From Chrysemys picta bellii (Eukaryota): 64,000 nucleotides of DNA. Positions 1 to 64,000 of this stretch are shown piece by piece. The notes under the pieces were generated by a model, which worked only from the letters and a program-made list of their open reading frames with translations, searched no databases and was not told the DNA's origin. The stretch covers positions 124,001 to 188,000 of the forward strand of contig NC_088810.1 of assembly GCF_011386835.1 (NCBI RefSeq). The letters are read 5' to 3'. Both the position numbers and the translations under genes were made by a program. Position 1 is the first letter of the stretch. Each line of letters starts with the position of its first letter.

Positions 1-683
1 TGAGCCCTCAAGGGTTAACATGTTGTTAATGTAGCCTCACACTCTACAAGGCAGCACAAATGGAGGGAGAGACACAGCATGGCAGAGAGAGACAGCGACA
101 CTGTGTGTGGGGGAGGGAAGGACACACAGTACACTGACCCCACTCTAAGTACATTGCCCTTTTAAGTAGATCAGCAAGTTGAGACAGCAGCTGCTGCCAG
201 CAAGCTCCCTCCATCCTGAGCCCTGTCATGTCCCCCCACTGCTCTGTGGAGATGAGGTACAGGAGTGGGGGGCGGGGGAGGGGGACACCCTGACATTAGC
301 ACCCCTCTTCCCCCTCCCCCCCCCCCCCCCAGCACAGCAAGCAGCTCCAACTGGGAGCAGCTCCAAGGCAGAGGGCAGGAGCAGCACAGGGCAGTGGGGG
401 GAGGGACAGCTGAACTGCCCAGCAATTGATAGCCTGCTGGGCGGCTGTGACACAGGGAACTTAGGGGAGCGGGGAGCTGATAGGGGGGCTGCCGGCCCAC
501 GCTGGTTCCAAGCCCTCACCAGCCAGCTGCAACGAGCTGCTCTTCCTGCAAGCAGTGGACAAAGCAGGTAGCTGCCAAATAACGTTATAAGGGAGCATTG
601 CGCAACTTTAAACGAGCATGTTCTCTAATTGATCGGCAACCTAACAATGTTAACCAGATGATGTTAAGTGAAAAGTTACTGTA
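1..683. mobile_element. Tc1/mariner Tigger-like non-autonomous element, right end
   Basis: Ends gttaagtgaaaagttactg-TA, resembling a Tigger-type TIR (CAGTAAC..CACTTAAC) plus TA target; left end is outside the window. Confidence 0.5.
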
Positions 684-784
684 CATCCCAACCTCACTCC
701 CAATACACTCGCCCCTCGCCACTTCCACCTAAATGTCAGTCTTTAAAAAAATAACCCTCTGGCTCAATTAATTAATACTGAGCC

Positions 785-1270
785 CAAAGGGACCATTAGA
801 TCATCTAGTCTGACTTCCTGCATAACACAGGCCAGAGAGCTGCCCCCAGTTACCCCTGCGCTGAGCCCAATAACTCGCATTGGACTAAAGCATCTTCCAG
901 CAAGGTACCATCAAGGGATGGAGAATCCACCACTTCCCTTGGGAGTTTGTGCCAAAGGGTAACTACCTTCACTGTTCAAATTTGCACCTTGTTTCTAATT
1001 TAAATGTGTCTGCCTTTAACTTCCAGGTGCTGGGTCTTGTTCTGCCTTTCTCTGCTGGATAAAAGAGCCCTGCTATTTTCTCCCCGCTGCCTCTGTGAAT
1101 GTGCTTTTATACCTCGATCAAGTCACCCCTTGCTAGTCTTTTTAATCAGTTAAACAGATTGGTCCCCTTCAGTCGCTCCCTGTGAGGCTTTTATTCTAGG
1201 AAGAGTTTTGTGTATTCGGATAATTTTTGTAGCTATTTTTTGCACCCTCTACAGTTTTTCTGCTACCAGA
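785..1270 (-). mobile_element. CR1 LINE 3' fragment
   Basis: Antisense CR1 3' end (gggacc..atcatctagtctgac, gatggagaatccaccac, ctttaacttccag). Confidence 0.7.
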
Positions 1271-1775
1271 GCTGGAGAACGGTGGCCACACATCTATATG
1301 GATCTATGCTATATAGACCAGAACTATATACGCAGCACATGAGATACAAGGTTGTAACAGTGACAGCGATGTGCAGGAAAGGTCCCAAACCCCCCGCTGT
1401 GCCCTGCAGTTAGAATCCTGGTCTCAGGCCCAGAGAGGTGACAAACTGGAGGGAATTCAGAGCAGTGGCACAGAAATCACTGGGCTTGAGCTGGTAGGAG
1501 ACACTGAAAAGGCAAAACCTGCTCAGATTGGATAAGGGACAGGTAAGGGGCAGGGGAGCTGACATGAGAGGCCACGTGAACTGCATGAACACCAGGTACC
1601 AGAGAATGATTTCAGGTGATCCATGGGACAAGCGGGAGGGGGCACTGAGAATAACAGGACGGAAAAAGCAAAGTGAGACTGAGAGAGAATTTTGAGGCCT
1701 CTCCCTAATGCGCATGGTCTGTGCAGGAACGACCAAGCAACCCCTGATACAAACCCAGCACTAAGGCAATCAGCA

Positions 1776-1781
1776 TTTATT
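1776..1781 (-). terminator. APOC1 polyadenylation signal AATAAA
   Basis: tttatt on + at 1776-1781, ~140 nt past the stop codon. Confidence 0.7.
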
Positions 1782-1921
1782 CATGGCTACAACAAAAGCA
1801 ATAGAAAACAGGAACTTGGGTGCCAACCCTGGGTTCCCCTCCCAGCATGATCTCTTCAAGGGGAGCAGTACCCCAGGAATTGCCTGTGAGCTCTGCAGAA
1901 AAAAAAACCCTCTCAGTCAGA

Positions 1922-4231
1922 TCAGTCCCTGGAAAACTGCTCATTGAACTTCTCCTTCATCTTCTGGAATTGCTCAGAGAACCAGTTCCTGTAAGACAAG
2001 GGGAGGCAGAGGCAACGTCAGCCAGTGCGTTAGGATCCTGCACTTCCTCACCCCCCACCTCCACAGATGCTACTACGGGGATGACTGGGGGCTTTGTAAA
2101 GGGGCTGGCTGAGAAGCCCTGAGCTTTGCCCTCGTGAACAGTGCAAAGCTGCACTGATTTGAGACACTACCATCTAGGGGCGGCTAACAGAGCCAGCCTC
2201 CCTCTGGGGACAGAGCCTGGTAGATGCTGGGAAATCTCAGCCGCCACCTGGTCATTATAGTTAATTACAGCGATTTTGACACATGGCTAAGGAATGGGTT
2301 TTTCCTTTCTAGTGTAGCCGCCTCTCCTGGGAGCTGTGAGGATAATGAGGCCAACTCAGTCCCAACTGTGAACTAAATCATACTAGTTTATCCGCTGTGC
2401 CTTCCAGGCAGCAGGATTTCACAGCACTTCCCATGGGATTGCTTCACATGATACATTATTCATATTTCAGTAGTGACCTGGTTATGGGGCCCCATAGTGC
2501 CACCAAGCGCTGCACAGACCCTGACCAAGATCAAGCTCCCATCCTGCCAGCACCGCACCGGCCTGAATGAGATCAGGTGCTCCGTTGTGCCAGGTGCTGC
2601 ACACACAGAGTGAGCGCCAGTCCCTGCCTCAGCTCTGAGAGGGGGGGTATGTCCCAAGCGTGACCAATGCAGTGACATCTGCCTGAGTCTGCAGAGAGCC
2701 TGGGGGGGATCTCACTGAGGAGTTAACTCTGATGCTCAGCAATGCTCATTTAAATGTCAACATCATTTACAATGTCATCTGTCCTGTGACACCAGAGCAG
2801 GGGGGTCATGGCACTGCACAATTGACTGGAGCTGAGTGTTTGGGAAGAGCATTTCTAGCAGCACCTTCCTCAGTCTCCCAGCCAAGCCTGGAACAGTTCC
2901 CGCCTCTGCTTAGCTGCAGGTGACAGTCTCAGTGTCACTGGTTTCTGCAGGAGCCTTGCCCCCCTGCCCCGAGGCCCCTGTGACTCACCGGGTCTTTTCG
3001 CTGAACTCGCTGTGATGCAGTTCTTGGAAGGCGGCTTTGGTTTTATCTGCAATGCTGTCAGCAAAGGCCTGCAGCTTGTTCTGGAAGTTCTCCAACTTTT
3101 TGGTCAGGGTTGGCTCTGTGGGTTGAGCCTGAGCAGAGTCTGAAAGGGAGACGGAGAACGACGAATGCTACTGCCCAAACTCAACCCACCACACCCGTGC
3201 AATGTGCAAGGGCGTGTGTTTGTGTGCGTGCACATACAATGTGCCATGTATGCATGTGTGTGCAATGTGCCAGGGGCGTACGTGCATGTACATGCTCGGC
3301 TCTTTGTCTGTGTCAGTACAGTGCCCAGCAAGATGGTCCCTGATCTCGTCACTCTGTGCCTTGGAGGTGTTTCTCCACAGTCTCTGAAACATGCTTGTCA
3401 CAGGAATTCTCAGCCCTTTTCACAGTTAGCTTTTCTGCTTCTGGTACCTGGTTCTGGAGCCCCGTGAGACTTTGTGTTACTTGAGATTAATGACCCTTGA
3501 CCGTCTTTAAATGCCAGACCACCCATTGCACTCTCTCAACCCTGCCCACCCAGACTCCACACAGACGCTGGGGTGGTTGGAGCTCGGTTGCTGAGTAGCA
3601 ACCTGGGGAGGTTTTCGCTTTTTCCAGACATCTCAGGGCTACTGTTTGGCTCTGGCAGCTCAGAGATGTAATTTGCCACAGATGTGGAGCTACTCCTATT
3701 TGTGGTTTTACACACACACACACACATACGGCACAGTGTACATGCACACACACAGTACACTGTACATCCACGCACACCCTGGCACATTGCACGCATGTGC
3801 GCACACACCCGGCACACTGCAGGCGCAAAATGCATGCCCCCCCTCCCGGTTTCAATGAGCCCAGCTATTGGTGACAAGATCCCAGGCATCCCTGAGCCCC
3901 AGAGTTATTTATAATCTCTACTGAGGTGTTGCTAGGGCAGTTGTTGGTCCCATGGTGGCAGGCGCTGCATGAACACGCAGCAGAGATCAGTCCTGCCCAC
4001 CAGGGGCGAGGCAGAGACAGGATAGACGGGTCTGACATGCTCCCTGCTCCCCTCTCACCCTGGCCCACACCCTTCCCCCGGCCCCTCCCTCCCCTCTCCC
4101 AGGCACAATCTCCTCCCCTAGTCCCTGAGACCCCCATTCCCCCAGCTCTGTTTCCCTGAGGAATTGGGGCTCTTACCTGCCAGGACCGTCAGAGCCACGA
4201 GGATCAGTGCGATGGACACTGCAGGCCGCAT
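1922..4231 (-). CDS. APOC1: Apolipoprotein C-I, 3 coding exons (4231-4177, 3139-2989, 1988-1922), 90 aa precursor
   Basis: Spliced ORF 55+151+67=273 nt with GT-AG sites, phases 1 and 2: [103 protein letters not shown] matches human SELSAKMREWFSE. It lies directly downstream of APOE as in mammals. Confidence 0.92.
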
Positions 4232-4369
4232 GGTCACTGGGCTTGGCGTGTCCCTGTGGGGGGAGGAGGATGTGACCTCGAGACTGGTCCCAAATGCACC
4301 AACCTACCCTGAGGAAGGGACCCAGCCAGTGCCTCTGGCTGGGGGTTACACAGCCCTCAACGAAACACC

Positions 4370-6430
4370 CACCCCGCCCCACGTGGACCCCACTGACTCC
4401 CCCCCAATACTCCACTTCCTCCCCTGATCCTGCAGTGCCCCCCCCCCGCATGGACACCCCCCCCCAGCCCCACATGGACCCCACTGACTCCCCCCCAATA
4501 CTCCACTTCCTCCCCTGATCCTGCAGTGCCCCCCCCTCATGGACACTCCCCCCAGCCCCACATGGACCCCACTGCCTCCCCTCTACACAAACCCCACTTC
4601 CTCCCCTGATCCTACAGTACCCCCCCCCCGCATGGATACCCCCCCCAGCCCCACATGGACCCCACTGCCTCCCCTCTACACAAACCCCACTTCCTCCCCT
4701 GATCCTACAGTGACCCCCCTGCATGGACACCCCCCCCAGCCCCACATGGACCCCACAGCCTCCCCCCACAGGCCCCACTTCCTCCCCACATCCTGCAGTG
4801 CCCCCCCCACATGGTCAGCCCCCCCACCCCACATGGACCCCACAGCCTCCCCTCTACACAGACCCCACTTCCTCCCCTGATCCTACAGTGCCCCCCCCCC
4901 CGATGGACACCCTCCAAGCCCCACATGGACCCCACTGCCTCCCCTCTACACAGACCCCACTTCCTCCCCTGATCCTACAGTGACCCCCCTGCATGGACAC
5001 CCCCCCCAGCCCCACATGGACCCCACAGCCTCCCCCCACAGGCCCCACTTCCTCCCCACATCCTGCAGTGCCCCCCCCCACATGGCCAACCCCCCCCCAC
5101 ATGGACCCCCTGCCTCCCCTCTACACAGACCCCACTTCCTCCCCTGATCCTGCAGTGCCCCCCCCACATGGTCAGCCCCCCCACCCCACATGGACCCCAC
5201 AGCCTCCCCTCTACACAGACCCCACTTCCTCCCCTTATCGTACAGTGCCCCCCCCCACATGGACACCCCCCACCCCACATGGACCCCACAGCCTCCACTC
5301 TACACAGACCCCACTTCCTCCCCTGATCCTACAGTGCCCCCCCCCCCGATGGACACCCTCCAAGCCCCACATGGACCCCACTGCCTCCCCTCTACACAGA
5401 CCCCACTTCCTCCCCTGATCCTACAGTGACCCCCCTGCATGGACACCCCCCCCAGCCCCACATGGACCCCACAGCCTCCCCCCACAGGCCCCACTTCCTC
5501 CCCACATCCTGCAGTGCCCCCCCCCCACATGGCCAACCCCCCCCCCACATGGACCCCCTGCCTCCCCTCTACACAGACCCCACTTCCTCCCCTGATCCTA
5601 CAATGCCCCCCCCCCCGCATGGACACCCCCCCAGCCCCACATGGACCCCACAGCCTCCCCTCTACACAGACCCCACTTCCTCCCCTTATCCTACAGTGCC
5701 CCCCCCACATGGACACCCCCCCAGCCCCACATGGACCCCACTGCCTCCCCTCTACACAGACCCCACTTCCTCCCCTGATCCTACAGTGACCCCCCTGCAT
5801 GGACACACCCCCCAGCCCCACATGGACCCCACAGCCTCCCCCCACAGGCCCCACTTCCTCCCCACATCCTGCAGTGCCCCCCCCACATGGCCAACCCCCC
5901 CCCACATGGACCCCCTGCCTCCCCTCTACACAGACCCCACTTCCTCCCCTGATCCTACAGTGCCTCCCCCGGCATGGACACCCCCCCAGCCCCACATGGA
6001 CCCCACTGCCTCCCCTCTACACAGACCCCACTTCCTCCTCTGATCCTGCAGTGCCCCCCCTGCATGGACACCCCCCCGGCCCCACATGGACCCCACTGCC
6101 TCCCCTCTACACAGACCCCACTTCCTCCCCAGAGGGCAGTGGGTTCTCCCACTCAGGGAGTTTCAGCCCCAAGCCTGCAATGTGCTCAAATGTATCCCCC
6201 AGGCCACTCTTCCCCTCCTCACCCCACCGAGCCCCCTGCCCTCCCCACCAGGTCCCCCAGATTCCCTCCCAGTCTCCACCCCACCGAGCCCCTGCCTCTC
6301 CCCACCAGGTCCCCCAGGCCCCTCTTCCCCTGCTCACCCCACCGAGCCCCCTGCCCTCCCCACCAGGCCCCCCAGATTCCCTCCCAGTCTCCACCCCACC
6401 GAGCCCCTGCCTCTCCCCACCAGGTCCCCC
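4370..6430. repeat. C-rich minisatellite (~70-95 bp variant units with higher-order blocks) plus a small adjacent repeat, in APOC1 intron 1
   Basis: Reiterated atggacacccccccagccccacatggaccccactgcctcccctctacacagaccccacttcctcccctgatcctacagtg from ~4370 to 6130; ccccaccgagccccctgcc repeats at 6215-6430. Confidence 0.9.
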
Positions 6431-6541
6431 ATCCTGGCCAACGAGCCCCCATTCCCCTCTTTGCACACTGCTCCAGTCCCACTGCCTCCACACGCCACCC
6501 CAGCCCCACTGAGCCCCGAACACCAGCCCAGCCCCACTCAC

Positions 6542-6606
6542 TGCAGCTGGAATTAAGCAATCTCCGCAGCTGGGATGCAGCTTCCCGACCTCCAGCTCCC
6601 TATAAA
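6542..6606 (-). promoter_or_regulatory. Candidate APOC1 non-coding exon 1 and TATA-like element
   Basis: Strong donor GCA|GTGAGT at 6542/6541 and an AT-rich TTTATAG element at 6600-6606, giving a ~35-nt first exon typical of this family. The exon 2 acceptor gives an exon start at 4253. Confidence 0.45.
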
Positions 6607-8369
6607 CCATCCTGCCTCCGTCATCCGCCCCCTCTGCTTGATGGGGGGGAAACCTGACCCCTCCCTCCCTGCTCTTCCAAGGCCTCTTAATTATTAGTCT
6701 GAGCCATGGGGAAATGAAATCCCAGCTAGGGAACAGCCTGGGGAGGGGGAAGAGCTGTTATTACAAATCAAGGTTCTCATGGCCATGCCTAAGGACCCCC
6801 GAGACCAGGGGGGTGCCGGGCGCTGCACAAACAGCATGGGGGACAGTCCCTGCCAGACAGCCACAGGGCGTGGGAAGGGGGTCGAACACCCCAGCCCCAT
6901 GACCAATGCACTGGCCGCAAATGGCGTGTTTATGGCGTCTAGTCTTGGCTGGGTTTAGTAGGAGGAGATCAGCTAAATGAGAAGAAAAGGGAAGGGGATG
7001 GGGAGAAAAGGCAGGGGAGGTGAAGGGCAGGGAGCAGGGGCAGAGTGAAGCTGGGAAGGCGGGGGGTGGGGGGAGGTCGAGCAAACAGACACTCAGCATG
7101 GAGCAGGGAAGGGCCAGTGTACCCCTGCAGCGCCTAGTTTGGGGCGCAGACCCAGCTACCTGCCCCCCAGGTGCAGCAGGGTGGGGGTCACACCCAGTGT
7201 GTCAGCTGGGACTCCCTGTTAGTATCCTCCAGAAGCGCCCATTTAGCTGGGGTGGGGGGGCTTACACTGGTGCCAGGTAGTGTGCCAGCGCCCCCTTGGG
7301 AACACCAGCCCCGCCAGGCCAATCGCATGCGCCAGACCCCGAAGAAACAGGAGCTCAGCTGAAAAGCCATGAATCTGCTGGGCTCTGCTCCGTTCCTGTC
7401 TCTGCGTTCCCTTGCGCTCCCCCCGGCGGTGCCTCTGCTCTGCTACTTGGACTGTAAGCTCCATGGGGCAGGGACCAGCTCTTTGCGCTGTCTGTGCAGC
7501 ACCTAACGCAACGGGGTACTAGGGTCCCTGCGCTCTGTGGTAATAACAATAATGATAAGATTGTGCCTTTGCCCCACGGGCAGCACCAGCCTCATCCTGG
7601 GGGGGGGAGGCGGGGGCTGAGATGGGCCAGACAAAACTAGGGGAGCTGTGCCCCTCCTTGCCATGAGGCCCCCATCCCTCTCCGTGGCCCTGGCCCCGGC
7701 CAGCTCAGAGGCCAGGGTGCTGCTCGCAACCAGTAAGAGCTGCCCAGGCAGAGGGACCCGGCTTCGGGGCCGGCAGAGCCCTGGGGAGCAGCGACCGCAG
7801 GGGGAGGGGCCCAGGCACCTGGGCCGGAGCGGGTCAGTCCGGGCTTCTGTGGGGAGCCCGGACCCTCCTGCCCTGGATAGCGCACCCTGGTGGGTGGGGA
7901 CACGGGCCGGGGGCTGCTCTCGGGCACCTCAGCCCACCACTCGGGCTAACTTCTCTGCTGCTGCTGGAACTGGGCTCCCAGTCAGCAGCCCCTGCTCTCG
8001 CTGCTCTGCCTTCAGAGCTGGGCGGCTGGAAAGCGGCAGCTGCTATGGGGTGGGTATGGGGGGGCTAAGGCAAATTTTGGGTGGCTATAGCCCCCACAAG
8101 TCCCCCCTCCCCCAGCGCTGCCTCCTGCTTTGCCCTCTGATGTCTGAGCCTGTAGTGGTAGTATGTTCCAGTTTTTCTCCAAAGCCAGGGGGCCAGAAAT
8201 GTACTGGATTTGTTTAAATTAAAGCCAAGCGTCTCCCATACATCACAGGACTCCAGGAGCTGGAGATGTAAGAAAACACACCAAATGCTGCAAGCTCAGG
8301 AGTCATTTCAGTTCAGCTTAATCCATATTTTTATCACCTTAAACAAACCTACTGAAAAGCATAGCTTCA

Positions 8370-8501
8370 GTATCAGGGGGTAGCCGTGTTAGTCTGTATC
8401 TACAAAAACAACAAGGAGTCTGGTGGCACCTTAAAGACTAACAGATTTATTTGGGCATAAGCTTTCGTGAGTAAAAACCTCACTTCTTCGGATGCATAGA
8501 G
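8370..8501 (-). mobile_element. Penelope-like element terminal repeat fragment
   Basis: gtatcagggggtagccgtgttagtctg...ggtggcaccttaaagactaacagatttatttgggcataagctttcg; same family at 10124, 20278 and 24892; carries a hammerhead motif. Confidence 0.7.
8455..8495 (-). ncRNA. Minimal type I hammerhead ribozyme motif (U4C variant)
   Basis: GCAU-CCGAAGA-A-GUGAG(GUUUUUA)CUCAC-GAAA-GCUU-AUGC; stems I and II are perfectly paired. Confidence 0.6.
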
Positions 8502-9119
8502 ACAGTGAAACTGATGCCAATTCTGCCGAGAGAGATGGACACAGACAGACGGACACAGGGGGGAGGTTAAAGAAAGTCAGTCAGGCCAGGATAAGAGAAA
8601 AAGTGCAGTGGAGGGGAGGGAAAGGGGTTCCAGGGGGCAGGGGCTGGGATGGTCCCCTACAGTCTATTCCAGGGCGGCGGGGCTCATCCCCTACAATCCA
8701 TGCATGCCCTGGGGTGGGGGCTGTTATTATCACCGACAGTCGACGCCCACCTACAGGGACATCCCTTCTAGTCTTACCCACCCCTCAGGGGAGGAGGGCA
8801 GGCAGTGACTGACCCAGCCGGCCCCACCTGCAGATGCTGTCTCTGATCCAAGGCCTGTGGACTTGGAGGATTCCTGGAGCCTTTGAGGAAAGGCCTAGAC
8901 CCATGTGGCCAGCGTTGCACTAAGAGCGTCCAGAGCCGTGTGAACTGAGCTAGGCTCCTGCTGGTTTGGCCTGCGTCTGCCCTGGGCAACCTGGTTAGGA
9001 GTGGAGGTGGTTTGGTTGGAGGGGCTGCTGGAAAACTCCATTGTCAGGAGCCTAGTACTCTTCCACAGGCTGGCCTAGCAAAGCCAGAGTGATGGGACTC
9101 CTGACACTCCCCCCAGGCA

Positions 9120-10050
9120 AGTGATTCCCTGCGCTCACAGCCCCCCCCGGATCTGGGGCTCCCAGCCCTTCCCCCAGGAGGGGATCCCCCAGCTTACAGC
9201 GCCCCCGGATCTGGGGCTCCCAGCCCTTCCCCCAGGAGGGGATCCCCCCAGCTCACAGACACTCCCCCAGATCTGGGGCTCCCAGCCCTTCCCCCAGGAG
9301 GGGATCCCCCCAGCTCACAGACACCCCCCCCCAGATCTGGGGCTCCCAGCCCTTCCCCCAGGAGGGGATCCCCCCAGCTCACAGACACTCCCCCAGATCT
9401 GGGGCTCCCAGCCCTTCCCCCAGGAGGGCATTTCCCCCCTCCCCCAGCTCACAGACACTCCCCCCCAGATCTGGGGCTCCCAGCCCTTCCCCCAGGAAGG
9501 GATCCCCCCAGCTCACAGCCCCCCCGGATCTGGGGCTCCCAGCCCTTCCCCCAGGAGGGGATCCCCACAGCTCACAGCCCCCCCCCCCCGGATCTGGGGC
9601 TCCCAGCCCTTCCCCCAGGAGGGGATCCCCCAGCTCACAGACCCCCCCGCCCCCCAGATCTGGGGCTCCCAGCCCTTCCCCCAGGAGGGGATCCCCCAGC
9701 TCACAGACACCCCCCCAGATCTGGGGCTCCCAGCTCTTCCCCCAGGAGGGGATCCCCCCAGCTCACAGACACCCCCCCAGATCAGGGGCTCCTAGCTCTT
9801 CCCCCAGGAGGGCATTTCCCCCCTCCCCCAGCTCACAGACACCCCCCGCAGATCTGGGGCTCCCAGCCCTTCTCCCAGGAGGGGATCCCCCAGCTCACAG
9901 ACACCCCCCCCCCAGATCTGGGGCTCCCAGCCCTTCCCTCAGGAGGGGATCCCCCAGCTCATAGACACCACCCCCCAGATCTGGGGCTCCCAGCTCTTCC
10001 CCCAGGAGGGCATTTCCCCCCTCCCCCAGCTCACAGAGCCCTGGCCCTCC
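9120..10050. repeat. ~58-60 bp GC-rich minisatellite, ~15 units
   Basis: Unit cccccagatctggggctcccagcccttcccccaggaggggatcccccagctcacagaca. Confidence 0.9.
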
Positions 10051-10123
10051 TCCCTGGCAGGGGACCCCCCCTATGGTTGCCAACCTGTAGGCGCCAGGAA
10101 TTAAAGCTTAATCTCTAATTAAA

Positions 10124-10228
10124 GTATCAGGGGGTAGCCATGTTAGTCTGTATCTACCAAAAGCTTATGCCCAAATAAATCTGTTAGTCTTTAAGGTGCC
10201 ACCAGACTCCTTGTTGTTTTTGTTTCTT
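10124..10228. mobile_element. Internally inverted Penelope-like terminus with target-site duplication
   Basis: About the first 34 nt are in one orientation and the remainder in the opposite one; flanked by taattaaa at 10116-10123 and 10229-10236. Confidence 0.65.
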
Positions 10229-11115
10229 TAATTAAAGATTGTGACATGAGGAAATCTGGAGAGATTCATCCAACCAAAACTGGCAATCCTAGGACCAACC
10301 CCACCCCACGCCCCAACCCCCGAATCTCTCCCCACCAGTGTTAGGACTTTGTTTCCCAACAGCCTTTCCCTAAGGAATCTCGTTTGTCTCCTCTGCAGCC
10401 GCCTCCCTCCCCCCCTTCCTCCCCCCTCAAGCATTTGCACTGTTCAGCCCCTCCGAACCAGGGCAAATTCCTGTGACCAGGGAAAGGACGTGCACCCATG
10501 CTGAGCCCAAGTCCTTCCCCCACTAGCCAGTTCCCCACCCCAGGAGATGCCAGCTCCATCGCTGTCTCTGCCTAACTCCACGGGGGTGGGCGCAGCCCCA
10601 GTTGGGCTCCCCAGGCTGACGGCAACACAAAGGGGTCCCTGTGGGACCTGGCTGGGAAGAGCCCAGCGAGAGCTGGAGGTTATTTGCATTCACTGCTCTG
10701 AAGCTCGGTTCATCCCCCTGCCGTCCCACACACGCTTCTCCAGGCTGCTTGAGCTCTGCCCGCTAGTAACCCCTCCTGGCAGGGTCTGTATCGCCAGCTC
10801 CTTATTTTCGTATAAGCAGCCCGCATTGAGAAATGCTTTGTTTTTGCTGAGAAACCCAATTCCGTCCTCCCCTCCCTGGCGTTTTCTTTTTTCAGCTTGA
10901 GGTTTCGGATTGTGAAAGCTCAGGCCGTGGCTGAGTCATTCACAAGCCAAACCCCAGTGCTGGTTGCAAAACAAAGTCAGATGGCACCAGCACTTTCCAA
11001 AGGCTTGGCCTAGAAATGCCCCAGATGGGTCCCAGCGCCTGGTGTTCCTAAGAAAACCCACAGCCCTGGGCTGCAGCAGAGGATGGGTGCTCATGTAACC
11101 CACACACCTCTTGGG

Positions 11116-11287
11116 TGTGATGTTGTGTCCCACCTAGTGGCACTGAGACCACTTCGAGAGAGAGAATGAGTCTGCTCTGCAGCCGTAGCTAACAACCAGG
11201 TGGCTTTTAGCTCATGCAGGAGAGGCTCATGCACTGAGGTCCCAGGTTCGATCCTGCCCACCGACAACCAGGGTCTGTCGCATTACA
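11116..11287 (+). mobile_element. tRNA-derived repeat (SINE-like) with Pol III A and B boxes
   Basis: A box tagctcatgcagg 11208-11220; B box ggttcgatcc 11245-11254; no intact cloverleaf. Confidence 0.5.
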
Positions 11288-22274: not shown

Positions 22275-24090
22275 TTATTATTATTTTTAATAGGTGAATT
22301 ATGGTAGCACCAAGGAGCTTCCTCATGCACCGGGACCCCGTGTGCCTAGCGCTGTACATTAGGTGTATTACGGTAGCACCGGGACCCCGTGGGCTAGCGC
22401 TGTACATTAGGTGTATTACGGTAGCACCGGGACCCCGTGGGCTAGCGCTGTACATTAGGTGTATTACGGTAGCACCGGGACCCCGTGTGCCTAGCGCTGT
22501 ACATTAGGTGTATTACGGTAGCACCGGGACCCCGTGTGCCTAGCGCTGTACATTAGGTGTATTACGGTAGCACCGGGACCCCGTGTGCCTAGCGCTGTAC
22601 ATTAGGTGTATTACGGTAGCACCGGGACCCCGTGTGCCTAGCGCTGTACATTAGGTGTATTACGGTAGCACCGGGACCCCGTGTGCCTAGCGCTGTACAT
22701 TAGGTGTATTACGGTAGCACCGGGACCCCGTGTGCCTAGCGCTGTACATTAGGTGTATTACGGTAGCACCGGGACCCCGTGTGCCTAGCGCTGTACATTA
22801 GGTGTATTACGGTAGCACCGGGACCCCGTGTGCCTAGCGCTGTACATTAGGTGTATTACGGTAGCACCGGGACCCCGTGTGCCTAGCGCTGTACATTAGG
22901 TGTATTACGGTAGCACCGGGACCCCGTGTGGCTAGCGCTGTACATTAGGTGTATTACGGTAGCACCGGGACCCCGTGTGGCTAGCGCTGTACATTAGGTG
23001 TATTACGGTAGCACCGGGACCCCGTGTGGCTAGCGCTGTACATTAGGTGTATTACGGTAGCACCGGGACCCCGTGGCCTAGCGCTGTACATTAGGTGTAT
23101 TACGGTAGCACCGGGACCCCGTGGCCTAGCGCTGTACATTAGGTGTATTACGGTAGCACCGGGACCCCGTGTGCCTAGCGCTGTACATTAGGTGTATTAC
23201 GGTAGCACCGGGACCCCGTGGGCTAGCGCTGTACATTAGGTGTATTACGGTAGCACCGGGACCCCGTGGGCTAGCGCTGTACATTAGGTGTATTACGGTA
23301 GCACCGGGACCCCGTGGGCTAGCGCTGTACATTAGGTGTATTACGGTAGCACCGGGACCCCGTGGGCTAGCGCTGTACATTAGGTGTATTACGGTAGCAC
23401 CGGGACCCCGTGGCCTAGCGCTGTACATTAGGTGTATTACGGTAGCACCGGGACCCCGTGGCCTAGCGCTGTACATTAGGTGTATTACGGTAGCACCGGG
23501 ACCCCGTGTGCCTAGCGCTGTACATTAGGTGTATTACGGTAGCACCGGGACCCCGTGTGCCTAGCGCTGTACATTAGGTGTATTACGGTAGCACCGGGAC
23601 CCCGTGGGCTAGCGCTGTACGTTAGGTGTATTACGGTAGCACCGGGACCCCGTGGGCTAGCGCTGTACAAACATAGCACCGGAGGACAGTCCCTGCCCCG
23701 CAGAGTTTACAGTACATGACAAGGGACAGCGAATGGAAACAGCCGGACAAGGAGACAATGAGACAGTAGGGGTCAACATGACAGGCTGCAGTCTGGGCCT
23801 GGCCGGTGTCATTTGTAGGCCTCATCGGGAAGGCGAGTGCTGAGGAGGGATGTGAAGGTGGTTGAGACTTGCTTTGTGAGTGTTTATAGGGCACGCCTCC
23901 CCCATGGGAGGGGCCCATGGCAGAAAGCACCAGGGACGTGCTTAGAATTAGGACAGGCGGGTGATGGAAGTGGACAGCACAGGCCCATGGCGGTGGGGAC
24001 TGATGTTCTGATACTGACAGGTAGGGTGAAGCTAGGACGTGGAAGGCCGTGAAAGTGAAAAGAAATAGCTTATGCTTGGTATTGTTATGC
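22275..24090 (-). mobile_element. L2 LINE 3' fragment containing an expanded VNTR
   Basis: (TAA)n-type tail (ttattattatt on +) at ~22276; gacagtccctgccccgcagagtttacagt and further L2-like antisense sequence to ~24090. Confidence 0.6.
22330..23668. repeat. 48/49-bp VNTR, 28 unit starts (last truncated)
   Basis: Unit ccgggaccccgtg(tgcc/ggc/tggc/gcc)tagcgctgtacattaggtgtattacggtagca; no spacers. Confidence 0.97.
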
Positions 24091-24260
24091 TGAGAGAAAC
24101 TGGGGACTGCACGGGTCACAGACCTCTGAAACTGGGTGTGAACTCACCTTCAATTAATATAACTGTTAGGGTACATTAATTACCAGCCCCCACACCTAAA
24201 ACCAAGGCGCTGTGAACCCCCTAGAGAGTTTTAAACTGGATGGGGAAAGGGCCTTTGGCC

Positions 24261-24526
24261 GAGCCCTGGTCTACATGCTGAACTTACGTTAGTCTAATTA
24301 CATCACTCAGGGGTGTGGAAAAGCCGAACGAAGCAGTTATACTGACCGAACTCCCCCTGCAGACAGCGTTATGTCGATGGGAGAGCTTCTCCTGTGGACA
24401 TAGCTACCGCCTCTCGGGGAGGTGGAGTACCTACACAGGTGGGAGAAGCGCTGCCGCCCACATACATAGTGTCTTCACTACACGCTTCAGCGGTGCAGCT
24501 GCAGTGCTTGAAGTGCAGACAAGCTC
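24261..24526. mobile_element. PIF/Harbinger-like MITE
   Basis: Ends gagccctggtctaca / tgcagacaagctc; internal sequence typical of this family as I recall it. Confidence 0.55.
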
Positions 24527-24891
24527 TGAGTATTGTTTGGGGTTTTCATTCCTCCTGCTAGTGCTAGTTTGCAGAAGCAGGACTTTGTACCCTCGGTGAA
24601 TAAACAAGGCTGCGTTCAAGACAATATCGGACTCCATCATGAATTTGTACGGCCAGCTGGGACATCGCCAGGGCCCCGAACTTGGATTAGCTGCTTGGGT
24701 CAGAGGTGTAACACGACCATAGAGAAGAGGAGCCAGCCAGAGCGGAGAGAGAGCCCATTGTTTTGGCCAAAAGAACATGATCTTTGCAGCAGGCAGCATC
24801 CTGCATGGATATGAGTGGGGCCAGACTGCATTTGTCAGGCCAGAGAGAGATGATGAGCTTTAGCTGTGGGGATGGAGAGAAACAGTCTCAG

Positions 24892-24958
24892 CCCACCAAA
24901 GCTTATGCTCAGATAAATGTGTTAGTCTCTAGGGTGCCACAAGTCCTCCTGTTCTTTT
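24892..24958 (+). mobile_element. Older, truncated Penelope-like terminus with 8-bp TSD
   Basis: aaagcttatgctcagataaatgtgttagtctctagggtgccacaagtcctcctgttctttt, flanked by agtctcag at 24884 and 24959. Confidence 0.6.
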
Positions 24959-25205
24959 AGTCTCAGATCAGGGCTTTCTGGGCAGCACCAGCCCAGGCAG
25001 TTTCATTTCGGGGGCTGGGAGCCCAAAGCCCTACCCCCCACTGGACTGTAGACAGAGCTCATGGCCAGGTCATGTGGGGATGGTGCTGAGGTTAATGAGT
25101 GACAGGAGGAGGCGGGGGTGACAGGGCTGTTACCCCATCCACTCCCCCTTGTCTCTAACTTGTCTCTTTCCTCCATTCTGCCAGGTTCTCCGGGAAACTC
25201 CCAGC

Positions 25206-25764
25206 ATGAAGCTTCTCACTGCTGTCCTGTTCCTGGCCGTGCTAGGTGAGTGTGTCTCGGTGCAGCCCCACGCCTGCCCCATTGGGCGCTGGCTGACAGT
25301 GTGTGTGGGGATCCCTCTGCCTGGAAGCCAGGTCTTTTGGGCACCCTCTCCCACAGGAATCAACTTTGACTTTCCAAGTGGAAACCACTAAAGTACCTGA
25401 TAGAGACTCGGTCACAGGAGCGGGGGAGAGGGGGAGGGAATGCAGCTTGGATTTGGGGGGAGCAGGAAACATGAATTAGAAACAGTGTAGCCGACTGAGC
25501 CTTTCCCAGCTCTGGGAACACCCTGCTTTGCTAAGCATTCAGCGAGGTGCTCTGTTTACTGGGTCCCGATCCATTCAATCAGGCAGAGTGCTGGCTGGGG
25601 AGTCTCAGGACTTGTCTACATTGGATGTTTCTGGCACTGGTCTAACCCTTTAGTGTGTAAAACAGTTTGCATCCGGTGTAAGACACATCCAGCTCAGAAC
25701 TGTGGTGTGCCTCACGGGTGTGAACGCTGGCTGACTGGAACACTGTCAAGGCAGCGGAAAAATC

Positions 25765-25795
<31 letters not shown>

Positions 25796-28700
25796 CCGCG
25801 GTATAAACACTTTGCACTGGTGTAAAAAGGATATTGGAGAATCGGTGGGGGCTCAAAGACGGGCAATGAGAGGGAGTCAGGGTCTGGGGAAATGCCCTGG
25901 GAGGACAGGATGAAAACACTGGGCGTGTTGTCTAAAAAGGAGACAGATAAAAGGGGATGTGATAAACATATTGTTCCCTTCTACAAGAGGCAGACAATAT
26001 CTCTCTGGCAAGGCCCCAAATCGATGGTAAGAGTCAGGTCTCGTTTTTGGTACAATCCTGTTGATTTACAGAGAATGGGCACAGAATTCCTTTCCCCTGA
26101 ACACAGCAGGAACATACAACAGCAGGTGGTTTCCTTTTCCAGAAATCCAAGCTTGCCTCTCCACCAGCTCTGTGCTCCAAGGAGCCCTAGCTCTGTTCCC
26201 TCCCAGGCCAATGCTCACAACAGCGTCTCTCCCTGTCTGCCAGCTTTGTGCCTTTGATACACACAGACATACACAGCTGCTGCCAGCCAGTGCCCCATCC
26301 CCTGCGTTTGAAATCAGTCACTAGGGAAACCCCTTGGCCCACACGGCTAAGCTTCTGCTCAGGCCTTGCCCTTCTGGTGAGTGCCTTGGGCAGTGGCTTC
26401 TCTGGTATCAGTTCTCACTACAAAAAGGGATATTTAATTGCTCTTTCTGTCAGTTTGGATGAATCAGAGAACTGAACCCTGGAAGGCACCTTAAGAGTTC
26501 ATCTAGTGCAGCCCGCTGTTCCGAGGCAACTCCAAGTAAACCTAGAGCTCACCAGTGCTAAATAGAGTGAACAGTTACCTCCTATGTCTTACATAGCACA
26601 CTCCTATTAATACACCCCAGAATGATATAAACCTTTTTTGCAGCTGCATCACATTGTTGGCTCATATTCAATTTGTGATCCACTCTAACCCCCAGATCCT
26701 TTTCAGTAGTACTACTGCCTAGCCAGTTATTCCCCATTTTGTTGTTGTTCTTTTCCTTCCTAAATTAAGTACTTTGCACTTGCCTTTATTGAATTTAATC
26801 ATGATAAATTGGAGAATTGGACAGAAATCAACAAGGTCGTTTTGAATTCTAATCCTGTCCTCCAAAGTGCTTGCAACCCCTCCCAGCTTGGTGTCATCTG
26901 CAAATGTTTAAGCATATTACCCACTCCATTCTCCAAGTCATTAATGATAATATTGACTAGTACTGAACCCAGGACAGACCCCTTTGGGACCCCACTGGGA
27001 CCCTTTGGAACCCCACTGGGACCCTATGGGACCCCTTCCAGTTTGACAAGTGCCTCATTGATAACTACCCTTTGAGGGTGATCTTTCAGCCACTTTTGCA
27101 CCCACCTAATAGCAATTTCCTCTAGACCACACTTCCCTGGTTTGCTTCTGAGAATGTCACATGGGACTGTATCAAAAGCCTTATGAAAAAATCAAGCTAT
27201 AATCACAGCTACAGCTTCCCCTCTGGCCACTAGCCCAGTAACCCTGACAAAGAAGGAACTGTCTGGGCATGATTTCTTCTTGACAAATCTCTGTTGGCTA
27301 TTTCCTAGAACCGTGGTTCGCAACGTTTTTTTTTCACGGACCACTTGAAAATTGCTGAGGGTCTCGGCGGACCACTTAATGCTCTTTTCAAATGTCGTTT
27401 GTACCATTAGCTAACTATTGTAAAGCACTTTGGATAAAAGCGCTATATAAAAATAAACTTAATTTTTTTTGTTCTACAGATAAAATAACACAACTCATAT
27501 TTTCACATCCGTAGTCTTACCTTTCTAAGGCGATAGATGTGCCCTCTCTGCCCTGCTGCGGCAGCCCCCAAGTTGGGGCTGGGAAGGGTGGGGAGGTCTC
27601 AGGAGCCACGCAGCCCCCGAGCTGGGGCTGGGAAGGAGGGGGTCTCTCCCCACCACACCAGCCCCCGAGCTGAGGTTGGAAAAGACGGATGTCTCTCCCC
27701 GGCAGCCGCAGCCCTGGAGCTGGGGAAAGTCGCCTTTCTCTGGTGGCCGCAGCCCTGCATGTCCCAAATTCCTCACACCCCCTTTTCTGACCCCACTGCC
27801 CCCTCCCACCTACCCCCCATTCTCCCCAAGGCCACCCCCTCACCTTACATGTGTGTCTTCTCCAGGGTCCAGGCACCTAATTAGTGGAGCTTGCTCAGCA
27901 GGGTGAAGGGTGCTCAGGGAACTCATCTCCAATAAGCAGGTCTGTGATCGACTGCAGGGGATCAGGATACTCTGTTCCCCCAGCTCCTACCCTTAGGACG
28001 GGGGACAGTCAATGGCAGTGCAGGTGATGAATTCAGAACCAGTGAAACGACTGTCACGGGAAGTTGCTGATGCCAAGATCTTCACAGGATTCACAGAGGC
28101 GTTTCTATGGATAACGGGAGTATCCAGAATGACCATAGTTAGAGATTTGGGAGGCGCATAAACCCGGCTGCCCCAGTGCTAACTATTAGGGTGAGGAGGA
28201 AAAATACCCACATCTGCTACTGAGGGGTTCTTGCACATTCCCCTGAACCACTGGGTGCCAGCTTCTAGATACTGGCCTTGACAAACCATGGGGCTGATCC
28301 AGTCTGCCAATCCCAGTGTCCCAGTGCCTTATCAGGAGTCTGTGGCAAAGCTGGGATAGAAGCCAGGAGTCCGGGCTCCCAGCCCCTCTGCAGTAACCAC
28401 TAGACCCCATTCCCCTCCCAGAGCTGGTTGGAACCCAGGAGTCTTAAGCCGCATCCCAGTGCAGTTAACATGTGCCCCTCCTTCCAGGGAGCGGTAGCTC
28501 AGTGGGTCTCTCCAGGCCAGGGCAGCCCTGGGGCCTGCAGTGACACTGTCTCACTGGGGATCCCTTTCCTTTCCCAGGCTCCAAGGCCTCTCCCCTCAGC
28601 AAGGAACCCACGCCAAGGCTGGACCAGGTTGCAGACGCCATCGAACGTAACTTGGAGCAACTTATCAGAATGACCGTGGAGCTGATCGAGAAATCCGAGC

Positions 28701-29637
28701 TGGGCCAGGAGATCGAGTGAGGCGCCTGCCCTGACTTGGAGGCAGGGTTTGGGAGCCCCCCTTCCATGCCAGGGACCCAGAGTAGAGGGGTTAGAGTCAC
28801 CCCTGACTGCAGGACCCACACCTCTGCTTCTGGGCCCAGCAAGCCCCCCGAGCTCAGCAGGGATTGGCCTGGCCAACCCCAGGGACGCTGGCAATTCAGC
28901 AACGGGTGCAGAATTGTGTCCATTATTTGGCATGGCAGGGCCCGATGCCGCTGGGACCTGGGGGCTGGGGCCAGATCAAAGCCAGCAACACTGGGGGTGG
29001 GGAGGACCCATATCACATTCCCAACCCCCATGAGCCAGCCAGTCCTCCTGCCCTGGGATCACATTCCCGTCCCAGACACCTCCCAATCCAGCCAATCCTT
29101 CTGCCTTGGGGTCAGACAGAGCCAGCAGCCCAGAGGGTGAGTCACTCTAAGCTGCTTCCCTTTCTTTGCAGGGAGTGGAAACTCTATTGGAAAATTAATA
29201 ACTTCTTTGATGACCTAAACCGTAAGGTGCCCCCCAAGGCCCAGGAGCAGCTGAGGAACCTGAGCAGGCCGGTGGAAGAAAGTGTGACAATGCTGTGGGA
29301 ACTGGAGAGGAAGGTGCAGCCCTACATGAACCAGCTGCGTGATGTCCTGGTGTCCTACACCGAGGGGCCGCTGGAGATGGTGGAGCACTACAGCAAGACC
29401 CTGCTTGGTAGCCAGGCGTACAGCAACGTCCCGTCTCGGGTGGAGCTGCAGGAGCAGCTGGGCTCCTATGCCCAGGAGCTGGGGCTGCAGGAGTTCGAGC
29501 GCAGTCTGGCAGCCTACACCAGGGACCTGCACCGGAAGCTCAGCCCCTATGCTGAGGACTTGCATGGCTGGCTGAACTCCCGCTGGGACGCCTTCATGCA
29601 ATGTTTCAGTGAAGAGACCGGTGGGGGTGCCTCATAG
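25206..29637 (+). CDS. ApoA-IV/A-I-like exchangeable apolipoprotein, gene A; 3 coding exons (25206-25245, 28578-28716, 29172-29637), 214 aa
   Basis: 40+139+466=645 nt, GT-AG sites, phases 1 and 2 as in all apoA/E genes. Signal MKLLTAVLFLAVLGSKA; exon 3 ends IEKSELGQEI; exon 4 is amphipathic with QPY/SPYAEDL motifs. Exon 2 starts at 25185; AATAAA at 29747. Confidence 0.85.
26465..27305 (-). mobile_element. CR1 LINE fragment with reverse-transcriptase remnant, in gene A intron 2
   Basis: Minus-strand peptide NSQQRFVKKKSC..SFFVRVTGLVARGEAV matches the CR1 RT motif; CR1 3' end near 26470. Confidence 0.8.
27305..27890. mobile_element. hAT-Charlie-like non-autonomous element fragment
   Basis: Begins ctagaaccgtggttcgcaac; internal gcggaccact motifs and ccccagc-rich segments. 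Confidence 0.45.
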
Positions 29638-29746
29638 GCCCTGTCCATACCTGGAGCCCAAGGCGATCCCCCAGGATTGAGGGGGACAGCTCCGCTATAA
29701 GGCACCCCGCAGCAGGCTCCCTGCCCCATACAGCCGTCCATCGCTC

Positions 29747-29752
29747 AATAAA
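29747..29752 (+). terminator. Gene A polyadenylation signal
   Basis: AATAAA 110 nt after the stop; its context gctcaataaacca is shared with gene B. Confidence 0.75.
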
Positions 29753-30049
29753 CCAGCTGTTTAATCATGCAGTGATGTGTGGTCCTGCTGCATCTCTGGG
29801 GAAGGGGGCTTGGGGTGTCAATCCCCCCACAGCGCAGGAGGTCACCAGCCCTGTGGAGGGGCATGGCGCCAATTACCCACTCCCCACAAACTGCTCAACC
29901 TCCCCCCCAATGCTCCCCCTAAACCATCCCCCCTTAAACATGCCCCACCCCTGTGCTCCCTTTAAACTGCCCCACCCCAGAGCATCCCCCAGCTTACATT
30001 CTAAACTGCTCTCGCTCCATCTCTTCCCCTACACTGCACCACCCTGGCC

Positions 30050-30316
30050 CATAGGCGTGGGAACTGGGGATGCAGGGCGTGATGCAGCACCCCCAGGTTT
30101 TGCATGGGGTCCCAACCACTGGCCCCATACCTGGGGCTCTGCTCCCAGTCCCAGCTGTGGTCCCAGCCTCAGCCCCCCCACCCCTCCCGGAGCCACAGCC
30201 CAGTCCTGGTCCCAGCTCTGGGGAGAGGGGACACGGACAGAGATAAGGGGGGGTGAAAAGTAAAAAATTTGGGCTTTCAGCACCCCCACTGTAAAAAGCG
30301 TTCCAGGGCCACTATG
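30050..30316. mobile_element. DNA transposon-like MITE
   Basis: Imperfect TIR cataggcgtgggaac / gttccagggccactatg with internal cagcaccccc subrepeats; no TSD found. Confidence 0.4.
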
Positions 30317-31895
30317 TCAAGTTCTGCACAGAGCTGTAGCAACAAGTCCCCACTTCCCAAGGAGCTCCCTCAAGTTCAGTAACAGCCCTATCGCCGCCCC
30401 TTTTAACGTGCCCCCCGCCCTCCCGGGGAGATGTTGCCGTTCAGAGGGAAAGTAAGGCCCGATAGCCCCTGTGAACATGTGAGCCCTTGCTCTGCTCACT
30501 CCAGCGTTAATGAGCTCCCCTGGAGAAGGCTGGGGGCGGGAATGAGACACTCAGGCTGGCTGGGCCAAGGAGGAGGCAGGAAGCCCCGCGAGAGGGATCA
30601 GCGCCAATACCGGATTGATAATGGCGCCGGGCCCATGGTCGAAAGGGGCCCCGGCGCGCTCTCCTCCGCCCCCCTGGCGCACTCTCCTGTGGGGTCAGAG
30701 CTTGATGCTGCGGCTCCGTGGCAGCCTCTGCTGGCACCCTGGCTCCTGCCCCGCCACTTTCCCCAGCGTGCTACGTACGTCTTGCCGGGGGGAGCCGCAG
30801 CACGCAGCTCCGAGTCCGGGGGGGGAGGAGGCCTGTCCCCCACCTCTTTCCCCAGCGGGCTACGTCCCCCCCCCTTCCCCGGGCGCTGGTCAGTTGGATC
30901 AGCCTTGCAGGCAGGAGGGGGGCAAGGAGGAGCGAGCCGCAGCACGCCACTCCGGGGAGGAGGAGAAGACAAGCCAGGGTGAGGCCTAGGGGAAGGGGCT
31001 GGAATTGGGGCATACCCCCTCCAGCCCCCTGCGTGAGCACACCCCCGACCCCAGCCCACCCCGCAGCCCCCTGCCCACCCTAACCCCTGCACCCCCCTCC
31101 TGAGCCCCTGGCCCTGCCCTGACCCTGCACTCCCCTCACACCTCCTCAGCACCCCCTCACACACGGATTGTCTGTGGTGCCTGGGAGCAGGGGGGGCAGA
31201 GGGACTTGTCAGTGCTGGCTGCCATGCCCCCTGCCAGTGGGAATGCCAAGAAACTACCTCCCTGCACTCCGGGGAGGGGAGGGGGTGCCGCCCAGTTTGG
31301 GGGGAAAGGGGCAGTTGTGGGGCAAGTCCGGGTGCAATGGGGGAGCTGGCGGTGACTCCGTGTGAGGGGTGTAGGAGAAGCAGGGTGTTAAGGTGGGGGT
31401 TGGTGGGGCAGGGGGCAGAGGGCAGAGGGAGGGAGGGAGGGGAGAGTCTGGGTTGAAGGTGGGGGTTGGCTCAGTGTGTGTGTGTGTGTGTCTGTGTGTG
31501 TAGAAGGAGGGTAGTAGAAGAGAGGGAGGTGACAGCCCTGAGGTGAAAGTGGGTAGGGAGTGGGCAATAGCAGGGAGATTGAGGAGAGCCTTTGTTAGGG
31601 GGTTAGTTGTGTGGGATGGGGACAGTAGGAGGGATGGGAGGAGAGCCCAGGTGTGAAGATTGGGGTAGGAACTTGAGGCTGGATTGTGGTAGCCTTTGTA
31701 GTAAAGTGTGTGTATTTCAGTGGCCCTTTTTCTCTGCAAAAGATGGGCACCAGCAATTTTCCTCCCCACCCCAAAGGTTTGTAAACATTATTGTACCAAA
31801 GCAGAGAATGCAGCTTTCAAAAAATGTATTTAGGAAACATAACTTTGGGTGGAGGAGGTGGTGGGGAGATGCAGGTGCGACACCACTGACTGCTG

Positions 31896-32282
31896 CAGCC
31901 GGGATTAATATGGCTCATAAGTGTGTTAATTAAGCACTTGTGTTCAGGGTCCTAAGCAGGCCCTGAGTGTTTAAAGAAAAAAACAAAAAAACTAACAAAC
32001 AACCCCCCCCCCACACACACACACAAACCAAATTCAGTGGTGTTCTGCGTACATTGGTGTTAGCCCAGTTTGTTCTCTATGGGCTGAGTGGCAGTCTCAG
32101 TTTGGCTTCAAACATCTTATTTTGTTTTTGAATAAATGTTTTCATTCCCATCCCGGCAATACCACATTTACTATGGCATCAATGGTGCTATCATGCTAGG
32201 ACCATATCTGGAAGGGGTTCATCACAACCACATGGGGGCCCACCAATATGTTTGGCGCCGGGCCCACAAAAAGTTGATCCAG
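31896..32282. mobile_element. hAT-like MITE
   Basis: Ends cagccgggattaat / gggcccacaaaaagttgatccagt. Confidence 0.4.
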
Positions 32283-32859
32283 TAACACAGAGGCCTCAAG
32301 GGAGGGCCTGGGGAGAGGGCCGAGAAGTGTGCTTGGTGCTGTCTGGGCTGGCGCATGGGGATTGTTGTAGAAATGGAGGAGGGCACTTAAAATAAAAGGG
32401 GGTAGTGAAGGCACAACCCCGGGTGTCCGTGCAGTGTCCCACAGAGGAGCCACGTCCTGTGACACCCCCCGCCCCCAGCCTCCATCCCCCGCCCTTGGGC
32501 AGGCTTAGCACTGGAGCCCCCAGGATGTAAAAGGTGCCATATTCCCTCCCCTGCATCAGCCAGTCCCCATCCTTCTGACAGCTCAGCGCCCGCGCCGCCT
32601 AGAGGGAAAAGGCCTATGTCCCATTCCCTGCCACCCTGAGCCAGCCACTTCCCTGCCCCTGGGCTGGATCAGAGCTGGTGGCCCATTCCCCATCCCACCT
32701 ATGCCACTGGCAGCAATGATCGCCCCACCCCCACCCCCGCCCCCCGAAGGATGCCTGAACAGCAGAGTCACTGTTAGCAGGGCAATCTCGCCCCCTGCCC
32801 ACAGACCCTCGGATTTGCAAAGTTAAAGGGAAAAAATGTCATGACAGAGTAGCCCCGCC

Positions 32860-33352
32860 CCACACTGTTGCCTGAAGGGTGCTGCGCACACCCACGCGGG
32901 AGCAGGACTGCCAACAGCCTCTAGTCACGGTGGTGCCTTAAATAAAGGTCCCGACAGCCCTCTGCACCCGGTGCTCCCTGCTGCCAGGTAACTATTGTGG
33001 TGTTTGATGTGCCCAATGGCCAACCAGAGCCAGAAGCCCTTTCTGTTCAGCCAGCCTCCCACCAGCAGCTAAACACCCCTCCTGTACCCCAATTCCCTGC
33101 CCCAGCCCTGAGCCCCTGCCCAGAGCCTGCATCCCGCACCCTCAACCCCCTGCCCCAGCCCTTAGCCCCCTCCAGCACCCAAACTCTCTCCCAGAGCTTG
33201 CACCCCTCACCCCCTCCTGCACCCCAAACCCCAGGCTCAGCCTGGAGCCCCCTTCCACACTCCGAATCCCTCGACCCCAGCCCAGATCCAGGGCGGGGCA
33301 GGGCAGGGCAAGGGTGTTTGGGTTTCTGTGATTAGACAGTTGGCAACTCTAG
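32860..33352. mobile_element. hAT-like MITE
   Basis: Right end gttggcaactcta (TAGGGTTGCCA-type TIR); internal cccctgccccagccc subrepeats. Confidence 0.4.
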
Positions 33353-33899
33353 CGCCAGGGGCCCTGTGCTGCAGAGCGGGGTGTATGTGTGGGGGGCTCA
33401 GTAGGAGGCGCTCCCCCCTCACAGGCAGTGCTGGCTCCAATGCAGTGCTGGGGACCTGTGCTGCAGAGCAGTGGGGAGGCTCAGTGGGGGGGGGGCTCCC
33501 GCTCACAGGCAGTGCCAGCCCCAGTGGGCCTGCACTGCAGACAGCATGGTGAGGAAAGTTGGTGAGTAACACTGGGCAGAGCTGTTTATCGGGAGGTCAC
33601 AGCAGGGCAGGGATAGCACAAGCCCTAGGGGAGAGGCTTACGGGGATCATCGTGGGGGGAGTTTCGAAGGGGAAAGGCCCCACCCAGGAGACGGCCCTAT
33701 TTCCCCCTGTCACATGTCCATGATCATGCCCCTGGCTTGCGCCCCACCCGTCGCTTGGCTAAGAGCCCGTTCTCCCTCACGGAGCGGGGCTGCACGACCC
33801 TGCCTGGGGCAAAGCCCCGAGCTGGATTATAAGAGCTGCTCCCCTCCCCCAGGGATCCAGCAGCAGCAGCAGCACAGGGGGTGATTAATCAGCAGGTGG

Positions 33900-33905
33900 T
33901 TTATT
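33900..33905 (-). terminator. Gene B polyadenylation signal
   Basis: tttatt on + at 33900-33905; minus-strand context gctcaataaaccacctg. Confidence 0.75.
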
Positions 33906-34148
33906 GAGCTCCTGGGAGGTTGTTACAGACACAGGGAGTGACTAGGGGTGATGGGACAGGGACCCTGGGCATGTCAGGGGCCCTTAGAGAGGAGGCTGCC
34001 CCCTCTCGAGCACCTGTGACCCCTGAAGGCTCCGTGCATGGATGGGGTCTGTGCTCCCAGTCCCATGGGCTCCATGGATGGATGGGGTCTGTGTCTCACC
34101 CCTCGCCCGCCTGGCTCTGTGTTCCCATCTCCCACCAGCGCCGGCCCC

Positions 34149-36267
34149 TCACTGGAAGTGCTGCAGGAAGGAGGCCCAGAGGGAGTCCAGCCGCCCCTGC
34201 AGGTCCTGGGCGTAGGGACCCAGCTGGCTGTGCAGCTGCTCCAGCAGCCCCTCGGCATAGGGTGCCAGCCCAGCCTGCAGCTCCTCCACGCTCTTCTGCA
34301 GCTCCGCGATGGATGGCTGCACCTTCTGGTTCAGCTCCCGCAGGTCCCCGGAAACCTTCTGCACCAGCAGGTCCGTGTCCTTGCTCAGCTTGGCCACCAG
34401 CTCCTGGGCCACAGCGGGCAGCTGCTTCTGCACCTCTGTGCCATAGCTGTAGGCAGCCAACAGGCTGTGGCTGACGCGGCTGCTGTGGGGACGGGGGAGC
34501 GGATGAGAAGGGAATGGGGGACAGGGCCTTGCCCCTCTATGGGGCTCTGGCTCCGATCCAGCCCCAGGGTCGGGGGGAATGGCTGGCCCAGGGGAATGGG
34601 GGACATGGGGCCTTGCCCCTCTATGGGGCTCTGGCTCCGATCCAGCCCCAGGGTCGGGAGGACTGGCTGGCCCAGGGGAATGGGGGACAGGGCCTTGCCC
34701 CTCTATGGGGCTCTGGCTCCGATCCAGCCCCAGGGTCGGGGGGAATGGCTGGCCCAGGGGAATGGGGGACATGGGGCCTTGCCCCTCTATGGGGCTCTGG
34801 CTCCGATCCAGCCCCAGGGTCGGGGGGACTGGCTGGCCCAGGGGAATGGGGGACATGGGGCCTTGCCCCTCTATGGGGCTCTAGCTCTGATCTGGCCCTA
34901 GGCGGGGGTCTGGTTGACTCAGAGGGGTGGGGAATGAGACACGGAGGCCTTTCCCTTCTATAGGCTCTGGCTCCGATCCAGCCCCAGGGCAGGGGACTGG
35001 CGACTCAGAGGGGTGGCCGGGTGGGGACACGGGGCCCTGTCATCCTGGACATGGGCTCAGTTCTGACTCAGAGGATCCCGGTGAGGGCCGGGGTTTGCTG
35101 AGCCCGGAAGCCGAGGTGTGGGGGCTGCAGTCAGGGGGGCGACTAACCTCCCCCATCTGCTCTGGGTCCATGGGGAGGATGGGAGGAGCTACCAGCCCGC
35201 AAGGTAGGGCTCCCCCCACAAGTCAGTGCCGGGTTCTCACTTGATCTCCCGGCCCAGCTCAGATTTATGGATCAGCTCCTTGATTTTCTCGGCTTTTGCC
35301 ACGTACTCCCAGAAGGCTTCCCGGACCTGCTCCAACCTCGGTGTGGGCTCATCGCTGAGGAGAGAGGCCTGGCTGCCTGTGGGGTGACAGAAATCCCCAG
35401 CAAGACCCTGTCATTGGAGGCTGCAGACCCACCCTGGGGAGACTCAGAGATGGGACTCTACAGAGCTACCTTGCTCTGCAAGGAGGGGCCAGGGCTCAGG
35501 ATTCCTGGGCCAATTCCAGGCTCTGCAATCGACTCCCCATGTGGCTTTATGAGAGTCACTTTGGGAAATTTTCAGTTTCTTATTGGAAATCAGGAGCCCC
35601 CACCACGCCGGGGGCCGCCCTGACCCCGGCCGAGCCCGGGGCTCCCCACCGCGCTGGGGGCCGCCCTGGCCCCGGGGCTCCCTACTGCGCCAGGGGCCTC
35701 CCTGACCCCGGCTGAGCCCGGGGCTCCCCACCACGCCGGGGGCCGCCCTGACCCCGGCCGAGCCTGGGGCTCCCTACTGCGCCGGGGGCCGCCCTAACCC
35801 CGGCCGATCCCGGGGCTCCCCACCGCGCCGGGGGCCGCCCTGATCCCGGCCGAGCCCAGGGCTCCCCACCGCGCCGGGTGCTGCACACACACAGTGAGAG
35901 ATGGCCGCTGCCCTAATAGAGACAGGCCGGATTATTCTCCGTATTTTACAGATGGGAGCTGAGGCCCAGAGAGATTCAGGGGCATCTCCAGGGCTACCCA
36001 GGGAGTCTGCAGCAGAGCAGGGAACTGAACCAAGAAGTCCTGAGCCCCAGCCCAGTGTATTTACCACAAGTCCCAGCTCCCAATTCTCTCCCTGCGTGCG
36101 TGGGCTCTAGATGTGTCTGTGGGCTCGAGGCCGCTGGGTAACTAAGTGTAGGGTCCCAGGCAGAGGATCCCTTATGGGGCTTCCCTAGTGGGGCAGGGGC
36201 AGGCCTGCACCAAGATGCACTCACCTGCCAGGACGGCCAGCGTCAGGACGAGAGCGAAACGCTTCAT
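34149..36267 (-). CDS. ApoA-IV-like exchangeable apolipoprotein, gene B; 3 coding exons (36267-36225, 35376-35241, 34482-34149), 170 aa
   Basis: 43+136+334=513 nt, GT-AG sites, phases 1 and 2. MKRFALVLTLAVLA/GSQASLLSDEPTPRLEQVREAFWEYVAKAEKIKELIHKSELGREI/NSRVSHS...APYAEGL...GPYAQDLQGRLDSLWASFLQHFQ*. Exon 2 starts at 36287; AATAAA at 33900. Confidence 0.9.
34505..34990. repeat. 82-84 bp minisatellite, ~5-6 units, in gene B intron 3
   Basis: gccttgcccct starts at 34526, 34610, 34692, 34776 and 34860. Confidence 0.9.
35595..35880. repeat. ~45-bp CpG-rich minisatellite, ~6 units, in gene B intron 2, L2-derived
   Basis: ccccaccacgccgggggccgccctgaccccggccgagcccggggct, ending in gccgggtgctgcacacacacagtgagag. 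Confidence 0.85.
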
Positions 36268-36773
36268 GCTGGGAGCTCCCTGAGACCCTGGTGCGATGGA
36301 GGAAAGAAGGTTAGAGCAGAGGGGGAGCAGACTGGGATGGGGGTTCTGACGGCCCAGCCGCCAGCACCTCCTGTCACGCGTTACCCTCGCACCTGGTCAC
36401 AAGCTCTTTCTGCCATCCTAGTCCAGTGCTGGAGGCGACTGCGGGGAATCCCTGGCTGCAGCCCCTGGGCTCGGGCAGGAGGGGAAACAGAGTCAGTCCC
36501 GGGGGGGTGGTGGGCAGTGAATAATTGAACCAAAAGCTCTGCAGCCTTGATTAGAATCATTGGGGGGGGGGGGGTTAATCGATCATAGCTGGGTTTAGAC
36601 ATGGGGTTTGGGGGGTCTTTCAAAAGTGTTGCTTTAAAATCTTTCCAGGGGCCTTCTCCCACCCAACAGTTCCTTGTAAATCTGGGGTCACAAGGACCCA
36701 GAGGGAACCACCCCCCTGCCTGGGGGTGAAAGCAGCTCTCTCTGCTGGGGCTGGCCTTGGTCACCGGGCACCA

Positions 36774-36796
36774 TTTATACCTGTGCAAAGGGCAAA
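36774..36796 (-). promoter_or_regulatory. Gene B TATA box with adjacent HNF4/DR1-like site
   Basis: Minus strand reads tttgCCCTTTGCACagg-TATAAAT, ~490 nt upstream of exon 2. Confidence 0.55.
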
Positions 36797-38842
36797 ATGC
36801 CATGCCCCGGGATGGCAGCATTCTACCCTGATGCAAACAACAGTGTGGGGTGAACTGGGCACTCGGGTGCCAGGATGCCCAGAAAGCGCGGCCCCCGATT
36901 AGGCACCAAAATAAGTGTCTGGCTTTTCAGGAAGGCCCGTAGCATGCGAGGGGCTGAGCAGTTTGGGATCCGCAGCCCCTTGTATTGCCAGCGCTGAAGA
37001 ACAGGGTGGCTCTGCCCGGACAGCCTGAGCCCCAGTTTGAGGGACCCACCCCACCACGAGGTGCCGTTCTCCGCACAAACCAACAGCATTTATATCCTGC
37101 CTGAGTCCAGCAGCGACTCCATGAGACCTGCGCCAAGCAGCCAAGCTACTCAGCCCCTCTCCAAGCTGTGGCTGGCCTTACCTTGCTCTGCCGGCTGCCA
37201 GGTCCCTGTCTCCTGCAGTAGGCCCTCCTGCCGCACTGCACCTGGTACCCAGGGACAGACAATAACCACAGAGAATTCCCTCTTATCTCCTCTCAAGGCC
37301 TGGCCACCCCCTGGCACAGGGCTGCAGGGGCAGCCAGTCAGAGCAGAGTGCTAAGGCGTGGGGCGTACCTCTGCTAGGTTTGTAATCCAGGGCGACATCC
37401 TTGGAGCCCCGTCCTGCCCCCAGACTGAGCCTAGCCTGGCTATGGGAGTAGAGCAGCTGCCCCCAGCCAAGTCATCCTGGGCCAGATTCTCTGCTGGTGT
37501 AAACTGGCCCAGCTTCACTGAAGTCCAGTGTCCATCCGGAGAGAATGGGAATGACAGATCTTAAAGTACCGTCATGCTTAAACCCACTGGTCCCCACTCC
37601 CAGCCCAGAGCCAGGGCGAGAACCCAGGAGTCCTGGCTCCCAGCCCCTCCCCCAGTAACCACTACATTCCATCAGCTGGTCTCAGGGTTGCATGGGGGGG
37701 TGGGAATCTGTCACTGCCCCCACTGTGGGGGGACAGACTCCTAGCCTTTCCCATTGGCTTGTCCCGCCACAGCCAGCTCTCCGCCCCTCCCCTCCCCTCT
37801 CCTTCCTCACTCCACCACCCCCACCCCCCGTCTCCCCCCCCCCCACCTGCCTGGGACCTTATCACAAAGTGTCCTTTGGTTCCCTCCTGGCCCATCCACT
37901 TCACCCTCCAACGTGGCACTGAAACAGCCTGGCCTGGTCATAGTCCACCAGGCCCAGCTCACAGGAGCGGCCGGCGCAGTGCCAAGGCTGCGGCATTATG
38001 GCCACATCGAGGCAGCAAGGAGCAGGGATGGCTGATCCTGGCCCCCACCTTCGTGGCCTGCGTCACTGGCCAGGCACAACATGCGGGCTGAGGCCCCATC
38101 CATTTCACTCGATTGCAGATGTTTTGGGGTCCCCCAAGCTCAGGGCCCTGGTACAAGTGTCTCCTCCTTCCCCCATTAGCCCTGGCCACCCCTCTCCTGC
38201 CGCAGCGCTGGCCCTGCCTTATCACAGACTGTCTGACCCAGCGCTGAGTCTCACTTTGTGACCCCAGTGGGGCCGGGGCACTCAGCACACTCCACCCCCA
38301 GCCTGGAGCAGGGATACAGGGCTTTACCCGCCAGTAACCTCCCCGCGCCGCCCACTCAGCTCACGGGGGAGTCACGGCTGGGCCATGTTCTCCAGGCTCA
38401 GTGGGTCAAAGTGCTGCAGCAGGGAGGAGCAAGGCCGGCTGGCTCTGGGGAGCTGGGCTGAGCCGGCAGTGCAGGGAGAGATACAGGCAGGGGGCGGGCT
38501 GCACAGCTGCCCTGTGCCCCTCTCACTTCCCTTTCCCGGCTCCGCCAAGAGGGGCAAGGCTGGCTGGTTACACAACCGGCGACAGGATGTGGTTACTGGA
38601 GGGTGCATGGGGTGACTGCTCTCCTGTCAGCAGCATGTTTCCGCAGCCCTCCCAGAGGTTCTCCCACCCGCTGCCTCCTTGGCATTCCTGTCTGCGCCGG
38701 ACAATCTGTACCAAGGCAGCGCAGCCCAGCGTGGTACAGGGCCAGGGGTGCTAGTGCCATTGCGGCTTTGCCTGCTGCTGTGAGAGGCTTGGCCCGAGGG
38801 CCAGGACCCTCTGCTGTAATTGGAGCAAACCCCCAGTGCCTT

Positions 38843-39190
38843 TTTTGAACAGGGTTCAAAACAGAACTAGACACATTCATGGAGGATCGGTCCATCAATG
38901 GCTATTAGCCAGGATGGGCAGGGATGGTGTCCTTAGCCTCTGTTTGCCAGGAGCTGGGAATGGGTGACAGGGGATGATCACTGGATGTTACCTGTTCTGT
39001 TCATTCCCTCTGGGGCACCTGGCATTGGCCACTGTCGGAAGACAGGACACTGGGCTAGATGGACCCTTGGTCTGACCCAGTGTGGCCATTCTTAGGACTG
39101 ATAGACCAGAGTGGGGTATGGGCGGGGATGGAAAAGTGGCTTCTCCTAGTTTCACTGTGGAACTCATTGCCAGAGGATGTGGTTGAGGCC
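38843..39190 (+). mobile_element. CR1 LINE 3' UTR fragment
   Basis: ggttcaaaacagaactagacacattcatggagg...gggctagatggacccttggtctgacccagtgtggccattctta. Confidence 0.8.
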
Positions 39191-39242
39191 AAAAGCTTGG
39201 CTCATTCCCCAGATGGACGAGCTTGCCAGGGTTAGGCTAGCG

Positions 39243-39551
39243 CAGGGGTTGGCAACCTGTCAGAAGTGATGTGCCGAGTCTTCATTTATTCACTCTCATT
39301 TAAGGTTTCGCGTGCCAGTCATACATTTTAATGTTTTTAGAAGGTCTCTTTCTAGAAGTCTATAATATAGAACTAAACTATTGTTGTATGCAAAGTAAAT
39401 AAGGTTTTTAAAATGTTTAAGAAGCTTCATTTAAAATTAAATTAAAATGCAGAGCCCCCTGGACCAGGGGCCAGGACCTGGCAGTGTGAGTGCCACTGAA
39501 AATCGGCTCACGTGCCACGTTCAGCACAGTGCCATAGGTTGCCCCCCCCTG
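39243..39551. mobile_element. hAT-Charlie MITE
   Basis: TIR caggggttggcaacct / aggttgcccccccctg; near-perfect CTAG-centred ~8-bp TSD (ggctagcg / ggctagtg), offset by one base. Confidence 0.7.
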
Positions 39552-41986
39552 GCTAGTGCCTTCATTTCAGCAGGAATATAAATCTGCCTATTCCAGGGTC
39601 AAGCCGATTTCCAGTGGGGTAAGGATGACACCTGCACTAGGGGCTGAGTATCCCACATAGCTTTTGTGGGGCTTGCACCCTCCTCTGGCCCTGGCATCTC
39701 TTGTGGACGTGCTGCCAGGCTAGCTGGATCCTGGTTTCGCTTCTCCAGTACTTGGAGTCTTTAAAAGGGCGAGGGGACGCCAGTCTCTGAGCTGGCTGCG
39801 AGAGCAGCTGCAGGGTGGGGATTCTGCAACCTGGGTTAGCCAGTCCTTTCTGGCTGCGACAGCTGGGAATCCCCACATTTTGTTATGCAAAGGGCTGGAT
39901 TTTACGTGTGCAGCACCTGACGTGCTGAGAGAGCCCTTTGAAAAGTCTGGCCAGGCCTCAGGGCCTGAGGGACAGCCCAGTAAAAAGTCATAACCCCCAT
40001 TCAACCTAGTCCTGCCTCATGCGGCTTGTCATCGGTGCAGGGCCCGGCAGGGCTGTGTAGTGCCCGGGGCTGCTCTGTACCCTGAGGCTGACTGCTCCCT
40101 GACAGCGGGGGCCCTTCCAAAGCAGGTGAGCGGTCAGACACTGGCACCTGCACCGCACTGGGAGAGCATGTGGGGGGCTCTTGGGGTGACCACCAATCAG
40201 GCCTGGCATTGGTCAGGGCCAGCTGCTCACACACCTTGCCTCCGCCTCCTCACCCCTCTGCACCCAATTCTGGGGTGAGGACAGGCCACAGCCTCACCTT
40301 GTGACAGGAAGGGGAGTTGGAAGCCAATGGGGGGAGATGCAATCGGCGCACCAGGGCAGGTCTTGGGAATGGTCATACACCAAAGCCCTGCCCCTTGTGT
40401 TGCCACTTACCCCGCTGCCAAGAACTACTGCCAGGACTTGGGAGAGGAGGCCTGGAGACCGGGGGCCTGGAAGTTCAAGGCAGCAGCGCCGGCTTCCTCA
40501 CCATTCTGATGGCAAAATGTCTTTGCACCGCTCCTTGCACAATTCTGGGGGGGAGAAGCAGGTGATTCTCTGCTGCATGCAGCAACCTGCACTACGGTGG
40601 TACCATTCACGGGGCAGGACTGCAGCACCCCCATCATTCGCTTCAACAGCTGGGGGGGGGGGGTTCTAAGCACCTCATGCCAGGAAAAGGGGTTTTGATT
40701 AAATAAATTTTAAAAAATTCCTTGTAATAAAATCCTGCCCTGAGCCCATTGTGCAGGGAGCCCAGGCTGCAGGGGGCCTGGTCTCCATGTGCTTCAATCC
40801 TCCACCACCAGACTCTCCCTTAAACCTGTGCACCCCTCCATTCCTAGCACTACCTGACTGCCCACTCATGCAACCCATCGGGCTCCGTCCCTTCCCCTCG
40901 CCAAGCCTCACCACTCTCAGGGCCAATGTCTGGTCAATGTGGAACTGCCCCAGCCCTAGGAGATGGCGAGAAAGCCCTGTGCCATAGAACAGCCTGGCCT
41001 CGGCTACAGACGTGACTGAGAGAAACCCAGGGCTCAATCCCCAATGGCAGCACCTGACCCTTGCTGGAGGGTGGCTCTCACCTGCCCCAACGGAGCCAAG
41101 GGTCAGCGCTTTTCGCTCACTAGCAACCGGTGAATCACTGGCCCTGCCAATAATGCCTCCCAGCCCCACCCCTGGGGTGCATGGTCCCATCACACCGACC
41201 CCTCTGCTCTCCGCGTTCCTGTGCACCAGCCATATTGCCATGCAGCCCTTGGTACGGCAGCCAGTCCAGACAGGCGCATTGACCCACCAGCGTGAGAACC
41301 CCTGCACAGCCCAGGCAGGGCGCTCCCCCCCCCCCCCCCGGCTGAACCAGAGCAGATTGTTCACCCGCTGCTGCCATCTGGATTCAGAACCCCCCCGGTT
41401 AATTCCTCTCCCCGGAGCCGCCCTGCCAGCGAGCCTGGACAGCCCTCTGCTGCCCAACCCCCTGGCCTCAGCGCAATCGGGGGGGCTCTTCTCCACCCCC
41501 TCACTGCTTCGGCCCCACCCTATGGGCAGCGTGAGCACCAGAACTGGACAGGGTGGCCAGTATCAGTCTCATCAACCGCCTACCCCTACTCACCAGGCCC
41601 CTGTCCCAATGCCTGCATTCACGATGAGCCAGGGTGTGTGCGCTCCCAGATGGGCATCCAGGAGGATCCCTGCCATGGGGCACTGGGGCCAGAAATGCCA
41701 GCTTTCGGGCCTCCAAAAAGGACACTGGAGCTGGTCCCCACCCCCTTGGGCTTCCTCTCCTACTACCGCCCCCGCGATCTCAATCCCCCCTCACACTCCC
41801 TATCTAGGCTCCCCCCCTTCCCCTCCTCGGGCCCATTTCTCAAGGGGTTGGGGGGGGCTCATACGCAGGACTCAGCAACACCCCCCTGCCACCCCCATGG
41901 AAGGGAGAGGTCTCCAGCAGTGCTTCACCCCCCACCCCCCCTTCGTGAGACAGAAGCAGTTGAAGATGGTGCCCAGTGCTGGGGGG

Positions 41987-41992
41987 TTTATT
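41987..41992 (-). terminator. Candidate TOMM40 polyadenylation signal
   Basis: First tttatt I found on + downstream of the stop, ~1.5 kb away. Confidence 0.45.
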
Positions 41993-43463
41993 CAGACAGG
42001 ACATTTCCAACATCATAGGGGGAGGGGGCGGTGTTTTGAGGGTCTCTATAAAAGATCCTTCAGTTCCCATAACTTATAAACATGATTTACATGCAGAGTC
42101 TCTAACGGCGGGGCGGAGGAACCCCCAATCCGCTGCTCCTCCAGGTGCTGCTGGGGGGGGCTGAGAGGGACCCCCAATCCACTGCTCCTCCTGGTACTGC
42201 TGAGATTCCCCAAACCGTTGCTCCTCCTAGTGCTGTTGGGGATCCCCCCCCAATCCGCTGCTCCTCCTGGTGCTGCTGGTGGGGCTGACAGGACCCCTCC
42301 CTCAAAGCGCTGGTCTTCCTCAGTGCTGCTGGGTGGGGATGGGATGCAGGCAGGGCCCCCCAAACTACTGCTGCTCCTGTTGGGGGGGGGCACAGACCCC
42401 CACTCGTGGTGGGTGCAGAGAGCACTCAATAGGTCCCTTGTGTCTCTTTGGATATGTGTAGGCTGAGAGGGGCGAGGTAGGGCTGAGCAGGGGAGCTGGG
42501 GTTGTGGCCCCATCACCCCAGGTGTAGACTCTGCCCCACAGCTCCCTGGGCTGTGAGATAAGAGGCTGCAGAGCCACTGGTACCCCAGCGATCCAAGGGA
42601 GGGGTGTAATTGGCACAGAGAGAGAGAGGGAATCTCCCCACAGCTGCACCAAGATGGGGTGTGGGGGGCTGTTTGGGGAGGGATCCAACCCCTCCTGGCA
42701 GAGAGTTGCGGGGTCAGTGCACCCCCACCAGCTGGGACAATCCATTCCTGAGGGGATCCGCCCAGCCCCGATCCCCAATCAGTGCAACAGGCCAAGCGAC
42801 CCCACCCCCAGGACAGAGCCGGTCCCTCTCCCATTGCTCCGGGGGAAGGACAGTTCCTGAGGTCACAGCGCCCTCTGGTGAGGAAGGATGTCAGCACAGG
42901 GAACCAGGCAGAAGAGGGCATTTTACAGCCGTCACTGGGTTCACCTACCTGGTGCCCCAGGACAGCCCCCAGCCAAGTCCAAGCACGGGAAGAGATGGGA
43001 CACTGGGTCCCCTCCCCGAGGCAGGGAGGGTTGCGCCTGCCCTCCCACCAGGAGCTGCTGGAAGAGCCCAGGCACCACCTGAGGGCCCCAGCAGCCGCTG
43101 CCCCTGCACCAGCCAGCTCCCCATTTTCCAGCAGCCCCTGGGGACAGCGGGTCGAACCTTGTGGGACCTGTCCCGAGGGGCAGACGAGGTGACTGGAACA
43201 GGACAGTGCCAGAACCGCCGCACTAAGGGGCTCGCCCTGGGGATCAGACCCCGGGGCTCTGTCAGGACCTATCCCATGGCCCTCGGGGAGGTGCCTGTGT
43301 GGGGCAGAAAAGGGGCTGGAGCCCCACACTCCAGGGCTTAACTGGGCAGCACCAGCAGGGATGGGTGGGGCAAAGGGTCCCAGAGCGGCTCAAACCGCCC
43401 GGCAGACTGGGCTGGGGACACTGGAATGGGGGAGGAGGGCTGGTGGAAGAGGAGGAGAGGGCT

Positions 43464-46400
43464 CTAGCCAATGGTGAGGCCGAAGCCACACTGGAACTTG
43501 TTCTTGCGGTGGTTCAGGAAGGCCCCATGGCCAGCGTCAGGGGCAGCGGCAGCAGCTTCTTCTCCAGCACCGCACCCACGATCCAATTACTGTCCACAGA
43601 GCCTGCGGCAGAGAGCAACGTTAGTGGCACTGGGAGAGGCTGGGGCGCGGGCACAGAGGGGAAGGGCGGCCTGGGGCTGCCGTACCTTTGAAGAGCAGGT
43701 TGGCCTTGGGCAAGTCAAGCTGGTAGCCAAAGGAGACGCTAGTGTCCTGCATGCGCGTGCTGGCCTCAAACTCCACGCCCACCTGCAGCTGTGGGAAGCA
43801 GGGTTAGTCTGGCGAGCAGAGCTGCCAATCGCACAGTAGGATCCCAGCCCCCCAGCTTCCACCCCTCCCCCACAGGACCCCAGCCCCCTAGCTTCCACCC
43901 CTCCCCCACAGGACCCCAGCCCCCTGGCTTCCACCCTCCCAATGTGATCCCACCCTCCCCAAACACTATCCCAGACCACCCACCCCCAACGTAATCCCAG
44001 CCCTCACCACCCAAACCCAGCCCCCAGCCTTCCCCAATGGGATGGCAGCCTCCAGGCTTGCTGCTCCAAATTGTCTGCATCGACTGTTCCTGGGCAGGGC
44101 ACCCCCCCACTCCCTTGCCTGCCCAGGCTCTCAGCTGTGCACCACAGCACATCGCTTATACATAGCTCTCCACACGTCACCTGCCCCCACCCCTTGCTCC
44201 CAGACTGGGGGCCAAAGCCCCACGCTCATGTCAAAGGGGGAGCCAGATGGGAACGTAAGCCTCTGAGTGCCACATACCTGGTCATTGGCTTTATGGTAGT
44301 AGGTTGCATGGGCCCCGGCTTGCCCCACCGTCAAGGTCCCAATCCAGTTAGGTGCTGTGTGGAGAAGGGAAGAGTGTGTGAGTGTCCAAGTAGGGCCCCA
44401 CCGAAGCCCTGAGCTAGGGAAGGGAACCCAGGAGTCTCGACTCCCAGTCCCCTTGCTCTAACCCACTAGACCCCACTCCCCTGCTGGAGCTCAGGATATA
44501 ACCCAGGAGTCCTTCCCCAGCTCCCTCAGTACCTGTGTATTTCCCAGCCAGAGACATGACGGTGCCCTCCTCTCCTGGCCGGCGGTGATAGACCAGCTCG
44601 CCGCCCAGCGCCAAGCAGGGTGTGATGCTCTGTAGGTAATGGGCTACCAGGATCCCTGCGAAGAGAGACTCGTCAGCTGGGGCTGGGCCCAGGAGGTTAT
44701 GAGGGGCAGGGTTCAGACTAGTGGTGACGGTAGGCAGGGGCCAGGTTGGAGAGCTGGAGGGAGGGGAAGTGGAGGTGTCAGAGGCTGGGAATTGAGAAGG
44801 GGAGGCAGGAGTCAAGCTGGTGGGGGACTTCAGAGACGGGGTAGAATTTCAGAGCAGGAGCTTCAGAGGTGGGAACGAGGCTTTCACCTGAGCCCACCAG
44901 GATGTCGGGGTTTCCCAGCGTCACTGCTGCCGTGAAATCCTCCCCCCGATACTCTCCATCCACCTGCCAGTTCACGAACTTGGACTGCTGCGTCTGGAAT
45001 GAGAGTGGGGGGACATGATGAGACCGTGGCAACCCCCAGGAGGCACACATCCCCCAGAGGCAGATTTACCATGAAAGAAACAGTGCGGTGGCATGGGGCC
45101 CCCAATGACTGGGGGGTGGGGGGGGACACCCAAAATGCAGGACAAACCTCATCGACAACCTGCCCCCGAGGCCTGGCCGGCAGCACAGCAGGGATCAGGC
45201 AGGCAGGCTGCCTGCATTCGGTGGCCAGTGGCCCCATGCCATTCCCGGAAGCACCCGGCTGCTGGAAGCGGCTCTGCATCCTGCCCCCACCAGCACACAG
45301 AGAGCCACTCCCCCCCCCACCCCCCACCCCCAGGGGTGCGCAGAGACGTGCCACCAACAGTGCAGCAGGGCTAAGGCACCTCCCTGTTCGCGCTGCCTCC
45401 CTCCCTCCGCTCCCAGAAGCGGTCGGCATGTCCCTGCGGCCTCTGGGGGAAAGGTGGGTGGTGTCTCTGTGCATTTTCCCCACCCGGAGCACTGACTCCA
45501 CAGCTCCCATTGGCCAGGAACTGCGGCCAATGGGAGCTGCGGGGGCCACACCTGCGGGCAGTGGCGCACAGAGATTCCCCTGGCCCCCCTGCCAGAGGAG
45601 TGTGCCAGTCACTTTGGGAGCCGCACTGCCCAAGGTAAGCGCCGACCCCCCCGACCCCTCCCACACCCCAACTCCCTGCCCCGAGCCTACACCCAAACTC
45701 CCTCTCAGAGCCCAATCCCCACATCCCAACCCACTGCCCCAATCAAGGTACCTCACTTGATTTTCATTTACTTCCTATTAGTTATAATATAGGAGAAGAA
45801 TGAAGAAAAAAAATAAATGAAAAATAGAGGGGATATAAGAGAGAATGTTCTTTCTCTTGGCTGGGTCCCGAGGCGGGGCCCCTCAAAATGAAGCTGTGCA
45901 CAGGGCCCCACTAACTCTAAATCTGCCACTGACATCCCCGCTCCTTTTACCAGGTAACACCATTACCTTAAACTGTGAGGGAGCAGCCACACTGCACTCA
46001 CTCCCCTCCCCAGCCAGGACTCTGACGACTCTGACAGGGGTATACACAGTCCCTCTGATCCCCCCCACCCCACCCCAAAGGGACAAGCTGAGAGACAGCT
46101 CTGCGGGGGGTATACACAGACGCTCTGATTTTCCTCCCCCCCCAAAGGGACGGGCTGAGAGACAGACCGGCAGGGGGTATACACAGACGCTCTGACTCAC
46201 ACACACACACACCCCCCGCCGCAAAGGGACGGGCTGAGAGATGGACCTGCGGGGGCCGGGGGTATACACAGACACTCTGACACCCCCACCAGCCCGGCCC
46301 CCACAAAGGGGAGGGTGGATAGAAGGACCCACGGGGGATGGGGGGGGGAATACACAGATGCTCTGACACACACACCTGTGAAGGGGCGGGTTGAGAGATG

Positions 46401-49400
46401 GACCTGCAGGGGGTATACACAGACACTCTGATCCCCCCACTCTGCAAAGGGATGGGCTGAGATGGATCTGCAGGGTGGGGGGAAGATACATAGACGCTCT
46501 GACACACACCCACACACACACCCTCTGTGACGCAGGAGGGAGCGGGGTGGATTGACCTGGGAATGTCTTTTAGTTTTACTGGGATTGTCTGCATGGGTGA
46601 TGGGAGAGCAGGGAGTGACTTTAGGTGAGGGACGGTACCTGAGCCTGTAACCTGAGGAGGCGGGGGAGTGGACACCTTTGCCTGGGAAGCTGGACAAAGG
46701 GAAAGGGTGAGAGAAGAAGGGGGAGAGTCTGCTGGAGGGGTTTATGGTTTCAGATTTGGGCTGGCTGGGAAGAGGCAGGGAACCCCAAGTCTGGGGTCTA
46801 CGCTCCTTGCCCCCGAGAGGGACCTGGCTGAGGGGTCCTGGTTGTACCTACAGTCCCTGCTTGGGACTGTGTTCCTGTCATCTAATAAACCTTCTGTGTT
46901 ACTGGCTGGCTGAGAGTCCCGGGGAATCGCAGGAAGGGGGGGTGCAGGGCCCTGACTCCCCCACACTCCGTGACACCCCCATGAAGGGGAAGGCTGAGGG
47001 AAAGACCTGCATGGGGGGGCTGGGGAAAGAGAAGACTACACAGATGCTCTGACACACACAAACCCATATGCACCCCACAAAGGGGCAGACTGAGATAAGG
47101 ACCCATGGGGGCAGGGGGGAGAGAAGAGAATACACAGATGCTCTGACACACGGGCGAGCTGAGAGAAGGACCCGAGGGGTGTGGGTGTATATTTGGGGGG
47201 GGGGGGCACACAGATGCTCTGACACACACAAACCCATATGCACCCGCAAAGGGGCAGACTGAGATAAGGACCCATGGGGGCGGGGGGGAAGAGAAGAGAA
47301 TACACAGATGCTCTGACACATGGGCGAGCTGAGAGAAGGACCCGAGGGGTGTGGGTGTGTATTCGGGGGGGGGGGGGGGGGGGGGAGGGGAGGGGACACA
47401 CAGATGCTCTGACACACACAAACCCATATGCACCCGCAAAGGGGCAGACTGAGATAAGGACCCATGGGGGCGGGGGGGAAGAGAAGAGAATACACAGATG
47501 CTCTGACACATGGGCGAGCTGAGAGAAGGACCCGAGGGGTGTGGGTGTGTATTCGGGGGGGGGGGGGGGGGGGGGGGGGGGAGGGGACACACAGATGCTC
47601 TGACACACACACAGCCATGAAGGGGAGGACTGAGAGAAGGACCCGCGGTGTGCGGCATACCTGGAAGGCCACCTTGGAGCGCAGCCGGGTCGAGAGCTGG
47701 TGGATGATCTGGGCATTGAGGCTGCCACTGTTATCCATGTCGCCCACCAGCACCGGGAATGCCTGGAAGGGGCATGAGGGGGTGAAATATAGTTGAATAA
47801 CAGCCCCACCCCATATCAGGGCAACAGCATCCCTCTGCCCCACCCCCACCCAGAGCAGCCTGCCTCGCCCCAAACTTCCCCACTGTCTGAATTGACAGCC
47901 CCAACCCCAATGTCCAGATTAACAACTCTGTCCCCAAACACACACTGCCCCTCTCCCACCATCAGAGGTGGCTCCTCAGCGCTGGCTTCCGGCCGGCTAA
48001 GTCCACTCCCCCCGGCACTCACCTCTGTGGGGCTGAGCTGCTTGGTGCCCACGTAGGTGACCCCGAAGTGATAGCTGGAGTCACCAACAGTGCTGAGGGC
48101 GACGCTGTGATTCACCTGGGGAAAGCAGGTGGAGTAAGCAGGGCCCACCAAATCCTGTGTCTTGGCAGGGGTTACACTAGACTACTGGTTCTCAATCAGG
48201 GGTCTGGGACCCACTGGGGGACCGTGAGCAGGTTTCAGGGTGTCCGCCAAGCAGGGCCGGCATTGGACTTGTGGGGGCCCAGGACAGAGAGCCGAAGCCC
48301 GAGCTAATTAGCTTCATGGGGTCCCCATGGCATGGGACCCAGGACAATTGCCCGGCTTGCTACCCCCAACACTGGCCCTGGCTTTTATATGCAGAAAATC
48401 AGTGGTTGTGGCATAGACGGGCCATGGAATTTTTATAGCCTGTTGGGGGGCCTCAGAAAGAAAACGGTTGAGAACCCCTGCACTAGACCACACTTGCGGT
48501 CCCTTCTAGCCCCATGGTTCTATGCCTGCAGCCAGAGGGGAAGGGCAGCCCAGGGGCGCTGGCATGGGAGACCCAGGTTCAGGTACCTAAAGTGACTGCA
48601 TCTCTCTGGGCCTTGGCTCCCATCTCACATGCGGCCAGTCACCTTGCCTGCCTCCCAGGAAGCATGGGGATGAATGCATTAGACTGCAAGGGGTCAGATA
48701 TAGGGATGAAGGGCGCCAGATAAGTACCTCACACAGAAAGCACCAACCCACAACCTCACCCAGCCCCAGACACGACACATGGGATCGGGAGGTTTGGGGT
48801 CACGTGCCCCCACATTTACTGCTTGGCTTGTAGAGAATGCTCAGTAACATTGCTGAAGCCAGCTGCCCTCAATCTGCACCCCTGCCCCCCCAGCAGACAT
48901 GTCTGTGCCCAGCCCGCTCAGCCCCCACATCCTCCTCGACTATAGCCTCACCCCCCTCCACCCCCACCCCGTACCCTGCTTCACCAGAGGGCACAGCCCT
49001 TACCTGGAAATGGTTGCTAAGACCTTTATTCACTGTCAGTTTCACACCTTCCATCTGGATGGGGAACAATTCTGGGGAAGAGACTGCAACAATCAGCACT
49101 GAGCCCGTCCAGCCCAGCGTGCCTTCACCCCATGGGTCCCTCCAGCCTGCTGGTAACTCCCTTCCCCCAATCATACCCCTGGGCTGTCCAGCCTGGTACC
49201 CTCCCCGCTCTCCCAAGGACCTGCCCACCTGGCTGTGTACTGGGGTGCCCCATGCTGTGCTCCCAACCTCTGCACTTGGGGTAACATTCCTTAAGGTGCC
49301 AGGACAGAGGGGTGGGTGGGTGGGTGTGTAGACAGTGGGTTCCAGGCTTTCACCTTTGCACTTGCGGTGACATTCCTCAAAGGTGCCAGGGTTGGGTAGC

Positions 49401-49555
49401 CGATCCCCCTTCTCCTCCGGCCGCTCCTGCGCAGGGGGGCCCAGCCCGCTGACGGGGGGCATGGTGAAGCCAGGCGGCACTGACACCAGCCCAGATCCAG
49501 GACTCGGCATGGTGGGGGAGGGTGTGGGGGAGCTGGCGGCCAGGACGTTACCCAT
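43464..49555 (-). CDS. TOMM40: Mitochondrial import channel Tom40; 9 coding exons (49555-49354, 49071-49004, 48115-48023, 47762-47661, 44993-44888, 44655-44533, 44354-44278, 43788-43686, 43602-43464); 337 aa if one missing base in the last exon is restored
   Basis: MGNVLAAS...[38 protein letters not shown]/... /[10 protein letters not shown]...[15 protein letters not shown]. Internal exon sizes 68, 93, 102, 106, 123, 77, 103 match human as I recall it. The last exon is 139 nt rather than 140 (see finding). Confidence 0.97.
45930..47640. repeat. Complex minisatellite in a TOMM40 intron, split by a solo LTR
   Basis: Core tacacaga(c/t)gctctgacacac on both sides of 46526-46975; ~185-bp higher-order unit x3 at ~47030-47595. 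Confidence 0.85.
46526..46975 (+). mobile_element. Solo LTR (450 bp)
   Basis: TGtgac...gtgaCA termini, internal AATAAA at 46884, flanks ccctc/ccccc (4 of 5 match). Confidence 0.7.
48183..48480. mobile_element. hAT-Charlie MITE with perfect 8-bp TSD, in a TOMM40 intron
   Basis: TSD cactagac at 48175-48182 and 48481-48488; TIR tactggttctcaa / ttgagaacccctg. Confidence 0.8.
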
Positions 49556-50094
49556 GGTGGGGGACTATGGAGAGAACAGATAGCAGTGTTGAGAAGGGGT
49601 GAGCAGCGCCAGATACCTCCCAATATACCCCCCATGCCCTGAATACCCCACATTCCATACTACCCCATCTGTCCAGGACATGCACCCCAAACTGATACCT
49701 CCTCCAGTCTGCCCTGATACTGGTCTCCAATAGACCCCATGTATCCCCAGATCCATCTGCCCCCCACCCCTCCAGTGACCCCCCCACCCTCCAATATTCC
49801 CTCCTGAGACTGTCAACCTCAATACCCCCTCTCCAAACAGGCTGGCCCCCAAGCTCCTGGTACATCTGCCACAATACCCCTCTTGACACTGGCTTCCCAC
49901 GGCCCACATCACCCACCCTGCCCCCAACGGGGTCTGACTATTGCAACACCCCAATACCACCCATTTGTGTATCTACCACACCAACAGCCCATCCCATCTG
50001 ATGCCCCCGGTGTGTCCCAACACTTCCTGCTCCCCAGACACCTGCCACTGCCAGGGTCCCCCTGCCTCAGCAGTGACCCCACCTGCCCTGCCCC

Positions 50095-50300
50095 CCTCGA
50101 TCCCCCGATGCCCCCTGCCCCGCTCGATCCCCCCCCGCCCCCAGTTCACAGGCCCCGCGCCCCTCGATCCCCCCCCGCCCCGAGTACACCCGCCCCGCGC
50201 CCCTCGATCCCCCCCCGCCCCCAGTTCACCCGCCCCGCCCCCCTCGATCCCCCCCCGCCCCCAGTTCACCCGCCCCGCGCCCCTCGATCCCCCCCCCGCC
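50095..50300. repeat. ~39-bp C-rich CpG minisatellite, ~5 units, in TOMM40 intron 1
   Basis: cccctcgatcccccccgcccccagttcacccgccccgcg repeats. Confidence 0.85.
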
Positions 50301-50415
50301 CCTCGGCCCCCCATGGACGCTCCCTCCCCCCCCCCATCGGCCCCCTCCGGTACCTTCCCGGGGGCCTCTTATCCCTCCAGCGATACCCGCCAGCCCCGCC
50401 TGGCCCCAGACTCAC

Positions 50416-51010
50416 GAGGCGGCCGCAGCAGCAGCCGGAGCCGGGAGACACCCGAACCCGCCTGCACCGCTGCCTCCGCTCTGCCCCGCCCCCTCCACGC
50501 CGCCATTGGCCAGCTCCGACTTCGATTCCGCCCCTTCCGCCTCTATCGCGTATATCCATTGGCTAAGGGAGGAGAAAGGCCCGCCCACTTCCGGGTTCCC
50601 TGACCTCATGGACTGTTACCCCTCCATGTCCCGCCTGTTCCGGCGTATGACAGATCGTCATTGGGTAGAGTCTCCTCGGGCCCCGCCCATATGAGCCATC
50701 GCTATTGGACAGACCTGGGTGTGCCCCGCCCCTCCCCGCGATACCACATCTCTATTGGCCACTGTGTCACCGGGCCTTGCCCCTTCCCCATGCCGCCTTC
50801 CCGTTGGCTGATTCCATAGGAGGCGAGGCGAGGCCAGGCCCAGGAGCTGCCCCTGATTGGTCGCCCCTCCAGAGGCGGGGCCCGAGGGAAGCAAGTTCGG
50901 TTGCTCGGTGCGGCCGCAAGGTCACGGCGCCGGCATGGTCTCGGCATGCACCGCGGCAGCCATGCGGCGTCACCATGTTGGAGGCGGAGCCAAACACCAG
51001 CCCCGCCCCC
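50416..51010 (-). promoter_or_regulatory. TOMM40 CpG-island promoter and non-coding exon 1
   Basis: Donor GTGAG after 50416; acceptor before 49564 followed by tccccaccATGG; CpG-dense; ETS/GABP motif CCGGAAGT at 50587-50594; multiple CCAAT and GC boxes. Confidence 0.7.
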
Positions 51011-51124
51011 CGAGAGGTAGCGGTTTCCAGGCCCCCCCCATAGGTATTGGGGGCGGGAGTGAGGGACCTGGATTCTAGTTTTCTTCCCAGAGGCTGGTAG
51101 TGACCAGTTCCCCCCCTTCCCCCT

Positions 51125-51615
51125 GGGAATGGCAGTGTCCAGTCCCGTCCCCCCCGGGAATGGCAGCGTCCAGGCTCTCCGCAGGGAATGGCCGTGTCCA
51201 GCTCCCCCACCCCTCCGGGAATGGCAGTGTCCAGCTCCCCCCACTCTCCGGGAATGGCAGTGTCCAGCTCCCCCCCCCCCGGGAATGGCAGTGTCCAGCT
51301 CCCCTCCCCCCTGGGAATGGCAGTGTCCAGTCCCCCCCCCCCCCCCCCGGGAATGGCAGTGTCCAGCTCCCCTCCCCCCTGGGAATGGCAGTGTCCAGGC
51401 CCCCCGCAGGGAATAGCCGTGTCTAGCTCCCCCCGTCCTGGGAATGGCAGTGTCCAGCTCCCCCCCCCCTCCAGGAATGGCAGTGTCCAGGTCCCCCGCA
51501 GGGAATAGCCGTGTCTAGCTCCCCCCCTCCTGGGAATGGCAGTGTCCAGCTCCCTCCCGCCAGGGAATGGCAGTGTTCAGGCCCCCCGCAGGGAATAGCC
51601 GTGTCTAGCTCCCCC
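51125..51615. repeat. ~29-33 bp minisatellite, ~15 units, between NECTIN2 and TOMM40
   Basis: gggaatggcagtgtccagctcccccc repeats. Confidence 0.9.
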
Positions 51616-52040
51616 GCCCCCCCCCCGATAAATAAAAAAATAAAAATAAATAAATAGCAGTGTTCAGCCCCCTGGGTCCCCCAGAGACTGTCATTGTCCA
51701 GCCCACTCCCCAGATTATGGCAGTGTCCAAGCTCCCCCTCAGAGCCCTAAAATGGCAAAGTGCAGCAGCACCCAGAAAATGTCAGTGTCCAGCCCCTCCC
51801 ACCAGAGCATGGCCGTGTCCAGCTCCTCCACATAACATTCATAGGGGGTCCTCCAGAGTCCAGAGGGACACTGGATTTTAGGCTCACCCCCAGCAGCATC
51901 CTGCCACTCATAGCTACCCCCTCCCATGGATGTCAGTTTCAAGGCCCTGCCCACTGCCCTCCCCCACTCCCAAGACAGCAGCTCTTGTGGCTGTTCCCAT
52001 CCAAAGAGAGAGAAATGCCACCAGCACGGGTTTAGAAACA

Positions 52041-52465
52041 TTTATTTTAAGAAACAGCAAATACAAAAAACAAAATCCCAATCCAAACCCAGTCGCTCAG
52101 TAGTGGTTCCGAAGGCACCAGCTAAAACCCAGTCGCTAAGTAGTGGTTCTGAAGGCAGCAGCTAAAACCCCAAACCCAGTCGCTCAGTAGTGGTTCCGAA
52201 GGCACCAGCTAAAACCCAATCGCTCAGTAGTGGTTCCGAAGGCACCAGCTAAAACCCCAAACCCAGTCACTCAGTAGTGGTTCCAAAGGCACCAGGGCAG
52301 CAGCTAAAGCCCCAGGCCCATTTGCTCAGTAGTGGTACTGAACCCACTAATCACCCTGTTCACTCAGGGTGTCTGCAAAGGCACAAAAAGAAGCTGCTAA
52401 CCCCCCATCTCTAATTTGACACCCGTGTGGAGGGAGAAAGAAGCAGCAGCAGCAGTGGATTTATT
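52041..52465 (-). terminator. Two candidate NECTIN2-delta polyadenylation signals
   Basis: tttatt on + at 52460-52465 (proximal) and 52041-52046 (distal). Confidence 0.5.
52085..52335. repeat. ~40-46 bp tandem repeat, ~6 units, in the putative NECTIN2 3' UTR
   Basis: cccagtcgctcagtagtggttccgaaggcaccagctaaaa repeats. Confidence 0.85.
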
Positions 52466-53334
52466 TAGAGACCAATCAAGTTAGTAACACAAGAAAACCT
52501 TCACATTATCAGATCCCCCATGGAAGGTGGCTGTACAGCAGGGACCGGGACAGGGCTCAGAAGCAGGAGGGAGGAGGCGCTGATTGCAGGGCCCCCAACT
52601 CAGCTGGGCTGGGGAGTCACTGAGGCAGGGATCCTGTCGGAGCCGATGATGAAATTCAAGTAGAGAATCCAGGCTGAGTTTGCATCTTCCCCACCTTGCT
52701 TCTTGCAATAGATGGCAGCTCCTCGCAGCAGTGAATGGACTGACCCACCGGTGTGTGGACAGGGAACCAGCCCCACAGCGACTCTACTCCCCCACCCCCT
52801 CTCACACACACCCTCCCACTAGTAGCAGCAGCAGGGAGCTGCTCCTACAGTAGCTACAGTCACCCTCATGCCCGGACAGGGGAAGATGCTGCCTCCCGCC
52901 CGTCATGGCTCAGACGCAAGGCAAGGAGAGACTGTTCCCCTGGCATGGAGAGGGGGAGGATGAGTTCTGACCTTTGGCAAATCCAGACTTCTGGCACTGA
53001 GGCCTCCAGACCCCTCTCCCAGGCCCCAACACCCTGCTTCCCCCCTCAGGCCAGACCCCCAGACCTGCTGAGGGCTGCAGCCCCACTGACCCCACTGGGA
53101 GCAGACAGGACAGGAGCCCAGTTGGGGTGGTGAACCAGGCACCAGTGTCAGTCCAGGGAGCCGTGGGCAGAGCCAGGCGTCTCAAAGGGGCCCCCTGTGT
53201 CCGTCTGGGTGGGGCAATCTCAGACATACATGGCTCAGGGAGCAGTGGGGGTGGGGCAGGGAGCTGTACACCTGTCCCGAGAGCCATGTGTCTGTCCCAG
53301 ACTGGGGATCCCAGGGAGTGGTGGGGGTGGGGAC

Positions 53335-53415
53335 TAATAGATTTCAAGGCCAGAAATGCCCACTGGGATCATCTAGCCTGATGTCCCATATAACAGGCCA
53401 GAGAACTTCCCCAAA
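53335..53415 (-). mobile_element. CR1 3' end fragment
   Basis: atagatttcaaggccagaa...gatcatctagcctga...caggccagagaac. Confidence 0.55.
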
Positions 53416-53530
53416 ACCCCAGGGAGCACCTACATTGGGGTCTCAAGTACAGGGCCGGGGGAGCTGCAGGGAGTGGGGAAGGGAGTTGTCTGTCTATCCA
53501 GGAAGACATGTGTCCATCTGTGCCAGGCTG

Positions 53531-55829
53531 TCAGACGTACAAGGCCCGGGACATAATGAAGCCCTGCTCGGGGGCACCCTCCCCAGAGGCGAAGGACAGG
53601 GCGTCATAGATTGGGTTGATCTGGTCCAAGTATTCATCCTCCAGGCTGAGCCCCGTTGTTGCCGCTGGCTCCTTGTCCTCCAGCGTAGGCAGCTCGTGGT
53701 ACCGCGGTAGGTCCTGCAAGGAGATGGATGGACAGATGGGGTGGGCAGAAGGGTCACTGACCCCTAGGGGATCCTCTGGGCTCACAGACAAATGGATGGA
53801 CTAGTGGATTAGAGCAGCGGAGGCTAGGAGCCAGGACTCCTGAGTTCTATGCCCAGCTGTGGGACAGGAGTGGGGTTTAGTGGGTTAGAGCAGGGGGGCT
53901 GGGAGCCAGGACTCCTGGGTTCTATGCCCAGCTGTTGGAGGGGAATGGGGTCTAGTAGGATAGAGTGGGGGTGAGGGGTGCTGGGAGCCAGGACTCATGG
54001 ATTCTATCCCTGGCGCTGGGAGGGAGTGGGGTCTGGTGAGTTAGAGCAGTGGGGGCTGGGAGCCAGAACTCCTGAGTTCTGTCCCCAGCTCTGAAAGGGG
54101 AGAGGGGTGTTTTGGTTAGAGCTGGGGCAGAGATTCCCAGAGGAGTTTCCAATCCGAGCTGGTTGTTCTTGTCAGGTGTAATCCTAGCTGAGAGGATTGG
54201 GCACCTGATCCCCCTCCACCGCCCACCCCGTCCCAGTAATTACCGGCTCTGTGGGATCTGCCGCAATGCTGGGCTCGAAGTAGACAGCTTTCAGTGGGAT
54301 GTTCTCAGCCTCGGGGGGATTAGAGACCTGGAACGAACCAAATACATTGAACCAGGCCAGAGCCAGCAGTGTGCTGGGCTGCTTATCCGAGCCGGGGAGA
54401 GAACCCAGGAGTCCTGCCTCCCAGCCCCCACCCTGCTCCCCGCTAGATACATCCCCCCTGCTCCCTGGAGGTAGCAGAGATGTGGCACCTACCAGCTCAG
54501 GGTCCTCAATCTTCTTCTGGGGTGGGGGCGGCTTGTAGGCTGGAGGCCCATCCAGGCTGGGGGGGCGGGGGAGATGGAGGCAGAGAGGTTAGTGTGGGTG
54601 GAGGCAAGGAGGGGAAAGCATGTCCCCGAACCCCTACCCAAATCGTCTTCCTGACCCTCATCACCCTTCCCCCACACTGACCCCCTCCCCTTCCTCTCTT
54701 CCACCCCTCTCCTCCTCCACCCCTCAGAAACCCCAAACCCCCTCTATATCTCTGACCCCCAGATTCCATCCCCCAAGCTCTCTGAGCCCCCTCCCCTGAT
54801 TTTCCTGCCCAAACCCCGACCCCTTTACCCCCAGACACCACCCTTTTCCCCAAACCCTGCACCCCCAGACATTGCCCTGTTCCCCAAACCCTGACCCCTG
54901 CGCCCCAGACACTGCCCTGTTCCCTGAACCCTGACCCCTGTACTCCCAGACACCACCCTTTTCCCCAAACCCCAACCCCTGCACCCCCAGACACCACCCT
55001 GTTCCCGAACCCCCAAACCCTGACCCCTGCACCCCAGGCACTGCCTTGTTTCCCTGAACCGCAACCCTTATGCCCCCAGACACTGCCCTGTTCCCCAAAC
55101 CCTGCGCCCCAGACACTGCCCTGTTCCCTGAATCCCCAAACCCTGACCCCTGTGCCCCAGGTACCACCCTGTTCCCTGAACCCCAACCCCTACACCCCCA
55201 AACCCTGACCCCTGCGCCCCAGGCACTGCCCTGTTCCCTGAACCCCAACCCCTGCATCACCAGACACTGCCCTGTTCCCCAAACCCCAATCCCTGCACCC
55301 ACAGATACTGCCCTGTTTGCCAACCGCTGCACCCCCAGATATTGCCCTGTTCCCTGAACTCTGACCCCTGCACCCCCAGACCCTCCTCTGTTTCCCGAAC
55401 GCCAACCCCTTGGGCCCCACATTGCCCTGTTCTCCGACCCCTGCGCCCCCAGACACCACCCTGTTTGCCGAGCCCCAACCCCTGCACCCCATATACTGCC
55501 CTGTTCCCTGAACCCTGACCCCTGCACCCCCAGACACCGCCCTGTTTGCTGAGCCCCAACCCCTGCACCCACAGATACTGCCCTGTTCCCTGAACCCTGC
55601 GCCCCCAGACACTGCCCTGTTCCCCAAACCCCAATCCCTGCACCCCCAGACACCGCCCTGTTCGCCGAGCCCCGAGTCGCTCACTCGTCGTTGTCCTGCT
55701 CTGTGCGATTCTTCTGCTGCTGGCGGAAAATCAGGACCCCAGTGGCCACCACGGCCACGGCCACGATGGCAGCAATGATGCCGCCAATGATGCCCCCCGT
55801 GGTGCCCGCGCCAGCCATGTTGGGCTGGG
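53531..55829 (-). CDS. NECTIN2: Nectin-2 (delta isoform) transmembrane and cytoplasmic exons (55829-55685, 54556-54493, 54327-54244, 53713-53531); 5' exons lie beyond the window
   Basis: 145+64+84+183 nt in phase: PNMAGAGTTGGIIGGIIAAIVAVAVVATGVLIFRQQQK / DLDGPPAYKPPPP / VSNPPEAENIPLKAVYFEP / DLPRYHELPTLE...EYLDQINPIYDALS...GFIMSRALYV*. Afadin PDZ-binding C-terminus; sits upstream of TOMM40 as in mammals. Confidence 0.93.
53800..54125 (+). repeat. Tandem tRNA-SINE-head-like repeats
   Basis: ggagtggggtttagtgggttagagcaggggggctgggagccaggactcctgggttctat repeated; reverse copies at ~17035, 20600, 28340, 37570, 44410, 54390 and 57370. Confidence 0.65.
54730..55675. repeat. ~35-45 bp C-rich minisatellite in a NECTIN2 intron
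   Basis: cccctgcacccccagacactgccctgttccccaaacc variants, more than 20 units. Confidence 0.9.
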
Positions 55830-56037
55830 CTAGGAGAGAGAGGAAGAGGGGGCATGAGCGGGGGAGGGGTGGCGCCGGGGGGGAGGGGCTGTCACCCCCC
55901 TGGCCTCTATGTGCCCCCCCCAGGACGTCCATGGGCATGGAGGACCCTTCCTCAGGATCCTGCATCCCCTTCACAGCCCCAGCATCACAGACCTGTCCCT
56001 AACCTCACCCACCCTCCAGTCCCCCCAGCCCTCCACT

Positions 56038-56195
56038 GAAATCTAACCTCTACCCCGCACTCTGACCCCTCCCCAGCCCTAACCCCTGACCCATTGGGCC
56101 AGGCATCCCCCAGCCCCCCTCTAAAATCTAACCTCTACCCCACACTCTGACCCCTCCCCAGCCCTAACCCCTGACCCATTGGGCCAGGCACCCCC
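56038..56195. repeat. ~86-bp direct duplication (second copy partial)
   Basis: aaatctaacctctacccc(g/a)cactctgacccctccccagccctaacccctgacccattgggccaggca occurs twice, starting at ~56039 and ~56125. Confidence 0.8.
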
Positions 56196-58159
56196 CAGCC
56201 CCTTGGGGTCCCAGCTGCTCACTCTGACCCAACCCTCAGGAGCCACCAGGTGGCGCTGCAGGCTGCGCTATCCAGGCAGCAGCAAGTCTGGTGCTGGACC
56301 AGGTGGGACCCCACCAAAGGAGCTGACCCCGGCCAGCCTGGCTCCACTCCCCCCACCCGCCCCCGCTACACTGAGTGTGGCTGGGGGGGGGTCATTGCAG
56401 GAGAGTGACGGGCTGGGAACAGGGTTCTACCCATGGCTCGGGGGGAACGGGACTCCTGGGTTCTGATCCTGAGCACAAGGCTTGGGGCGGTGGGGTGCAG
56501 AAACCCCCCCACCTCCCAGTTCTCCAGCCTGCAAACTCCCCTTCCCCCTGCTCTCCAGGGAGAACCCAGAATTACACACAGCCCCCTGCATTATGCACAA
56601 GCAGCTGGGGGCGCCGGCTGCTTTGCCGCAACTCAGCCAGGCCGTTTCATTTTGTGTGTGGGTGTCGGGGGGCTTTCAAGTTGCCATGTTGCAGAAAGCC
56701 CCGTGGAGCCAGAGATCTCAGAGCCAGCAGGGACAGGCTGGTCTGGGCCTGGCCTTGACCCATCCAGCAACCTGCGTCAGGCTCCCTTAGCAAGACGTAC
56801 CCGAAGGCTGCCCCGGAAACCCTGCAGTTATGGGGGGTCCCTGGCCGTGGGGAAAGCCCCTCCTAATTCGCACCAGGTGAGAGCTGACACATGGCCCAAA
56901 GCAGAGGGTTTAACATGCACTTGTAACTGTAACTCTGACTCTATGGCTGCCCTGGGCGGTTACGTCAGCGGAGTCTCCTCCCACGCCGGGGAGAGCGTAA
57001 GCAACAGGGCCGGGTCTCAGGACTCCTGGGTTCTGTTCCCAGCTGTGGCTGACTCCCTGGTTAACCTTGGTCCAGTCCCCGCCTCTCTCGGGAGCCAGTT
57101 CTCAGCTGGGAAAGGGGGATAAGAGCTCTGGCTGACTTCCCAACTTAGACCAGGAGCAATTCAGTACCCAGCCTGACAGAGAGCCCCGTCTCAGCTGGGG
57201 TCTGTGCAGTGCCTGGCACCATGTGAGGCCCCTCGAGCCTCCCACAACACACGACACTCTCCCCACGTTACAGACACTGGCCGAGATTTCCAAAAGGGCC
57301 TGGTCATTTGGGGCACCCACCTCAACACCCCTGGAAAGGGAGCCTGTTTTTTCACAGGGCAGATGCTCAGTACTTAGCACCTCTCCCCTCCCAGAGCCAG
57401 GATAGAACCCAGGAGTCCTGGCTCCCAGCCCCCTTTCTGGCTTGAACCACCAGCCCCCACTCCCGTCCCAGAGCCAGGATAGAACCCATGAGTCCTGGCT
57501 CCCGGCCCCCTTCCTGGCTTGAACCACTAGCCCCCACTCCCGAGAGCACAGCCAGGTCTCTGCTGAGACACTGGGGCGGGGGGGGGGGGGGTGAGGAGGC
57601 CTTTGGTGCCTGTGCAGGGATGGCAGCAGGTGACTCATGGGATCCGAAACCCATCAGCTCTCACCGGGGGAGGGGCTGTCTCAGCGTTCCCCCTCCCCCG
57701 CCACTGACGTGGGGGGAAATCGGAGCCAAGTTTCACTATGTGCTGGAGGTGACATACCACAGCAATGAAACACTCATCCAGGGCCCCCCATCTCCAGGGC
57801 TGGGAATGCAGCAGTCCCCTTATCTTATCTCGCTGCCAGCCCCGTGGGAACAAAGTCCGACTCCCTTGGCCTCACTCCACCGGGCCTGCAGCCAGCCCCC
57901 CCATCCCCCCACAGCTCCCATCCCCCCACGGTCCCCCCTTCTCGCACCACCCCCACCCCACCTGCAGACAAGCACTGGCTCTTCCCCCCCCCCATGGGCT
58001 CCAAACTAGTGTTTATGTGACCCCAGACTCAGCACCCCCTTACGTGGCCCTGTGCAGCTGCAGCTGGACTGGTGCACTTCAGGTTTCACCTTCAGCCTTG
58101 GTGTGTGCCCAGCTCTCATCCGCCCCTCAGCCCCTGCCCCCCCAGGTGGCATGGGCCTG

Positions 58160-58600
58160 GGACCCCACAGCTCAGACCCTTGGTCTCCCCATCTCCCTCC
58201 TGGGCTCTGGGGCTGAGACCTCCCCCAGCTGTGAACCCCTGCCCCCCAGCTCCTTCCCAGGCTGTGGGGCCCTGAGACTCCCCAGCTGTGAACCCCCCCC
58301 ATCCCTCCACTCCCCATCTCCCTCCTCAGCTCTGTGGCCCTGAGACCCCCCAGCTGTGAACCCCCCAGAAGAGACCCCCCCAACTGTGAACCCCGGTTCC
58401 CCAGCTCCTCCCTGGGCTCTGGGGCTCCAAGGCCCCCCAGCTGTGAAACCCCCCCCATTCCTATCTCTCGGGGCCTGGGGCCCAGAGACCCTGCCCAGCT
58501 GAGACCCCCAGCCCCCTCCTGGGCTGTGGGGCCCCAAGACTCCCCCAGTTGAGATCCCCCAACTTTGAGAACCCTGGTCCCCCAGCTCCCCGACCTGAGA
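58160..58600. repeat. Degenerate C-rich tandem repeat
   Basis: cccccagctgtgaacccc / ggggccctgagactccc motifs recur. Confidence 0.6.
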
Positions 58601-59884
58601 TTCAGGGATCAGAGGCCAGTTCCCTGAGGGGCACATTACCAGAGGCCACAGGCACTGGGCAGGGAGGGTGATAGGATGCCGGGCTAGTGACCCCCTCCCA
58701 AAGGGAAGGCAGGATGGTCCAATGGTTAAGCCCTTGCCTAGGACTCAGGAGCAGAGATCCATCCCCTGCTCCCCCCAGCCTTCATGTGCCTAGGAGGGCA
58801 TGTCCCTTAGGGTGGGCCCATGGGGCAAAGCCCCTGCAGTGGTGAGTCTCCGAGCTCAGCCAGGGGCTCGCGCTCTGTATGGGGACAGCCCCTGGGGGGA
58901 GGAGCAGTACAGCAAAGTGCGCTGAGATCCCCGGCTGGACAGTTTCTCCCACCCTCCCCCCTCTTGGCAGGAAACAGCCAGGGTGTGGGGGGGAAATGGT
59001 GTTTCCCTATAAATGTTTTGATGAAACGGAAATAGGACACCAGGCTCTGGCTTGGTGTTTCCCCTTTGCATAAACAGAAAACCTGTTCCAGTGACTCGGC
59101 ATTTACAGACACTGGGGAAGAGCCGAAGCGGGACGGGAACTGGCTCCTGGTCAGTCCCACCTGCGCTTTGCTACAGGTGGATCCAAAGGGTCCACACATT
59201 ATCGAACCATCTGCCGATCCTTCAGCATCAGAGCAATTGCTACAGGCAGCTGCAGAACAGCTCCCTGCTAATTCCACAGCCCCCCAGAGAGATGGGCCAA
59301 GGTGGAGGGATGTCCCATAACCCCCCAGCTCCCGGAGTCACGGGCTGAGGGGAGGAGCTCGGCTTGCACACTTTACAAAAGGGAAGTTCTAGCCTGCGGT
59401 TTTTGGGGAGAAAAGCTACATGACATGGAGTGCGACCCCTACAGGCTCAGACAGACACCAGAGAGAGGTCACAGAGCAGGAGCCCCCTGCGCCGGGCGCT
59501 GCACAAACACAGATGGGCTACACTTGTCTCTAACCTCCAGGCATCCTCCCAGCAACTCCTTACCATTGAGCCCTGGGAAAATCCCGGCTTCTCCCTGCAG
59601 CCCCACTCCCCTGCCAGGAATAAACATGGGCTATTTATACACCACAGCCACTTAGAACTACGCCCGCAGCTCAGGAGAGCTGCAGAGAGGAAGTCACAGG
59701 ACTTCCAGGAACAGGCAGAGACAGGGGAGGGAGAGTCTTGGGGATGGCGTCACCCACCGGTGCTTGAGGACTCACCCTTTCACTTCTGCCTTCACCCCAA
59801 GGGATTCCCCTTGGGCTGCAGAGAGCAGCAGGCATGGAGCTGAGCACAGTCCCGGCACCTGACTGCCACCCCCGCCCTACAGCA

Positions 59885-60745
59885 ACCCCCTGCCTAGCAT
59901 GCACCCCAACCCCACAGACCCCCTGTCTAACATGCACCCCCACTCCCCAGAGACGCCCTGCCTAACATGCACCCCCACCCCCCAGAGACCCCCTGCCTAG
60001 CATGCACCCCCACTCCCCAGAGACGCCCTGCCTAACATGCACCCCCACCAACCCCCAGAGACCCCCTGCCTAACATGCACCCCCACCAACCCCCACAGAC
60101 CCCCTGCCTAGCATGCACCCCCACCAACCCCGCACAGACCCCCTGCCTAACATGCAGCCCCACCGAGACCCCCTGCCTAGCATGCACCCCCACTCCCCAG
60201 AGACGCCCTGCCTAGCATGCACCCCCACTCCCCAGAGACCCCCTGCCTAGCATGCACCCCCACCGAGACCCCCTGCCTAGCATGCACCCCCACCAACCCC
60301 GCACAGACCCCCTGCCTAACATGCACCTCAACCCCACAGACCCCCTGTCTAGCATGCAAACCAACCCCAGAGACCCCCTGCCTAGCATGTACTCCACCAA
60401 CTCCCCAGAGACCCCCTGCCTAACATGCACCCCAACCCCATACAGACCCCCTGCCTAACATGCACCCCAACCCCACACAGACCCCCTGCCTAACATGCAC
60501 CTCAACCCCACAGACCCCCTGTCTAGCATGCACCCCCAACTCCACAGAGACGCCCTGCCTAGCATGCACCCCCACCGAGACCCCCTGCCTAGCATGCACC
60601 CCCACCAACCCCGCACAGACCCCCTGCCTAACATGCACCCCAACCCCAGAGACCCCCTGTCTAGCATGCACCCCAACCCCACACAGACCCCCTGCCTAAC
60701 ATGCACCCCAACCCCAGAGACCCCCTGCCTAGCATGCACCCCTCC
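59885..60745. repeat. ~33-37 bp minisatellite, more than 20 units
   Basis: cccctgccta(g/a)catgcaccccaaccccacagac repeats. Confidence 0.9.
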
Positions 60746-61067
60746 TGTTGTCATGACCTCATCCTGCACAGAAGTCCCCTACCTGGCATACACCCCGTCC
60801 CTGCATGCTGCCTGGCATGCCCTCACCCAGCCTGCACCCACCCCACAGGCTGTGACCAGCCCATTCCCCCAGATCTAGAGCCCAGCTCAGGGCTGGGAGA
60901 GAGGCAGGTGCTATTTTTAACTCAGCAGCTTCAGCTCAGGTCAGCGGCGGGAAAGGGAGCCAGGGCCAGTCCCCTGCGGGGAGGATGGGGGAGCCTGGGG
61001 GGCTGCACTCATGTAAAAGGGGAATGGCCCCATTACGGCTACTGTTACCCTTCAGCTCCCAGCCCTT

Positions 61068-61135
61068 AGAATCATAGAATCATAGAATATCAGAGTTGGA
61101 AGGGACCTCAAGAGGTCATCTAGTCCAACCCCCTT
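61068..61135 (-). mobile_element. CR1 3' terminus
   Basis: tagaatcatagaatcatagaat (reverse of the CR1 ATTCTRTG octamer tail) followed by gagttggaagggacctcaagaggtcatctagtccaacc. Confidence 0.8.
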
Positions 61136-62894
61136 AGGAGGACTTCAGTTAATTGGTCTTTAGGCACCTACAAAAGCTGCCCTCAGACCCCCGCCGCATG
61201 CTACCCTTGGGGCTGCAGCCGGGCAAGACAGGTGTCCCAGCCCCCTGCTGTGATTCAGCAAGACTGAGGCTCCTTGGGGGAGGGGTCCCTGTCTGCCCCC
61301 AACCCCTCGCTTAGCCAAGGGGACGCTCAGCAAGAGCGTCAGGCAGGAGATTCCCAACGGATGAAAGGAAGCGACTCCCACTCAAGGCACGTGAGCCTGT
61401 GGAACTCACTGCTACCAGACATGGGTAGTCACCCAGGGAAAGAACAGCAGCAACTTCTGGCAAGGTACTAACCCCCTTATGCCCCCAGCATGGTGTGACC
61501 CCGATCTCGAGGAGGGTCAGGATGAGGGGTGGGAGGAGTGGCCAATCACCACCCTGCAGGGTCTCACACCTCCCCTCTGACACACAGCTCCGGATGGGAG
61601 ACAGGACGCTGGGCTAGATGGGCCCTCCCCTGGGCTGGGGGCGGGTCCCAGGCCTTTCCAGTGCTGTGAGGTAGCATTAGGGAACTGTCGGCTACTGCCC
61701 AGTCCCAGCAAGCGTGGAACAGCTGCCAGCACTTCAAAGCCGGGAGCTGCCGGGTCAGGGCCAGGTCGGCCAAAAACCAACCGCAGCACTGCTGAACTGA
61801 CACCACAAGCTCCCAAGGGGCATGGGGGCTGGAGGGGGGCTGCCCCAGGCCTGCAAAGCCATGCCAGAGCAGCACGGGGGGTGGGGGTGGGGGGGCAAGT
61901 CCCACAACAGATCGCAGAGCCCGGGTCTCCCCAGCTCCTCCAGCCTGGGTGGGCAGCACTGGTAGCCCAGGTCACAGAGAATTAGGGGGATCCCGGCAGC
62001 AGGGGAGGTGGGTGGCAGAGGGGAAAGGGGTGAATTCTGGCAGCGGGGGAGGGGGGCAGCAGAGAATTAGGAAGGAGTGGGGGGAGGAGCCCCAATACAG
62101 AACCCAGGAGAGCAAGTCAGTCTGGGGGCCCCTTACTAGTGTCCCGGCTCCCCCACCCCTGACATGTTGCCCCAGCTCCTCTCAACGTGGCCTCTGCACG
62201 AACCATAAACCACATTTCACACCTGAGCGGATGCCGCTTGTGGTGACGCGGGCCTGAAACCACAGACACCTGCAGCAACACCCACAGGCCTCCCCAGTCC
62301 CACAGGGTGGGCCCAGGCCCCAGCCAGGGGCAATGGGCCCCCAGCCCACCAGGCCGACCCTTCCCCCGTCAGACGGGCTCCCGCCCGGCCCGCAGTCTAG
62401 GAAGGCACAACAGGGAGCAGGGCGCGAGAACGGCAGAACGTGTGCGGTGCCGACAGAGCCGGGCAACCCCCTCCCCGAGCCGGCCACCGACCTGGCGGCT
62501 ACCCATAAAATGGGCACTTCCCAGGTTTTCCAACCGCCCCAGAGCAGGCTGGGTTTGGGAAGTGGGTCCCACTGACGCTTTCCATCGCCCCAGACACTGC
62601 CTGTAAGCTGGGGGGGGAGGGGTGTCTGATGTCACCCCCCCCGGGGATTTTTTTTGTGTTGATTAAAAAGGAAATTTCTGTGACCGCACAACAAAAAGCA
62701 CCAGCTGTTTCAGTTGGAAAGTTTGTTTTTTTTTCCTGCCCACAGAAGTCGTTTCTGGCCATCTCTAGATGGTCGGCCATTCGCTGTCCCCATACACCCC
62801 ACCTTCTATACCCCTCCAGCGCAATGCCCCATAGACACCCCTCACCACGCTAACAATGCATTTCCAGTGTGCCTCCAGCCGGCTCTCTCCCATG

Positions 62895-63420
62895 CCCACC
62901 CTGTAGTAATGCACGCGTCCTCCCCCACTCACCTCCTGTATGAGCCCCCAGCACGCCCGCCTTGGTATCGTGCCCCCCCAGCATGCCCACTTTGGCATCG
63001 TGCCCCCCCAGCATGCCCTGCAGTAATGCACGCGCCCTCCCCCACTCACCTCCTGTATGAGCCCCCAGCACGCACGCCTTGGCACTGTGCCCCCCCAGCA
63101 CGCCCACTTTGGCATCGTGCCCCCCCAGCATGCCCTGCAGTAATGCACGTGCCCTCCCCCACTCACCTCCTGTATGAGCCCCCAGCACGCCCGCCTTAGC
63201 ATTGTGCCCCCCCAGCACGCACGCCTTGGCACCGCGCCTTCCCCAGCATGCCCCCCTTGACACTATGCGACCCTCACAGCACGCCCGCCTTGGCACTATG
63301 GGAGTCCCCAGGACACCCGCCTTGGCACTGTGCCCCCCCAGCACGCCAGCCTTGGCACTATGCACCCCCCCTGCACACCCTTCATGGTGCCATGTGCCCC
63401 CCCCAGCACATCCTCCTTGG
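62895..63420. repeat. ~117-bp tandem repeat x3 decaying into ~30-bp subunits
   Basis: cagtaatgcacg..cctcccccactcacctcctgtatgagcccccagcacgc at ~62905, 63020 and 63138. Confidence 0.8.
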
Positions 63421-63685
63421 CACTGCACCCCCCCCAGCATGCCCGCCTTGATGCCGCGTGCGTCAACACAGCGCCCCCCAGCACGCCCTCCTTGGCCCCA
63501 TACACAGCTGCCCTCCCAAACATACCTGCCTTCATGCATATGTCCCCCCGCAATAATGCAGACTCTTCCCCCCACCACCCACGCAGCCCTTGGTACTGTG
63601 CCCTGCCCCCCGACCCCCATCAATACTCTTTTCAGCCCCCCCAGCAATGAGAAGAGACAGGGCTGGGCCTGGGTTCCAAAGAGAC

Positions 63686-63691
63686 TTTATT
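63686..63691 (-). terminator. Intronic polyadenylation signal, candidate end of the NECTIN2-alpha transcript
   Basis: Minus strand reads ccatttgtgtgtAATAAAgtctc in UTR-like sequence inside the NECTIN2 intron. Confidence 0.4.
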
Positions 63692-64000
63692 ACACACAAA
63701 TGGAGACAGACGGTGACAGTGCCATAGCAACCAGTACACTCTGAAAATAACCGCTCTGGGGGGCTCAGAATATTTACACAAGGGGGCGGAGGAGCTGGCA
63801 CCGTAAGACACAGTGGGGGGAACAGTGCATGGGGGGGGGGGGTGTAAACAGTGTGTCACATGGACACTGGGAGACAAGGGAGAAATGGCACTCCCTAGGG
63901 CACGTGCACACTGGGCGCCCCAGGGCCATCCACCCCCAAAGCTGGGCAGGTCACAGACATAGGGTGCGCCTCGGGGAAGCCCCCCCAAACAGAGAGAGAG

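What the first reader, a model, noticed from the sequence alone, without database searches (positions are those of the whole stretch)
25185..36796. Two extra intact apoA-IV-type apolipoprotein genes inserted between TOMM40 and APOE
Seen: two complete three-coding-exon genes (A, + strand, 214 aa; B, - strand, 170 aa) with signal peptides, the family's phase-1/phase-2 introns, amphipathic Pro-Tyr repeats, no stops and poly(A) signals. Established: in human the order NECTIN2-TOMM40-APOE-APOC1 has no gene between TOMM40 and APOE, and APOA1/A4/A5 lie in a separate cluster. Teleosts keep apoa4 copies next to apoe/apoc1. Inference: this reptile keeps, and has duplicated, an apoE-linked apoA-IV lineage that mammals lost, i.e. 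additional lipoprotein components with no mammalian ortholog.
Basis: partly seen in the sequence, partly recalled or inferred. Interest (0 to 1): 0.92.

Follow-up and report, generated by a model that had tools for sequence, protein, structure and literature searches.

The report
Reptile fish-type apolipoprotein genes beside APOE
Between TOMM40 and APOE this turtle carries two real apolipoprotein genes, one shown here to be spliced and expressed, from an old lineage that fish call apoA-IV and mammals lost; both are already in public annotation under inconsistent names.

Summary
Gene A (+, 214 aa) and gene B (-, 170 aa) each have three coding exons with phase-1 and phase-2 introns, a signal peptide and AATAAA.

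- **Expression:** B's two coding introns are spliced out in contigs of four likely-RNA runs from four studies. A's exons are held by the same kind of runs.
- **Annotation:** Both are already in RefSeq. B is identical to painted-turtle "apolipoprotein A-I-like isoform X5"; A is "uncharacterized LOC112060915". Orthologs elsewhere are called A-IV-like or Eb-like.
- **Canonical cluster:** The same genome also has APOA1, APOA4 and APOA5 on another contig.
- **Phylogeny:** In a 76-protein tree, A, B and their turtle and squamate relatives form one clade (100/98). It lies outside APOA4/A5, APOA1 and APOE. Joining it to APOA4 is rejected (AU p=0.003).
- **Synteny:** The order TOMM40, B, then A on the opposite strand is collinear in Komodo dragon. 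An electric ray has a B-like gene right after TOMM40, and a ricefish (Oryzias) has apoA-IV next to apoE.

So B is the positional ortholog of fish "apoA-IV". A is an old inverted duplicate that predates the turtle-squamate split, not a turtle novelty. Novelty is modest, because the genes are annotated and fish apoA-IV/APOE linkage was published in 2015.

The parts
24639..24698 (+). Gene A, 5' exon (at least this part); probably untranslated
   Evidence: 100% match to the N-terminal extension of the RefSeq model P0001. The signal peptide starts only at 25206.
25185..25245 (+). Gene A exon with the start codon (ATG at 25206) and signal peptide; phase-1 donor
   Evidence: AG acceptor before 25185, GT donor after 25245, 40 coding bases.
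28578..28716 (+). Gene A second coding exon (the family's N-terminal block); phase 1 in, phase 2 out
   Evidence: AG/GT sites, 139 nt. It ends in KSELGQEI, as the homologous exon of B does (KSELGREI).
29172..29770 (+). Gene A last exon: CDS to 29637, then 3' UTR with AATAAA at 29747-29752
   Evidence: PF01442, E 1.3e-7. Likely-RNA runs of three studies hold 0.53-0.66 of the words of 28578-29765, where the exons make up 0.62.
33896..34482 (-). Gene B last exon: CDS 34482-34149, 3' UTR, AATAAA at 33905-33900
   Evidence: Contigs of four runs cover it and join 34482 to 35241.
35241..35376 (-). Gene B second coding exon
   Evidence: It is joined on both sides in contigs of four runs.
36225..36287 (-). 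Gene B exon with the start codon (ATG at 36267-36265) and signal peptide
   Evidence: Contigs reach 36289; the two extra bases are ambiguous with the end of the upstream exon.
37182..37241 (-). Gene B upstream 5' UTR exon. Contigs run about 460 nt further 5', and RefSeq isoforms use another exon near 38046-38100
   Evidence: The loose end of contigs X1 and X12 maps at 37184. The donor CAAG|GTAAGG and the acceptor were read. The N-terminus of P0012 matches these exons.
43461..49555 (-). TOMM40 coding exons (flanking gene)
   Evidence: Exon-by-exon tblastx at 89-100% identity to the Porin_3 gene of Varanus locus L013. Porin_3 Pfam hit. First exon ORF.
14566..17300 (-). APOE (flanking gene): last exon 15180-14566, N-terminal block exon about 15800-15645, signal exon near 17250
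   Evidence: PF01442 at 188 bits. It falls in the APOE clade with Polypterus APOEB.

Best explanation
A and B are functional genes for secreted, exchangeable (lipid-surface-binding) apolipoproteins.

Each has a cleavable signal peptide followed by amphipathic alpha-helices. These helices would lie on the phospholipid surface of plasma lipoproteins, as those of apoA-I, apoA-IV and apoE do.

B is the positional ortholog of the gene that lies directly downstream of TOMM40 in cartilaginous fish and next to apoE in teleosts, where it is named apoA-IV. It is a paralog, not an ortholog, of the tetrapod APOA4 in the APOA1 cluster. In emydid turtles B has lost several helical repeats by in-frame deletion.

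A is an inverted tandem duplicate of that gene. It arose before turtles and squamates split and has diverged faster. Mammals have no gene in this interval.

Shown here: gene structure, B's splicing and presence in RNA-type runs, family membership, the separate clade, and synteny. Inferred: secretion, lipoprotein binding and physiological role. By analogy with fish apoA-IV the role would be dietary and yolk lipid transport, but that was not tested.
For: - **Structure:** searches give the exons, splice sites and phases.
- **Family:** PF01442 hits both proteins. Ortholog profiles match human apoA-IV best among solved structures, then apoA-I, then apoE.
- **Helices:** hydrophobic moment is 1.14 for A and 1.21 for B, against 0.64-0.66 for shuffles. 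AlphaFold models are all-helical but of low confidence.
- **Expression of B:** GT..AG joints 34482>35241 and 35375>36224 appear in contigs of four runs from four studies. One 1250-nt contig spans all coding exons. Exon word depth is hundreds against 0-33 in introns.
- **Expression of A:** the share of words held by likely-RNA runs matches the exon fraction.
- **Conservation:** intact A orthologs occur in six other turtle genera, including a pleurodire. B orthologs occur in turtles and three squamates, and A-type genes in at least eight squamate genera.
- **Canonical cluster:** APOA1, APOA4 and APOA5 lie elsewhere in the same genome.
- **Tree:** the reptile clade is 100/98. The group {APOE+APOA1+APOA4+APOA5} stands apart at 93/91.
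- **AU tests:** reptile clade plus APOA4 gives p=0.0034, plus APOA4/A5 p=0.028, plus APOE p=0.045.
- **Synteny:**
- **Shared motifs:** B-type and teleost apoA-IV share N- and C-terminal motifs.
- **Literature:** fish apoA-IV shares synteny with APOE, not APOA4 (PMC4348566). An 'apolipoprotein A-IV-like' protein distinct from apoA-IV, A-I and E was quantified in green-turtle plasma (PMC8084024).
Against: - A clade of reptile genes plus teleost apoA-IV is in the best tree but only at 68/11. The tree is unrooted, so orthology to fish apoA-IV rests mostly on position and motifs.
- The AU p-values for APOE (0.045) and APOA4/A5 (0.028) are not far below 0.05.
- A's splice junctions were not seen directly.
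- The runs are only guessed to be RNA, and their tissues are unknown.
- A and B score below Pfam's gathering cut-off: 36 and 59 bits against 90.
- I could not confirm that the green-turtle plasma accession is an A or B ortholog.
- Absence from archosaurs and amphibians rests only on protein databases.
Confidence: 0.8

Rival explanations
1. A and B are fairly recent copies of the APOA1-cluster APOA4 (or APOA1) that moved next to APOE in turtles.
For: NCBI names them A-IV-like or A-I-like. Among solved structures the best sequence match is human apoA-IV.
Against: The reptile clade lies outside a well-supported APOA4+APOA5 clade (99/95). Forcing it together with APOA4 costs 24.9 lnL units (AU p=0.0034). 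The same arrangement is present in Varanus, and a B-like gene follows TOMM40 in a ray. A and B have 5' UTR introns, whereas APOA4 is described as a three-exon gene (PMC6854765).
Confidence: 0.04
2. A and B are diverged tandem duplicates of APOE that arose within tetrapods. Their resemblance to fish apoA-IV would then be convergence of short helical repeats.
For: They sit beside APOE. The AU test only marginally rejects a reptile-plus-APOE clade (p=0.045). One RefSeq name is 'apolipoprotein Eb-like'.
Against: The APOE clade is 100/100 and includes Polypterus and teleost apoE, without A or B. B shares long N- and C-terminal motifs with teleost apoA-IV, not with APOE. A and B are strongly acidic (net charge -11 and -6), and reading their sequences shows no basic receptor-binding cluster like the one in the turtle APOE. 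In the ray the gene after TOMM40 already has this type.
Confidence: 0.08
3. One or both genes are transcribed relics with no protein function. The emydid B, shortened to 170 aa, is the likelier candidate.
For: B in this lineage lacks about 65-80 residues present in other turtles and squamates. The four differences seen in B's last exon between the runs and the window are 2 synonymous and 2 non-synonymous. AlphaFold confidence is low.
Against: The reading frames are open, with correct splice sites and signal peptides, in every species sampled. The deletions in B are in frame and leave both conserved termini in place. Exon word depth is high in contigs of likely-RNA runs from several studies.
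Confidence: 0.08

Closest known systems
Teleost apoA-IV (zebrafish apoa4a, apoa4b.1-3; about 250-aa proteins linked to apoE)
   Same: Shares the three-coding-exon structure. Shares the N-terminal motif (DEP.P.LE...AFW.YVAKAT) and the C-terminal motif (DL...L..LW.SF) with B-type proteins. Lies next to apoE, or to TOMM40 in a ray (PMC4348566). It is on the same side of the tree as A and B.
   Different: Tree support for a joint clade is weak (68/11). The emydid B is about 80 residues shorter. A has no fish counterpart and has a different C-terminus with a cysteine.
Tetrapod APOA4 (APOA1/C3/A4/A5 cluster)
   Same: Belongs to the same superfamily (PF01442). Human apoA-IV is the best-scoring solved relative. 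Shares PYA(E/Q)(D/E)L-type helix starts.
   Different: It lies at a different locus, on contig C16 of this genome. Its mature region is about 350 aa, against 150-195. It forms a separate clade, and a joint clade is rejected. APOA4 is described as lacking the 5' UTR intron that A and B have (PMC6854765).
APOE
   Same: It is a neighbour in the same cluster, with the same exon phases and a similar N-terminal block exon.
   Different: APOE carries the basic LRKLRKRL receptor-binding cluster and is longer. It forms its own 100/100 clade.
Chicken Apo-VLDL-IV (Apo-IV), a 17-kDa lipoprotein-associated protein (PMC3898076)
   Same: It is a small non-mammalian apolipoprotein of similar size, expressed in liver and intestine.
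   Different: Its published peptides do not resemble A or B, and its authors saw similarity to apoC-IV. It is probably a different gene.

Membership tests
Exchangeable apolipoprotein A1/A4/E superfamily (Pfam PF01442) | Signal-peptide exon ending in a phase-1 intron, a short N-terminal block exon ending in phase 2, and one long last exon | tested here: met
   for A and B. The same junction phases were read in this genome's APOA1, APOA4, APOA5 and APOE.
Exchangeable apolipoprotein A1/A4/E superfamily (Pfam PF01442) | Pfam PF01442 match above the gathering score (90 bits) | tested here: not met
   A scores 36.1 bits and B 59.3 bits, both significant by E-value (7e-9 and 5.5e-16) but below the cut-off. 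The full-length B ortholog of Caretta scores 98.1 bits and passes.
Exchangeable apolipoprotein A1/A4/E superfamily (Pfam PF01442) | Amphipathic alpha-helical repeats | tested here: met
   Hydrophobic moment is 5-6 sd above shuffles. The predicted models are all-helical but have pLDDT of only 57-63.
Exchangeable apolipoprotein A1/A4/E superfamily (Pfam PF01442) | Presence on plasma lipoproteins | not testable with these tools
   The only lead is an 'apolipoprotein A-IV-like' protein in green-turtle plasma (PMC8084024). I did not verify that its accession is an A or B ortholog.
Tetrapod APOA4 orthologs | Location in the APOA1/APOC3/APOA4/APOA5 cluster | tested here: not met
   That cluster lies on contig C16 at 30.50-30.53 Mb. 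A and B lie on C20 beside TOMM40 and APOE.
Tetrapod APOA4 orthologs | Clade membership | tested here: not met
   Tree. AU p=0.0034 for the reptile clade plus APOA4.
Fish-type, APOE-linked apoA-IV lineage | Position directly beside TOMM40 and/or apoE, in the same orientation | tested here: met
   B lies downstream of TOMM40 on the same strand. The same is seen in Varanus and in the ray Narcine, and Oryzias has apoA-IV followed by apoE.
Fish-type, APOE-linked apoA-IV lineage | Monophyly with teleost apoA-IV | tested here: inconclusive
   It is present in the best tree at 68/11. Grouping with the ray gene is not rejected (p=0.39).
APOE | Basic LDL-receptor-binding cluster and membership of the APOE clade | tested here: not met
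   Reading the A and B sequences shows no basic cluster, and their net charges are -11 and -6. The APOE clade is 100/100 without them. AU p=0.045.

The most novel reading that the evidence does not exclude
Reptile A and B, teleost 'apoA-IV' and the ray's TOMM40-adjacent gene form one ancient jawed-vertebrate apolipoprotein lineage distinct from APOA4. The fish genes would then be misnamed. The lineage would have been lost independently in mammals and probably in archosaurs. Reptiles would also carry a fast-evolving paralog (A) with a function of its own in lipoprotein metabolism.
Probability: 0.55. Interest if true: 0.5.

Novelty: new member of a known kind. Interest (0 to 1): 0.4.

Why it matters
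One genome carries both the canonical APOA4 and the APOE-linked 'fish-type apoA-IV'. That makes them separate paralogous lineages. It supports, with a living tetrapod example, the doubt Otis et al. 2015 raised about fish apoA-IV orthology. It also bears on transferring zebrafish apoA-IV results to mammalian APOA4.

The finding exposes inconsistent public naming of one gene: A-I-like, A-IV-like, Eb-like and uncharacterized. It also points to two likely lipoprotein components in reptiles that no mammalian model covers. This is useful evolutionary and annotation knowledge, not a new kind of system.

Tried and rejected
- **Chicken Apo-VLDL-IV (PMC3898076):** considered as a possible bird ortholog. 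Its peptides do not match, so it was set aside.
- **Weak PF01442 matches elsewhere in the genome (L008, L009):** these are low-complexity repeats, not apolipoproteins.
- **Rhineura locus:** the 10-kb flanks hold no TOMM40, only the convergent second apolipoprotein gene. The Eublepharis flank shows only another apolipoprotein gene.
- **Look-up of Gopherus B (P0009):** no record was found.
- **Fold searches:** not run, because both AlphaFold models have pLDDT of only 57-63.
- **Last homolog search:** it was capped at 8000 candidates and returned only teleosts, reptiles and the ray. It says nothing about amphibians, coelacanth, crocodilians or birds.
- **Variant count in B:** four sites are too few to test selection.
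- **Literature:** searches for a description of these reptile genes found none. The library is partial, so this is not proof of absence.
Full report
**Observation**

I rebuilt both gene models from the raw sequence. Gene A lies on the + strand with coding exons 25206-25245, 28578-28716 and 29172-29637. Gene B lies on the - strand with coding exons 36267-36225, 35376-35241 and 34482-34149. All internal boundaries are AG/GT. The intron phases are 1 then 2.

Both last exons hit Pfam PF01442, the apolipoprotein A1/A4/E domain. The E-values are significant but the scores fall below the gathering cut-off. The mature regions have helical hydrophobic moments 5-6 sd above shuffled sequence. AlphaFold predicts all-helical chains, but with low confidence.

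The window holds exactly three PF01442-type genes: A, B and APOE. TOMM40 lies on the - strand at about 49555-43461. It aligns exon by exon, at 89-100% identity, with a Porin_3 gene of Varanus. APOE lies on the - strand and ends at 14566. In TOMM40's orientation the order is TOMM40, then B on the same strand, then A on the opposite strand, then APOE.

**Expression**

I laid contigs of four runs on 33850-36850. The runs come from four studies and carry two organism labels. They are only guessed to be RNA, but they are small, transcriptome-sized assemblies.

All four show the joints 34482>35241 and 35375>36224, with GT..AG ends on the - strand. One 1250-nt contig spans all three coding exons. Exon word depth is in the hundreds, against 0-33 in the introns. 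The contigs then continue into an upstream exon that ends at 37182. So B has at least one 5' UTR intron, and the TATA-like site near 36780 is intronic.

For A, likely-RNA runs of three studies hold 0.53-0.66 of the words of exon, intron and exon (28578-29765). The exons make up 0.62 of that stretch. This supports spliced expression, but A's junctions were not seen directly. A also has a 5' exon, covering at least 24639-24698.

**Already annotated**

My B model is identical to RefSeq 'apolipoprotein A-I-like isoform X5' of Chrysemys picta bellii. A differs by one residue from 'uncharacterized protein LOC112060915' of the same species.

Orthologs carry a mixture of names. A is 'apolipoprotein A-IV-like' in Gopherus, Mauremys, Emydura and Dermochelys. 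B is 'apolipoprotein Eb-like' in Trachemys and Malaclemys, and 'A-IV-like' in Gopherus, Caretta and Chelonia. In squamates B-type genes occur in Rhineura, Varanus and Heteronotia. A divergent A-type group occurs in at least eight squamate genera.

No named member of the reptile clade is from a bird, crocodilian, amphibian or mammal. That rests on protein databases only.

**What they are**

The same genome has the canonical APOA1, APOA4 and APOA5 genes on another contig. A and B are therefore additional genes, not the canonical ones.

I built a careful maximum-likelihood tree of 76 proteins. Chimeric models, fragments and redundant cluster members were left out. The results were:

- A, B and their reptile relatives form one clade (100/98).
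- Turtle A (100/100) and the squamate A-type group (100/100) join each other (88/80).
- APOA4+APOA5 (99/95), APOA1 (99/95) and APOE (100/100) sit together on the other side of a 93/91 branch.
- The reptile clade, teleost apoA-IV (100/100) and a ray gene share the same side.

AU tests gave:

| Reptile clade joined with | Result |
|---|---|
| APOA4 | p=0.0034, rejected |
| APOA4/A5 | p=0.028, less strongly rejected |
| APOE | p=0.045, marginally rejected |
| teleost apoA-IV | already in the best tree, but at only 68/11 |
| the ray gene | p=0.39, not rejected |

Synteny is the stronger argument.

- In Varanus the order is TOMM40 (+), B-type (+), then a further apolipoprotein gene on the - strand. 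tblastx shows this is collinear with the window, including a match between A's last exon and that third gene.
- In Rhineura a B-type gene is likewise followed by a convergent apolipoprotein gene.
- In the electric ray Narcine the gene right after TOMM40, on the same strand, is an 'apoA-IV-like' gene.
- In Oryzias an apoA-IV gene is followed by a gene that matches the turtle APOE.

B-type proteins also share extended N- and C-terminal motifs with teleost apoA-IV. Otis et al. 2015 reported that zebrafish apoA-IV genes share synteny with human APOE rather than APOA4. They also found these genes only tenuously linked to amniote APOA4, and noted that coelacanth has a cluster with both apoE and apoA-IV (PMC4348566).

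Taken together, B is the retained TOMM40/APOE-linked 'fish-type apoA-IV'. A is an inverted duplicate of it that predates the turtle-squamate split. The emydid B has lost about 65-80 residues of helical repeats in frame, compared with other turtles and squamates.

**Mechanism**

The mechanism is inferred, not tested. After signal-peptide cleavage the proteins would be secreted, and their amphipathic helices would bind lipoprotein surfaces reversibly. Neither protein has APOE's basic receptor-binding cluster, and both are acidic. A role as structural or exchangeable surface components is therefore more likely than a role as receptor ligands.

A green-turtle plasma proteome lists an 'apolipoprotein A-IV-like' protein. 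It is separate from apoA-IV, apoA-I and apoE, and it fell and rose together with them (PMC8084024). I could not check which gene that accession represents.

**Novelty and verdict**

However, both genes are already annotated, and the fish linkage of apoA-IV to APOE is published.

What I did not find in the papers searched is the point that reptiles keep this lineage alongside canonical APOA4, plus an old reptile paralog. A survey of 30 vertebrates treats apoA-IV as a single family (PMC6854765).

The result is a new member, or a newly recognised lineage, of a known family. It is of moderate interest for apolipoprotein evolution and for gene nomenclature. An earlier scan note on this window (s1-335704) also read B as fish-type apoA-IV, and my tests agree with it.

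Noticed in passing
window 34510-35001 and 35606-35929: Both introns of gene B carry GC-rich tandem repeats: 84/166-bp units in about 6 copies, and 46/92-bp units in about 4.5 copies. Low-depth contigs from the likely-RNA runs cover parts of the first array.
   Followed up: partly
window 15947-16594: A 45-bp minisatellite of 14.4 copies at 97% match lies in the APOE intron between the signal exon and the N-terminal block exon.
   Followed up: no
window 22327-23669: A 49-bp tandem array of 27.7 copies at 98% match lies in the interval between APOE and gene A, which are oriented head to head.
   Followed up: no
G000:C16:30501579-30528147 (L001, L002, L004): The canonical APOA5, APOA4 and APOA1 genes of this genome lie in one 25-kb cluster, all on the - strand. 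Their exon phases are the same as in A, B and APOE.
   Followed up: yes
G000:C2:200375181-200375417 (L008) and G000:C4:26301515-26301961 (L009): These weak PF01442 matches are low-complexity repeats (MEETKDRLTEK repeats and a Pro/Gly/Ala-rich repeat), not apolipoprotein genes.
   Followed up: partly
window 38046-38100 (- strand): RefSeq isoforms of B begin with an extra upstream exon here and an in-frame upstream ATG. This gives 213-227-aa 'isoforms' whose extension precedes the signal peptide, so it is probably an artefact of choosing the longest ORF.
   Followed up: partly
window 34186 (codon 159 of B) and 34375 (codon 96): Contigs of the likely-RNA runs carry D159G and T96M relative to the window. 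G159 is also the residue in an older RefSeq version. These are allelic or between-taxon differences.
   Followed up: partly
L015 6248-7164 (Oryzias javanicus): A further uncharacterised 252-aa gene lies upstream of apoA-IV on the opposite strand and shows tblastx similarity to the turtle APOE exons. The fish cluster therefore holds more family members than are annotated.
   Followed up: no

Follow-up and report, generated by a model that had tools for sequence, protein, structure and literature searches.

A probable fish-type apoA-IV gene beside APOE in the turtle Chrysemys picta bellii, secondarily shortened in pond turtles

Gene order at the TOMM40-APOE locus

The window, that is, the whole stretch of 64,000 nucleotides analyzed here (Chrysemys picta bellii contig NC_088810.1, positions 124,001 to 188,000), contains genes in the order TOMM40, gene B, gene A (reversed), and APOE. 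Gene B shares its strand with both TOMM40 (44414-49555, minus strand), which lies upstream and was recognized from its open reading frames (ORFs) and a weak Porin_3 match, and APOE (14566-17440, minus strand), which lies downstream and contains the LRKLRKR motif. Gene A (25206-29637, plus strand), a diverged paralogue of gene B with the same intron phases, is arranged tail to tail with it. The same TOMM40-B-A order is present in Caretta, where the TOMM40 neighbor is labelled Porin_3 and APOE lies beyond the 10-kb flank. In Astyanax, apoEb and an apoA-IV gene located 7 kb upstream of it share one strand, which matches the layout of gene B and APOE. It has been previously reported that zebrafish apoA-IV genes are syntenic with human APOE and not with APOA4 (Otis et al. 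2015, PMC4348566), and the literature is concordant on the location of apoA-IV beside apoE (PMC4348566, PMC8822359). The expected neighbors were not found within 10 kb of Silurus apoA-IV, Polypterus apoE, Phrynocephalus APOE, or the Rhineura orthologue of gene B (a squamate gene with neither APOE nor TOMM40 linkage within this distance); because these flanks are short, such blanks say little about synteny.

Gene B is a transcribed four-exon gene

Gene B comprises three coding exons on the minus strand, at 36267-36225 (43 nt), 35376-35241 (136 nt), and 34482-34149 (334 nt including TGA), which amount to 513 nt (170 codons and a stop), and all of its introns are of the GT..AG type. The three exon translations are found in the RefSeq protein XP_065430819.1 (170 residues), where their offsets are 0, 15, and 60, the split codons yielding G15 and N60. 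Spliced contigs from three studies (runs X1, X3, and X15, which are only presumed to be RNA, and whose contig depth is no measure of expression level) join 34482 to 35241 and 35375/6 to 36224/5, exactly the junctions of the model, and extend it with a non-coding first exon. Thus, the compact 170-residue protein of the original prediction is borne out by the exons, the database protein, and the spliced contigs, and all of the peptide stretches quoted in that prediction are present in the exon translations.

Exon 1 (37182-37306, 5' untranslated region [UTR]) has a 5' limit that is only the end of an RNA contig. A contig from X1 has 123 letters past 36289, the first 30 of which map uniquely to 37184-37213, and all 123 would cover 37184-37306; the exon ends with AG before the donor GTAAGG (37182 and 37181, respectively). 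Exon 2 (36225-36287) has 20 nt of 5' UTR, followed by the ATG at 36267-36265, and encodes the greater part of the signal peptide, from M1 up to the first base of G15; its phase 1 end is a G before the donor GTGAGT, and RNA contig pieces from three runs span 36224-36289. Exon 3 (35241-35376), supported by its translation, splice sites, and RNA joints on both sides, encodes the end of the signal peptide, a predicted cleavage site after SQA18, and an N-terminal helix with DEPTPRLEQ..AFWEYVAKA..SELGREIN motifs, and ends in phase 2. Its identity with the corresponding Silurus apoA-IV exon is 52% (tblastn), and the Silurus protein also matches the teleost N-terminal pattern given in the original prediction. 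The coding part of exon 4 (34149-34482) encodes 110 residues and ends with the TGA at 34151-34149; its acceptor is a NAGNAG (AG at 34484-83 and 34481-80), of which the RNA uses 34482. The 3' UTR (33899-34148) is at least 250 nt long, with an AATAAA at 33905-33900, and RNA contigs extend to 33899 (X1) and 33926 (X3).

Two introns contain tandem repeats: a G+C-rich array with a unit of 46 or 92 bp in intron 2 (35606-35929) and 5.9 copies of an 84-bp unit in intron 3 (34510-35001), the latter generating long spurious ORFs, one of them fused with exon 4. This 235-residue ORF (34149-34856) was rejected as exon 4 joined to translated intron repeats. N-terminally extended RefSeq isoforms (213-227 residues) were also rejected, as their translation runs through the exon of the 5' UTR and would leave the signal peptide buried.

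Family membership and predicted properties of the protein

Exons of the window were searched singly, and whole-protein analyses were carried out with XP_065430819.1, which contains all three exon translations. The apolipoprotein A1/A4/E domain proposed in the original prediction as a check was detected: PF01442 matches exon 4 alone with an E-value of 1.3e-16 and XP_065430819.1 with 5.5e-16. The score of the whole protein (59.3 bits, profile positions 8-109 of 190) is under the gathering score of 90 bits because of an internal deletion, and full-length orthologues and relatives pass that score (145 bits for Gopherus, 129 for Rhineura, and 161 for Silurus). Profiles of NCBIfam, which cover prokaryotic families, gave only chance coiled-coil matches. 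In a search of solved structures, human APOA4 ranks first (2.8e-21), ahead of APOA1 (2e-9) and APOE (5e-8). Gene B also has the four-exon architecture of the family, with a non-coding exon 1, a phase 1 intron within the signal peptide, and a phase 2 intron after the N-terminal block, and its phase 1 and phase 2 introns are at the same aligned positions as those of APOE and gene A in the window. Gene B is a genuine, transcribed member of the exchangeable apolipoprotein A1/A4/E family, with four exons.

The signal peptides of all relatives can be aligned with the N-terminus of the protein (MKR, a hydrophobic core, and GSQA), and the 170-residue precursor is predicted to have a signal peptide of 18 residues and a mature chain of about 152 (approximately 17 kDa). 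The final exon encodes exactly 10 units of 11 residues. Prolines are located at 82, 116, 134, and 149, and P116 is followed by a single 33-residue block (116-148) and a 22-residue helix starting from PYAQDL (149-170), as had been noticed previously. The mean helical hydrophobic moment is 0.323, compared with 0.206 +/- 0.030 in shuffled sequences (z 4.0), and hydrophobicity has its spectral peak at 100 degrees. An AlphaFold2 model based on a 20-row alignment is all-helical, at low confidence (pLDDT 43.7). The mature chain is probably almost wholly amphipathic alpha-helix, in which 11-residue units are interrupted by prolines. Scanning of all 170 residues revealed neither Cys nor an LRKLRKR-type basic cluster, in agreement with the original prediction, and the protein lacks both the receptor-binding motif of APOE and a cysteine for disulphide dimers. 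Amphipathic periodicity and homology together suggest that the product binds lipid; by analogy with its relatives, it is probably secreted and reversibly bound to the phospholipid surface of lipoproteins.

The short protein is a derived state of pond turtles

Precursors of gene B orthologues have 170 residues in three emydids, whereas those of other turtles range from 231 to 259 (251 in Gopherus) and that of the amphisbaenian Rhineura has 252; the emydid protein thus falls outside the range of fish-type apoA-IV precursors (approximately 230-265). Chrysemys, Trachemys, and Malaclemys have a last exon of 110 residues; the count is 187 for both Gopherus and Rhineura and ranges from 167 to 195 among sea turtles. 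The three emydids share an in-frame net loss of seven 11-residue units from this exon, probably via unequal recombination between PYAxxL repeats, and their exon 3 has also lost four residues. The repeat loss is recent and occurred in pond turtles. Judged from these sequence comparisons, the size of 170 residues represents a contraction, specific to emydids, from an original length of about 250 and not a primitive minimal design, a point missed when gene B was initially described as a minimal apolipoprotein. APOC and APOA2 proteins have even fewer residues.

Such a contraction might also be a step of decay, in which emydid gene B is still transcribed but, with 77 residues of its lipid-binding domain gone, drifts neutrally and has no role in lipoproteins. 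The dN/dS ratio is 0.99 against Caretta (138 codons) and 0.54 against Trachemys, the latter from only five non-synonymous and three synonymous changes, only half of the domain remains with a sub-threshold Pfam score, and repeat number is unstable among turtles (precursors of 170 to 259 residues), all of which would be consistent with such decay. However, the reading frame is open in all three emydid genera with identical architecture, the repeats lost amount on balance to exactly seven units of 11 residues, so that the helix register is preserved, the splice sites conform to the canonical type, and three studies yielded fully spliced transcripts. Between Chrysemys and Trachemys, exons are better conserved (98.4% identity) than the whole gene region (95.5-96.5%), and the strong amphipathic periodicity described above is retained. 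In addition, gene A, which does not have the deletion, has a similarly high dN/dS ratio (0.80), implying that the lineage as such evolves fast and that the deletion is not the cause. We therefore consider decay unlikely: residue-level constraint on gene B is weak, yet frame, splicing, expression, and amphipathic periodicity have been kept.

Gene B groups with teleost apoA-IV

In a phmmer search of 1.8 billion protein representatives, reptile orthologues were the top matches of gene B, followed by teleost apoA-IV (1e-14 to 1e-9) and then by APOA4 of alligator (2e-6) and APOA1 of mammals (8e-6). This search showed no member of the apoE-linked apoA-IV lineage from mammals, birds, crocodilians, or amphibians. 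A word-indexed protein search, which was insensitive here (5, 6, and 28 matches listed), included no member from zebrafish, coelacanth, amphibians, or crocodilians, and the lineage argument rests on the full HMMER search instead. As no zebrafish sequence was among the matches listed, a catfish protein named "apolipoprotein A-IV a" was used as a stand-in for zebrafish apoa4a/apoa4b.

Gene B aligns collinearly, from signal peptide to C-terminus, with teleost apoA-IV proteins (a group that takes in zebrafish apoa4a and apoa4b.1-3, catfish "A-IV a", and those of Silurus, Oryzias, Anguilla, and Conger), sharing DEP.P.LEQ..AFW.YVAKA near the N-terminus and PYAQDL...L.SLW.SF near the C-terminus. The genes have the same exon structure and the same site upstream of apoE on the same strand, although the teleost proteins have 231-264 residues versus 170 in emydids and identity is only 36-42%. 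Three maximum likelihood trees, built from different alignments and column sets, placed teleost apoA-IV, reptile gene B, reptile gene A, and a Narcine sequence in one clade (support 96/96, 94/99, and 95/92), in which orthologues of gene A form a 100/100 clade adjoining those of gene B. The mid-alignment is ambiguous because of the repeats, and the sampling consists of sequences other than zebrafish, coelacanth, gar, amphibian, and crocodilian ones for the apoE-linked lineage. Searches, trees, and AU tests thus agree with the original reading of gene B as fish-type apoA-IV, and the contrary outcome that had been named in advance, namely best matches or tree placement with tetrapod APOA1, APOA5, or APOE, did not occur in a sampling that is thin for APOA1 and APOA5 (three APOA1 rows, one APOA5, and no fish apoA-I).

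We also considered whether gene B might be a displaced paralogue of tetrapod APOA4, copied in reptiles from the APOA1-APOC3-APOA4-APOA5 cluster to the APOE locus. Human APOA4 is the top solved-structure match, several databases name the orthologues "apolipoprotein A-IV(-like)", and the proteins have in common Pro-punctuated amphipathic 22-mers, an N-terminal ..W.Y... pattern, and a KSEL motif. However, tetrapod APOA4 (320-396 residues) is apart from gene B in all three trees, a clade of the reptile genes with tetrapod APOA4 is rejected by the AU test (p 0.0037, log-likelihood difference 23.6), and teleost apoA-IV is ahead of tetrapod APOA4 by 5 to 8 orders of magnitude in the phmmer search. 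Moreover, the true APOA4 of alligator is still located between APOC3 and APOA5-ZPR1, the canonical cluster, whereas gene B is at the TOMM40-APOE locus. Such a displacement appears very unlikely.

Also very unlikely is a reptile-specific tandem duplication of the adjacent APOE, with loss of the receptor-binding region and an apoA-IV resemblance only. Gene B and APOE are neighbors on one strand, belong to one Pfam family, and agree in their intron phases, and non-mammalian APOE also carries an N-terminal DEP...FW.Y..K pattern. However, APOE has about 300 residues, an LRKLRKR motif, and only 28% identity with gene B in the window, no APOE was among the 45 phmmer matches at 1e-3 or below, each of the three trees gives reptile and fish APOE a 100/100 clade of their own, a clade of reptile A/B with APOE is rejected by the AU test (p 0.022), teleosts have the same arrangement of apoA-IV followed by apoE, and the present trees already indicate that the two lineages split before the divergence of fish and tetrapods.

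Naming and implications

Gene B is not a new kind of molecule, and it is already present in databases under inconsistent names. XP_065430819.1 is an automatic prediction named "apolipoprotein A-I-like isoform X5" in Chrysemys picta bellii, a name that points to APOA1, and the orthologues are named "apolipoprotein Eb-like" (Trachemys and Malaclemys), "A-IV-like" (Gopherus, Chelonia, and Rhineura), or "uncharacterized" (Caretta). None of these existing names reflects the placement of gene B in the trees, and a literature search found no paper describing these reptile genes. The placement clears up this muddle, in which one gene is called A-I-like, Eb-like, A-IV-like, and uncharacterized.

Taken together, gene B is quite likely an expressed member of the fish-type apoA-IV lineage that lies beside APOE and was secondarily shortened in pond turtles. 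Genes A and B belong to the lineage that is named apoA-IV in fish databases, adjoins apoE, and is distinct from tetrapod APOA4, and turtles and at least one squamate have kept it. With less assurance, we lean towards the broader view that the "apoA-IV" of fish and the two reptile genes, A and B, form an old apoE-linked lineage, not orthologous to mammalian APOA4, that persists in turtles and squamates. In zebrafish, a high-fat meal induces ApoA-IV, and its overexpression lowers food intake (PMC4348566); the turtle gene is known from sequence and transcripts.

The emydid protein offers a natural deletion series, with 10 units of 11 residues versus 17 in Gopherus and Rhineura, which might help to establish the number of amphipathic repeats required in an exchangeable apolipoprotein. 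The turtle locus also extends to amniotes the zebrafish observation that "apoA-IV" lies in the APOE neighborhood and has a tenuous tie to amniote APOA4 (PMC4348566). If the broader view is true, work on zebrafish apoA-IV would model a gene that mammals no longer have, and the turtle locus would be the amniote link that makes apoA-IV orthology testable. An amniote with both the APOA4-type cluster lineage and the apoE-linked lineage would allow orthology and gene loss to be dated, and such dating matters for the transfer of fish ApoA-IV results to mammals.

Structure, annotation and transcription of gene B

Gene B, the minus-strand apolipoprotein gene, lies in G+C-rich vertebrate DNA containing zero N and has three coding exons separated by GT..AG introns throughout, namely 36267-36225 (M1 to the first base of G15), 35376-35241 (136 nt), and 34482-34149 (334 nt including the TGA stop), which together comprise 513 nt (170 codons plus stop). 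The exons were searched singly and unjoined, and were linked to a whole protein by exact substring matches. Because their translations lie (at offsets 0, 15, and 60) within the 170-residue RefSeq protein XP_065430819.1 (P0095), "apolipoprotein A-I-like isoform X5" of Chrysemys picta bellii, the window can be assigned to the painted turtle, and the gene model originally proposed equals an existing automatic prediction; this match and the junctions shared by spliced contigs confirm a compact 170-residue gene at 34149-36267. RefSeq thus already contains a prediction of gene B, with names that mislead: orthologues of gene B are called "apolipoprotein A-I-like" (Chrysemys), "apolipoprotein Eb-like" (Trachemys and Malaclemys), "apolipoprotein A-IV-like" (Gopherus, Chelonia, and Rhineura), or "uncharacterized protein" (Caretta and Lepidochelys), all labelling one orthologous gene, and our literature search found no publication on it.

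The last exon was present in 18 sequencing runs, four of which (from four separate studies) were examined; these were presumed to be RNA by guess, and contig depth is no reliable gauge of expression level. Contigs from three of them (X1, X3, and X15) join 34482 to 35241 and 35375/6 to 36224/5, both joints being CT..AC on the plus strand, i.e., GT..AG on the minus strand. Such intron-free contigs in three studies of small size are hard to explain unless they derive from RNA, even though the runs were classified by guess. A single 908-nt contig of run X1 spans all four gene B exons. It begins exon 4 at 33899, giving a 3' UTR of at least 250 nt that includes AATAAA at 33905-33900, and continues beyond exon 2 for 123 letters, the first 30 of which map uniquely to 37184-37213, so that the stretch would cover 37184-37306. 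These letters form a non-coding first exon with the donor AG/GTAAGG. Since this exon adds to the three coding exons, gene B has the four-exon layout of exchangeable apolipoprotein genes, and its coding introns (phases 1 and 2) occupy aligned positions identical to those of APOE and gene A, its diverged paralogue, in the window. RefSeq isoforms X1-X4 (213-227 residues; 37182-38110, minus strand) begin at ATGs farther upstream, their frames crossing the 5' UTR exon to reach the signal peptide; the RNA contig backs this exon and gives no support to the longer proteins.

A NAGNAG tandem (34480-34484, minus strand) serves as the last-exon acceptor; in the Chrysemys contigs, the upstream acceptor alone (exon start 34482) is seen. 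The choice between the two would add or remove one serine, which is exactly the difference between two Gopherus RefSeq isoforms (P0002 and P0103, 314 and 315 residues). Tandem repeats fill much of intron 3 (34510-35001; 84 bp, 5.9 copies) and intron 2 (35606-35929; 46/92 bp) and yield long open frames on both strands; a 235-residue ORF running from the intron 3 repeats into exon 4 was rejected as their product. Long runs of short tandem repeats at 15821-16805 and 4100-6600, one in an APOE intron and the other near the window start, likewise give proline- or glycine-rich ORFs of 200-500 residues on both strands, which look like repeat artefacts and not genes.

Affinity to teleost apoA-IV

Exon 4 alone matches the Apolipoprotein A1/A4/E profile (PF01442) with an E-value of 1.3e-16. 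The whole protein scores 59 bits, under the Pfam gathering score of 90, because its match is confined to positions 8-109 of the 190-position profile; full-length orthologues reach 129-161 bits. Among solved structures, human APOA4 ranks first (2.8e-21), followed by APOA1 (2e-9) and APOE (5e-8). The last exon consists of exactly ten 11-residue units (prolines at 82, 116, 134, and 149). For the mature chain, the mean helical hydrophobic moment is 0.323 versus 0.206 +/- 0.030 in 1000 shuffles, and the hydrophobicity spectrum shows one sharp peak, at 100 degrees. A scan of the protein bore out the predicted lack of cysteine and of an LRKLRKR-like basic cluster, whereas the window's own APOE carries LRKLRKR.

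A HMMER search of 1.8 billion representatives with exon 4 (110 residues) returned 45 matches. Turtle orthologues and that of the amphisbaenian Rhineura (252 residues) came first, followed by teleost proteins named apoA-IV at source (e.g., Oryzias, 1e-14; Silurus, 6e-11; catfish "apolipoprotein A-IV a"), alligator APOA4 (2e-6), and mammalian APOA1 (8e-6). None of the 45 was APOE at E <=1e-3, and gene B is 28% identical to the adjoining APOE. It aligns collinearly with teleost apoA-IV from signal peptide to C-terminus, showing the N-terminal pattern given in the original prediction and a common C-terminal PYAQDL...L.SLW.SF motif.

Maximum likelihood trees were built from 36 rows, from 41 rows (now with the window exons as separate rows and with the last exons of alligator APOA1 and APOA5 from the APOA4 locus), and from 39 rows in a different alignment trimmed to the mature emydid protein (152 columns). 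In each tree, a branch (support 96/96, 94/99, and 95/92) separates teleost apoA-IV, a ray "apoA-IV-like" protein, and reptile genes A and B from tetrapod APOA4, APOA1, APOA5, and APOE, under an ambiguous alignment of repeat regions, a thin sampling of APOA1 and APOA5 without fish apoA-I, zebrafish, coelacanth, or amphibian rows, and groups named in part after the hit lists were seen. Reptile and fish APOE unite with 100/100 support. A clade uniting the reptile genes with APOE is rejected by AU tests (log-likelihood difference 13.7, p 0.022), as is one uniting them with tetrapod APOA4 (log-likelihood difference 23.6, p 0.0037). The fish-type apoA-IV assignment withstood the check proposed with it, a comparison with tetrapod APOA1, APOA5, and APOE, the best non-reptile matches and the trees pointing alike to teleost apoA-IV.

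Gene order and probable survival of the lineage

On the minus strand, TOMM40 (about 49555-44414) is followed by gene B, by gene A (25206-29637, plus strand), which is reversed and tail to tail with gene B, and by APOE (17440-14566). The order TOMM40-B-A recurs in Caretta, and in Rhineura the B orthologue is succeeded by a second, convergent apolipoprotein gene. Astyanax, a teleost, has a gene for a 244-residue fish apoA-IV on the same strand as apoEb and 7 kb upstream of it, mirroring gene B relative to APOE. Zebrafish apoA-IV genes have been reported to be syntenic with human APOE and not APOA4 (Otis et al. 2015, PMC4348566), and the zebrafish apoeb-apoc1 cluster includes apoa4b.2 (PMC8822359). 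In alligator, the APOA1-APOC3-APOA4-APOA5-ZPR1 cluster is retained in its conventional form. Genes A and B are most simply read as survivors of an apoE-linked lineage and not as "inserted" genes; provisionally, the HMMER search of annotated proteins with the 110-residue query found no member of this lineage in mammals, birds, crocodilians, or amphibians.

Genes A and B have identical intron phases and share 28% identity in the last exon, and gene A orthologues occur in sea turtles and Emydura. Turtle A and B are sisters in the trees with Rhineura outside, yet Rhineura has the convergent second gene, which leaves room for more than one age of the A/B duplication. A possible remnant exon lies between the two Rhineura genes (locus L001, 18804-19046, minus strand): an isolated apolipoprotein-like piece that matches the central part of Caretta B at 38% identity across 84 residues.

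Shortening and constraint in pond turtles

The Chrysemys, Trachemys, and Malaclemys proteins have 170 residues each from the same start, versus precursors of 251 in Gopherus, 252 in Rhineura, 237 in Caretta, 259 in Lepidochelys olivacea, 231 in Chelonia, and 231-264 in teleost apoA-IV. Judging from these comparisons, the short product is a derived state. The last exon encodes 110 residues (10 units of 11) in the three emydids, 187 (17 units) in Gopherus and Rhineura, and 167-195 in sea turtles, not a whole number of units; the emydid net loss is exactly seven units, with four further residues lost in exon 3. Against Caretta DNA, both ends and flanks of the last exon are well conserved and its interior is rearranged between PYAxxL-type repeats. 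We propose unequal recombination between last-exon repeats as the likely cause. Repeat number shifts among closely related turtles: the olive ridley protein (P0062) has a perfect extra 22-residue unit relative to Caretta (P0005; 259 vs 237 residues), and green turtle copies differ again.

Chrysemys and Trachemys are 98.4% identical in exons and 95.5-96.5% across the gene region, with a dN/dS of 0.54 from just five non-synonymous and three synonymous changes. Against Caretta, dN/dS is 0.99 for gene B (138 alignable codons) and 0.80 for gene A. Taken together, these ratios imply that residues are weakly constrained. Such weak constraint leaves room for the emydid copy to be losing its role. Gene B is still transcribed and has preserved its frame, its splice sites, the register of its helices, and their amphipathic character, and weak residue constraint with kept frame and register fits a surface-active helix protein. 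Overall, we consider it quite probable that gene B belongs to the fish apoA-IV lineage, became shorter in pond turtles, and encodes a secreted, exchangeable apolipoprotein of HDL- or chylomicron-type surfaces; its secretion, lipid binding, and physiological role are predicted from homology and periodicity. Gene B is a further member of a known family, of moderate interest for apolipoprotein evolution.
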